A DNA stretch of 64,000 bases, taken from NCBI RefSeq assembly GCF_963921235.1, contig NC_086097.1, positions 131,690,001 through 131,754,000 of the forward strand. The letters are read 5' to 3'. This DNA comes from Mobula hypostoma (Eukaryota). The notes below the pieces were generated by a model, which did not search any database, had not been told where the DNA came from, and saw only the letters and a list, made by a program, of their open reading frames with translations. The position numbers and the translations under genes were made by a program. Below, piece after piece: positions 1-64,000 of this stretch (its first letter is position 1; each line of letters begins with the position of its first letter).

Positions 1-2305
1 GTGACATTGTGACATCACTGAGTTGTTGCTGAAAGAAATCATAGATGACAGCTCAACATCCAAGGATACATACTGTGTCAAAAGGCTGACAGAGAGGGAG
101 AAGTGGTGGGTGGCTCTGCTGGCAAAAGAATAAAATAAAATCCTTCGAAAGAAGTGATGAAGGATCAGAAGATGTAGAATCCTTATGTGTAGAATTAAGA
201 AACTGCAAGGGTAAAAAGACTTTGATAGATGTTATATACAAGCCTCCAAACAGCAACCAGGAAGTGGGATGCAAATTACAATGGGAGATAGAAAAAGCAT
301 GTAAAAATGGCAATGTTCTGAAAGTCATTGGGGATTTCAATACGCAGCTAAACTGGGAAAATCAGGTTGGTGCTCGTTCCTAAGAGCGGGAATTTGTAGA
401 ATGCCAGTGAGATGTATTTTCAGAGCACCTTCTGGTTGAGCCTACCAGGGGAAAGGCAATTCTGGATTGGGTGTTGTGTAATGAATCAGATTTGATTAGC
501 AAGTTTAAGGTAAAGGAACCCTTCAGAGACAGTGATCATAAATTCCTTAGAATTCGCCTTGCAGTTTGAGAGGGAGAAGCTAAAGTCAGTTATAGAAAAG
601 AGAGTGCATATAATACAACAAAAATTAGTGAAAGCTTTTAAAAACCAAGAGAAGGCAAAGAAAGAGTCATAAGGAGAGAAAAGATGCAAAATTAAAGAAA
701 TATGAATAAAACAAAAAAGGATACCAAAAGTTTTTTTCAGACATATAAAGAATAAAAGAGAGAAAGGTGTAGATATTTGTCCTCTGGAAAATGACACCAG
801 AGAGGTATAATGGGGGCCTAAGAAATGACGGGTGAACTTAATAAGTATTTTGTGTCAATCCTCACTGTGAAAGAAACCAACAGCATGCCAGAAATTCGTT
901 CGTGTCAAGGGGTAGAAATGAGTGTAATTGCTACTACTAAGAAGAAGATGCTCAGGAAGCTGAAAAGTCTGATGGTAGATATGTCATCTGGACCAGGTAG
1001 ACTACACCCCAGAGTTCTGAAAGAAGTATCTGATAAGTAGTGATTTTTCAAAAATCGCTAGATTCTGGAATAGTTTTAGAGGACTGGAAAAATGCAAATG
1101 TCACTCTACTCCTAAAGAATGGAGGGAGGCAGAAAAAAGGGAATTATAGGCCAGTTAGCCTGACTTGAGTAATTGGGAAGATGTTTGAATCCATTATTAA
1201 AAGTGAGGTTTTGGAATAAGCCAAAGTCAGTATGGTTTTCTTATGAGGACAACTTGCCTGACAAATCTGTTGGAACTATTTGAGCAAATAACAAGCAGGA
1301 TAGACAAAGGAGAGACAATGGATGTTGTTTACTTGTATTTTCAGGTCTTTGACAAGGTGCCACACATGAGGCTGCTTTACAAGTTAAGAGCTCATGGCAT
1401 TATGGGAAGGATACTAGCATGGATAGAAGATTGACTGACTGGGAGGATGCAAAGAGTGGGAATAAAGGGGATCGTTTCTAGTTTGCTGCTGGTGATTAGT
1501 AGTGTGCTGCAGGGATTGGTGTTGGGACCACTTCTTTTCATGTTATATGTCAATGATTTGGATGATGGAATTGATGGCTTTGTGGCCAAGTTTGAGGACA
1601 ATACGAAGGTAGGTGGAGGGACAGGTAGTGTTGAGGAAGTAGGGAGTATGTAGAAGGACTTGGACAGATTGGAAGGATGGGCAAAGATGTGGCAGATAGA
1701 ATATAGCGTAGGGAAGTGTATGGTTGTGCACTTTGGTAGAAGGAATAAAGATGTTGACTATTTTCTAAACAGGAAGAACATTCAAAAATCAGATGGGCAA
1801 AGAGGCTTGTGAAGAGACTTGTGCAATACTCCCTAAACGTTAACTTGCAGGTTCAGTGAAGGCAAATGCAATAATTTCAAGAGGATTATAAAACAGGAGC
1901 AAGGGTGTAATGCTAAGGTTTTACAAGGCATTGGTCAGAGTACTGTGACTTATCTAAAAAAATATGTGCTAGTGTTAGAGATTGTCCGGAGGAGTTTCAT
2001 GAGAATGATTCTGAGAATGAAAGGGCTAACATATGAAGAGCATTTGATGGCTCTGGGCCTGTACTCATGGGCATTTAGAAGGATGAGGAGGATCTCATTG
2101 AAGTCTATAGAGTATTCAAAGGACTAAATAAAGTGGATGTGGAGAGGATGTTTCCTGTAGTGAATGAGTCTCGGACCAGATGGCTCAACTTCAGAATAGA
2201 AGGATGTCCATTTATAGCAGAAATAAAGACACATTTCTTCAGTAATAGTGAATCTGTGGAATTCGTTGCTACAGGTGTCTGTGGAGGCCAAGTCATTCAG
2301 TATAT
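1..2305 (+). mobile_element. CR1-clade LINE, decayed ORF2 (APE endonuclease end plus RT), 5' segment; interrupted by a Penelope insertion
   Basis: Frameshifted motifs: GDFN (~330), SSGPGRLHPRVLKE, NYRPVSLT, CLTNLLELFE, FDKVPH, VLQGLVLGPLLF, KFEDNTK (decayed FADD). Many stops. Confidence 0.93.
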
Positions 2306-3522
2306 CCCCTTCTCGCAATTCCTCCGTCTTCGCCGCATCTGCTCTCAGGATGAGGCTTTTCATTCCAGGACGAGGGAGATGTCTTCCTTTTTTAAAGAAA
2401 GGGGCTTCCCTTCCTCTACCATCAACTCTGCTCTCAAACGCATCTCACCCATTTCACGCACATCTGCTCTCACTCCATCCTCCCGCCACCCCACTAGGAA
2501 TAGGGTTCCCCTGGTCCTCACCTACCACCCCACCAGCCTCCGGGTCCAACATATTATTCTCCATAACTTCCGCCACCTCCAACGGGATCCCACCACCAAG
2601 CACATCTTTCCTTCCCCCTCTCTCTCTGCTTTCCGCAGGGATCGCTTCCTACGCGACTCCCTTGTCCATTCGTCCCCCCCATCCCTCCCCACTGATCTCC
2701 CTCCTGGCACTTATCCTTGTAAGCGGAACAAGTGCTACACATGCCCTTACACTTCCTCCCTTACCACCATTCAGGGCCCCAGACAGTCCTTCCAGGTGAG
2801 GCTACACTTCACCTGTGAGTCGGCTGGGGTGATATACTGCGTCCGGTGCTCCCGATGTGGCCTTCTATATATTGGCGAGACCCGACGCAGACTGGGAGAC
2901 TGCTTTGCTGAACACCTACGTTCTGTCCGCCAGAGAAAGCAGGATCTCCCAGTGGCCACACATTTTAATTCCACATCCCATTCCCATTGTGACATGTCTA
3001 TCCACGGCCTCCTCTACTGTAAAGATGAAGCCACATTCAGGTTGGAGGAACAACACCTTATATTCCTTCTGGGTAGCCTTCTACCTGATGGCATGAACAT
3101 TGACTTCTCTAACTTCCACTAATGCCCCACCTCCCCCTCGTACCCAATCCGTTATTTATTTATAAACACACATTCTTTCTCTCTCTCTCCTTTTTCTCCC
3201 TCTGTCCCTCTGACTATACCCCTTGCCCATCCTCTGGGTTCCCCCCCCCACCCCCCCTTGTCTTTCTCCCCGTACCTCCTGTCCCATGATACTCTCATAT
3301 CCTCTTTGCCAATCACCTGTCCAGCTCTTGGCTCCATCCCTCCTCCTCCTGTCTTCTCCTATCATTTTGGATCTCCCCCTCCCCCTCCCACTTTCAAATC
3401 TCTTACTAACTCTTCCTTCAGTTAGTCCTGACGAAGGGTCTCGGCCTGAAACGTCGACTGTACCTCTTCCTAGAGATGCTGCCTGGCCTGCTGCGTTCAC
3501 CAGCAACTTTGATGTGTGTTGC
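2306..3522 (+). mobile_element. Penelope-like element (Neptune-like), 5'-truncated young copy 1
   Basis: Open frame IPFSQFLRLRRICS...YPCKRNKCYTC...VIYCVRCSRCGLLYIGET...HFN...GMN (RT thumb, Cys linker, GIY-YIG), stop at 3120-3122. Flanked by 8-bp TSD CAGTATAT (2298-2305 and 3523-3530). Confidence 0.95.
3424..3459 (+). ncRNA. Minimal type I hammerhead ribozyme motif in the Penelope 3' repeat
   Basis: AGTC CTGACGA A GGGT-CTCG-GCCT GAAA CGTC GACT: both catalytic boxes, stem I AGTC/GACT, stem II, palindromic ACGT at stem III. Predicted cleavage after C3455. Confidence 0.85.
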
Positions 3523-3691
3523 CAGTATATTTATAGCTGAGGTTGATAAATCCTTGATTGGACAGGGCACCAAAGGTTACAGGGAAAAAGCAGTAGAATG
3601 GGATTGACAGGAAAAATAAATCAGCCACGATGGAATGGTAGATCAGACTTGATGGGGTGAATAGCCTAATTGTCCTTTGCTCTTATGGTCT
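3523..3691 (+). mobile_element. CR1 LINE 3' end, continuation of 1-2305
   Basis: Joins the upstream CR1 across the TSD (GCCAAGTCATTCAGTATATTTATAGCTGAGG); ends in a CTTATGGTC tail like the CR1 at 51590-52016. Confidence 0.85.
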
Positions 3692-3814
3692 CTGACTTTG
3701 TGAAGATTTTACTGGAGCATACAAAATTCTGACTGGGGTTGACTGTGTAGATCTTGTGAGGATCTTCCCCCTTGTGGAATATGTGAGGGAATACTCTCCA
3801 ATTTTCTGGAAGAG

Positions 3815-4250
3815 TATTGCTTCAACAACACTCAAGAAGCTCAACACCATATAGGACATGGCAGCCTACTAATAGCATCCTATCCACAACTATTCGCTTC
3901 CTCCACTCTGGATGCACATTAAGCAGCAGTCTGGATCATCTAAGGATGTCCTGCAGCAGCGCACTTCGCAAATTCACAGCAGCAGCCAGCTAACAGATCA
4001 TAGACGGCAAACACATAGGGAACACCATCCCCTGGAATTTGCTCTCCAAGCCATAGGCCATCCTTGACTTGAAAATTGATCACCATTCCTACAGTATCAC
4101 TGTGTCATAATCCTGGAACTCCCTCAATAGCAGCATTAAGGTTTTACCCACAGCTCATTGGCTGCAGTGGTTCAAGAAGGGAGCACATTACCACCTTCCC
4201 AAGGGCAACTAAATGCTGGCTCAACTTGTGAAACCCCCATGTCTTAAATG
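3815..4250 (+). mobile_element. Old LINE (CR1/L2-like) ORF2 C-terminus and 3' UTR remnant
   Basis: Decayed ASTTLKKLNTI-type coding followed by a ...CAAGGGCAACTAAATGCTGGC tail; family assignment from recalled consensus. Confidence 0.55.
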
Positions 4251-4494
4251 AATATATTGTTTGAAAATCAGAAGAAAATGTCACCTGTTTAAATCTGAAT
4301 TGGGAGGAAGTTCTTCTCTCAGAGGTAGTTAGTATTTGGAATTTTCGGTCCTGAAAGTTTGTGGTTACAAATTTACTGAGTATATTCATGACTGAGCTTT
4401 TAATATAGGGAACCAAGGATAGTTCTGATTCTGCTGGAGAATAATGTGTAGGTCAGTGGTCAGATAAGAGAGCATTTTGATGAATGGCAGAGGA

Positions 4495-4748
4495 CGTTGG
4501 TACAGAGGAGATGTCAGGGGTAAGTTTTTTACACAGAGGGTGGTGAGTGCGTGGGATGGGCTGCCTGTGGCAGTGGTGGAGGTGGAAATGATAGGGTCTT
4601 TTAAGAGACTCCTGGATGGCTACATGGGGCTTAGAAAAATAGAGGACGATGGGTAAAGCCTAGGTAGTTCTCAGGTAGGGATATGTTGGGCACAGCTTTG
4701 TGGGCCGAAGGGCCTGTATTGTGCTGTAGGTTTTCTATGTTTCTATGT
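4495..4748 (+). mobile_element. CR1 3'-terminal fragment
   Basis: FFTQRVVSAWDGLP...FKRLLD motif and TTTCTATG-repeat tail; same subfamily as 27431-27666. Confidence 0.85.
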
Positions 4749-6139
4749 TAAGTACAAGGGACTGCATGGCTCAAATATTCTTGACCCCTCCTGATATATC
4801 CACTGATTTTCATTTCAGCTAGAAGCATCCAATTAGGCCAAAATGAGGATCAAACTCAAATTACTTGAATCTATCATCACTGGGTACATATAAAACTTGC
4901 CAATGGTTAATCCCTGAGAATACTGGCCCGAGAATCACATGGGGAATCTGCTGTTTTCAGGTAGCCCAACAATTACGATCTTTGCCTGCTAGTTTTGCGA
5001 CAGGAGTCAGAACTGATGCTCTATTCATGCAGTGAAATAAATTCCAGAACAAAATACTTCTAAAATGATTGTAGTTTAAGTCTTTGATTCTTTTGTGAGG
5101 AAACAAAAGCTCTTGATGGATTAATATGACCCACTTAGTATTTGAATCCAATGGCAATTGGAGCTGTTACTGTTGAACAAGTGAATCAAAAAGAAAATTG
5201 AATCTTATCAGGGTGTACCATGGTAGAAAAGATTGAGGCATTGAAATGGTATATGGTGAAAGAAAAGGACAGCGGAGACTTGAGAACAACACAACCACTT
5301 GAAATGTTTAAGGTTCTCTTCCTATACTTTTCAGACTTTCAATCACTAACTCCAGTTCTCAGAGTCATATAACCTAGAAATGGGCCCTCAGTCAACTAAG
5401 TCCATATCAACTACCAAGTACTTTACACTAAACTTACTCTAATGCCAGTCTATTTTCTTCACACTTGCTTTGGGTCTGACTATTTGGTCAAGTTTTTTGG
5501 TAAAAGCTCCTGCAATAGCTTGGTTTTACTATTCTGTAATAACTCTTGTGAAGAACCTTGGGGTAATTTATTTATCAAAGGCTTCAAACAGATGCAAGTT
5601 ATTGTTAAAGGGGTATAAATTGCCTCAGTTATCCAACACAACCAAGGGCTTGACAGCAGTGACAGGAGTGAGGTGTAATATCTGAAACAGAACCTTTATC
5701 TTTGTTGTTCACTCTGATGAGTGGTGGTTCAATCAAGAACCTCTATGTGTCTCTCTGGTGTAATTTTAATGGCCAAAACGGCAGCCTTAATTTTAACCAC
5801 ATTTGGAAGCTTACACAATGATCATTCAGTGCTGAAGATTACAAAGGATTCAACTATTACTTAATTGTGGCCACGTGGACTCTTATCATAAGTGACCTCT
5901 TTGATCTGGTCCTAAACTGCTAAGACTGTCTCCAAGGCCATCTGTTTCTATTGCTGATGTATACTAACATATGTATGTCACATGTACTGTCAGCTTTTTT
6001 ATTGAACATTTTCCTTTGATCCATTGAATGATGTAATCAGATCAGTAGTATAGCCTCCTTAAAATTCCTACAAAGAATGTTATCTCTCATAAGTGCACAA
6101 GAGATCCTTTGGGACAATTATCCAATTCCAACCAAACCC

Positions 6140-6240
6140 AGTCCAGATGAAGGGTCTCAACCTGAAATACTGACTCTCCATTTTCCTCTGTAGATGCTGC
6201 TTGACCCCTTGAGTTCATACAGTTCTTTGTGTGTCACTGC
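6140..6240 (+). repeat. Short Penelope 3'-repeat derivative with decayed hammerhead
   Basis: AGTC CAGATGA AGGGTCTCAACCT GAAA TACT GACT followed by GATGCTGCTTGACC...GAGTTC. An opposite-strand tail fragment follows at ~6288-6346. Confidence 0.75.
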
Positions 6241-6734
6241 CTCCACCCACTCATTTTAACGTTTAGTCTCCAACATATCCTATTGACAAGCAACACACAC
6301 AAAATGCTGGTGGAACGCAGCAGACCAGGCAGCATCTATAGGAAGATCTAAAGGTTTTGGAATTCCCAAAAAGAGATGTCAAAGTTGCTAGATAAATGAA
6401 TATCTTTTTATTCTTCTCAAGCTATTGGTCACTGTGCTAACAATATGCCCTTGCTATGTTTTCCTCTGCTGTGGAAGATAAATAAAATCTAAACATTTTG
6501 TTCCATTTACAGGAACACCAACTTGCCACTTAACTTTCGCTTCAATCTTTTTCTCGTACCAAGTTTACACCTTGGATATCTTCAAAATATTTTTGCATAG
6601 CGTTGCGATGAATATATTGATATACCTTTGGTACACTTCCTAATTTCCTAATTAAATTGACTTGGTGTCACTAATGGATCAATAGATGTGATTGATTCCT
6701 GATGAACTCTGTGAGGTAACTGTAGCAAACTTGC

Positions 6735-6960
6735 CAACCTCAGGATGTCCCAAAGCACTTTACAGCCAAGGAGGTACTTCTGAAGTGTGGTCACCATGGT
6801 GATATGGAAAACAGCACAGTCAGTAACACTGTCAAACTTCCAACAGTTTCCACTCTGAGGTTTTCAGGAATCCCCCACAAATAACAACATGATAATCACC
6901 AATCATTTAGCTTTTTAAATGATTTTGGATTAAGGATAAATATTAGTTACAATTCCATCA
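6735..6960 (-). mobile_element. Deu-domain SINE remnant (AmnSINE1/SacSINE1-like)
   Basis: Reverse complement resembles the recalled consensus AATATTTATCC...CACTTC...GGCTGTAAAGYGCTTTGGGAYGTCCTGAGG. Confidence 0.6.
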
Positions 6961-7679
6961 GATCAGGAATACAGGATCATTGAGGACAGAGAGAGAGAGC
7001 TAGTGACATCTGCCACAGTTCCAAGCTCTGAAACTCCCTTCCTGAAGCCATCTGCCCCCTGCCCCTTCCTTTAAGACCTTCTATTTTGGCCAAGAATTTT
7101 TTTGTCATTTCCTTTTACCTCTCTTTATGTAACTTGGCAATAGTGTTTGTTTGCAAATGTCTCTGTTTGGATTTTCAGCTCAGATGTTGAGCTCAAATTC
7201 TAGATTGAGTCTCGAACCTGTAGTTTTATTTCATCTACTTCATGGTGGGTGAAGACGATTTAAGAAAGGGAATGATTCACAACAGTGTCGATGGTATTTT
7301 CTTGTTTACTTTATCAAACTTTCTATGTTCTTTTCCAAAGCTTGTAAATCAGAGCTGTGAGAATACAGCATCAGTTTAATTAGGATATCATTTGGAGTTT
7401 GACAGTGTTGCTTTAGTGGCAGGCTCTTAATATAATTGCACTAGGGAATTTCACTTAATTTACATGATTTCATGTGATGTTTCATTAAACAGATTAATTT
7501 ACAATTGCTAACAACTGTACATGCACAAGGGCTGCCACTGATTTTATCTCCTCTCTCATTTAAAATTGCTTATTTCAAAAAGGGGGCAGGTTATTATGAA
7601 TAGAAAACTAAAATTCTGCAGATACTAAAAGTCTGAAATTTTTAAAAAAACAGAAAATGTTGTAAATACTCAGGACTAT

Positions 7680-8140
7680 TTATGGAGAGAAAGTTGAGAG
7701 GGGGCTAAATTTAAAGAAGATCTGGAGAATAAAGCTTTTCACACAGAAGGTGATGAATATCTGGATCATGCCGCCAGAGGAGTTACTAGGGGCGGTTGAT
7801 ATTACAACTTTAAAAGGAATTTGGCAGATAACTTGAAAAGGGAAGGAGTAGAGGGGTGTGGGCCTAATGCAAACAAATAGGATTAGCATCAGAAATAACT
7901 CGGAAAATGTGTAGCTCCGGTGGTTGATGGTCGGGTTAAGTTGTTCTCCGATATTAGCAATCCATTTGCAAATGTTTCGTCACGATGAGATCTCCTCGTA
8001 GGGTGATGAAATACTTGCAAACCGATTGCCAAGATTGGAGGACTACTCAACTCAATCAGTATTAGCATTGATAGCCATCATGGTCAGTATAAACGAGATG
8101 GCTCTACAGGGCCGATTCTGTGCTGTAGGTTTCTATGATT
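7680..8140 (+). mobile_element. CR1 3' fragment carrying an internal palindromic insertion
   Basis: FTQKVMNIW...LP-like motif, GGGCCGATTCTGTGCTGTA...TTCTATGATT tail. Confidence 0.7.
7890..8060. mobile_element. Short palindromic insertion with 8-bp TSD, probably from a second Penelope-type family
   Basis: TSD ATTAGCAT at 7882-7889 and 8061-8068. Arms ~7925-7983 and ~8003-8058 are imperfect inverted repeats, each starting GTGAYGAAA. Confidence 0.7.
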
Positions 8141-8877
8141 CCAGATAAATGGAGTTAATGATTCACATCAATTGTCTTTAATCAGTACTGAGAAAAGTTT
8201 GAAATCAAACAAATCCTAAGTCATGGAAAAGGGAGTGGGAGGGTGGGGGGTGGGGAGAATTGTCTGCAACAGAGTGGGAGACCAAGAGAAAACAAACAAC
8301 ACAAGTGGTGTTGATCGGGCTTGTTAAGAGACATTAGGGAGAACTCACTACCTGAAGTCTTGAAGAAGTGTAAATACAGGAAGACGAGTGGAAAAATGGG
8401 AAGAAGAGAAACAAAACATGTTATGGAAATCCGTGTTTTAAAAAATACTTTGTAGAAGCAAACCCCTGCAGATGGAATAGATACAGAATTTGTATCTGGG
8501 TATTACAAATTGTGTAAATCCTTTGAAGAGTGGGAAGCTTATGGCATTGTTTTCAATGCAACTGATGGCATCACAGCGAGATGATAGTCACTGCACATCA
8601 ACTCTGCTGCAGTGATGGATTGACGGATTAATGTTGATAGTGGGAAGCTCACTGTGGTAACTTCAGTCTTGTACAAGGGATGCCATTGTTGCAATCAGGT
8701 GCAGGAAGTGAAGTTCGGTGGTTCTTAGAGAGCTGACATTCAGAATTGGGTAAAAGTTCTCATGTTGTAATTTCCCAGTGTGTCTCAGTGAGATGTTCCC
8801 CTTTGAAAAAGCTACACTGACTGTGTAAACCAAGGAATTGTCTTAAAGCCAAGTATAACTTAGAGGGAGAAACAGAT

Positions 8878-9200
8878 GATCTGCTAGAGTAATTCAATGG
8901 GCCAAGCAGCATCTGTGTGAAGAAAGGAATTGTTGATGTTTTGGGTCAAATCATGCATTAAACTGAAAACAGAGATGGAAGGTAACTAGTATAAAGAGGA
9001 AAGGGGGAGTTGTGCAGCAGGAGTCCAAAGTGATTGGTGGACCACAGAGGAGTGAAAGATGAAAAGCAGGTAGTGCCTGGTAGAGGAGGAAAGTTAGAAG
9101 ACAATGGTGGGTGGGTGATAGATGGAGGCAGACAAAGATAAAAAAATGTGAGCCAGATGGAGTGAGGTGGGAGTATGAAGGTTGAAGACAGTTGCTGGAA
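8878..9200 (-). repeat. Old Penelope 3' repeat remnant
   Basis: GCAGCATCTGTG...TTGATGTTTTGGGTCAAA then a purine-rich tract; same layout as 19969-20400. Confidence 0.55.
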
Positions 9201-9519
9201 GGAGATAGCTTAAAGGGCCATGGGTAACTGGTATCTCTTAAGACCAGTGTGTGGTGTGATGACAATAGTTGCTGGCATCCTGAAGACTGGATATTATCTA
9301 TTCATTGAACCAGTGAATCATAAGCTACTGTGCATAAGTCTTAGGTATATGTACATAGGGTGCCTAAGACTTCTGCACAATACTGTGAAGCCAACATTTA
9401 TTGGCCTTTCCTACTTGTTCTGGTAAATGTGTTGGTGGGACCACTGTAGTCACTCACTGTGTGCATAGAGCATTGTTGGGTGGAGTGTTTTATGAATCTG
9501 TTCCAATTGAGTTGATATT

Positions 9520-10070
9520 GATAATTGGTTTATTTTTGCCACATACTGAGATACAGTGAAAAGCTTTGATTTGAATGCCATCCATACAGATCATCTCATT
9601 ACAAAAGTTTATTAAGGTAGTATAAGGGAAAAATAGTCACAGAATGCAGAATATAGTACTAGAGTTAGAAATAAATCGCAGTGCAGGCAGACAATAAGAC
9701 ACAAGAGTCATGATGAGGAGGATACAATAGGATTATAACAATGGGATAGAAGCTGTCCTTGAATTTGGTGGTTTATGTTTTCAAGCTTTGAATCTTCAGC
9801 CCATTTGGAAAGGAAGAGAATAGAGAATGTCTGGGTTGGTGGGGATGCAGTCTTTGATTATATCGACTGCTTTCCTGAGGCAGTGGGAAGTGAGACAGAA
9901 TCTATGGAGGGCAGGTTAGTTTTAGCGATGGACTGAATGGTCTTCACAGCTCTGCAATTTCTTGTTGGATTGGGCAGAATAGTTACCATACCAAGCTGTG
10001 ATGCATCTGGATAGGATGCTTTCTATGGTGCAACTATAAAAACTGGCGAAGGTCAATGGGGACATGCCGA
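9520..10070 (-). mobile_element. Rex1/Babar-like LINE 3' end remnant
   Basis: Reverse complement reads IESILSRCITAWYGNYS; 3' UTR shared with ~22245-22345 and ~23315-23670. Confidence 0.65.
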
Positions 10071-10074
10071 TTTT

Positions 10075-10280
10075 AATAGAACGAGTAACATAGAATAGAG
10101 CAGCACAGGAACAGGCCCTTTGATCTACAATGTTGTGTCAAATTAATTATATTGGCAAATAAATAGCTAACTAAGTGAATTCAATCTGCCTATACAATGT
10201 CTGTATCCCCTCTTTCTCTGCAAATTCATATGCCTATCCAAAAGCTTCTTAAACGTTTTTGTCTTATTTGCTTCTATACC
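10075..10280 (-). mobile_element. CR1 3' end
   Basis: TFKKLLDRHMN on the minus strand; CATAGAA tail. Confidence 0.7.
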
Positions 10281-13019
10281 ACCTCCAGCAAATCCACAGC
10301 CAGGGGTGATAATGGAATTAGATATGGTAAAGTATATCCTACGGTATTTCATTAGCCTTATGAGAAAGTAGAGGTATTAGTATGCACTGTATGGTCTTGC
10401 CTAGCACCCCATGGTTTTGTCCTAGCAGGTGGTCGCAGGTGAAGCTTTATAAAGTTGCCTGTTTAATCTTCTTGATAACCTGCCTCCAGAGTTACTCCAG
10501 AATTAGAAGGTTTAGGGTTTGTGAATTTCTATCACATTCTCAAGGCGTTGGAGCAAACCCATTTCATGCTCAACCAGACAAAAAGCAATTTAGTTAATAG
10601 CAGGCAGTGGAGCATTGCATGCGGGATTTAGATGAGTGCGAATATGGGTTTGGAATGATGATAGGTTCAAGAATACTCCTGGGGTTGAAAATGAAGTGGG
10701 TATAGAGGAGATTCACCAGTATACTGCTGAGGATGGAAAGTTTTGAGTATGAAGAGATGCTGGACATGTTTTCCTTGGGACAAAGCAGATAGGGAAGGGA
10801 CTTGAGTGATGTATATTAGATTATGAGGAACATAGATTTGGTGTTTCTCAGCAGTAGAAGTGTCCATAACCAGGCAGCACATGTAAACCCTAGGAGAAAT
10901 TTAAGGATTCTGAGAAGGCGGATAAAATCTGCTATGTACTAACTGAAGCGCTGGGGGAAACATGTAAGAAGTATCTAAACAAACAAATCACCAAGGCTTA
11001 GTAGACAACAAAGTATTGGGAAAGAAATTTAGCACGCTTCTGCTCTGTCATCAGATTTCTGAATGGTCCATGAATCCATGAACACTTATTATTCCTTCTT
11101 TTTACATTCATTACTTATATTTTTCATTTAGAGTAATTTTATGTCTTTGCACTGAAATGCCATGTAAGTCAGCTCTAATGAACCTGATTCTGATTCCGAT
11201 CTTTATGATATGGGAGGAAGCTGGACACTTAGAAGAAACCAACAGGGAGTCTTCACACAGGCAGCACCCGAGGTCAGAATTGAACATGAATCTCTGGAGC
11301 TTTGAGGCAGTGGTGCTACTAACTGTTCCTCCATCCTGTTGAAAACTCAGCGATGATTTAAGTTCTGTAGGGAGTGAAGTAGCTAATGAGGGTGCTGCAG
11401 ACCCTGGGCCGGGTACAGCAGGATTCTTTGGGTGGGCAGCTTGTGAGGCAGTACTCTCCCGCCTTCCTTTATGTGTGTCCCTAATGCATGGACTTCAGGT
11501 TCGCAGTGTAGCTCCGAAGGCTCCACCTTCACTTTGAATGGGAATAAGTCCGGAATTCCCAAGAGTTAGTAGGGATGTTATGGGTTTTTAAGCAGGCCTT
11601 GAGAACATCATTAAAGTGCTTCTTCTCCAGCAGACCTCAGAGTGTCCGTTTCAGAAGTCTGCTATTGAGAGTCAATAATTTGTCCTGTCCATTGGAGCTG
11701 ACTATGCTAATTGGAAATTTGGTGCTGGCTAAGTTAGTCTGAGAAAGGCTATTATAGCCAGTTATTTAGATTCAGATTCACTTCCTGAATTTAGTGTTAA
11801 AAGCTCACCCACACCTTTGCTTTATTTAATTTGCACTGAAGTGCAGTTCTTTGTACAAGATTGAGTTACTAACACAATACATTTGTGATGCAACATTCAA
11901 AATATGATATTTATAAATAGGTTAATTTTGAAATCTGAAGCTAAGCAAGTCTTTTGTTGTGGTGTGAGGATGTGAAAACTAGCAGGAAGGAAGTAGACGA
12001 GACAGACACTTCTGCCACTGTTGGACATATGCCAACATGGTACAAATGAAAGCCTCCCAAAGCTGGAAAACATTGGCTCTGGTTGAGTGCATGCCTATCA
12101 CAAAGAAGGAAGTGGTTGTGCTGAACATGGAAAGTAAGTATGGTGACCTTGAGTTAACTGGAGTTCCCTCATTTTGACCTCTTTTCATGACACATTTAAT
12201 GTAAGGACTTCAACTTAGTAATATTTCCTAGTTGAGAGAGGGAGGAGAGGAAATTTCTTCTGTCCAAGGGTTGAGAACCTTTGTGATTGTCCATTCCAGA
12301 GTGTTGAATCAGTGTTGATAGATTTCTGGATGACAAGGATATCAGAAGTTGTGGAACTGGACAGGAATACAGAGCCAAGGTTAAAGAACGGAACCCCCAA
12401 AGTCTTACTAAATGACAGTGAAGGTTCAAGGTCTGTGTGATCACATCTGCTCCTGATTTTTAGTTCCTTATGATTTAAGCAGCATAGACATGTTTTTAAT
12501 ATACAAACTGATTGCCACCTGGTGGATATTTTATTCTCTTCGACCATACTATACAGATAGCAACATGTTATAAAATGCCTGTGCAGTTAACAAAGCTGAG
12601 GCATATCATTCTATGACCTATCACCATTCATTTTACCTCAGTCATTCAATCCAGATGAAGAATCTTGACCCCAGGTGTTGACTGTCCTTCTCCCTCCACA
12701 AACGCTGCCTGACCTATCAAGTTCTTCCAGCCTGTTGTTAGCTACACCACCCCACCGACCACCATTCTATCTTCTACCCAGCGTCTGTTAACTCATTCCT
12801 AAGGTTGGCAAGGCCAGTGTTCATTGTCTATTGCATTGGCCCTTGAGGAGGTGCTAGTGAGCCAATGTCTTCCACCAGTGTTGTACTTCTAGTGAAGATG
12901 TTCTCACAGTGTTGTAGGGGAGGGAGTTGCAGGATTTCCAGTGAAGCATTGACCTGTTTTGATCATTGAGCACACATTTATTCTCATTCTATAGTATTCC
13001 AATTTGATTCACTTTACCT

Positions 13020-13240
13020 TCCCGTGCACTCTCGTTCTCACAGTGGAGGGCATATAAAAAGCTCATTAACCCACCAGCCTGCGCGTTGTTGGGAAGTGCG
13101 AGCAAACTGGATTACCTGGAAAATATTAAAAAAAACACACTCTCAGGGAGAACACGTAAGCTCCCTTCCAGAAGTAAGGATTCAACCTGAGTTGCTGAAG
13201 CTCTAAGACAGCAGCTCTACCAACTGTCACTGTACCATCC
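13020..13240 (-). mobile_element. tRNA-derived SINE (V-SINE/HE1-like), decayed
   Basis: Reverse complement resembles the copy at 37980-38270 (B-box GGTTGAATCC, TGTTCTCCCTG). Confidence 0.6.
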
Positions 13241-14394
13241 ATTGATATATTCATAGCTCAGAATAATGTGTAACTTTAGGGGACTGTAGGTGGTGATGTT
13301 CCGACACACCTCCTGTACTTACCCTTTGGTGGGTAGCACTATCAGTTTGATTTACTGTATACTAATATTTCTGAAGCACAATGATGTCCCTCTTCCCAAA
13401 TTTAAATCCTTGTGGAACTTAAATCTCTGAATGATCAAGTTAAAATTCTATTTTAAAATATTTTTGTCTCTTTGTTAATATTTGTAAATTATTCATTTAG
13501 GTTGTTTTAAATTAAGAGCTTGTTACAGATTTTTCCTGATTGTTCCTGATCTCTAAAAGTTGAGTAGCTTTATTGAGAGGAAAATATTGGGACTATAGCA
13601 ACGATCTTGTGTACTGCCTCTCAATTTCTAGCTAAAAGACAATTATCAGCACCAGGAATAGTAATTTCCATGAAATTAAGCATTATTATGATTACCATTT
13701 TGTAGAGAACAGTCAGTCTGGGAGGTCATTTTGCCAAAGATTTTCCAGTTGCTGACTGCTGTGTTGACAGCTGGCATCAGACCCTTGTGCATTCAGACTC
13801 TGAGACAATGTCAGACAGAGCTCTCTACTGGAGGAGGTTTCCGTGAATACATGAACAAACCAATTAGTTTCCAGCGAGAAGCGGCAATGACAACCATCTC
13901 ATTTCACCTTAACAATCAATGCATCACACATGGGACGTGTCATCAGAAAGGGTGGGGGGTGGGGGGAGATTTGTAGAACAAACACATATAGAACAAACTG
14001 GTAGGGTTAGTCCAACTGACTTGCTGAGGGTAGTTACCAGCACATTAAACTTGTTTGTCAGTTTAATGTGCTGTAATTGTTGGAACATGCCCAAAAAGCC
14101 AGACTATATGAATAGATCTGGATATATTTCATGCAAAGTGAGCAAACAATTCAAAAAGGAAAAGATTCTTGGTAAAGCTGATGGAAGCAGGAAGGCAGGC
14201 AGACTCTGCACAAGTAGAAAGTTCAGGAAAGAAGCCCTCACGGTGTTCCTGAAGCTGGTAGGTTGCCTGGTGAGAGATGATTCAGCTGCTCATTGGGATT
14301 TGAGGACTGGAAGTTAATCCACTGATCTGGAAATACCATCAGAATTTGATAAGTTTATTCATTTTTCTGGAAGTGATATCACAACCGGGTACTG

Positions 14395-14600
14395 CTGTTA
14401 CTACTGTTAAGGACATCTACAAGAAGAGATGTCTCAGGAAGGCAACATCCGTGATTAAGAACTCGGTTCAACTGGGCTATAACCACTTCTCAATACCGCC
14501 AACAGGCAGGAAGTATGGGAAGTTAAAAGACCCACAACTCAAAGTTCAACCACCATGACAGCTTCTTCCCCACTGCCATCAGGTTCTTGAACTAACCCGA
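14395..14600 (+). mobile_element. Rex1/Babar-like LINE C-terminal fragment
   Basis: DIYKKRCLRKATSVIKN...F...PTGRKY, then SFFPTAIRFLN. Confidence 0.7.
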
Positions 14601-15104
14601 AAAACCATACTGTAATTTCCTTCTCCCTCAACTTGCACTAATGTTGTTATAATAATAATAATATTATTATTAATAACAAAAAACATCAACGAAAACAGGA
14701 TTCAGCACTGCACACATGCGTCTGCAATTCTGATAAGAGGTCAAGTCAAGTTTATTGTCATTTAACAATATATATCTACCGTATAGCGTCAGCCGAGTTA
14801 ACATTTCTCTGAGCCGGGGTGTAAAGCATAGGAGTACATATGTGAGGTGGGGTGAGGTGAGGGCCTCTGTCGGTCAGAGATGACGATGGATATTCCATCC
14901 TAGCTGTCTAGATGCACAAGCCTGGGCAGTACGATATGGACAGCAAGCTGTCGCACATGTAGCAAGCTCCCCCTCTCCACCAGGAGCATAGTTCAAAAAG
15001 AGCTGACCTGCCAATGATCTTTTGAGGGAGATTGTTTAAGCTTAAAAGACCCGAGAGCTTGATCACGATTATAAAGTGAAAGCAATTCTGTGATGTACTC
15101 TGCT

Positions 15105-16255
15105 TGCAGACCATTAAAAGCTTTTAAAGCAAGCAAGAGAACCTTAAAATAAATTCTAAAAGATACAGGAAGCTATTGTAGAGTAGTTAGGATGGGAGTA
15201 ATATGCTCCCTTATCCTGGTTTTAGATGAAAGTCTAGCAGCATTCTGAATGAGTTGAAGTTTGTCAATAGATTGCCTTGGAAGGCCAGTAAAAAGTGCAT
15301 TGCAGTAATCTAGTCTATTTTGAATTAAAGGTGTGAATGAGATTTTTCAGCATCATTACATGATAGAAATAGATAGGTGTAGAAATACTGCTCTAGCCAC
15401 TTTCTTTATGAACAATTTAAAATTCAAATCTGAATCAAGGATAACATCCAGGTGTGTTACTTTTGATTTTACGAGGGGCGACAAGTTCTCAAGTTTATTA
15501 AGAAGTTTCTCACTTTTGGCTTTGAGACCATCCAAAAGTGTTTCAGTTTTATCTTCATTTAGTTTTAGGAAATTATTGCTATTTATTTATTGCAGCCATA
15601 CTAGAGGTTAGAGAAGGTGGGGTCTTATCATCATCATCAGGCTCAACTGAGATATATTAGGGTGTCATCTGCATAATTGTGGAAATCAGGTTTTTGCTCT
15701 CTAATGTCTAATAATGTCTCCTAAAAGGAGCATGTATAAGGAAAAGAGTAGGACACCAAGACTGCTTCCCTAAGCAACACCAAAAGGTATTTTGTATCTT
15801 AGAAATCTGGTCTCCAAGTCAACCAAAAAAAAAAATTCTCTCTGAGCAAAACCAATTAAAGGCACTACCAGAGAGGCCAACCCATTTCTGAAGGTGATCT
15901 AGGAGAATGTTGTGGTCAATAGTGTTGAAGACAGCAGTTATATCTGGTAGAATTAGAACTGAAACTTGGTTGACATTAGTAATGAGCCAAAGGTTGCAGT
16001 CAATTTTGGTAAGGGCAATCTCCATGCTGTGGTTTACTCTAAAACCTAACTGAAACTTTTCTAGAATATTGCTCTCATTCAGAAAGTTGTTGAGTTGGTT
16101 GAAAATTATTTTCTTAAGAATCTTGCACAGGAGGGGAAGATCTGATATAGGCCTGTAGTTACTTAGTACCTCACTCACAATGTTTGGCTTTTTAAAAAGG
16201 GTTTTGACAGCTACAATTTTGAAGGCATCTGGAAAAACTCCAGTTTCAGAGGATG
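15105..16255 (-). mobile_element. L2-clade LINE RT fragment (decayed)
   Basis: NYRPISDLPLLCKILKK...FQLGFRVNHSMEIAL...AVFNTIDHNILL...GLSGSAFNWF; YADDT (GTGTCATCTGCATA, 15662-15675); SRLDYCNAL further on. Confidence 0.9.
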
Positions 16256-16721
16256 TTTTAATTATGTTTGTTTATGTTTATGTTTATTTGAGTTTGTCAT
16301 GTAAGTTTTGTAAAACTTATACTTGTCATGTTTGTAATGTGCTGTGCTTCTGCTGTATAAAGCTAACATATATTGCACTTATACCCTTGAACATGAAATG
16401 ACAAGCACAGCATTTATTCCCTGTTGCTAACTACCCATAAAAAGGTGATGGTGAGCTGCCTTCTGGAACTGCCACAGTCCTTCTAGTGGATGTTGCTGAG
16501 GAGGGAGTTCCAGGATATAGACCCAAAACAGAAAAAGATCAACAATACCTTTTCATGTCAAGGAGGTGTGTATCTTCTGGGAGGACAGTGGTGAGCTGGG
16601 GGTTGGAATCCAGAGGTTGTTCCCACATACTTTTGCTCCTGTTGTCCTTCTTTAGAGGAGACATTGCGGTTTTTAGAGGGGCTCTCAGAGTAGCCTATTT
16701 GAGCCAAAACTGAGGTAACTG

Positions 16722-16955
16722 TAAATGCTGGAAATCTGAAATGAATACAAACATTGCTGGAAATACTCAGTGTGTGTGGAAAGAGAAACAGCTGACATTT
16801 TAGATATGGGACCTGCGTTATTTCTGAAAACTGGGAACTGAAAAAAATTTACTGGGATCTGATGAAGGACTCTGCATCTGTAATATCATCTGTTTTGCTC
16901 TCAATGGGCACTGTCTGACCTCTCCACCAATTTCTGTTTTTACTTTTGCTTCAAC
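16722..16955. repeat. Fold-back pair of Penelope 3'-repeat derivatives
   Basis: Minus-strand tail (AATGCTGGAAATCTG...) followed by a plus-strand copy beginning CTGATGAAGG at 16859. Confidence 0.6.
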
Positions 16956-18054
16956 GAGTAACTTCCAAATGCACACTCTGCAACCACTGAAATAAAAAAA
17001 ATAAAACTATTTCTATTCCTCTCTGCACAGATGCTACCTGATATATTGAGTTTGTGTTTGTATTTCCGTGGTTGGTATTTACTGATATAGATGTTACCCA
17101 TTTTTTAAGTGTGATATTCTTGCAGAACATCAAAGAACATATTTTTCAATGTAAAAATCTAAAATTGGAAAGGCCAGTCACAAACATCTTGCAATGTATT
17201 CTTTTCTCTTTATTCTGGATATTTCCACATTTATTGCTACTAAGAAAAGGATGAGCTATTGTATTGGGTGCTTACAGTACATTCCTTTTAATCACAAGTC
17301 TCATATACATCTTAAGACAATATATTGTACCTCTGGTATGATAAATTCCTATGTCAGCAATTTTTCAAAAATGTAGTTAACTTGCAGTGAAAAGGAAAAT
17401 GATATTTTAGTATATTTCTGCCAGGAAAATCTAGTATTGAAAATAAAACATGACAATAATGACAAAAATGTTGACATTAACAAACCAATAATAATGTTAC
17501 TGTTGAAGAGAATCAACACTTAGTAAAGTGTAGAGATCTCAAATATACCACATGGGATTGCACAGGGACGTGATTGATGATATTACAATATTAATGTAAA
17601 TGTGGTACTTATATTTATTATTAATTTTTAATCACACTTTCAGACTGCTGACCTGTTATATGTCCCTGGTGGTTCTGCTTTAAACCAAAGATGTGTAAAT
17701 CCCTTTTCTAACCCATTTCTCCTCTCCATCCACATTCCTTTTCAAGATGTCCCTGAAAACTAGCGTTTGACTAAACTTTTGACCATCTATACGAATATAT
17801 CTTGGCAACTACATAAATGTTAATGGTGGGATTATGTGCCACCATCATATGTGACAGATATATAAATTTGGAGCAGGAGCTGGCTACAAGGCCCTTGGGC
17901 CTGTTCCTCTAATTAATGATTATCATAGTTGATTTGCACTCTTGTGTACCCGTACAAGCATTTTACCACTTGGTTCTTGACAATCTAACTAATTTTGCCT
18001 CAAAGGTATTTGATAGCTTTGCTTCAAATGACGTTTGATAAAGAAATTGAGAAA

Positions 18055-18520
18055 GATTTACAAGGATACTGCCAGGACTGAATTATAAGGAGAGGTTTGG
18101 CAGGCTAGGACTTTATTCCTTGGAGAGTGGGAGACAAGGAGGTGATCATATTGTGGTGTATAAAATCATGAGAAACTGAGATTGGATGACTGCACTCATT
18201 CTTTTTTCCAGGTTTGAGGAATCAAAAACTAGAAGGCATAGGCTTAAGATCAGAGGGGAAAGGTGTAATATATACTCAAGGGGCAACTTTTTAACGCAAA
18301 GGGTGGTACATATGTGGAACAAGTTGCCAGAGTAAGTGGTTGAGGCAGATACAAAACAAGTTTTAAAAGACACTTGGACAAGTACATGGATAGGAAATGT
18401 TTAACGGGATGTGGATCAAATGCTAGCAAAATGGGGGCTAGCTTGGATGGGAATCTTGGGTAGCATGGACCTATTGGAGAGAAAGGCCTATCTCTGTGCT
18501 GTATGATTCTATGACTCTAC
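18055..18520 (+). mobile_element. CR1 3' fragment
   Basis: RFTRILPG...LGLYSLE...NFLTQRVVHMWNKLP; TATGATTCTATGACTCTA tail. Confidence 0.85.
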
Positions 18521-18546
18521 AAAGCGCTTTGTCCAAGTTGCAGATC

Positions 18547-18645
18547 AGTTCTGATGAAAGGTCACAGACCCAAGTGCTTACCTTTCCACAGATGCTGCCA
18601 GACTGGCTGAGTTTTTCCAACATTTTCTCTTTCTGTTGCAATTTC
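18547..18645 (+). repeat. Penelope 3'-repeat derivative with partial hammerhead
   Basis: CTGATGA at 18551-18557 and hairpin GGTC-ACA-GACC; GAAA box lost; followed by GATGCTGCCAGACTGGCTGAG. Confidence 0.65.
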
Positions 18646-19968
18646 ATTTCCTGAAATAGCACTGACTATTGAAGTTCAACTGAATTTTGCAATTCCAATT
18701 ATTTTTTTTTTGTCATTTTATCTAATTTGCCTTCCATCCTATCACAATTCATAAATCCTCCTTTGCCCCATTTCTGCACATTAAAACTAGTTTCTCTTGA
18801 TTTTTTTCCCGCAGTTTTGTTGGACACCAGCTTTGTTGCTCTCTCTGTGCTGACTTGCTGAGTGTTCTCATTTCAATTTTCTAGTATCTACAATGTTTTT
18901 CTTTTGGATTTCTTCTGATTTCTTTTCCCCCTGGAGTTTGGTATGCTCACAGTTTAGTATTGGATCATGCTTAGGGATCAAAAGGACAAAGTCAGAAAAA
19001 CTGTGGAAAAATGATTTGCTTCCTCCTTTCAGTGCTGTTCTGTATCTGTTAGAAACAAGGATATGATAAGTAAGGATGGGGACTTTAGTGTGCATGTATG
19101 TAGTAATATATTGCTGAGAGCAGATGAAAGAATGGAATTATAATTATGGTTTTATGATCTTGCAATATTTCAATGCCAGCAATCTGACAATACAGAGTCA
19201 GTGCAAAGATGATAAGGGTATATAAGTTGAAGAACAACAGGAAAGCTCCCTGATCTTCTTTAAATCTTTTACATCAACCGAATAGATTCTCTTCTCTCTT
19301 GACCATTTCTCTGACTGCTATGCTCCCACATTTTGACAATATATATCAGATAATTGAGGTTAAAGATCATGACAACATGGTCAGTGGTTGAACTGCTTTC
19401 ACTTATGCAGAATTTCAGATCAATTAGACTGATTAAATTTTGCTGTGATTGGAGTCTTATTGTTGTTTTATGCCATCACTTATAATTGCCTCTCGAAAAG
19501 GCTTACAATTGCCTGACTGCAATCCTCAGACTTTTGCATGTTTATACTGAAACGTGATAGCCTTCCTATAGCTGTTCTGTGCCTGAGTTACAAGGATCCT
19601 GTCTGTAGAGAATCTGATTGATATTTCAGGAGGTGCAATCTTCTCTTGTCTCCTTTCTCAGATGGATGTGGATGAACGGATGGAGATACAACCAGTCCGG
19701 GTGGCCTAGACAGGAAATGTTGACCATTCATTTCCCTCCATAGCTTGCTTCCTGGCCCTTTAAGTTCCTCAAGTGTTTCGTGTATCAGTGGATGAGTACT
19801 TGCTTGGGAGAACATGGAAGAAAGTTCTCTCTGGTATCCTGTTCAATATTTATGCCTCAATTAACAATACCAAAAGCTAATAATCTGGTTGAACTTTTAT
19901 AGCAGAAAGAAGGTCATTCAATCTATTATGTTGTACTGCTCTCTGCAAGACAACTTCTTAAGCAGCAA

Positions 19969-21936
19969 ACAACAGGAATTCTGCAGATGCTGGAAATTCA
20001 AGCAACACACATCAAAGTTGCTGGTGAACGCAGCAGACCAGGCAGCATCTCCAGGAAGAGGTACAGTCGACGTTTCAGGCCGAGACCCTTCATCAGGACT
20101 AACTGAAGGAAGAGTGAGTAAGGGATTTGAAAGCTGGAGGGGGAGGGGGAGATGCAAAATGATAGGGGAAGACAGGAGGGGGAGGGATAGAGCCAAGAGC
20201 TGGACAGGTGATAGGCAAAAGGGGATACGAGAGGATCATGGGACAGGAGGTTTGGGAAGAAAGACAAGGGGGGGGGTGACCCAGAGGATGGGCAAGAGGT
20301 ATATTCAGAGGGACAGGGGGAGAAAAAGGAGAGTGAGAGAAAGAATGTGTGCATAAAAATGAGTAACAGATGGGGTACGAGGGGGAGGTGGGGCCTTAGC
20401 GGAAGTTAGAGAAGTCAATGTTCATGCCATCAGGTTGGAGGCTACCCAGACGGAATATAAGGTGTTGTTCCTCCAACCTGAGTGTGGTTTCATCTTTACA
20501 GTAGAGGAGGCTGTGGATAGACATGTCAGAATGGGAATGGGATGTGGAATTAAAATGTTTGGCCACTGGGAGATCCTGCTTTCTCTGGCGGACAGAGCGT
20601 AGATGTTCAGCAAAGTGGTCTCCCAGTCTGCGTCAGGTCTCACCAATATGTAAAAGGCCACATCGGGAGCACCGGACGCAGTATATCACCCCAGTCGACT
20701 CACAGGTGAAGTGATGCCTCACCTGGAAGGACTGTTTGGGGCCCTGAATGGTGGTAAGGGAGGAAGTGTAAGGGCATGTGTAGCACTTGTTCTGCTTACA
20801 CGGATAAGTGCCAGGAGGGAGATCAGTGGGGAGGGATGGGGGGGACGAATGGACAAGGGAGTTGTGTAGGGAGCGATCCCTGCGGAATGCAGGGGGGGGG
20901 GAGGGAAAGATGTGCTTAGTGGTGGGATCCCGTTGGAGGTGGCGGAAGTTACGGAGAATAATATGTTGGACCCGGAGGCTGGTAGGGTGGTAGGCGAGGA
21001 CCAGGGGAACCCTATTCCTAGTGGGGTGGTGGGAGGATGGAGTGAGAGCAGATGTACGTGAAATGGGGGAGATGCGTTTAAGAGCAGAGTTGATAGTGGA
21101 GGAAGGGAAGCCCATTTCTTTAAAAAATGAAGACATCTCCCTCGTCCTAGAATGAAAAGCCTCATCCTGAGAGCAGATGCGGCGGAGACGGAGGAATTGC
21201 GAGAAGGGGATGGCATTTTTGCAAGAGACAGGGTGAGAAGAGGAATAGTCCAGATAGCTGTGAGAGTCAGTAGGCTTATAGTAGACATCAGTGGATAAGC
21301 TGTCTCCAGAGACAGAGACAGAAAGATCTAGAAAGGGGAGGGAGGTGTCGGAAATGGACCAGGTAAACTTGAGGGCAGGGTGAAAGTTGGAGGCAAAGTT
21401 AATAAAGTCAACGAGTTCTGCATGCGTGCAGGAAGTAGCGCCAATGCAGTCGTCGATGTAGCGAAGGAAAAGTGGGGGACAGATACCAGAATAGGCACGG
21501 AACATAGATTGTTCCACAAACCCAACAAAAAGGCAGGCATAGCTAGGACCCATACGGGTGCCCATAGCTACACCTTTAGTTTGGAGGAAATGGGAGGAGC
21601 AAAAGGAGAAATTATTAAGAGTAAGGACTAATTCCGCTAGACGGAGCAGAGTGGTGGTAGAGGGGAGCTGATTAGGTCTGGGATCCAAAAAGAAGCGTAG
21701 AGCTTTGAGACCTTCCTGATGGGGGATGGAAGTATATAAGGACTGGACATCCATGGTGAAAATAAAGCGGTGGGGGCCAGGGAACTTAAAATCATCAAAA
21801 AGTTTAAGAGCGTGAGAAGTGTCACGAACATAGGTCGGAAGGGATTGAACAAGGGGTGATAAAACAGTGTCGAGGTATGCAGAAACGAGTTCGGTGGGGC
21901 AGGAGCAAGCTGAGACAATAGGTCGGCCAGGACAGG
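19969..21936 (-). mobile_element. Penelope-like element (Neptune-like), 5'-truncated young copy 2
   Basis: RT motifs MDVQSLYTSI, GVAMGTRMGPSYA, LRYIDD, FLDL, YYKPT, then linker and GIY-YIG with one CGA>TGA stop (20633-20635). 14-bp TSD TTCTTAAGCAGCAA at 19955-19968 and 21937-21950. Confidence 0.96.
20065..20100 (-). ncRNA. Minimal type I hammerhead ribozyme motif in the Penelope 3' repeat
   Basis: Reverse complement AGTC CTGATGA AGGGTCTCGGCCT GAAA CGTC GACT; differs from 3424-3459 only at the variable N7 position. Confidence 0.85.
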
Positions 21937-23869
21937 TTCTTAAGCAGCAACCTATTCTTCTTTAGGTATCCACCCAGTACCTATTTGACAGCAGCTATGA
22001 AATCTGCTTCAACCATTGTTTCAGGAAATACCTTTCAAATCATGAAACTCAATGAGTGGAAAGGTTTTCCTCAGGACCCCTTTTTTTTATTTTGTTGACT
22101 TATTTCCTCTGGGTCATTCCACCAATTGCAAAAGTTCTCTCTTTTATTTTGTGGTTATTTTACACTAGTCTATTTTGTCATCTCTCAACATTCCCTGCTA
22201 GTTCTGTTGAACAGGGAGAGCAACAGCAACGCCATTCCAAATGGTAATTGGTTTATTATTGTCTTATGTACCAAGATAGAGTGAAGAACATTGTTTTGCA
22301 TACCATCCAGACAGATTTGTCCATATTAAGTACATTGAGGTGCAACAATTCCAGTGAACTGCCCGTAGTTGTTCCAGGAAACTTCACATCCATCCAATGC
22401 CCAGAATTAAATACAAGAGTCAGTAGTGTACTAGATATGCAACATACCCTCCTCCATATTTAATGACCTTCTCAATGTAACCATTTAGCCTTTTAGAGCT
22501 TTGTGTAGATATAGGCCCTTCTCCCTCTCCTCCTGCATCTGAGGTAGTGCATTGGGCCAAACCACACTAATCCCAGCACAACTGCACCCTCCTGCCTCGT
22601 GTTAGTCTGGCAGCTGCACAATACTTTTACAGCCATGAGGTACCTTATGCACTGCTGGTGTTACTGCTTCAGCCCTTCTGTGTGATACAGTGGATCGGTG
22701 AATGACAACTAGGCTGCAATTGTCACAAAATAAGGAAACACCCTTATTCTGATGACCTCTAATCATTTGTTCACTCACTGTTTCTACACGCCTCCAATCA
22801 CTTGTTAAAATATGTCAATTTCTCATCCATTCCAAGTAGCGTCTGTTTGGACATCCCTGGGCTGGGTTAAATTTCATCTGCCTCTTGAACAGATTATTCA
22901 TATCCTCCAGAAGTCTGTTGCTAATGGGGTTTTACCACACTTCTTCAGATTTTGCACCATCTGAAAGTGTTTAAAGGTTAAGTCCAAGACGAGATCATTA
23001 ATTTAGATGTCAAGGAAAGAAGTGTTTCTGATACAGATATCTAGGGAACATGACTGCATAATGTCTTCGGTGATGAAAAGTATTAGTTTGAAGGATGCAT
23101 CTCATTTCTTGTTCTGAATCTGAGGTCTGGTGTATCCCATAATGCCTCGAGTTAAATGGCAGACACACTTCAAACTTGGCCTTGAAGCTTCCACCAGGCA
23201 TAGTAATTGCATCAGGCATGGCCCCTGTCATTGGAATAGGGTTGCTAACATACATTTGGAACAAAAACTTAGCTAATATATTTACTTTTATTTCAATGTA
23301 AATACTAAATCAGCTTACTATTGTCACATATACCAAGATACATGTAAAACTTCTGGTTGCCACACATACAGATCATTTCATTACAATTGTGCCTTGAGGT
23401 ACTACAAAGGAAAGCAACAGAATGCAGAATAAAGTGTTACAGTTACAGAAAAGGACAGTACAGGCAGATAATAATGTGCAGGGTCACAGCGAGGTAGATT
23501 TTGAGGTCTACAGTCTACTTTACTGTACAAGGCATCTGTGCGATAGTCTTATAAGAGAAGCTGTCCTTGAGCTCGATGGTAATGTTTTCATGCTTTTTTC
23601 AAAATCTTCTGCCTGATAGGGGGAACCAAAACAAAGAATATCCAGGGTGAGTGGGGCCTTTCATTGTGTTTTACCAATGCAGGTACATGTATATTGTTGA
23701 TTAATTAGCAGCAATTATACATGTTTTCATATTGCTTCATGTGCTGAAGTCATACCCGTCCTTGTTCCCTTTATTCCGTGGGCTTCACTCTGGATGGGAA
23801 GCTTACTGTGTGGCAGGTTGTCAAGTGCCATTTGAAAACCCACATACACAACATTGGCCATATTGTCAC

Positions 23870-24195
23870 AGAGTCATCGAGAAGTATAGCACAGAAACGG
23901 GCCTTTTGGCCCATCTAGTCCATGCCAGAACCATTGAAACTGCCTATTCCCATTGACCTGCATTGAGACTATAGGCCTCCATATCCCTACAATCCACGTA
24001 CTGATCCAAACTTCCCATAAACATTGAAATCAAGCTCACATGCACCACTTGTGCTGGCAGCTCGTTCACACTCTCATGATCCTCTGAGTGAAGAGGTTCT
24101 CACCTTTCAACCTTCACTTTTGACCTCGGGTTGTAGTCCCATCCAACCTCAGTGGAAAAAGCCGGCTTGCATTTACCCTATACATACCACTCATA
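23870..24195 (-). mobile_element. CR1 3' fragment
   Basis: AGCACAGAAACGGGCCTTTTGGCCCA tail signature on the minus strand; a second such fragment lies at ~24500-24700. Confidence 0.7.
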
Positions 24196-25329
24196 GGTCT
24201 TCCTCCATGGAGATGTCAAAATAAACATAAAATCTAAGAACAAAAAGCAGAATTCCCCGGAATGGATGTCCTTAACAACCTTTTCTGATATTTCATTAAC
24301 AAATTCAATACTGATATGTAATCATAAGTTCCTTAACAAGCCCATGCACCATTTTGTTATGAATTAATAGTTGTGCAATGGGCTGCCAATCTTAATCCTG
24401 ATTGGTAATCATAGCAAGCAGGTAACCAGGGGAAAATTCTTTGGTTTCTATCACATTATAATTTGTGGAAGCTTTCTATATGCAACTTAGTTATGTTTGA
24501 TACAACGTCTATGCCAACCAGTGAGCACCTATCTGTTTTAATCCTGTCTTCCAGCATTTGGACTGTCACTTCCATGCCTGGGTGATTCAAGCGCTCAACT
24601 AGAGACTTCTTAAATGCCATCGTTAACTCTGCTTTCAGCACCCTCTCAGGCAGAGCATTCCAGGTACTCAGCACTTTCTGAGTGATAAAGGTCCCCCTTT
24701 GATAGTAGTAAAGTAATTTGGGGCTTCTTGTGCTTATGACATGGTCTTTAGCACTACAAGCTTTTCTTTGTGGAGATGTCAAAATAAACGTACAATCAAA
24801 AAAAAATGAAAAGCAGAATTCCCTGAAAAGGTAACACACATCACTGGCGTTGTACTGTTAGCCTAACAGTGCCAGCTAGGCAGTGTAATTGGTGAGTAAT
24901 TCAGAGGATTTGCATTTTAAAATATTACAGCTCTAATGAGTCTGAGGAGCACTATACTCTTACGTAGTTTGGCTCTGCAACAACACCAGCTCCACTGTCT
25001 ACAAGTAACTGTTCACACGTGGCTGTGGAGATGTTATAGAGGAAAGCAATGGCATTTGGAAGAGCATGAATTGACTGCAGCACTAAACTGACCAGGATAT
25101 ACATCCCTGTTTAATGTTAGAAGTCCATATAATAGTAGGGATCTTGCCTCAACAATACTTTGATCTGTCCACTGCCTTTCTCTCCTTGCGCTCTAATTTG
25201 CAATATCAACAAACCAGGCACGTCCAGTTTGTTGATACCATCAAATTCAGTAACTACCTTGTGTCCATATTTGACTCATACTAAGAGAGTAATCATATTC
25301 GCCCATTAGTTATCCCCAAAATCTATCCT

Positions 25330-25570
25330 ACCTACTTTCTTCCGAACACACTCCCAGATTACACACAAGAGGTAATTTACAGTGGCCAGTTAATGCTCCC
25401 CACCTGTGTGTTTTTGAGATGTGGGAGGAAATTGGAGCAGCCAAAGGAAATCTATGTAGTCACAGCAGGAATGTTCCAACTTTTCACAGACATCACCCAT
25501 TGTTGGTATTGAGCCGAGATCACTTGTGCTGTGAGGCAACGGCTTGACCAGCTGCTCATCTGCCCACCTG
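25330..25570 (-). mobile_element. tRNA-derived SINE (V-SINE/HE1-like), decayed
   Basis: GATGTGGGAGGAAATTGGAGCAGCCAAAGGAAATCTATGTAGTCACAG is the reverse complement of the SINE body at 38060-38120. Confidence 0.65.
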
Positions 25571-25577
25571 TGCCTCA

Positions 25578-26650
25578 GAGATGTCCTCCTTCTTCATATA
25601 ATGGGGATTACCTTCCTCCACCATTGATGCTATCCTCCACCCGCATCTCCATTTCTGGGACATCTGTGCTTACCCCATCTTCCCGCAGCCGTAACAGGGA
25701 TAGAGTTCCTCTTGCCTTTAACACACTTGAGCCTCCACATCCAGCACATCGTTCTCCGCAACTTCTGCCATCTTCAATGGAACACAACCACCAAACACAT
25801 CTTTACCCACCAGGGATCGCTCCCTCTGTGATTCCCTTGTCCATCTGTAGCTCCCTGCTAATCGCTTTCCTGGCACTGAACCCTGCAAGCGGAAGAAGTG
25901 CGACATCCGGCTATTCACCTCCCCCCTCACCATTCAGGGTCTGAAACAGTCTTTCCAGATGAGGCAACACTTCATCTGAGAATCTGTTGGGGTCATCAAC
26001 TAACTCAGTGCAACCAATGTGGCTGCCTCTACATTGGTGAGACCTGACATAGATTGGGAGACCACTTTGACAAGCACTATTGTTCCATCTGCAAAAAGCA
26101 GGATTTCCTGGTGGCAAACCATTTTCATTCCAATTCCTATTCCTGTCCCAACATGTTGGTCCATAGCCTCCTCTTCTGCCATAATGAGGCCACTCTCAGG
26201 TTGGAGGACCAATACCTCAGATTCTGTCTCGGTAGCCTCCAACCTGATGGCATGAACATTGATTTCTCCAATTCTCAGCATTTTCTACCTTCCTCTTCCC
26301 TCTTCTCCAATTCCCCACTCTGCTCCCCCACCTGCCTATCACCTTCCCCGGTGCCCCTCCTCCTTCCCTTTCTCCTATCGTCCACTCTCCTTTCCTATCA
26401 GTTTCTTCTTCTCTGGCCCATCCTATCACCTATCACTTCCCAGCTTTTTACTTCATCCACCTTCCCCACCCTTGGGGCTTCACCAATCACCTTCTAGCTT
26501 GTACTGCTTCGCATTCCCCTGCCTATTTCTGGAATCTTGCCCCTTCTTTTCCAGTCCTGATGAATGGTCTTGGCCTGAAACATTGACTGTTTGTTCATTT
26601 CCATTGGTGCTGCCCAGCTTGATGATTTGCCCCAGCATTTTGTGTGTGTA
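25578..26650 (+). mobile_element. Older Penelope-like element 3' portion
   Basis: Frameshifted homolog of 2380-3520 (LVANHFHSNS...LRLEDQYLRFCLGSLQPDGMNIDFS). Hammerhead AGTC CTGATGA ATGGTCTTGGCCT GAAA CATT GACT at 26553-26588. Confidence 0.9.
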
Positions 26651-27430
26651 GTCTATCGGTGTAGGTGTTTTTTTCTTAATTGTACCTGTGCAAATTTGAT
26701 AATGCAGAACCTTAGCTGTTCGGAGTTTTTTTTTGCTGATCCTCCCTACAGAGAGATTATGCTTTCATTTGGCTTTATTCACAACTGCCATTCTCCTTCC
26801 AAGCAATAAATATTGAACAAAAATATTTGATTTTATTATTGAACTCACCCTCAATTTCACTATCACCACCCCACCAGTCTTGTCCCCCCAACAAGCACTA
26901 TGATGCCCTACCTTGAACTGGAAAATCTGCATTCTTCATAAACAGAGATTCACTCAATCAGTGTATGACATGGGTCAACACCCGTGCACCAACACATGCT
27001 GTTCAATGGGCCCCAGTCTGAAGAAACCTCCAATATCTTATACCTACAAACCAACTGCTTCTTTACCAGCATTACCTTTATAATGTAGGTACATCATTGT
27101 CTATAAAGTGCCCAGGTAATATTCTGCAAGGGATCTAAGGCTGCTGCCATAGAAATGTAAAGATCCACGTGAGAGATATTTTGAGGGAGGTTGGGACAAA
27201 GTCTCCTCAGATTCTGCAGTTACCAACCTGCTTTCTTTCTCCATAGGCACTGCCAGACTTGCTGAGTGTTTCCAGATTTTATTTCAGATTTTCAGTATCT
27301 GTAGTTTTTAAAAATTTTTATTCTTGCATCTTCTATTTATCCAAAATCTATCAATGACAAGGTTCTCCAGATATATAGTGCCTTTAATATAGCAAATCCT
27401 CAACAAAGCAAAGATTTGATATTCAACTAT

Positions 27431-27666
27431 ATAGAAATATAGAAAACCTATAGCACAATACAGGCCCTTCAGCCCACAAAGCTGTGCCGAACATGTCCTT
27501 ACCTTAGAAATTACCTAGAGTTACCCATAGTGCTCTATTTCTCTAAGCTCTATGTACCTGTCCAGGAGTCTCTCAAAAGACCCTATCGTATCCACCTCCA
27601 CCACTGTTGCCGGCAGCCCATACCATGCACTCACCATTCTCTGCATAAAAAACTTACCCCTGACAT
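27431..27666 (-). mobile_element. CR1 3'-terminal fragment
   Basis: Near reverse complement of 4512-4748; ATAGAAA tail. Confidence 0.85.
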
Positions 27667-27694
27667 ATGAAGAGATATTAATGCCAGATGGATA

Positions 27695-27891
27695 GGGTGG
27701 TCACACAATGGTTCATTTAATGTCTCTAATAATCCAGATGCCTAATTCAGAAATGTGAATTCAAATTCTACCAGGCCATCTTTAGATTTAATTCATTTTA
27801 TTGAATTAACTTTAAAGAAAAACAATTAATTGCTAATTATGGTGACTTTGAAGGTACTGGATTGTCATAAAAAGAAACCATCTGGTCATGA
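27695..27891 (+). mobile_element. Ancient SINE, 5' half, split by the Gypsy element (3' half at ~34189-34335)
   Basis: ...ATTGTCATAAAAAGAAACCATCTGGT | CATTAATGTTCTCCCATGAGAGGAAATATGCTGACTTACCCTGGTCTGGC reconstructs a recalled shark SINE consensus; family name uncertain. Confidence 0.6.
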
Positions 27892-28209
27892 TAGCCAGTC
27901 CTGCACAGGATGGCACCTCCCAGTCTTCACTCAGTTAACAGGAGTTGCCTGCCACTCATTTCCAATTTATCACCTGCAGCCTTTTTAAACCAAACTCTCA
28001 TTCACATTCCTTTGTTCAGGCATTGAACCTGCCAGACTCAACCAGTTGCTCCTAGCCTTCAGTTGCCTTGTTGTGTAAGCATCTGTTCCCTTTTATTTTG
28101 TGGCCTCTTTAAGCTTGTTATTTTGCAGCTTATTAGTAAAACATCATTTACTGCTAAATAGTCTCAGTTGCTCAGCTTTTGGATCATGCCTCCTCTACAT
28201 TTTCTGATA
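27892..28209 (+). repeat. 5' LTR of the Gypsy element
   Basis: Colinear with 33885-34188 (CCTCCCAGTC, TGCCACTCATTTCCAA, GCTTGTTATTTTGCAG, TTACTGCTAAAT, GCCTCCTCT); ends in TGATA (decayed TGACA). Confidence 0.85.
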
Positions 28210-31088
28210 GGATGCGTGAGCTAACGATTGAACCAGCAGAGCTGGCTTGCTTAAAGGATGTTGTCCATCGATGTTGAGCACACGATCCCAACTCAATAGG
28301 AAACTATTGACTATCCGCTCACCACTCTCAACCAACTCTCCATCCCAATAGAGCAACCTTGCATCGGTCAACCTCCACCCTTGGAGCCCCAGACTCTGGT
28401 GTCTGAACGCTTTGATGGATCCCCAATCTGCTGCTGCAATCTTCTGTCCCAGTTGCATCTTGCACTTAGAACTGCAGCCATCTCTGTATTCCACAGACCC
28501 AGCCTTCACCAGCTCTCTTCTGACTGCATGTGCTCTGAATTGGGCCACTGCTAACTGGGACAATAAAACAACCACTTGCAATAAATATGAGAAATTCACC
28601 ACTGAGCTGCGCCGGGTTTTCGACCATCGGGAAGTGGAAGGAGGCAGCGGATCAGCTACTTTGCCTGCATCAAGGCTGTCATTTGGTGCTGTATTACACA
28701 GTGGACTTCAGGACCCTCATGGTGCACTGCGGCTGGAATGCAGAAACATTGCTGGTCCACTACTATCACGGATTCTTGGATTGCTTGAAACAGTTCACAT
28801 AGAAGATGCTCACTGACTTCGAAAGCCTCATCACCCTGGCCCCCTGAATTGACAAGCATTTTATGGAACAACCCTCCAGGTCGTCAGTCAGATCGCCAGT
28901 TCTGTTCCCAGAATCACTTCTGGCTGCAGGACCCTTGTCATCAACAGCTCCAGAATCCAAGCAGTTAGGGAGTGTGCCTTTAACTTCCCAAGAGTGTGAG
29001 CATTGGTGAGGAAACTACGTGTGTGCCTACTGCAGATCTGCAGATCACTCATGCGTCAAATGCCCATTGCTCCTGGAAACCAGCATCACCCGACAGATAC
29101 AAGGAGGCCTCTATCTGATAAGCTCCCCCAGGCCTCTCACTCTAGCATCGTATTCCATCTCATTCTCTCTTTCCTCCTCCTCACCCCAGCAGCTCTGGTG
29201 GATTCTGGTGCAATAGGCAACTTTCTAGACCGGACCCTGTGTATGTAGCTTGGATTCCCCACGGAGCCTACCCTTCTGCATCAACTCACCCAACGCTCCG
29301 CTCATCTTGGTTTACTCCTGGCTCTCCACTTACGAACCTCACTTCTCCTGGTCATCTGGGTCACTGCTAAGCTGGGGAACCATGTGATGGACCAGCTGCC
29401 TGTGACCTCAGCTGAATTCACCCTGCAAATCTATGGAGATGGAGGAAACTCGCGACCTAACCAAACTCCCACAGGAATACCACAACTTAGCAATTGCCTT
29501 CAAATAAAGGGAAGTCAGCACCCTGCTGTCTCACGGACCACAAGACTGCACGCTCGACTTCCTCCCTAGCAGCACTCCTCCCGCAGGTCAACCTTTCGCC
29601 CTCTGCCCTCCTGAGACCCAAATTGTAAATGATCACATCGCTGAAGTTCTACAGCAGGACTTCATTTGACCATATCAGTCTCCAGCCAGAGCAGGATTTT
29701 TCTTTGTCAAAATGAAAGATGTGGGTCTCTGTCCCTGCTCCGACTGCTGTGGACTCAATAAAATTAACATTAAGAACTGCTACCCCCTCCTCTTGATGGA
29801 CAGTATATTTGAAATATTCCACAGGGCTGAGATCTTCATCAAATCTGGATCTACAGAGTGGGTACAACCTGATCCACATCTGCTAGGGAAATGAGTGGAA
29901 GAAAGCATTCATAATACCCAATGGCCACAATGTATACTTGGTGATGTCTTTTGAACTTTTTCATAGTCCAGCCATTTTCCAAGCCTTCAGCAATGAGACC
30001 CTCCAAGATATGCTACACAGGTATGTGCTCTTCTACCTTGATGTCATCCACTTTTTCTCCAAGGACCCGCAAGACATATCTGCCACGTCCATTTAGTCCT
30101 TCAGCACTTCCTCCAAAACGAATGGGTTAGAAAAATGCCAGTTCCACACTCCAGTCATTTGTTCTTTGGTTACGTCCTTTCACCCCAAGGCCATGGACCC
30201 AGAGAAAGTACACAGCACTGCTGAATGGCCCTGACTGCGCTCCTTAAGCAGCTACAACCCTTCTTGGGCTTCTCTAACTTCTCCTGCCATTTCATCAGAA
30301 ACTGCAGCCAATCCACTGCCAATTATTACCTCCCTCACCAAGTCACCTACTTCATGGATAACCTGGTCTGTAGCCGCGGACCATGCTTTCGAGGAGCCCA
30401 GGAGACGCTTCACTACCACTCACATTCTCTGCCATCCAAATCCCTCCAGACCTTTTGTGGTAGAAGTGGATGCATCTGACTTGAGAGCCAGGGCCATCCA
30501 CTCTCAGTGAGGAGCAGCTGGGAAGATGCACCACTTTGCCTTCTTTTTACTGAAGTTCAACCCTATACAGTGCCATTATGGAGTAGGAGACAGGGAGCTA
30601 CTCACCATTAAGTTGCCCTTGGAGGAATGGAGACATTGGCTGATGGGAAACACTGAGCCCTTCCTGATCTGGACTGACCACCAGAACCTCCCATCCATGT
30701 AACAGACCCACCAACTCAACCTTCTTCAGGCTCACTGAGTCCTCTTCTTTGAGCGATTCAACTTCGCAATCACCTTCCAAGCTGTTTCCAAGAACGCCCT
30801 GTCACAACATTTTACCCAGCTGAAATAGAGATTGATCCTCTGTCCGTCATTCCATCCTTGCAGATCCTTGCCCTGCTCATCTGGGATCTTGTGAATCAGA
30901 TCCACTGGGCCTCACAGCATGTGCCTGCTCTACTAACACACCTGACAACTACATGTCCATGCCGGCAGCTGTGTGCTTTGAGGCACTCCAGTGGGCCCAC
31001 TCCTCACCCTTCTCCAGCCATTCAGACTCATGATGGACTCTGGATTTTCTTTGATGCCAATTCTGATGGCTCGCCATGTTTGCAGATG

Positions 31089-32762
31089 CATAGAACTTAG
31101 AACATAGAATAGTACAGCACAGTACAGGCCGTTCGGCCCACAATGTTGTGCCGACCCTCAAACCCTGCCTCCCATATAAGCCCCCACCTTAGATTCCTCC
31201 ATATACCTGTCTAGTAGTCTCTTAAATTTCACTAATGTATCTGCCTCCACCACTGACTCAGGCAGTGCATTCCACGCACCAACCACTCTCTAAGTAAAAA
31301 ACCTTCCTCTAATATCCCCCTTGAACTTCCCACTCCTTACCTTAAAGCCATGTCCTCTTGTGGTGCCCTGGTGCCCTGGGGAAGAGGCGCTGGCTATCCA
31401 CTCTATCTATTCCTCTTATTATCTTGTACACCTCTATCATGTCTCCTCTTATCCTCCTTCTCTCCAAAGAGTAAAGCCCCAGCTCCCTTAATCTCTGATC
31501 ATAATGCATACTTTCTAAACCAGGCAGCATCCTGGTAAATCTCCTCTGTACCCTTTCCAATGCTTCCACATCCTTCCTATAGTGAGGTGACCAGAACTGG
31601 ACACAGTACTCTAAGTGTGGCCTAACCAGAGTTTTATAGAGCTGCATCATTACCTCGCGACTCTTAAACTCTGTCCCTCGACTTATGAAAGCTAACACCC
31701 CATAAGCTTTCTTAACTACCCTATCTACCTGTGAGGCAACTTTCAGGGATATGTGGACATGTACCCTCAGATCCCTCTGCTCCTCCACACTATCAAGTAT
31801 CCTGCCATTTACTTTATACTCTGCCTTGGAGTTTGTCCTTCCAAAGTGTACCACCTCACACTTCTCCGGGTTGAACTCCATCTGCCACTTCTCGCCCACT
31901 TCTGCATCCTATCAATGTCTCTCTGTAATCTTTGACAATCCTCTACACTATCTACAACACCACCAACCTTTGTGTCGTCTGCAAACTTGCCAACCCACCC
32001 TTCTACCCCCACATCCAGGTCGTTAATAAAAATCACGAAAAGTAGAGGTCCCAGAACAGATCCTTGTGGGACACCACTAGTCACAATCCTCCAATCTGAA
32101 TGTACTCCCTCCACTACGACCCTCTGCCTTCTGCAGGCAAGCCAATTCTGAATCCACCTGGCCAAACTTCCCTGGATCCCATGCCTTCTAACTTTCTGAA
32201 TAAGCCTACCGTGTGGAACCTTGTCAAATGCCTTACTAAAATCCATGTAGATCACATCCACTGCACTACCCTCATCTATATGCCTGGTCACCTCCTCAAA
32301 GAACTCTATCAGGCTTGTTAGACACGATCTGCCCTTCACAAAGCCATGCTGACTGTCACTGATCAGACCATGATTCTCTAAATGCCTATAGATCCTATCT
32401 CTAAGAATCTTTTCCAACAGCTTTCCCACCACAGATGTAAGGCTCACTGGTCTATAATTACCCGGACTATCCCTACTACCTTTTTTGAACCTGGGAACAA
32501 CATTCGCCTCTCTCCAATCCTCCAGTACCATTCCCGTGGACAATGAGGACATGAAGATCCTAGCCAGAGGCTCAGCAATCTCTTCTCTCGCCTCGTGGAG
32601 CAGCCTGGGGAATATTCCGTCAGGCCCCGGGGACTTATCTGTCCTAATGTATTTTAACAACTCCAACACCTCCTCTCCCTTAATATCAGCATGCTCCAAA
32701 ACATCAACCTCACTCATATTGTCCTCACCATCATCAAGTTCCCTCTCATTGGTGAATACCAA
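31089..32762 (-). mobile_element. Young CR1 LINE, 5'-truncated, inserted into the Gypsy integrase
   Basis: RT ORF KSPGPDG, NYRPVSLTS, DFSKAFDKVPH, GVPQGSVLGPLLF, FADDTK. 1-bp frameshift near 31893 relative to the 52260 copy; CATAGAA tail at 31089. Confidence 0.96.
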
Positions 32763-33884
32763 TGTCAGTTCATTGTTGACTGCCCTCAATGTGCCCAGTC
32801 CAGTTCCTCCAACTAGTATCCCTCTGGGCTCCTGTTGGCCCTACTGTTTGCTCAATGCTCATGGTGTCACATCAACTTGGATTTCACCCTGAGTTTGACA
32901 CCTCCTGATGGGGCCATTGTGATCATAACAGTGGTGGACCAGTTCTCCAAGGTCACCCAATTCATTAACATCCCCATACTTCCATCAGCCGCTGAGACAG
33001 CAGACCTGGTTCTCAAACATTTAGTTCGCTTCCATGGTTTCTCTCAGGGCATAGTGTTGGACTGGGCAAACAATCTATTTCCCAGTTCTGACTAGCCTTC
33101 TGCTCCCTGCTCTGCACCTCAGTGAGTTTGTCTTTTGGCTATCATTCACAGATGGTCAATCAGAAAGGACCAAGCAGCAAGTGGAGATCTTTCTGCAACG
33201 CTTCTCCACCTCAAACCCTTCCACAGGGAAGACGTACAGTAAATGCTTGGGGTCAAACTATCCCACAGTCTACACACCTCCTCTGCCACAGTTATGTTGC
33301 CCTTTGAAGTGCTGCATGGCAAAAAGCCCCACTGTTCCCACCGGAGGAGCCAGCAGTGGAAGTCCTGCCTGCCAGAGCCTTGCTTTGCCGGTGCCGGAAT
33401 GCTTGAAATCTACGCCTACTGCTGCCAGACTACTCTGGCCTGGGGGCTGTGTCTGGCTGTCCTCCTGAGGTCTGCCCCTGTACACCAACTCCCGCAACCT
33501 CTTGCACTGGTTCATTGGTCCCTTTACCATTAGACAGGTCAATTAACATCCACAACTGCCACTGTTCCTCAGGATCACAGCTCCCTTCCAAGTGTTCCGC
33601 CTTAAGCCCATTTTCCATGGACCACATAACCCACCTGAGCCTGCCCCTCCAAGACCTAAGATAGTAGAAGGTGATCCTCTGTACATGGTTCGCTGGTTGA
33701 TGGATTTGTGTCATTGTGGAAGGTCTGTGCAGTACCTGATCAACTGGGCAGAGTACAGCCCAGAGGACAGATCCTGGGTGCTGCCTGGTTTCACCTTGGA
33801 TCCATTGCTCATTGAGGAGTTCCATTGAACCCATCTGTATTGTCCTGGGCTGTCAGGTGCCAGGCATAGGGGAGAGGGGAGGGT

Positions 33885-34188
33885 TGTCAAGCTTACACAG
33901 GGAACCTCCTCCCAGTCTCCACTCATCACATGCCACTCATTTCCAACTCATCACCTTCGGCCTGTAAAAACCCAGCTCTCATCCAGTCCTTTGTTCACCC
34001 ACCAAACCAGCCAGCCTCAACCTTGCCTTCAGTTACCTTGTTACCTTGTCATGTTAAGTAACTGTTCCCTCTTGCTTTGTGGCCCCGCGTGGCTTGTTAT
34101 TTTGCAGTTTACTAGTAAAATATCGGTTACTGCTAAATCATCTCCATTCCTCTGCTTTTGTGCAAAGCCTCCTCTCCATTTCCTGACA
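33885..34188 (+). repeat. 3' LTR of the Gypsy element
   Basis: TGTCA...TGACA termini immediately after the polypurine tract. Confidence 0.9.
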
Positions 34189-34704
34189 CATTAATGTTCT
34201 CCCATGAGAGGAAATATGCTGACTTACCCTGGTCTGGCATCTATTTACCACCAGAGCCGTTTTCAATGTCTCAATTCACTGCCTATGGAACTATGTTCAG
34301 GGGATATTTATAAATGTTGATGTCTACATTCTGAAAAAAAAAAGTAAAACACAATAGTCAAGAACACAGTGAATCCTAGCCCATAGAATTAGTAAAGATT
34401 ACAGAATAGAAGGGGATAAGAAAATGGAAAGAATTGAAAGTAACGATGTTCATTTTAAAACCATGACTTTGTGTAAGCAGGAACCAATTTAGGTCAGTGA
34501 ACACTGTGATGATAGATAAATAGAACTTGGTGCAAATTAGGGCAGAGCAGTTGAGATCTGGGAGTCATCAGATTAGATGTTCAAGGTCAGTCAGGAATGT
34601 TTGAAATATGAATATTGTGAGTGAGTTCTTCTGGTTGTTAAATGTGCAAAGAAGGAAAATGTACCCATTGTCAATGAAGTAGACATGCAAGATTTGGCCC
34701 CATA

Positions 34705-35050
34705 CATAGAAATAACAGATAGAAGAGTACAGCACAAGAACAGCGCATTCCGGGCCCCCATAACTCTCTGTCTAAAATACTTACCCCACACATCTCCTTT
34801 GAACTTTCCCCTCTTACCATAAATGCTTATCTTCCAGTATTTGACATGTTGACGCTGGGAAAAAGATACACACTCTCTATCTGTGCTTCTCATGATTGTA
34901 TTAATTTTTTTTTCAGGTCTACCCTGATTCTCTGATGCTACAGAGAAGACAACCCAAGTCTGTCCAACTTGTTCTTATAGTACGTGACTGTGAAACCAGG
35001 CAGCATACTGGCAGATCTCTTCTGCACACTCTCCATAGCCTCCATGTCCT
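34705..35050 (-). mobile_element. CR1 3' fragment
   Basis: KDMEAMESVQKRSASMLPG...LDRLGLSSL on the minus strand; CR1 tail. Confidence 0.75.
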
Positions 35051-35529
35051 TGGCAACCAGAGATAAAGGCAATACCCCTGATCCAGTATCATCTTCCATG
35101 GAAAATAGGAAAAAACTGGGTACTGATTTTGTCTCCCCAGCCAAGTTCTGATGGAGTGATGCCAAGCTCTTTTGCTTTATTGTGCTCTCACTGATTGCCC
35201 AGTCTATGCCTGGTAAACCACATCCAGATGCTCTCTCATTCAACATTATCACTTGTAAGAGAAATGAAGACAATTTTAAATCAGACTGGCACACTGTAAC
35301 TCAAAGATTACATTGTGCTTCAAGTGAGCCCATTGTCCTCTGAGCGAGTTTGCTAACGAGATGCTGATTTCAGTATGAATTGGTTACATATAAGAATTGG
35401 ACTTAGCCACAAGGAAACAACAACATTCAGTGTGTGCAGAGAATCTTTCAAAATACTGAAACGTTCCAAATTTCTTCATGGTATTAATGTGAGATTAAAC
35501 ATAGCCATATATTTAAGCAGTAAGACAAA

Positions 35530-37342
35530 CATATGAGAAGAGGAAAAAATTAGTTAAGACCAAAGTTGGGCCCATGAAGACAGAAACGATGGGGAACAAG
35601 GAAATGGCAGACGAGTTGAACAGATACTTTGGATCTGTCTTCACTAGGGAAGACACAAACAATCTCCCAGATGTAATAGTGGCTGGAGGACCTAGGGTAA
35701 TGGAGAAACGGAAGAAGATTCACGTTAGGCAGAAAATGGTGTCAGTTAGACTGATGCGACTGAAGGCTGATAAATCCCCAGGGCCTGATGGTCTGCATCC
35801 TTGGGTACTTAAGGAGGTGGCTTTAGAAATCGTGGATGCACTGGTAATTATTTTCCAATGTTCTATAGATTCAGGATCAGTTCCTGAGGACTGGAGGGTA
35901 GCTAATGTTGCCCCACTTTTTAAGAAAGGAGGGAGAGAGAAAACAGGGAATTATAGACCAGTTAGCCTGACATCAGTGGTGGGGAAGATGCTGGAGTCAA
36001 TTATAAAAGATGAAATAGCGGCACATTTGGATAGCAGTAACAAGATCGGTCCGAGTCAGCATGGATTTATGAAGGGGAAATCATGCTTGACTAATCTGGA
36101 ATTTTTTGAGGATGTATCTATGAAAATGGACAAGGGAGAGCCAGTGGACGTAGTGTACTGGACTTTCAGAAAGCCTTTGATAAGGTCCCACATAGGAGAT
36201 TAGTTGGAAACATTAGAGCACATGGTATTGAAGGTAGGGTACTGACATGGATAGAACATTGGTTGGCAGCCAGGAAACAAAGAGTAGGGATTAATGGGTC
36301 CCTTTCAGAATGGCGGGCAGTGACTAGTGGGGTACCACAAGGCTCAGTGCTGGGACCGCAGCTATTTACAATATACATTAATAATTTAGATGAAGGGATT
36401 AAAAATAACATTAGCAAATTTGCAGATGACACAAAGCTGGGTGGCAGTGTGAAATGTGCGGAGGATGTTGAGATAGTGCAGGATGATTTGGACAGGTTGG
36501 GCGAGTGGGCAGATGCATGGCAGATGCAGTTTAATGTGGATAAATGTGAGATTATGCACTTTGGTGGCAAGAACAGGAAGGCAGATTACGATTTGAATGG
36601 TGTCAAGTTAGGAAAAGGGGAAGTACAACAAGATTTAGGTGTCCTTGTTCATCAGTCACTGAAAGTAGGCATGCAGGTACAGCAGGCAGTGAAGAAAGCT
36701 AATGGCATGTTGGCCTTCATAAGAAGGGGAGTTGAGTATAGGAGCAAAGAGGTCCTTCTGCAGTTGTACAGGGCCCTGGTGAGACCACACCTGGAGTATT
36801 GTGTACAGTTTTGGTCTCCAAATTTGAGGAAGGACATTCTTGCTGTTGAGGGAGTGCAGTGGAGGTTCATGAGGTTAATTCCCGGGATGGCGGGACTGTC
36901 ATATGTTGAAAGATTTTAGTGACTGGGCTTGTATACATTGGAATTTAGAAGGATGAGAGGGGATCCGATTGAAGCATATAAGATTATTAAGGGATTGGAC
37001 ACGCTAGAGGCAGGAAACATGTTCCCGGTGTTGTGGGAGTCCAGACCAGAGGCCATAATTTGAGAATAAGGGGTTGTCCATTTAGAACGGAGTTGAGGAA
37101 AAACTTTTTCACCCAGAGAGTTGTGGATCTGTGGAATGCTCTGCCTCAGAAGGCAGCGGAGGCCAATTCTCTGGATACTTTCAAGAAAGAGTTAGATAGA
37201 GCTCTTAATGATAGCGGAGTGAAGGGATATGGGGAGAAGGCAGGAAGGGGGTACTGATTGTGAATGATCAGCCACAATCACAGTGAATGGCAGTGCTGGC
37301 ACGAAGGGCCAAATGGCCTAATCCTGCACCTATTGTCTATTG
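35530..37342 (+). mobile_element. CR1 LINE, 5'-truncated, fairly young
   Basis: ORF pieces 35574-36203, 36263-36919 and 37033-37257 with KSPGPDGLHP, NYRPVSLTS, GVPQGSVLGP, FADDTKLGG, LVRPHLEYC, FFTQRVV; CTATTGT tail. Confidence 0.96.
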
Positions 37343-37979
37343 ATCCCAAGGTGAGTTTAGAAGTGAGGTCTTACAGTGGGAAGCACATAAAATGCTGGTG
37401 AAATAGAGATAAAGGCACCAAAAGAGCAGCAAAGGAAATAGTGTTGCAGTCTAGTCAAGAACTGGAGTAGTGCAGGGATCCTGTGGGCTTGTGGGACTGA
37501 TGTCTACAAAGGAACTGGCATTTTAGAAAAAGAACAAGAATCCTGAAATCAAGACGTTATTGGAATGGAAGCAGGTGTTGGATGGAGTTTACAAGGGTGA
37601 GCTGTCAGCTGGGTACATAATTCTGCTTTATAAGATGGAGGTGTGGCTGAAGTAATTTGACAGTGGAACAGGTGGTGGGTCTTTCTGTACACTGAAGAGT
37701 CTTCAAAGGGATCTCAAGAGCGCCATAAGCCTGTAAATGAATCAAAATAATGGCAAGTTACCTGCTCAGCCACAGTTAAGGAACCCACACAGCCTTACAA
37801 TTGGCAACATTTTGTACACAGCAATTCATACATTATTTTATTGCTTGACAGATTATTTATAATCCATTGAATAAAAAGCTTGTCTTTTGTATCATGGTTT
37901 TGAATGTATTTTGCTGCTAACTTGAATTAAGAACCGTGATTTGAGTTACTTCAAGGCACCGTTAACACAACTGTGGATT

Positions 37980-38270
37980 GATGTAGCACAGTTGCTGCCT
38001 CATAGCTCAAGCACGCCAGGTTCAATCCTGACCTCAGGGCTTGTCTGTACGGAGTTTGTATGTTCTCCCTGTGACTCTGTGGATATCCTCCACGTGCTCT
38101 GTTTTCCTCCCCCATCCCAGGGAGATGCAGGTTGGTAAGTTAAGTGAGTGGTAGAACCTGGGTGGAATCTTTGCGCAGAGTAAAACCGTTCTTTTACAAA
38201 TGGGTCTTTGATGGTCAGAGTGAACTAAGTGACCCAAATAGCTTGTTTCTTTGTTGCATGCTTCTGTAAC
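37980..38270 (+). mobile_element. tRNA-derived SINE (V-SINE/HE1-like)
   Basis: B-box GGTTCAATCC, body GGAGTTTGTATGTTCTCCCTGTGAC...TTTCCTCCC, CR1-like tail. Confidence 0.75.
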
Positions 38271-38284
38271 ACAGCTTAACTCTG

Positions 38285-38790
38285 TGCGATATTTCTCTTC
38301 TCTCTCTTTGGTTGTCCATCGAGATCCTATGATGACATCTACTCCTTTAACAGTGAGATCTTTGACGACTATACAGTCCCATCCTGGACCCACAAACTCT
38401 ATTGCAGGTGGGACATGTATATGTGGTAGTGGTGGCAATCATGGCTGCATTTGTCCTGGCTCTCTTCTGATGTCTTCTGGTTGTTCTTTCCTTCTCCAGA
38501 ATATGAACCCCGTCCCTACGCAGCTGTCGCTAAGTGGTACGGTCAGCAGCAACTTCCTCCAGGTCCTCGGGTCTGATCTTGCACTTCCTTAAAGCATTCT
38601 TCATCTGATCCTTATAGCACTTCTTCGGACTTCCAGCTGAGCGTTGACCATGATGCAGCAGGCTGTATAACACTCTGCGGGGTAGCAGATATGGGGGCAT
38701 CCTTATCACGTGTCCCAGCCACTGCAGCTGACGCTGGGTGATCATGGCCTCAATACTCCTGCAGTTGGTCTTTACAAGTATTTTAGGTCA
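38285..38790 (-). mobile_element. RTE-clade LINE 3' end
   Basis: RQLQWLGHVIRMP...LPRRVLYS...GQRSAGSPKKCYKD...AADRTT, a typical RTE C-terminus. Confidence 0.85.
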
Positions 38791-38859
38791 CTGGCGATAT
38801 TCGATATATACTGCATCTTAGAAGCATTTTTTTAGATTCTGGGCATCGTTGGCAAGGAG

Positions 38860-39200
38860 ACACAAAGGGCTGCAGATGCTAGAATCTGGAGCAATGAACA
38901 AGATGTGAGAAGGACTCAATGGGATGAGCAGCATCTGTGGAGGGAAATGGACAGTCAACATTTCAAGTCAAAAGCCTTCATCTGGACTGAAAGAGCAGGG
39001 AGGATACTTTAAATCAGGAAGGAGGAGGGGTGGAGCAAGAGCAGGCAAGCAACAGGTGATTAAGTGAGGATGAGTTGATTGGTTGAAGGAGGAGGAATGG
39101 ATGGAAATAGCAGGAGAGACTGGGAGGTGATAGGTGGTAACAAAAGGGCTGCAGATAATGGGAACTGATAGAAAAGAACGTGGGGCCTGGGGTTAAATAA
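38860..39200 (-). repeat. Penelope 3'-repeat derivative with decayed hammerhead
   Basis: Reverse complement of 38953-38988 = AGTC CAGATGA AGGCTTTTGACTT GAAA TGTT GACT. Confidence 0.75.
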
Positions 39201-40414
39201 GGGAAGCGAGAAACACTAATTTATAGCAATGCTCGTTTACCCTCAAGGGCTGGCAGTGAGCCAAATTCTTGATATACTGTTGTTCTTTCCTTAAAGGTTC
39301 CCCTTCAACGTTGATGAGGAGGGAGTTCCAGGATTTGGACCTGGGGACGATGAAGGAATGGCACATTATTAAAGATTAAATTTTAGGAAGGGATGTGATA
39401 TTTAAGGGAACCTGGATGGGGTAATACTCCCATCCAGTCTCTATCAATGGCAGATGGGGAAACTGGCTGCAGTTGCAGAAGCCTAGGCAAATAATTGTAG
39501 AGTACTTTTTTAGAAGGCACAAATGTGTAGGTTGGTGGATGAAGAACCAGTCTTGAAGCTTGCATTGTTCAGAATTGTTTTGAACTCCTTGAATAATGTT
39601 TTCATTTATAGAAGAAAAAGCTGGTCTGGAAAGTGTTAAATGAACATAGACAGTAACGAGACAGAGCCTGATTGTAAATCCAGGAGTAGAACAGAATAGT
39701 CTGTTTTCATAATGAGTCATTGGCTTTGCATCATCTGCTGCTCTTAACACACAGCCAGCTCAGAGCAGATATAAAGAGGACTGGGCTACGAAAAGGAAGT
39801 GGTGAGCACAAGGCTGTTCTCAGAATAACGCATATCAAGTACCTTTACTAGTATTACCATGGACTCCACAGCTTGTAAACAGGTTACTGGGCAGGTGCCC
39901 ATGTTTGCAAGGTCTGTAAAAATTCCAGTAAAATATGTCCAAATATTTTCTGAAGTCATATGAGTGCTGGTTGAATTTTAAATGTTGCAACTACCCACCC
40001 CACTTTCATCTTCTCTGCCCACACTGTTAGACACATACAGTTTTGATAGGTATTGCTCAGGTCTGTGGAGTAGCCTGGCACTGCCCTATCCTCCATGATT
40101 TGTGCCTCCTCTGGATTTTGCAAACTTCTCTACAAAGTTGTTATTCACCTGTTTCAATATCTTTTGCATCCTAACTTGCAGCAACTCCAACAATGAAAAA
40201 AATTCACATAGTATATCAAGAGTCAAGTCAAGTCAAGTCATTTTTTATTGTCATTTCGACCATAACTGCTGGTACAGTACACAGTAAAAATGAGACAACA
40301 TTTTTCAGGACCAAGAGTACGACTAGTCAAGCTCTGCACAGGAAATGTTAAAGCAGGTGACCAAAATCTTGAGAGGTTGGGGGGTGGGGTGGGGTAGGTG
40401 GGGTTGTGCAGAAA

Positions 40415-40625
40415 TTAGTATTGCTGCCTCAGAATTCAGCTGACCAGGTTCAATTCTGACTTCTATCATTTTCAATGTGGGGTTTGCACATTCCACCCAT
40501 AACCAGCAAAACTATTGGCGGAATTTCAGTTTCCGAAAGGTGCTGTTCTTTCCTTCCATGTCCCAACAGTGTGTGGACTAGCAGAATAACTTGCCACTGT
40601 GAATTACTCCCCTTGTGTAAGTGAA
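40415..40625 (+). mobile_element. tRNA-derived SINE (V-SINE/HE1-like), decayed
   Basis: TTGCTGCCTCA...CCAGGTTCAATTCTGAC...GGGGTTTGCACATTC; similar to 37980. Confidence 0.65.
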
Positions 40626-40635
40626 GATTATTGTG

Positions 40636-41313
40636 CGTAAGGGGTTTCTTCTTTTATGTTACTGCGCAGTCTAATTGCTACTTTGTTATGTTAACTGCTG
40701 AGAAAGTCCTCCTGCTAGCGGTTTGTTTGATCATATTACTGTTAAGAGAGTGAACAAACCAATTGGGATAGATGTTATTCGTTCTGTGTGTCTGTAAGTT
40801 AGTGTGATGCATGGGTTTTTGTTCAGAAGGCGGGAGAGAGAGACAGAGGATGGACCAGGTGCTGTGAGTCCGCTAACGGGGTAGGACCCTGAGCAGGAGT
40901 CCGAGGTCCAGGGTGTTCGGCAAGGAGAGGAGACGGAGACGGACTCGTGTGGAGCGTCTGGTTGACCACCATTGTTGGTCCCAGGTGGCAGGTCAAGGTC
41001 ATCCGAGGGGTCACAGGGTGAAGAAGGAGGATCCTGAGCTCCAACTGTTTGTGCACAAAGAGATTGAACTTTGATAAGTGTGGCACCTTTTATTTTCCTT
41101 TTATAGTTTATTCTCTATTAATTATATAATTCCAGTAATATCTATAAACTGTAAATCATTTAATCGTATCTGGTGTATTGTCTGTTATTTGGGTGGGGTG
41201 GGGTACCTCACACAGCATCCACACAAACTAATTACCCAGTTTGGCGAGGCCGAGGGCTGTTTCCCTAGATGACAGCAAGCTGAGCGACCCTGAGGCTGGC
41301 CAGGGGGGCTACA
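40636..41313. mobile_element. Solo LTR (probably Gypsy)
   Basis: CGTAA (TGTAA variant)...CTACA termini; 4-bp TSD TGTG at 40632-40635 and 41314-41317; more CpG-rich than flanks; non-coding. Confidence 0.7.
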
Positions 41314-41444
41314 TGTGTTAATTGTATACATCACCCCTATCGTAGCTGGGTGGTGGGAGGATGTGAGGGGACATTGATAGGTATGGCAGAGAGAGTGGAG
41401 TATGGGGAAATCTAGAGGAATGGGATATATTGGAATGCCAAGAC

Positions 41445-41599
41445 AGAGAGAGAGAAAAAGAGGAGAAAAGAGTTGAAGAGAGAGTGAGTGGGAGGAAGAG
41501 AGAGGAAGGAGAGAATGGTAGAAGAGAAGGAGAGGAGAGGGAAAGAGAAGGAAGAGAGAGGGTGAGAGAGAGGGAAGAGGAAACAGATAGAGGGAGAAA

Positions 41600-41643
<44 letters not shown>
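41445..41643. repeat. GA-rich polypurine tract followed by a (TG)n microsatellite (41602-41643)
   Basis: Directly visible. Confidence 0.95.
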
Positions 41644-41644
<1 letters not shown>

Positions 41645-42049
41645 TGGAGAGAGGGAGAAGGTTAGTGTATGTGTTCCAGAGCTGCAAGCTTCAAAGATGG
41701 AACAATTAATTCCGAAGATGAACAATTATTTAGTTTGAAAAAAGTGCAGGTCTCTCAGAGGGTTGGAGGAAGTTACAAATATAGCGAGAGGGATCACTGA
41801 AGAGATTTGAGAAGACAAGGGATTTAAAATTGAGGCATTATTTTATCCCTTAGCCGGTCAGGTAAATAAACATGGGAGTGATGGGTGAAGGAAACACACT
41901 GCATGAAAAATATTGTCAACTATCATATCAACCAGTCCCATCAGGTTGCTAATGTTCCTTGCACCAGCTACAGGTTGCCCTGTCTTGATGTATTCTACCA
42001 AGCTCTGACCCCTTATAGGTATCTGCCACGCTCGTGAACATGTACTTTT

Positions 42050-42305
42050 GCCTTTGCTTGAAAACCAAGAGTTCCACTCACAGATGCTAGCACATAAATC
42101 GAGGCTGATGCTCCTGTGTGTCTGTGAGTGCTGTACTGTTGGGGACATTGCATTTTGGATGAGATGTTAAACCGAGAACTTCGTATTAACTCAGGAGGAC
42201 ATAAGGAGTTGGCAATGATTAGAAGACCAGGAGATTATCCCTTCATTTTCCCTTCACGTAATATCACTAAAACACATAGCTGTGCCACAATTTTCATGCT
42301 GTACA
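42050..42305 (+). mobile_element. Deu-domain SINE remnant
   Basis: GAGTGCTGTACTGTTGG...GGATGAGATGTTAAACCGAG...ATCACTAAAACA matches a recalled Deu consensus. Similar pieces at ~19815-19890 (+) and ~59850-60010 (-). Confidence 0.6.
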
Positions 42306-42529
42306 GTCAAAGAGCTGTATATCAACAAAACAGGCCACTTGGCCCTTCTGTTCATGCTGACCTTTTTGTCCCCCTACACTATGATCATTTGCCCACATTA
42401 GAACTCTATTTTCCTATGTTTGCCTATTTAAATGTTTGTCTAAATTCCTATTAAATATACTACAACCCATGCCCAAAATATAACTGCCTGACTTACAGAC
42501 ACCTCAGCAAATGAATGAGCTCCTATAGG

Positions 42530-43497
42530 TTTGAATTGAATTGATTTTATTTCTTACATCCTTCACATACGCGAGGAGTAAAAATCTTTACGTTACGTCT
42601 CCATCTAAATGTGCAATGTGCAATCATAGTAATTTATAATAATTTATAATAAATAGAACAGTCAATGTAATATGGAGTACACTCAAATCGGTGTGAGTTC
42701 ATCAGTCTGATGGCCTGGTGGACGAAGCTTTCCTGGAACCTGTTGGTCCTGGCTTTTATGCTGCGGTAGCGCTTCCCAGATGGTAGCAGCTGGAATAGAT
42801 TGTGGTTTGGGTGACTCAGTACCCAATGATCCTTCACACTCTTTTCTCACACCTGTCTTTGTAAATGTCCTGAATCATGGGAAATTCACAACTACAGATG
42901 CGCTGGGCTGTCCACACCACTCTCTGCAGAGTCCTGCGATTAAGGGAGGTACAGTTCCCATACCAGGCAGTGATGCAGCCAGTCAGGATGCTCTCAATTG
43001 TGTCTCTGTAGAAAGTTCTCAGGATTTGGGGGCCCATACCAAACTTCCTCAAGCATCTGAAGTGAAAGAGGCGCTGTTGTGCCTTTTTCATCACATAGGT
43101 GGTGTGTACAGACCACATGAGGTCTTCGGTGATATGGATGTCGAGGAACTTGAAGCTGTTTACCCTAGATTCATTGATGTCAATAGGGGTTAGCCCGTCT
43201 CCGTCCCTCCTGTAATTCACAACAAGCTCCTTTGTTTTTGCGACATTGAGGGAAAGGTTGTTTTCTTGACACCACTGTGTCAGAGAGAAGACTTCTTCCC
43301 TGTAGGCCACCTTGTTATTGTTTGAGATGAGGCCAATCAACATAGTGTCATCAGCAAACTTAAGTAGCAGATTGGAACTGTGGGTGGCGATACAGTAATG
43401 GGTATACAGGGAGTAAAGGAGGGGACTCAGTACGCAGCCTTGTGGGACTCCTGTATTGAGAGTCAGAGGGCTGGAGGTGAGGGAGGCCACTCTTACA
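42530..43497 (-). mobile_element. Rex1/Babar-clade LINE, 5'-truncated
   Basis: LNTGVPQGCVLSPLLYSLYT, KFADDT, LNVAKTKEL, IESILTGCITAWYG; (TTCAA)n tail at 42531-42544. Confidence 0.93.
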
Positions 43498-43649
43498 ATT
43501 CATAAAGTCCAATGTACTTAAATACTTTTTATTCCTTTGAATACTAGTTTGCTCTCTCTCACCCCATTTTTGATTATTCTTTTTGTTCTAATTGTTCTTT
43601 CTTATCCATCTTATGTGCTTTTGATGCCACTCAGTACAATAGTGTGGAA

Positions 43650-43760
43650 GAAAGTTACTGTATTGTATGATTTTTGTGTATTTTCCGACTTATGGACAAA
43701 ATCGGCTTACCGACGTCTGTAAAACTGAAGCCTGTTTGTTACACAGGGAGTGGCCTGAAA
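43650..43760. mobile_element. Possible Tc1/mariner (Tigger-like) DNA transposon end
   Basis: CCGACTTATGGACAAAATCGGCTTACCGACG resembles recalled Tigger/MER subterminal motifs; partner end not confirmed. Confidence 0.35.
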
Positions 43761-44024
43761 CTGTATCTGATTTTACCACACTCTCTAGCAAAGCTTTCCT
43801 GGTTGCTAGTTGTGCGAATTTGCTGTGCACCAACCGGCACCCCTACTTTGTGCATTGCACCACTTTCTTTGGCTGTGGGATGTACGGAGGTTATGAAAGG
43901 GGCTGTGTCAAATCTTTTTTTTCATGGCCCAATACTGATACTAGATCTCGCTTAGCTTCTTGACATCAGTGGAGACCGTCATCCTGTCTCTCTCACCTCC
44001 ATCATTCCAGCCACTGCTCTCAGT

Positions 44025-44480
44025 GCAGATTGGATGCCTTCTTTGCTAAGCACATGTTCTCCATCCATCGTGTCTACCTGGAGCTTCCAGTTCCTATCCA
44101 TTTTAATTACCCTCCCCATTCGTACACCCACATGTCTGTCCTCAGTCTCCTCCAGTGTCAGGGTGATGCTCAATGCAAACTAGAGGAACAGCACCTCATA
44201 TTGGGTAGGAAGTCTACAACCCAATGGCAAGAACATTAACTTCTCCAATTTTGGGTAAACTATACCCTTTCAATCCCCATCCCCAATCACCCTGTTTCTT
44301 CCACCTCCTCGAGCCGCTTCACCTGCCCACCACTTACATACTGGGTCCCCCACTCAGACTATTCCCATCTGCTCTCACCACCTCCCTTATTTGATTCCAA
44401 GCTCTTTTTCTATCAGATCCCATCACCTGCAGTCCTTTGCTGCCTCCACCTATCACCTCCCAGCCCAAGTCTCTATTTCC
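44025..44480 (+). mobile_element. Old Penelope GIY-YIG C-terminal fragment plus 3' UTR
   Basis: LPVPIHFNYPPHSYTHMSV...KLEEQHLI, homologous to 2945-3120. Confidence 0.8.
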
Positions 44481-44514
44481 ACTCTTTCCTCCTCCATCTG
44501 CTATGCACCTTCCT

Positions 44515-44675
44515 CATGATGAGGTGCTGTTCCTTTAGTTTGTATTGAGCCTCAGCCTGGCAATGGAGGAGGACCAGGATGGACAAGTCCGTGTGAGAAT
44601 GGGAGGGGATTAAAATGATTGGCAACCAGAAGTTCCAGGTGGCCATGGCAGACAAAGTACAGGTGCTTGATAAAA
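44515..44675 (-). mobile_element. Old Penelope GIY-YIG fragment, opposite orientation
   Basis: PSHSHTDLSILVLLHCQAEAQYKLKEQHLI. Confidence 0.75.
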
Positions 44676-44895
44676 AGGTGAAAGAGAAAGTGTTATGTTC
44701 TTTATTGGGCCCAGGAAGTAGAGTAAGATGACATATGGCCATTGGGCCATGTGAAGAAAGGAGTTTTGATATAGCTCCTTTCCTAATCCCGGTACATCCT
44801 AAAGCACCTTGAACCTGAAGTAGGTGTGAAATAAAGTATAAAAGCAACAAACATTTAGTTAGTTTCAGTGGTTTGTTTTAGTGTGTGAATGTGAT

Positions 44896-45738
44896 TTGGA
44901 TGCATCAGCAAGGGAAATGAGGTTGAGTACAGGGCTACGGTAGGAAACTTTGTCGCATGGTGCGAGCAGAATTATCTGCAGCTTAATGTGAAAAAGACTA
45001 AGGAGCTGGTGGCAGACCTGAGGAGAACTAAGGTACCGGTGACACCTGTTTTCATCCAGGGGGTCAGTGTGGACATGGTGGAGGATTACAAATACCTGGG
45101 GATACAAATTGACAATAAATTGGACGGGTCAAAGAACACTGAGGCTGTCTACAAGAAGGGTCAGAGCCGTCTCTACTTCCAGAGGAGACTGAGGTCCTTT
45201 AACTTCTGCTGGACGACGCTGAGGATGTTCTACGAGTCTGTGGTGGCCAGTGCTATCATGTTTGCTGTTGTGTGCTCGGGCAGCAGGCTGAGGGTAGCAG
45301 ACACCAACAGAATCAACAGACTCATTCGTAAGGCCAGTGATGTTGTGGGGATGGAACTGGACTCTCTCACGGTGGTGTCTGAAAAGAGGATGCTGTCCAA
45401 GTTGCATGCCATCTTGGTCAATGTCTCCCATCCACTACATAATGTACTGGGTGGGCACAGGAGTACATTCAGCTAGAGACTCATTCCTCTGAGATGCAAC
45501 ACAGAGTGTCATAGGAAGTCATTCCTGCCTGTGGCCATCAAACTTTACAACTCCTCCCTTGGAGAGTCAGACACCCTGAGCCGATAGGCTGGTCCTGGAC
45601 TTATTTCATAATTTACTGGCGTAATTTACATATTACTATTTAACTATTTGATGGTTCTAATACTATTTATTATTTATGGTGCAACTGTAACAAAAACCAA
45701 TTTCCCCCAGGATCAATGAAGTATGACTATGACTATGA
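44896..45738 (+). mobile_element. Rex1/Babar-clade LINE (second subfamily), 5'-truncated
   Basis: FVAWCEQNYLQLNVKKTKELV, YKYLGIQID, KKGQSRLYF, FYESVVASAI, SFLPVAIKLYN; (TATGAC)n tail. Confidence 0.92.
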
Positions 45739-45914
45739 TTTTGGTGCATTCAAAAGTTAAGCAGGAATCTTTTACGTCGTTTGATTTGTTTATAGGCTGC
45801 AGGCTGTGTATCAACACTGACAGCTTTCACAACTGATAACTCCTGGGGCAGAACGTATCTGGCTGTTAAAGCTGTTTTGTAGGTGCAGCTGGCTGACTGC
45901 TCGAGACAGAAGCA

Positions 45915-46090
45915 GCAGACAGCCTGCTGGAGGAACACAGCAGGGCAAACAGCATCTGTGAGGGGAATGGAATTACTGATCTTTCAGGACAAAACACTGC
46001 CTCAGAATGTGTGCTGTTCAGTCCCCTGAGTTTCTCCAGCAGATTGTTTGTTGCTGGATTCCAGCACCTGCAATCCCTTGTGTATGCCCT
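45915..46090. repeat. Fold-back pair of Penelope 3'-repeat derivatives
   Basis: CTGCTGGAGGAACACAG...AGCATCTGTG (-) facing CTGAGTTTCTCCAGCAG...GATTCCAGCACCTGCA (+). Confidence 0.65.
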
Positions 46091-46189
46091 GTGTTAAGTC
46101 TTGTATTGAACTCAGCCACACTGGGCAGTCTGCAAGAAGGACCACACTGGAGGAAACAACATGGTCCAGAGGCAGGCAGGTAAACAACC

Positions 46190-47285
46190 TTGAATTGAAT
46201 TTACTTTATTTCTTACATCCTTCACATTCATGAGTAAAAATCTTTACGTCATGACTCCGCCTCAATGTGCAATGAGCAATTTACAGTCATTTGTAATAAA
46301 TAGTATGTAAACTGGACCGTCAATATAGCATAGAAATACAATTGTATAAGCATGAATTAATCAGTCTGATGGCCTGGTGGAAGAACCTGTTGGTCCTAGT
46401 TTTTATCCTGCGGTACCGTTTCCCAGAAGGTAGCAGCTGGAACAGTTTCTGGTTGGGATGACTTGGGTCCCCAATGATCCTTCGGGCCCTTTTTATACAC
46501 CTGTCTCTGTAAACGTCCACAACTCCTTTGTTTTTGTGACATTGAGGGAGAGGTTTTCTTTTGACATCACTGTGTCAGGGTGATGACTTTGTCTCTGTAG
46601 GTTGCCTCATTATTATTTGAGAAAAGGCCAATCAATGTAGTATTGTCAGCAATTTTAATTAGTAGATTGGAGCTTTGGGTAGTGACGTAGTCATGGATAT
46701 ACAGAGGGTAAAGGATGGGGTTTAGGACACAGGCCTGAGGGCCATCTGTGTTGAGGGATTGGGGTGGGGGGCAGAGGTGAGGGAGCCTACATTTACAACC
46801 TGCTGGCAATCTGACAGGAAGTCCAGGATTCAGCTGCACAAGGCAGGGTGAAGACTAAGGTCTCTGAGCTTCTTTTGAGCCTGGAGGGAATTATGGTGTT
46901 GAATGCTGAGCTGTCCAAGAACAGCATTCTCACGTAAGCATCCTTCTTCTCCAGATGTGTAAAGACAGCGTGTAGAGCTGAGGCTATTGCATCATCTGTC
47001 AATCAGTTGCTTCGCTCGGTGAATTGTAGGGGGTCCAGTGTTCGTGGTAGCAAGCTGCAGATGTAGTCTTTGACCAGCCTCTCAAAACATTTACTTATTG
47101 AGGTGAGTGCGACAGGACACCAGTCATTCAGACATGTTACCTTGGTCTTTTTAGGTACAGGAACAATGGTGGATGTTTTGAAGCAGGAGGGCACTCTACA
47201 ATGGGAGAGGGAGAGATTAAAAATGTCTGTAAACACACCTGCCAGTTGATCTATGCATGGCAAGATCCCACCTGCCCTGGGATGC
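46190..47285 (-). mobile_element. Rex1/Babar LINE, same subfamily as 42530-43497, with a ~350-bp internal deletion near 46519
   Basis: [64 protein letters not shown] tail. Confidence 0.92.
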
Positions 47286-48124
47286 TCTCCCCGGAAGCAA
47301 AGACTGTAAGCTGTCTATCTTACAATCATCATTTTTATCATCCCTTTCTTTGTTTAGTTGTATCATTTTCTCCCTCAGTGACTAGACACTACTTTAAAAA
47401 ATGTCTCTTAGGGACTTATTTTTTGCAATCTTGCAAAGTTTACAATGCTTTCTTTTCAAGAGAAACAGTCAGTTAAGCTTTTGCCAAGAGGGCTGTGCAC
47501 TGGCTGCATGTGAGTACTTCTGGAAGTGATCTGAATTGGACTAGTTTGGAGAGTACAGGTTTCCAGCATCAGCAGCTGAGGTGATAAGTGGGTGGCATGC
47601 AGAGTTAAAGGTAGCCGGAACACAGAACACTGGCTTTATGGTGACCACAGCTGGTATTAATGCCAGGGAAGCCAGCCAATTCCTTTGGGCTTTGCCTTAC
47701 AAGCACTTGGCATAAAATCTTTGAACCTTCTCACGATCGTGCTTTAAGTCGAGCCTGACTCTGCTGTTTTGAGACACAGAGCAATTAACAATAAATAAAC
47801 AGTTTTATTGTTCTTGAAGGAAAGCGGGCTCAAATGAACATCCCTGTGTGTGAAGTGTGAAGAAAAGTTTCAGAGTGGTGATTTTTCATTTGAGGAGATG
47901 AAAAACTAATGAGTTGAATGATTAACTCTTTCTTCCTCCACAGACACTATAAGCCCTGCTGAACCTTTCTGTCCATATCCCTTTGTCACTGTTATAATGT
48001 TAAGGACACAGCAACTGATCTATGCATGGCAAGATCCAACCAGCAGCATTAAGACTGGACCTGGGGACAGCTTAAGGACACCCTGGTTATCAGACTCTTG
48101 AATAGACCTTGCATATGCTAAAGA

Positions 48125-48820
48125 TATCCCAAGGGTTGAAAGCTTCCTGTCCTTGGAGTGAATGTCACCAATAACCAGTCCTGGTCTAACCATGTAGATT
48201 CCACAGCCAAGAAAGTGCACCAGCTTCTCTACTTGCTCAGGTGGTTACCTAAATTTGGCATGTACCCTTTGACCAACACAAGTCTTTATAAATGCACCAG
48301 GGAAAGCATCCTATTTGGATGCATGATGGCTTATAATGACAACTGCTTTGCCGATGATTGGAAGAAACTACAACTTGGCACATCGTGACAACCAGCCTCC
48401 CCTTTATGGACTCTGTCTATTTTTCTCACTGCCTTAGAAAAGCAGCCAACAGAAAGGAAGTTCCCACCCGGTCCAGACATTCCCTATTCTCCTCCTCCCA
48501 CCAGGCAGAAGATACATCTTGAAGTCAAGTACCACTAGGCTCAAGGACAGCTTCAATCCTACTGTTATAAGACTTTTTCATGTACAATATGATGGACTTT
48601 TGACATTACAATCTACATCATGATGTCCTTTCACCATATTGTATGCCTGTACTGGACTTTCTCTTTAACTGCAACTCTAAATTCTACATTCTGTTATTGC
48701 TTTTAACTTCCTTTAACCTAGATGACCCATTGTACTTAAATGATCTGTATGTTTGGGATGCAAAACAAAATTTTTAGCTCTATTTCAGTACATGTGACAG
48801 TAATAAATCAAATTACCAAT
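48125..48820 (+). mobile_element. Rex1/Babar-like 3' fragment (old)
   Basis: WSNHVDSTAKKVHQLLYLLRWL..FGM...ESILFGCMMAY. Confidence 0.75.
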
Positions 48821-49629
48821 CTACCTCCTGTCCTTGATAGTAATTTTAAACCTCCTTTGCCCAGATAGCATAGAGCAAAGATAGCAATTCTATATGAAGT
48901 AAATGGGATTTCCTTATATCAGTGCTGATCCCTAACTTACTGACAGCTATTTTTTACTGTACCCTGTCATCAGCAGTAGTAATTGGGCAAGATTAATCTC
49001 GGACACAAAACGAGATGGTTATTGTGGGTGGAAGTCAATCATCTCCAATGCCAGATAATCACTACAGGAGTTAATCCCAATGCAGAAACTAGGTTTCCAT
49101 TTAGTTCAGTGGAGAAGGGCATACCCGAGGTATGGATGATTTAAGTGCTGGTCCAAATTGTAAAGATCAGGGTGTTGGGTCACTGACCTGAGGCTGAGGC
49201 CTGCAAATAATGAGCTTCTGTAACAGCTGTGGAATAATTTTCATGAACTCCAGTTCTGAATGCTATTTGCTTACTTTTGCTGTTTGCATGATTTGTTTTT
49301 TCTCTCTGCACATCAGGAGTTTGATGGCCTTCTATAGTTTGAATAGGTTCTATTGGGTTTCTTTGTTTTGTGGCTGCCTGTAAGGAGATGAATCTCGAGG
49401 TTGAATGGAGATAACATACTTTGATAATAAATGTGCTTTGACCATGACTTTAAGTTTAAGGCAATATATATGTATTTGAATTGCTTGAACTTATTTTAAT
49501 ATTTTAAGTTGTTTTTAAAGTATTTGATTTTTAAAAATGTAATACATGTAAATTATGTCAAAATTAATAATGTGATATGTTCTAATGCTTTTGAATTCTT
49601 TTAAAGGTCAAATTCATTCATTATGTACC

Positions 49630-50680
49630 ATATAAAGCATCCTGTCCAGATGCAACACAGCTGGACATAGAAACTGCTCTGCCCAGGACTGCAAGAAATG
49701 GTAGGGAGTTGTGAACACAGCCTCATCCAGCCTCCCTTCCATTGACTCTGTCTACACTTTCCACCGCCTTGGGAAAACAATCATGGACACTTCCCACCCT
49801 GGCCATTCTCTCTTCTCTCATTGGGCAGAAGATACAAATCTTAGACAGCAAGTACCATCAGATTCAAGAACATTCTGTTGTTATCATACTCTTGAACAAT
49901 CTCTCATATGCTAAGGGATGTAGTGGCCCTTGCACTTTGTTTACCTGCACTGGACTTTGTTACTGTAACTATATTCTGTCACAATGGGGTGCTGGGAACA
50001 GACCCAAATGCCAGACGCAGACACTGAAGTACAAGGAACAGGACTTGACTGGAGTAGGAACATGACAGGATACAGGCAAAGAGCAGGGACAAGAACACAG
50101 ACAGTTCTATCTCTGCTCCGGGGAAGCTCAGAGTCACAGTTACAGCCAGCAACCTCTGCTGGCTACAGAAACAGCCAGATCCTTACCTAACTCAGAGTGG
50201 CTGACAGCCACTCAGTACACCTGGGAAACAGCCAAATCCATTCCACAAAGACAGCTCCAACTACTGACAGCAAGGCTCCATGAAGCAATGGTTCTCCAAC
50301 ACAACCTAGAGATGGCAAGAGGCCACATTAGCCTTCCACCAGCAGGTTGCTCCCAGTGGAACTGACAGGACAAACCAGCCACTCACACTCAACCCCAAGG
50401 TTACTTATATTCCAAGCCCCAAGATGGGAATCAGGTGCCTGTGCTTAACTCAATCAAACGAGGGACAGCTGGAAGACCCAGAGTCCTGAGTCCACAGACC
50501 GGACTGTGAACCGGAATGCGGACTTCATGGACCGGACCATGACATATTCTATATTCTGCATTCTGTTTTTTTTTTATGTGTACTATTTCAATGTACTCCT
50601 GGATGCAATAATCTGACTGGATGTCATGCAAATGAATGCTTTTCACCGTACATTGGTACAGATGACAATAATAAACTAAA
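49630..50680 (+). mobile_element. Rex1/Babar-like 3' fragment interrupted by a solo LTR
   Basis: SLPSIDSVYT...SHPGHSLF; the 3' UTR resumes after 50549. Confidence 0.7.
49977..50544 (-). mobile_element. Solo LTR
   Basis: TGTCA...TGACA termini with perfect 5-bp TSD TATTC (49972-49976 and 50545-50549). Orientation inferred from a minus-strand TATA-like AATATAAG. Confidence 0.88.
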
Positions 50681-51589
50681 CTAAATTAAACCATTGAGAT
50701 TGTGGCTTAGACAACAGTGAAAGGCCTTCCAGCATTTTTATGGGTTAGGCGTATTCTTCACATTCTTTGCAGGCCCTCAGGATCAAGGATAATTTGTCTG
50801 CACTCCTACTTACTCCAGAAAATCTGAGCAGTCTGGTGTGGAACCCATGGAGTCTGTTATCGGTGAGTCAGGAGGTGTCTGAAGGGCTGGATGGGTAGTT
50901 TGTGAAACCAGGACACTCCTTTTACATTTATCTTAGACTTTGATGTGCTATTGATGTAATGACTTGTGGTATTCAAGTCTTCACCAAATTTTTATTCTCT
51001 GCTTTTATCAGCCGCAGGCAAGATTTTCTATCAATCATAGGAAAATTGCACATATTTTAAGGAATACATCCTTGAACTGTTTTTAGGCAATCTCTTGTCA
51101 TGTCAGAGATTGGAGAAGAGCATTTTGGAGCAGGGGATCTGTTGATGGGGCATGGAATGACATACCCTGCTTTTGGAGCAGACTGAATGTAATAAGGATA
51201 TGGGGCTCGGATGCTGGCTTGGGAGAGGTTGCTGCCTTTGTTTGACTTATCCTGCCAGTGCAACTGGAGGATTTGATGAAGACAATGCTTGTAGCATCTC
51301 CTGAGATGTCTTCTGTAGGTGATACGTGTCCCAGAGCTTCTCCATACTGGTTTTTGTTCAAGATGTCCTTGTCACAGCACTGAGTCTTGTCTCAAAGGTT
51401 TGGAGGAAATCCAGAAAAGTTGATACAAATTAAGTCAAGTTAGTCACCTCCACAAAATCCTCCAAAGCCAGGATAGATGAACTAGAGTCAATGTTTCTCT
51501 CAGGCCAACAGCTACAACAGAGAAGTTTTATTAAACTTAACCTGAAATAGCAGTTTGTTCCTGACCACAAATTTGATTAGTATTTGAGG

Positions 51590-52016
51590 AGAGTTTGACT
51601 TCTCTGGGCTTGTACTCAAAGAGCTCAGAAGGACGAGGGAGGATCTCATGGAGATCCTCCAGATACTGAAATGCTTGGATAAAGTGGATATGGAGAGTAT
51701 GGTCCCATTAGCAGGCGAGGCTAGGATTAAAGGGCACAGCCGGAGAATAAAAGGTGGTTCCTTTACAACAAAGATTAGAAAGAATTTCTTCATCCCAGGG
51801 GTGGTGAATCTGTGGAATTTGTTGCTACAGAAGGCCGTGCAGGCCAAGTCATTGGGTGTACTTAAGGCAGTAATGACTTGATTGGTAGGGGTTTAACAGT
51901 TACAGGAAGATGGGTAAATGGGGTTGAAAAAAATCAGCTACATTGAATGGCAGAGCAGACTCAATGAGTCAAACAGACTAATTCTGCTCCTATATCGTAT
52001 GTTCTTATGGTCTTAT
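51590..52016 (+). mobile_element. CR1 3' fragment
   Basis: LDKVDMESMVP...NFFIPGVVNLWNLL; CTTATGGTCTTA tail. Confidence 0.85.
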
Positions 52017-52115
52017 TGTATAATTCTGGGACTCTTGGTTTGAGGAAAGAAGTTAGATTGGAAGGTGTTCACGAAGGTGAGATTTGTTTTAATCTCTGGT
52101 GCATTTCTCTTTCTC

Positions 52116-52146
<31 letters not shown>
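52116..52146. repeat. (CTGT)n microsatellite
   Basis: Directly visible. Confidence 0.9.
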
Positions 52147-52149
<3 letters not shown>

Positions 52150-52259
52150 CCACACAATGTAGAGACAGTGAAACATTGACTTCATCATATGCGCAGGTGT
52201 ATTCCAGTCTGCAGTGCTTAACTTGAGCTAGACCTGGTCTGCTTGTTAATCAATGGAAG

Positions 52260-53203
52260 TTTATTAACGACCTGGATGTTGGGGTAGAAGGGTGGGTTGG
52301 CAAGTTTGCAGACGACACAAAGGTTGGTGGTGTTGTAGATAGTGTAGAGGATTGTCAAAGATTGCAGAGAGACATTGATAGGATGCAGAAGTGGGCTGAG
52401 AAGTGGCAGATGGAGTTCAACCCGGAGAAGTGTGAGGTGGTACACTTTGGAAGGACAAACTCCAAGGCAGAGTACAAAGTAAATGGCAGGATACTTGATA
52501 GTGTGGAGGAGCAGAGGGATCTGAGGGTACATGTCCACATATCCCTGAAAGTTGCCTCACAGGTAGATAGGGTAGTTAAGAAAGCTTACGGGGTGTTAGC
52601 TTTCATAAGTCGAGGGATAGAGTTTAAGAGTCACGAGGTAATGATGCAGTTCTATAAAACTCTTGTTAGGCCACACTTGGAGTACTGTGTCCAGTTCTGG
52701 TTACCTCTCTATAGGAAGGATGTGGAAGCATTGGAAAGGGTAGAGAGAAGATTTAACAGGATGCTGCCTGGTTTAGAGAGTATGGATTATGATCAGAGAT
52801 TAAGGGAGCTAGGGCTTTACTCTTTGGAGAGAAGGAGGATGAGAGGTGACATGATGAGGTGTACAAGATAATAAGAGGAATAGGTAGAGTGGATAGCCAG
52901 CGCCTCTTCCCCAGGGCACCACTGCTCAATACAAGAGGACATTGCTTTAAGGTAAGGAGTGGGAAGTTTAAGGGGGATATTAGAGGAAGGTTTTTTACTC
53001 AGAGAGTGGTTGGTGCGTGGAATGCACTGCCTGAGTCAGTGGTGGAGGCAGATACACTAGTGAAATTTAAGAGACTACTAGACAGGCATGTGGAGGAATT
53101 TAAGGTGGGGGGGTTATATGGGAGGCAGGGTTTGAGGGTCGGCACAACATTGTGGGCCGAAGGGCCTGTAATGCGCTGTACTATTCTATGTTCTATGTTC
53201 TAT
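52260..53203 (+). mobile_element. Young CR1 LINE, 5'-truncated, near-identical to 31089-32030
   Basis: FINDLD...KFADDTKVGG...WQMEFNPEKC...LVRPHLEYC; (TTCTATG)n tail. Confidence 0.96.
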
Positions 53204-54053
53204 ATTAAGTACGAGTAGTAAAAGCATCATTAACATGTATTACCCAAATAAAAAAACAAATATTTCCTCTTTTTTTCAAATATTACAGAAAGAATTTAAA
53301 GAAACAAGACAGAATGTACATAAAATCGAACCCAGCATTCCTTCTGCTTGGACGGCATTGCTGCATTCTGGGAAATTAGATACAATCTAACTGAAAATTA
53401 ATGATTGATAAATTATTAATTGTGGACATTGAAAAAAATAGATCAAATTGTACTTTGTTAAAGGAAGGATCACTGGACAGTATCTTTGAATGCTTTCTCA
53501 AGACACATGGTTACATCTTATTCTGGTACAGCTCTTTAAATATGCAGAAAGTACAAAGCGACAGGGAATAATGGATTCTGCCCAATACATCAGAGACATC
53601 TCCCTCCCCAGCACTGGAGTTGATAGGTATGTGGGGAGAATCAAAAAATGGGATTAATTATGAATTACTGTGAATGAGTGGTTGGTGTTTGACACGGACA
53701 CGATGGACCGCAGATACTTTAGCCTGACGTGCCCCTTTCAGTATTAGTGGTTATTGAATTATAATTGCATCCCTTTTCAGCCTCTCCGTATGACTCTATA
53801 TCTAGCCTGTAGATTATACAGGCATGTATAAGGATTTTGCTCTTAGCTGAATGGAATCACCTTCCAAATGATAATTGTACAAGCATTTGAAATGGAAACT
53901 AATTCAGGACTGCAGGAGAAAGTGCAGGGCATCTGGGTTGGTCTGAGTAGAGAGTCAACATGACTGAGTGGACTCTTCCCATGAATATATCAACACATCA
54001 GCAGGATTGTGTAAGAATGAATCACATTTTTCCTTTCTGATATTAAATTGCAG

Positions 54054-54159
54054 TTGACCCAACAAGTGCTGCAGATCTTGAAGCACTTGGCAAAACATAT
54101 ATGCAAATGCTTTTACAGTGGAGTCCATATACTGCCAAGCACAACTTTGAATACCCATT
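54054..54159 (+). CDS. Candidate host exon (106 nt), product unidentified
   Basis: Non-repeat DNA with acceptor TTTTTCCTTTCTGATATTAAATTGCAG and donor GTAAGC; two frames open (DPTSAADLEALGKTYMQMLLQWSPY... and LTQQVLQILKHL...). Confidence 0.35.
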
Positions 54160-54760
54160 GTAAGCCAGATGTGGTAGTATGCTAAATGAATATCTTAAAA
54201 TAAGATCATGTGTCTTAAAAGATATTCCAAGTGTTAGAAAGAAAACAATTAACTTTGGTGAATTATAATTTCAGGCAGTTTATTTGGAAACCACAATGCC
54301 CATGAAAAAGAATGCGATGGGATGACATAAAACATTTTTTCCTCTCACATTACTGCACACTACAAAATGTCAAGATACTTTAAGTTGACATGATGTTATA
54401 TTAGTGGTTATTAAATTATAAATGCTTCCCTGTTTCAGCTTCTCTCTGTGATATGTCGCTGTTCATTATGTTTGACTGGTTTTGGTCTCTACCAGCACAA
54501 CATCCCTGGGTTTTAGTGATGTTAATAATGCAATCTGTGGGTGTTGAAGTCACATTCACATTAGTAGGCATGGCAGGAAAAGGCAAGGAAAAATTAAAAG
54601 GTAGATTGTTCCAATTGGGTGTGTAATTGATGTTAATGTATGATTAATCACTTCACACTGTGCATGATGAATACAAGAATTCAACTCTAATTAATTGTGA
54701 CATTAAAATGCCTCAGGAGTTAGTTTTATTTTTTTATAATTTCCATCTCCACACCCTAAG

Positions 54761-54830
54761 TCCCAACTGCTACCAACCATTGAACTTCAAACAATGAACT
54801 TACGGAAGTCTGATGTAGAGAGTGCATTAG
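54761..54830 (+). CDS. Candidate host exon (70 nt), product unidentified
   Basis: Pyrimidine tract plus AAG acceptor, consensus donor AG|GTAAGT; open frame SQLLPTIELQTMNLRKSDVESAL. Confidence 0.3.
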
Positions 54831-54884
54831 GTAAGTCACTGTTAAATTTATTGGGTGGAAAAGGAAAATATTATTTTCACAGAA

Positions 54885-55460
54885 ACAGGAGTCTAAAGAA
54901 GCTTGGCATGTTCCTGCTAGCCATCACCAATTTTTATAGACGCACCATAGAAGGCATCCTATCTGGATGCATCACAGCTTGGTATGGCAACTTCTCTGTC
55001 CAGATCCTCAAGAAACCGCAGAGAGTTGTGGACACAGTTCAAACATCATGGAAACTAGCTTCGTCTCTATCAACTCCGTCTGCTTCTTGCTGCCTCAGTA
55101 AACCAGGCAACATAATCAAAGGCCCCATCCATTTCAGACATTCTAACTTCTTCCCCAATCCCATCAGGCAGAAGATGCAACAGAACCGAGTACCACCAGC
55201 CTCTGGACAGTTTCTATCCTGATAGTAAAATTATAAGACTATTGAATGGTCCTGTAATATGATAAGATAGACTTTTAACCTCACAACCCATCTTGTTTTC
55301 TTGCACCTTACTGTCAGCCTGCACTTGCACTTCACTTTATTCTGCATTTAGTAATTACTTTTCCCTTGTACTGCCTCAATATACCGATGTGATGAGATTA
55401 TCTATATGAGTGGCATACAAACTAAGTTTTTCACCATATCTTCACACATCTGATAGTAAT
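54885..55460 (+). mobile_element. Rex1/Babar-like 3' fragment
   Basis: RSLKKLGM...NFYRRTIEGILSGCITAWYGN. Confidence 0.8.
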
Positions 55461-55724
55461 CTTGTGGCTGTGAGGTGTCCCTGGATGGACTGGTTACGAG
55501 GACACGTGGATTGGTCAGCAAGTGCAAAATTCCCCTAGTGTAGGCAGTTGATAGAATTGATGGGGATGTAGGGATATTAGATATCAGGGAAAACTAGAGG
55601 TGTAATAAAATTGATCTGTGAGTTGACATAAACTCAATGAGAAAAAATAGCCTTCTTACATATTGTAAGGAGATTCTGAAATAGTTTGTGTCCTCTTCTA
55701 CCTTGGTCTCCTTTTTTCAGTGTA

Positions 55725-56225
55725 TGGAACATTGAACATATAATATAGAACATTGAACAGTACAGCATAGGAACAAGCTCCTGGGCCCATAATGTCAGCA
55801 CTAAACATAGTGCCAAATTGAACTCAGTATCTTTTGCCTGCAAATGATCCATAAAACTCCATTCCCTATATATTCATGTGTCTGTCATGTGTCTCTTAAA
55901 TGCCACTATTTCATTTGCTGCTACCAGTACTCCTGACAGCCTATTCCAGGCATCCTCTACTTTCAACATATCTCCATTTGACCTCCCCTCTCACCTCATA
56001 GGCTTGTCCTGGATGATTTGACATTTCTGTCCTGTGAAAAAGACTCTGTCTACACCATCAAAGCATCTCACAATGATATAAACATACCAAGTCCCTCCTC
56101 AGCCTCTGACACCCAGAGAAAAAATTCCCAACTTGGTCCAACTTCTCTTGATGTCTCATACCCTTCAATTCAAGCAACATCTCAGTGTACCTTGTTTGCA
56201 CCCTTTGCAAGCCTCCACTTCATTT
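55725..56225 (-). mobile_element. CR1 3' fragment (old)
   Basis: GAACATTGAACA tail and GTACAGCATAGGAACAAGC signature. Confidence 0.7.
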
Positions 56226-56869
56226 ATACAACCAGAATCCCACACTATTCCATATCCCTTGAATCCACCAACATTTAGAAATCTATCTGTCTCTGTTCTG
56301 AAGGAAATAACAACAGATCTTTCACACCCTTCTGAAGTAAATAATTCTCAAAATTCATCATCCTCTGCAGAAAGGCTCTTTTTCTCGCCTCAGTCCTGAA
56401 CAGCATAGTTCTTATTCTGAGAATGTGAACCCTGGTAATTTTCTCCACAGTTAAGAAAAGCATTCTTTTCAGCAAGGTTGCCTCTTGTTTTAGGAATTCC
56501 AAAATAACCACTTACTCTACCTCCCAGAAATGCATCAAAGTTCTTTCTGAAAGAGGAAACTGAAGGATTGGCCAATCTATTGACTGTTTTTCACAAAACA
56601 AGATCCCACAATGACATTGGGAAGAACAATTGACAGACGTGGTAGATGGTGCAGTTTTGGCTTGGAGATTCTAATGGCTATTGTTAAATTGAGCTCTGGG
56701 TTTTGCAATATTTACTGGATCAGCTCAGTTGTACATTGGTTGAAAAGCAGCTCTCTTGAAAGCCATCAAATACAAGTCTTTTAATTGAATGTTTCCCAGT
56801 CCTTTGCTAAGAAGCCAGTTGAAATTATGAGATTTCAGATCAAAAGATAGACTCACTATGATACCATGG

Positions 56870-57080
56870 ACACAGAATGTACTGCAGATGCTGGAAATCT
56901 AGAGTGATACGCACGATGTGCTGGAGGTGTCAGCAGGTCAGACAGCATCTACGGATGGGAATAATGAATCCCGGTGAAGGTCTCGGGCTGAAACATCAAC
57001 TGTTTATTCCCATCCATTGATGCTGACTGACCAGCTGAGCTCCTGCAGCACACTGTGTGTATCACTGTAATACCAGCACT
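56870..57080. repeat. Fold-back Penelope 3'-repeat element with a decayed hammerhead in the loop
   Basis: Arms 56889-56964 and 57004-57078 are inverted repeats; the spacer has CCGGTGA AGGTCTCGGGCT GAAA CATC AACT. Confidence 0.8.
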
Positions 57081-57954
57081 GATGAAATGGAGGTACCAAA
57101 CAATCTCCAGTGATTCAAATGTAATGTCAGAATTTGTAAAGAACTCCATCCTGTCCATCTTCCTCTATTGTTAAAAAGCTGTTGGCTTCTAACATACATA
57201 GATGGTTATTCATTATTTGCAAGTATACAGCTAGAGTTTCCAACACTATATTCTTCTTTACAACAAATCATATACCATGGGACAATATGGTTAAGAATGA
57301 CTTGTAGGCGTTTCTTGTCACTTTGTAGTGAGTCCTGTTTTCTTTCACTCTGAGTCAGCATTTGATATCCTTCATCCTTCCAGTGTTTAATTTGACATTT
57401 CTGGCATTTCTGTTTGTCCTGTTGTAGAGTTATCAAGTCATATAGCATGGAAACTGGGTATTAACCATCAGTTGCATTAACAGTAAAGAGACAGTGGACA
57501 ACTGTGAGTTGTTTTCTCTGGGGCATCAACGTCTGAGGGGCTGGCTATTTGGTAGGCATTTATAAAATTATGAGAGTCATAGGAAGGGTAGATAGAGTCC
57601 TTTTCCCTGGATGGAAATGTCAAATAACAGGGAGCGTTACTTTAAGGTGCAAGGTGGAAAGTTTTAGATTTATGAAGCAGGTGTTTCACAGACAGCAGTG
57701 GATGCCTAGAATGAGGTGCTAGAGGAGGTGGCAGTTGCAGATACAATAGCAATATTTAAGAAGCATTTGGACAGATGCATGAATAGGCAGAGAATGGAGA
57801 GATGATGGCATGTTGACAATCAAGAACCCGTTTAGCATTTTAATCTCATATTAATCCCATTTTATTTTCTCCACATTCCCATTAACTCTCCCCATATTCT
57901 ACCTCAAACCTACACTCTGAAGGGAATCTACAGCAGCCAATTATCCTTCTATCT

Positions 57955-58320
57955 AAATGCCATCACAAAGAAGGCACAGCAGCACCTTCACTTTCTTAGA
58001 AGTTTACGTGGATTCAGAAGGTCACCAAAAACTTGGAGGAACTTCAGTGCAAAGTATTCTGAAGTATTCTGAAGGGTTGTGTCACAACCTGGTAAGGAAA
58101 CACCAAAGTCCAAGAATGGAAAATTCTACAGGTAATGGTGGATACAGTCCTTTCCGTCACAGCCAAAGTGCTCCCCATCATTAAGTGCACGTACATGGAG
58201 TGCTGCCACAAGAAAGCAGCATCCATTATAAAAGACTTCTGCCATCCAGGCCATATGCTCTTCTCACTATACCACTGGAAGTATAGAACCCTTAGTTCAC
58301 ACACCACCAGGTTCACATTC
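57955..58320 (+). mobile_element. Rex1/Babar-like 3' fragment (old)
   Basis: CCHKKAASIIKDFCHPGHMLFSL. Confidence 0.7.
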
Positions 58321-59483
58321 AGATTAATTTATTTGTTTCATGTACATTCAAAAGTGCAGTGAAATATACTGTCTGTGTTAACAACCAACACAACATAAGG
58401 ATATGCTGGTGGCAGCCTACAAGTGTCACTCCATGTTCTGTTGCCAAAATAACACGCCCATGATGTTCAGTCGAACAACAGAAGTAAAAACAGCAGAAAA
58501 TAGCAACAAAACAACAACAGTAAAACAATCCCCTTTTCCAATCCCATCCACCCACCCACTCACACACACAGGCAGACAGACCTCCAACTCAGGACAGATC
58601 ATCAATTTCCCTGGCGGAATTGCAGACTCACAGACACAAGGCTTCAACTTCAGAGTCTCGACTTCCAGTCTCACCAGCTTCAGTCTTTGATCTTTGGGCT
58701 TCGATTTTCAGGAACAACCTCAGGACCCACTGTTGATGTAAAACCAAATGCCAGGACTCGAACTCCAGACTTGCTGATACCAGGACCCATCGACCTGGGG
58801 GCCACCAAACCTCATCCTCGCTGGTTTTCGTCCACAGCTCTTACCGGCCCATCATCTGCCCACAGATGCCCTTCATTGCATGCCCACATTGCTGGCCTTC
58901 AAGCATAAAGAACAGATTGGAGGACTACTTTGGTCTGAACTTGAACCACCCCACATCCCTGTTTCTGAGCCCTAACCTGACTCTGAACTCCCCTCTCCCC
59001 TCTACCCTCAGAACTATCCCCGCAAACCTATAAATCAACTAATCCAGAACCTCAGTGGAGACCGCAGACATCAGACTCCTGAACCAGCATAGATAATTTT
59101 GATTACCATTCTGAACTGTTTCTACAGCCTACAGACTCACTTTCAGATACTCCTTATAACTTATTTCCTCAGTATAATTTTTTTATTTCCACAGATAGTC
59201 TTCTTTTGCACATTGGTTGTTTGTCAGTCTCTGTCTGTTTATGTACAGTTTTTTTTGCAGATCCCATTGTATTTCTTTTTTCGTGTGAATGCCAGCAAGA
59301 ACATGAATCTCAAGGTGGTCTTTGGTAACATATATGTACTCTGAAAATAAATTTACTTCCAATTTTGAGCTTTGCTTTTGGAATGGGGAAGGAAATCAGA
59401 ACACCAAGGGGATGTCCACCAGGAGAACCTGCAAACATTTCTCAAGAGTTAAAGAAGAAAGAGCTGCATTTCTATAAGCACAA

Positions 59484-59625
59484 GCTGCTGGAAATCCAGA
59501 GTAGCACCACAAAATGCTGGAGGAACACAACAGGTCAAGCACCAGCTATGGAAAGGAATAAAAGGCAGTGCTGCCTGACCTGCTGAGTTCCGCCAGTATT
59601 TTGTGTATTTCTGCATTTCTAGAGC
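59484..59625. repeat. Fold-back pair of Penelope 3'-repeat tails
   Basis: CACAAAATGCTGGAGGAAC...CAGGTCA versus TGACCTG...GTTCCGCCAGTATTTTGTG. Confidence 0.7.
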
Positions 59626-61067
59626 AGACTCGAGAGGATATCAAAGTGCTTGCAACCAGCAAGTGTGGCAGCCAACTGACTGTGCATCCATCGAGATCCC
59701 ACCGACAGCACCAGAGCCGGCCTGAGGGCAGGGTGGTCTGGGGCTCGTTCATATGCAGCATCTGTATGGTCATATTAGACGGACGGGCAGTTATAACTTG
59801 CCCATTCTTTTCAGTGCAGGAACGTGAGATCTGTCACATCCAAGTGGGAAAATGGAACTGGCACTGTAATGCCACATTCGAAGGAGAGCTGGTCTGGTAG
59901 CACTGCACTGGAGTGCGATCTCTCTTTGTGCTGAAGTTCCTGGAGTGAAACTTGAACCCACTGCGTTTTGACTCAAAAGCAAGAATGTAACTGACTCAAC
60001 ACCGGCTGACACAAATATAACCAAGCACTAGCTCAGCAGATTTCTTGGGAAAAGCCGGTGTTAGCCATCTATAGCTTGCCAGCAGAAATGCATAAAACCA
60101 TGCAACAAACGAATACAGCCCTCCTCAGAGTATCAGCCATCTTCCTTCTGCCTCCGACTCAAAATGTTCTGATGGTGCTACTGCAAGCATTGAACAAATT
60201 AAAACAATAAAAACAGGCAACTATTAACTGGCACTACATGCACATTTAATTTTATGAAGAATCCAAATGATGAGACCTTTTTCCTCATCGAATCTTTACA
60301 TAGACATAACAAGGAGTTTGCGTTTTCTCTGAAAGAACGATTAAATCCTTTTTCTAATGGTGCTGGTGACTGTTCACACTAAGTTGCGGACACAGCAAAT
60401 TGAAATGACTTGCCTTATTGCTGTTTGGCAGTGCCACCTGTCTGAGATGTGATTTTGTTCGGCCCAGAGCTGATGCCAAGAAACAAGGGGCCAGAGAGGA
60501 GGGTGTTTCTTTATTCTGAAAGCATCATTAAACAGGCTGATTTTTCACTGAAAGCCAACAGACCTCAACACAAAGAAAAACATACAGTAAGCAGTTTTTT
60601 TAAAAAGAAAGAAAGAAAATTCGGGAGGGAATGGTTGTTCTCCTGACCATTTTTAATTTGTCTGGATGGAGCGCTGACTGCTCCAATACCAAGCAGACTG
60701 TAAAATGTGTGAGAAAGTAATGCTCAAAAAATTCTCATATGCATATGAAAATCATTGTATAAAAGACTGGGGGATTAAGACAAGATAAATTTATACTAAG
60801 CTGTGCACATTCCATTGACAAATTTTCTGTTTTTACATTGTTTCCTCAGAGATCCTGGTTACCGGGGGGATGACATTAAACTCAAAGAAAATGGCTTATT
60901 ATGTGTGATAAATTCAAACAAAGATGGCACACTGTACCCACTGAGTATATCGAAGAAGTTGTGAGGAAATGTCAAGCATTTGAAAAGAAACCTGCTGTAA
61001 ATTCTGGTTATGGAGACCAGAAGCTCTCTATGCTGACTACAAGATCTCTTTGTTCAGGCCTTGCGAG

Positions 61068-61120
<53 letters not shown>

Positions 61121-61695
61121 ACACACACGCACGCACATGTACATTCACATACACATACACATAAATACAAGCACACACACAAACACACATACACACACAA
61201 CAGCAGGCAGACACACACATACATATACACAAAGACACATAGTCTAACACACACATGCACACACACTCAAATTCTGACACATGCACATACACCTCAGCAG
61301 ACAGGCATACGTTCTGATATGCACACATCCCTACACAAGTGCAACTACACACAAATGCATGCATATGATATGCACAGACATGCATACATATATGCACCTA
61401 AACAATTACCCACCGGCACATAATGTTCACCCACATATTCACACACAGAGACAGATAGACAGACAGACACAAACGCACACACATAACCACCAACTCTAAA
61501 ACACACACAAGCAGGCAGGTCCACACACAAGTACACGCAAAAACACATACTTTAACACACACTCACACACTCGCACACACATTAGCAGAAAGAAATCCAT
61601 TCTTATGTGCATATACACATGCACACACCCTTATATACATTCACATCCACATATTCACATATTCACATATTCACACACACAGACACACAAGCACA

Positions 61696-61729
<34 letters not shown>

Positions 61730-61745
61730 CTCTCACTCACTCTCA
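61068..61745. repeat. (CA)n microsatellites and degenerate CA-rich low-complexity tract
   Basis: Directly visible; explains the HT/CV-repeat ORFs. Confidence 0.95.
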
Positions 61746-63230
61746 TATAGAGTCCTGAATTAATATTCATAGATGTGAGAAATTCAGTTTGGGAGGAATG
61801 TTCAGGGAAGGACTTGTCTGGATTTCACCCTGTGGGCTATAAATGAACCAATGCAACACACAAGGTATAGTCAGATGTTAAGACAATTCAACTGCTGACT
61901 GTGTCTGAGTTTGTCTCAAAATTGAGGCTACTGAAAGCAATAAAAGAATACTTACAGGAGCCCTGAAAGTTTCAAATGTTATTGAGCTAAAGTCATTGTG
62001 ATAGAGTTTTTCAGCACAAAAACCAACACTTCAGCCCAACTCATCCATGCTGACAAATTTGCCCATTTAAACTACACCCACATGCTTCTATTTGGGCCAT
62101 GTGCCTCTAAACCTGTGAGGAGTCATGAACAGGAGCTAGGACACAGGTCTCAGTTTCTGAGTTTCCTCCACTCTGCCCTGATCCTTTTAATTTATTTCTG
62201 AGGCCAAACATCTTTGAACAATTTTTAAATATCTTGATGATTTGAGGCTTTAAAAAAACTGCTTAGGTAGGTTCAAAAAATAAAAAAAATAAGGACACCT
62301 TACAGAACTAGATGTGAATTTAAAAAGATTATGACAAACTGCAATAATGTAAGCAAACCAGCTATAGTTTTTTGTTTTTTTAAATTGGTTGACAGTTCCA
62401 TTCAAATGAATAAGGTTGATGTAGTTATTGGGGAAGGGATTTACTTTACCTTAGCATTCAGTTCATCATAGACATGATGGATTGAAGGACCTGCTCCCGT
62501 GTTGTACTGCTCCAAGTAGTACGTCAGCCGAATCCTATGCAAAGTTGAGGAGGTAGATATGATTTAATTCACCTCTTCTTCTTGGTACATGTGTGCTTTG
62601 CTGTGGAGCTTGACCATGAGCCTAAGTCCCACAGCATCAGGTTCAAGAACAACTGCTTTCCTTCAACCATCCAATTCTTGAACTAACCAGCATAACCCTA
62701 ATCATTAGAGTTTAGAAACACTATCACCACTTTGATCACTTTGCACTAAAATGGACATTTTTGTTTTGAAATTCTCACTGTGATCTTTTTAAAAAATGTG
62801 TATAATTTACGTTTTTTCTTATGAATGCTGCTTTTATGATACTATCTGCCTGTGATGCCGTTGTAACTTACTTTTATTCCACTTTTGTATATGTGCCATT
62901 TTGCATGTGATGATAAACTTGACTTTGACTTTGACTTTGAGTCTGGTGGCAGAACAGGTTGGGGCGATTAGTTGTTCCAATACCTCATCTCCAGATTGTT
63001 TTAGACTTCTGCATCTTGACAGGCAGGGAAGTCCAAGGCAAGGTGACCCATGAAGAGGGTATAAGCAGCAGTTCTCCACAAAGCCGTGACCAAAAGTAAG
63101 CCCATTATCTTATCTGCTGTGCTCTGAAAAAGTCTGTCATGGCATAACCACACAAGCCAATGATCAAATCAAATGTCTGCCCACTGAGTTGGTGAATTCT
63201 TTTTAAGAAAAGACAGGAAAACAAGACACT

Positions 63231-64000
63231 CAACCGTCTCGACTTTACCGCACCTTGTCCCCATTCCAAACTCACTCCTTCGGAACGCTCTGCTCTCCAC
63301 TCCCTCCGCACTAATCCTAACATTATTATTAAACCCGCTGATAAAGGGGGTGCTGTTGTAGTCTGGCGTACTGACCTCTACCTTGCCGAGGCACAGCGAC
63401 AACTCGCGGATACCTCCTCTTATTTACCCCTCGATCGTGACCCCACTAAGGAGCACCAGGCCATTGTCTCCCACACTATCAACGACTTTATCCGCTCAGG
63501 GGATCTCCCTTCCACTGCTACCAACCTTATAGTTCCCACACCCCGCACTTCCCGTTTCTACCTCCTACCCAAGATCCACAAACCTGCCTGTCCTGGCCGA
63601 CCTATTGTCTCAGCTTGCTCCTGCCCCACCGAACTCGTTTCTGCATACCTCGACACTGTTTTATCACCCCTTGTTCAATCCCTTCCGACCTATGTTCGTG
63701 ACACTTCTCACACTCTTAAACTTTTCGATGATTTTAAGTTCCCTGGCCCCCACCGCTTTATTTTCACCATGGATGTCCAGTCCTTATATACTTCCATCCC
63801 CTATCAGGAAGGTCTCAAAGCTCTACGCTTCTTTTTGGATTCCAGACCTAATCAGTTCCCCTCTACCACCACTCTGCTCCGTCTAGCAGAATTAGTCCTT
63901 ACTCTTAATAATTTCTCCTTTTGCTCCTCCCATTTCCTCCAAACTAAAGGTGTAGCTATGGGCACCCGTATGGGTCCTAGCTATGCCTGCCTTTTTGTTG
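63231..64000 (+). mobile_element. Penelope-like element young copy 3, 5'-truncated, running off the window end
   Basis: Stop-free frame from 63232: NRLDF...IIKPADKGGAVVV...FYLLPKIHK..PGRPIVS...MDVQSLYTSIP...GVAMGTRMGPSYA. Near-identical to the reverse complement of 21520-21936. Confidence 0.95.

What the first reader, a model, noticed from the sequence alone, without database searches (positions are those of the whole stretch)
3424..3459. Intact minimal hammerhead ribozyme in the 3' repeat of a young Penelope family
Seen: CTGACGA and GAAA boxes, stem I AGTC/GACT, a short stem II, a GTC cleavage triplet and a palindromic ACGT instead of a stable stem III. The copy at 20065-20100 differs only at the position where hammerheads tolerate any base. 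Established: Penelope-like elements carry minimal type I hammerheads, proposed to cleave as dimers. Inference: this family is recently active and its RNA is processed by self-cleavage. The ORF track shows only a spurious peptide (SPDEGSRPETST) here.
Basis: partly seen in the sequence, partly recalled or inferred. Interest (0 to 1): 0.75.

Follow-up and report, generated by a model that had tools for sequence, protein, structure and literature searches.

The report
Minimal hammerhead in Neptune retroelement end
This is a real but ordinary example of the tiny self-cutting RNA motif that Penelope-type jumping genes carry near their 3' end, here in a truncated copy from a very abundant family in a shark- or ray-like genome, and the inserted copies run straight through the cut site, so cutting does not make their end.

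Summary
Observation confirmed. 3424-3459 is a minimal type I hammerhead (stem I, CUGACGA, bulged A, 4-bp stem II, GAAA, palindromic ACGU, GUC), and the copy at 20065-20100 differs only at N7. It lies 300 nt behind the stop codon of a 5'-truncated, target-site-flanked Penelope-like element of Neptune type (CX4CX2C linker, GIY-YIG). Related coral elements carry the same core with compensated stems, identical to a published motif. Rfam misses both motifs, so 'no CM hit' does not refute it.

The monomer is predicted to fold into an inactive rod. Cleavage was not tested. The family is only relatively young (copies 1.7% and 6.3% apart, one with a stop codon), with 16 older relic hits in the window.

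Verdict: new member of a known kind (Cervera 2014; Frangieh 2024). A splice-acceptor-like signal overlapping stem I is the only lead beyond that, and it is weak.

The parts
3423..3460 (+). Minimal type I hammerhead, copy A: stem I 3423-3427/3456-3460; core CTGACGA 3428-3434; bulged A 3435; stem II 3436-3439/3444-3447 (G.U, G-C, G-C, U.G); GAAA 3448-3451; palindrome ACGT 3451-3454; predicted cleavage after C3455
2306..3522 (+). Element A: 5'-truncated Neptune-type Penelope-like element with the short 3' end (67 nt past C17), inserted into a decayed LINE (CR1/L2-type; label recalled)
2307..3122 (+). Open C-terminal part of the element's ORF: RT thumb region, CX4CX2C linker, GIY-YIG endonuclease with CxxC between the two motifs
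   Evidence: (GIY-YIG 14.4 bits, below cut-off; relatives P0023 and P0040 pass)
3123..3422 (+). Pyrimidine-rich 3' non-coding region (70-100% C+T in every 20-nt window), the most variable part of the element
3404..3425 (+). Splice-acceptor-like signal (TACTAAC 3404-3410, pyrimidine tract, CAG 3419-3421, TAG 3423-3425) running into the 5' arm of stem I; use not shown
   Evidence: hints for and against
2298..2305 (.). 8-bp target-site duplication of element A, left copy (CAGTATAT)
3523..3530 (.). 8-bp target-site duplication of element A, right copy
19969..21936 (-). Element B: 5'-truncated copy with RT core (Pfam RVT_1, 28.4 bits, just under cut-off), a premature stop in the endonuclease and the long 3' end (100 nt past C17); 14-bp target-site duplication at 19955-19968 and 21937-21950
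20064..20101 (-). Minimal hammerhead, copy B (N7 = U)
19969..20001 (-). 33-nt optional 'tail', present in B and absent from A; holds the 3' arm (CAGCATCT) of a predicted stem with AGATGCTG
63200..64000 (+). Element C: third, 5'-truncated copy running off the window, 1.7% from B over 415 nt; its 5' boundary is approximate and its 3' end is not in the window
38858..39023 (-). Decayed relic of an older hammerhead-plus-tail unit, long 3' end (example of 16 relic hits)
26518..26668 (+). Decayed hammerhead at the 3' end of an older copy of the same element type (25578-26271 is about 70% identical to A)
56870..57095 (.). Inverted (head-to-head) pair of decayed hammerhead/tail units, the arrangement typical of PLE insertions; similar pairs at 45881-46085 and 59468-59640

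Best explanation
It is the minimal hammerhead in the 3' terminal repeat (pLTR) of a 5'-truncated Neptune-type Penelope-like retroelement of an elasmobranch-like genome. SHOWN: anatomy, position behind the ORF, target-site duplications, conservation of core and compensated stems in distant relatives, and read-through of the cleavage site by both insertions, which end at one of two sites 33 nt apart. INFERRED (by analogy with the Anolis Poseidon element and from folding): the element's protein binds the structured RNA just 3' of the ribozyme and starts reverse transcription at one of these two internal sites, copying backwards through an uncut hammerhead. As a monomer the motif sits in an inactive rod (GACG paired with CGUC). 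It cleaves only occasionally, when a second copy in a tandem pLTR-ORF-pLTR transcript supplies helix III through the ACGU palindrome and/or the element's protein chaperones the fold. Cleavage is thus a conditional step in handling multimeric source transcripts, not the step that makes the 3' end. Copy A itself is most likely a passive insert: no second intact motif lies on its strand in the window.
For: Motif and odds. ORF features. Target-site duplications and the two 3' ends. Public contigs also start near both ends, 19966-19974 and 20000-20002 (table 8), and two Mobula gene models lose similarity at about the short end. 13 of 20 related loci with an endonuclease end and at least 250 nt of flank have a core or near-core motif 97-321 nt downstream, against 5% of random windows. 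Stems: 86.7% of cells paired, 5 of 9 pairs with two-sided change, slid controls at most 43% paired. Summed depth peaks over hammerhead and tail (9-15 million) against 2-7 million in the 3' non-coding region, and loose ends pile up at 20063 and 20100, the borders of stem I. Monomer MFE is the inactive rod, -11.6 against -7.6 kcal/mol for the open core. Frangieh 2024 (PMC11167929): internal RT starts that define the tail, cleavage only with protein, uncleaved RNA the dominant substrate.
Against: No cleavage or expression data. The covariation rests on about three independent lineages, and L075 was picked by a pairing descriptor. Within the window's own 11 copies covariation does not exceed shuffles (440 of 500 reach the score). 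The hammerhead alone is not significantly more conserved than the 3' region between A and B (1/36 against 29/294, p = 0.23; with the downstream 63 nt 3/99, p = 0.03). The active double hammerhead (-12.7) is far less stable than the best co-fold (-31.5) in a nearest-neighbour model. The Anolis element is Poseidon, not Neptune, and its start codon in the core is not general here (N7 is C in 70% of depth in X1). No full-length or tandem source copy could be seen.
Confidence: 0.7

Rival explanations
1. Cleave-and-circularise (Cervera 2014): both hammerheads of a tandem transcript cleave as a dimer, the unit is ligated to a circle, which restores a complete motif at the junction, and reverse transcription from an internal start reads across the ligated junction.
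For: Fits the read-through of the cleavage site just as well. Palindromic ACGT is kept in this family and in coral relatives. Dimers and trimers of a Schistosoma minimal motif cleave weakly in vitro (PMC4209133).
Against: In the Anolis element ribozyme mutants insert normally, and no RNA-seq reads begin or end at the cleavage site (PMC11167929). No tandem copy in this window. The active dimer is disfavoured in the folding model.
Confidence: 0.15
2. The motif in this subfamily is catalytically crippled and is kept as part of a structural or protein-binding signal (with the downstream stem), or merely hitch-hikes at the 3' end, which every insertion includes.
For: G10.1.U11.1 in both copies and in 70% of depth in X1, against G-C in the published consensus. 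Inactive monomer fold. Naiad PLEs thrive without canonical hammerheads (PMC8557442 passages).
Against: All core nucleotides are the same as in coral relatives whose ORFs are only about 40-60% identical. G.U at this pair occurs in several published PLE motifs, among them the Schistosoma, cichlid and Xenopus rows of Fig. S3. No core position is among the 40 variable rows shown of 108.
Confidence: 0.08
3. Splice-gated ribozyme: an intron of the pLTR ends at CAG 3421 or TAG 3425, so splicing replaces the 5' arm of stem I or its context and switches cleavage, as suggested for Drosophila virilis Penelope.
For: TACTAAC, pyrimidine tract and two AGs directly before the core; only 3 AGs in the 303 nt upstream in A. 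Consensus of loose ends from other subfamilies reads pyrimidines + CAG before TCC in all 4 runs. One Mobula gene model gains similarity exactly at the first acceptor (P0121). 67 loose ends at 20098 in run X9, whose RNA status is a guess.
Against: The whole 3' region is pyrimidine-rich, and the AG is explained by stem I pairing. Coral relatives have no AG there. The second Mobula model, P0123, includes two codons upstream of the acceptor. No GT..AG joint among the joints listed (15 shown of 192). No donor identified.
Confidence: 0.06
4. Chance match to the hammerhead consensus.
For: No Rfam hit; folding z-scores near zero.
Against: Shuffle odds; fixed position behind the endonuclease in relatives; Rfam also misses the published coral motif.
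Confidence: 0.01

Closest known systems
Minimal hammerheads (min-HHR) in the PLTRs of metazoan PLEs (Cervera and De la Pena 2014, PMC4209133); closest row Acropora digitifera, listed as Neptune
   Same: Type I, CUGANGA + one bulged base, short stem II, GAAA, palindromic 15-16 positions, NUH, short stem I, single 3' motif in 5'-truncated copies. The coral loci related to this ORF carry the A. digitifera motif letter for letter.
   Different: G10.1.U11.1 in the majority subfamily; stem I of 4-5 bp against 3 in coral; no shark or ray among the 56 rows of Fig. S3 or in Table S1.
Poseidon element of Anolis carolinensis, PAc (Frangieh et al. 2024, PMC11167929)
   Same: Hammerhead at the pLTR end; two 3' ends separated by a 30-40-nt tail (here 33 nt); insertions keep the uncut motif.
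   Different: This element has the CX2-5CxxC linker (Neptune type). The ATG in the core that starts the PAc ORF is ACG in A and in 70% of X1 depth, and in B that frame closes after 31 codons.
Neptune clade of endonuclease-bearing PLEs (as defined in passages of Craig et al. 2021, PMC8557442)
   Same: RT followed by CX2-5CxxC linker and C-terminal GIY-YIG with CxxC between the motifs; 5' truncation; inverted short copies; tail; variable target-site duplication.
   Different: Nematis shares a (reduced) linker and was not excluded by a tree; no microsatellite target for A or B.
Non-LTR retrozymes (Li, Clavereau and Pollet 2026 preprint, 10.64898/2026.07.22.740005)
   Same: Type I hammerhead derived from PLE pLTRs; reported in one chondrichthyan genome.
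   Different: Retrozymes are non-coding tandem repeats; these copies are single and attached to the ORF or are solo relics.

Membership tests
PLE minimal type I hammerhead | Core boxes CUGANGA and GAAA with NUH triplet, ends joined in stem I | tested here: met
PLE minimal type I hammerhead | No stable helix III; palindromic 15-16 positions | tested here: met
   ACGT 3451-3454
PLE minimal type I hammerhead | One unpaired base between positions 9 and 10.1 | tested here: met
   A3435; RNAfold gives the 4-bp stem II after it
PLE minimal type I hammerhead | G10.1-C11.1 pair (consensus above 80%, with published G.U exceptions) | tested here: inconclusive
   G.U in A and B; C in 30% of depth in X1, 35% in X5, 26% in X9, 57% in X19; G.U rows in Fig. 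S3. A paired position, not the consensus pair.
PLE minimal type I hammerhead | Location in the pLTR behind an RT-EN ORF | tested here: met
PLE minimal type I hammerhead | Stems kept by compensatory change across relatives | tested here: met
   (about three lineages); not met within the window's decayed relics alone
PLE minimal type I hammerhead | Self-cleavage as dimer or with protein | not testable with these tools
   needs a bench assay; folding energies do not favour the active dimer
Rfam hammerhead families | Covariance-model hit | tested here: not met
   no hammerhead hit at E up to 10; the published coral motif is missed too, so it is not filed under an Rfam family
Neptune-type PLE | RT plus C-terminal GIY-YIG endonuclease in one ORF | tested here: met
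Neptune-type PLE | CX2-5CxxC linker between RT and endonuclease (absent in Penelope/Poseidon) | tested here: met
   CKRNKCYTC in A; C138, C143, C146 invariant in 10 of 10 aligned sequences
Neptune-type PLE | Placement in an RT tree with reference Neptune and Nematis elements | not tested
   no named reference sequences were fetched
Neptune-type PLE | Optional 30-40-nt tail and target-site duplication | tested here: met
   33 nt; 8 and 14 bp
Neptune-type PLE | Partial-tandem source copy with a 5' pLTR | not testable with these tools
   no genome held; all three copies in the window are 5'-truncated
Non-LTR retrozyme | Non-coding tandem units each with a hammerhead | tested here: not met
   no tandem units among the repeats of the window

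The most novel reading that the evidence does not exclude
In elasmobranch Neptune elements a spliceosomal 3' splice site is built into the 5' arm of hammerhead stem I, so splicing gates self-cleavage; and because the motif is present in a very large number of genomic copies, sense-oriented intronic copies act as cryptic exons that place a conditional ribozyme into host pre-mRNAs (two Mobula gene models contain the motif as coding sequence).
Probability: 0.1. Interest if true: 0.55.

Novelty: new member of a known kind. Interest (0 to 1): 0.2.

Why it matters
As it stands it extends a known association (PLE pLTR plus minimal hammerhead) to a highly abundant elasmobranch Neptune family and shows in genomic copies the two-end tail signature that was explained in vitro for a Poseidon element. 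The function of PLE hammerheads is still open; a family with very many copies and two natural variants (C or U at 11.1, C or U at 7) would allow a genome-wide test of selection on catalysis, but that needs the whole genome. It would matter more if the splice acceptor in stem I proved to be used.

Tried and rejected
Rfam scans of the whole window and of 3300-3600 at E up to 10: no hammerhead; rejected as a test after the positive control also failed. Folding z-scores of the motif are near zero and say nothing either way for so small a motif. No whole genome is held, so copy number, full-length copies and insertion polymorphism are open. Viral contigs: 7 pattern matches, none confirmed. Sequencing runs: no RNA holder listed on record; all laid runs are contigs, so expression, strand and cleavage ends cannot be read; summed depth is not a copy number. 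Idea that the ORF starts at the ATG in the core as in PAc: rejected for this family (C at N7 in A, in coral loci and in 69-83% of depth in X1, X5, X9; frame closes in B); N-termini of 42 long relatives give no link to the motif. CpG-asymmetry test at C7-G8: could not be completed, since 68 of 108 variant rows were not shown. Covariation within the window's relics, including the tail stems: not above shuffles; the tail stem is only modestly supported by folding (z -1.1 to -2.0 for four stretches; a fifth, z -3.3, folds differently). Poseidon assignment, my first guess: dropped because of the Cys linker. Protein searches with the non-coding frame gave 1 hit of 30 candidates and 6 hits, of which 2 are real (P0121, P0123), P0127 is an unrelated cytochrome, and P0124-P0126 were not inspected. 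Earlier findings of the scan: none by sequence or for shark/Neptune words; 225 hold 'Penelope hammerhead', 8 shown, none on this family.

Full report
1. Observation. The window reads AGTC CTGACGA A GGGT CTCG GCCT GAAA CG T C GACT at 3424-3459, and the reverse complement of 20065-20100 differs at one position, N7. A core pattern matches these 2 sites only, against a mean of 0.01 in 100 shuffles. A descriptor with stems finds the same 2, and none with a palindromic helix III in 100 simulated windows. Read with the bulged base that PLE motifs have between positions 9 and 10.1, stem II is G.U, G-C, G-C, U.G. Its closing pair is a wobble, where the published consensus has G-C.

2. The element. The motif lies 300 nt behind the stop codon (3120-3122) of an ORF remnant. 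Copy A spans 2306-3522 between two copies of an 8-bp target site. Copy B spans 19969-21936 on the minus strand between two copies of a 14-bp site. A third copy, C, runs off the window. All three are 5'-truncated. B gives a Pfam RVT_1 match just under the cut-off. A gives a weak GIY-YIG match (E = 0.047), and its full-length relatives pass the cut-off. The best named protein hits are from Chiloscyllium punctatum (76% and 70%), and two Mobula gene models hold the motif's non-coding frame at 70% and 85%, so the host is elasmobranch-like (inference). The linker CKRNKCYTC is CX4CX2C, invariant in 10 of 10 aligned proteins. Craig et al. 2021 state that this linker is absent from Penelope/Poseidon and present in Neptune, so I call the element Neptune-type; no tree was built.

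3. Age. B and C differ at 7 of 415 sites; A and B at 76 of 1207, with dN/dS 0.41 (p = 0.006 on rounded counts), which points to separate once-active source lineages. B carries a premature stop at a CpG site. CpG observed/expected is 0.47-0.49 in A and B against 0.24 in the window. A profile search finds 18 hits at E below 0.01, A, B and 16 older relics. None of the relics passes the descriptor, and several form inverted pairs. In one public run 184,979 contigs were laid on a 561-nt stretch. The family is thus old, very abundant and has recent branches; activity today is not shown.

4. Is the motif under selection? Across species, yes. Of 80 related loci (the best 80 of 138; mostly coral-like by their motif), 23 include the endonuclease end, 20 of these have at least 250 nt of flank, and 13 of the 20 show a core or one-mismatch core 97-321 nt downstream, against 5% of 3000 random windows. 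Their motif equals the Acropora digitifera row of Fig. S3 in Cervera 2014. On an 11-row alignment 86.7% of stem cells pair and 5 of 9 pairs change on both sides; slid controls reach at most 43%. This amounts to about three lineages, and one row (L075) was chosen by pairing. Within the host, summed depth is 9-15 million over hammerhead and tail and 2-7 million over the 3' non-coding region, rising again at the ORF end, and loose ends pile up at 20063 and 20100, the borders of stem I: other subfamilies keep the motif and differ beside it. Of the 40 variant rows shown (108 in all), four fall in the motif: N7, 11.1 and the CpG at C17-G1.1 (about 10% each in X1). Point counts alone are weak: 1/36 against 29/294 between A and B (p = 0.23), 3/99 with the downstream stretch (p = 0.03), and 3/132 against 20/301 polymorphic places among the rows shown (p = 0.07). 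Covariation among the window's own 11 copies does not exceed shuffles.

5. The Rfam test. No hammerhead family is hit at E up to 10. The published coral motif in L027 is missed as well.

6. How it most likely works. Both insertions pass through the predicted cleavage site: A ends 67 nt and B 100 nt after C17. The 33-nt difference matches the optional 30-40-nt tail of PLEs. Public contigs start near both ends, the two Mobula models lose similarity at about the short end, and coral relatives also show a short and a long end (by eye). Frangieh et al. 2024 traced the tail to two internal start sites of reverse transcription, found cleavage only in the presence of the element's protein, and found uncleaved RNA to be the dominant substrate. 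Here the monomer's best fold pairs GACG with CGUC and hides the core (-11.6 against -7.6 kcal/mol), and the active double hammerhead (-12.7) is far above the best co-fold (-31.5) in a model that ignores tertiary contacts. My reading: the protein starts cDNA synthesis downstream of an uncut ribozyme; cleavage is conditional on a partner copy or on the protein and concerns multimeric source transcripts. A cleaved and religated circle would leave the same genomic trace, so that model stays open (0.15). Copy A has no intact partner on its strand in the window and is probably passive.

7. A side lead. TACTAAC, a pyrimidine tract and CAG/TAG (3404-3425) run into the 5' arm of stem I. Cervera 2014 report that the D. 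virilis Penelope intron ends at helix I. Hints for use: pyrimidines plus CAG in the loose-end consensus of all 4 runs; 67 loose ends at 20098 in X9, whose RNA status is a guess; gene model P0121 gains similarity exactly at the first acceptor; by eye about 26 of the 56 rows of Fig. S3 have a YAG in the 15 nt before the core, many of them related. Against: the whole region is pyrimidine-rich, the AG pairs in stem I, coral relatives lack it, P0123 includes sequence upstream of the acceptor, both models are predictions, and no listed joint is GT..AG (15 of 192 shown). I put this at about 0.1.

8. Comparison with print. Lunse et al. 2017 on dimer cleavage was not held and is known to me only through the review's citation and recall. 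No shark or ray appears in Cervera's Table S1 or Fig. S3. The 2026 preprint reports hammerhead retrozymes in one chondrichthyan; its supplements, and those of Lunse 2017, may list this very motif. Six searches showed no paper devoted to an elasmobranch PLE hammerhead; the library lacks most subscription papers. The labels CR1/L2 and gypsy, and the importance of the G10.1-C11.1 pair for rate, are recalled.

9. Verdict. Real, well placed and conserved, but a new member of a kind described since 2014. Interest 0.2.

Noticed in passing
window 27950-34186: Direct repeats at 27950-28207 and 33931-34186 (78-82% alike) bracket decayed gag/pol-like frames: an old LTR retrotransposon (gypsy-like, label recalled), interrupted by a younger LINE at about 31090-32840.
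   Followed up: no
window 31090-32030 and 52260-53203: Two copies of a LINE 3' end, 95-99% alike, in opposite orientation; a second young retroelement family in the window.
   Followed up: no
window 45881-46085, 56870-57095, 59468-59640, 6108-6385: Short ORF-less units made of two hammerhead/tail pieces in inverted orientation (three head-to-head, one tail-to-tail); MITE-like in look, probably extreme 5' truncations with inversion.
   Followed up: partly
window 19975-20050 (minus): AGATGCTG pairs with CAGCATCT around an inner hairpin; both words persist in old relics. The short 3' end lacks the 3' arm, the long end has it. Candidate binding or RT-start structure; covariation not above shuffles.
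   Followed up: partly
P0121 residues 149-182; P0123 residues 173-208: Two Mobula RefSeq models (an uncharacterised protein; STARD3NL isoform X3) translate the hammerhead and short tail as part of a host protein: exonisation or annotation artefact.
   Followed up: partly
L001:2259-2292, L027:945-978, L028:86-119, L029:38-71, L030:202-235 (minus): Coral-like relatives often have an inverted hammerhead upstream of the ORF, and their short 3' end carries TTTTGTGT, as do several old relics in this window.
   Followed up: partly
window 42531-43499 and 46190-46518; 44895-45476: Decayed copies of another non-LTR family (RVT_1 plus ALKBH8_N/DUF1891 match), two of them 78-89% alike.
   Followed up: no
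window 61048-61850: Long degenerate (CA)n-rich tract; source of the weak mir-297 Rfam matches.
   Followed up: no
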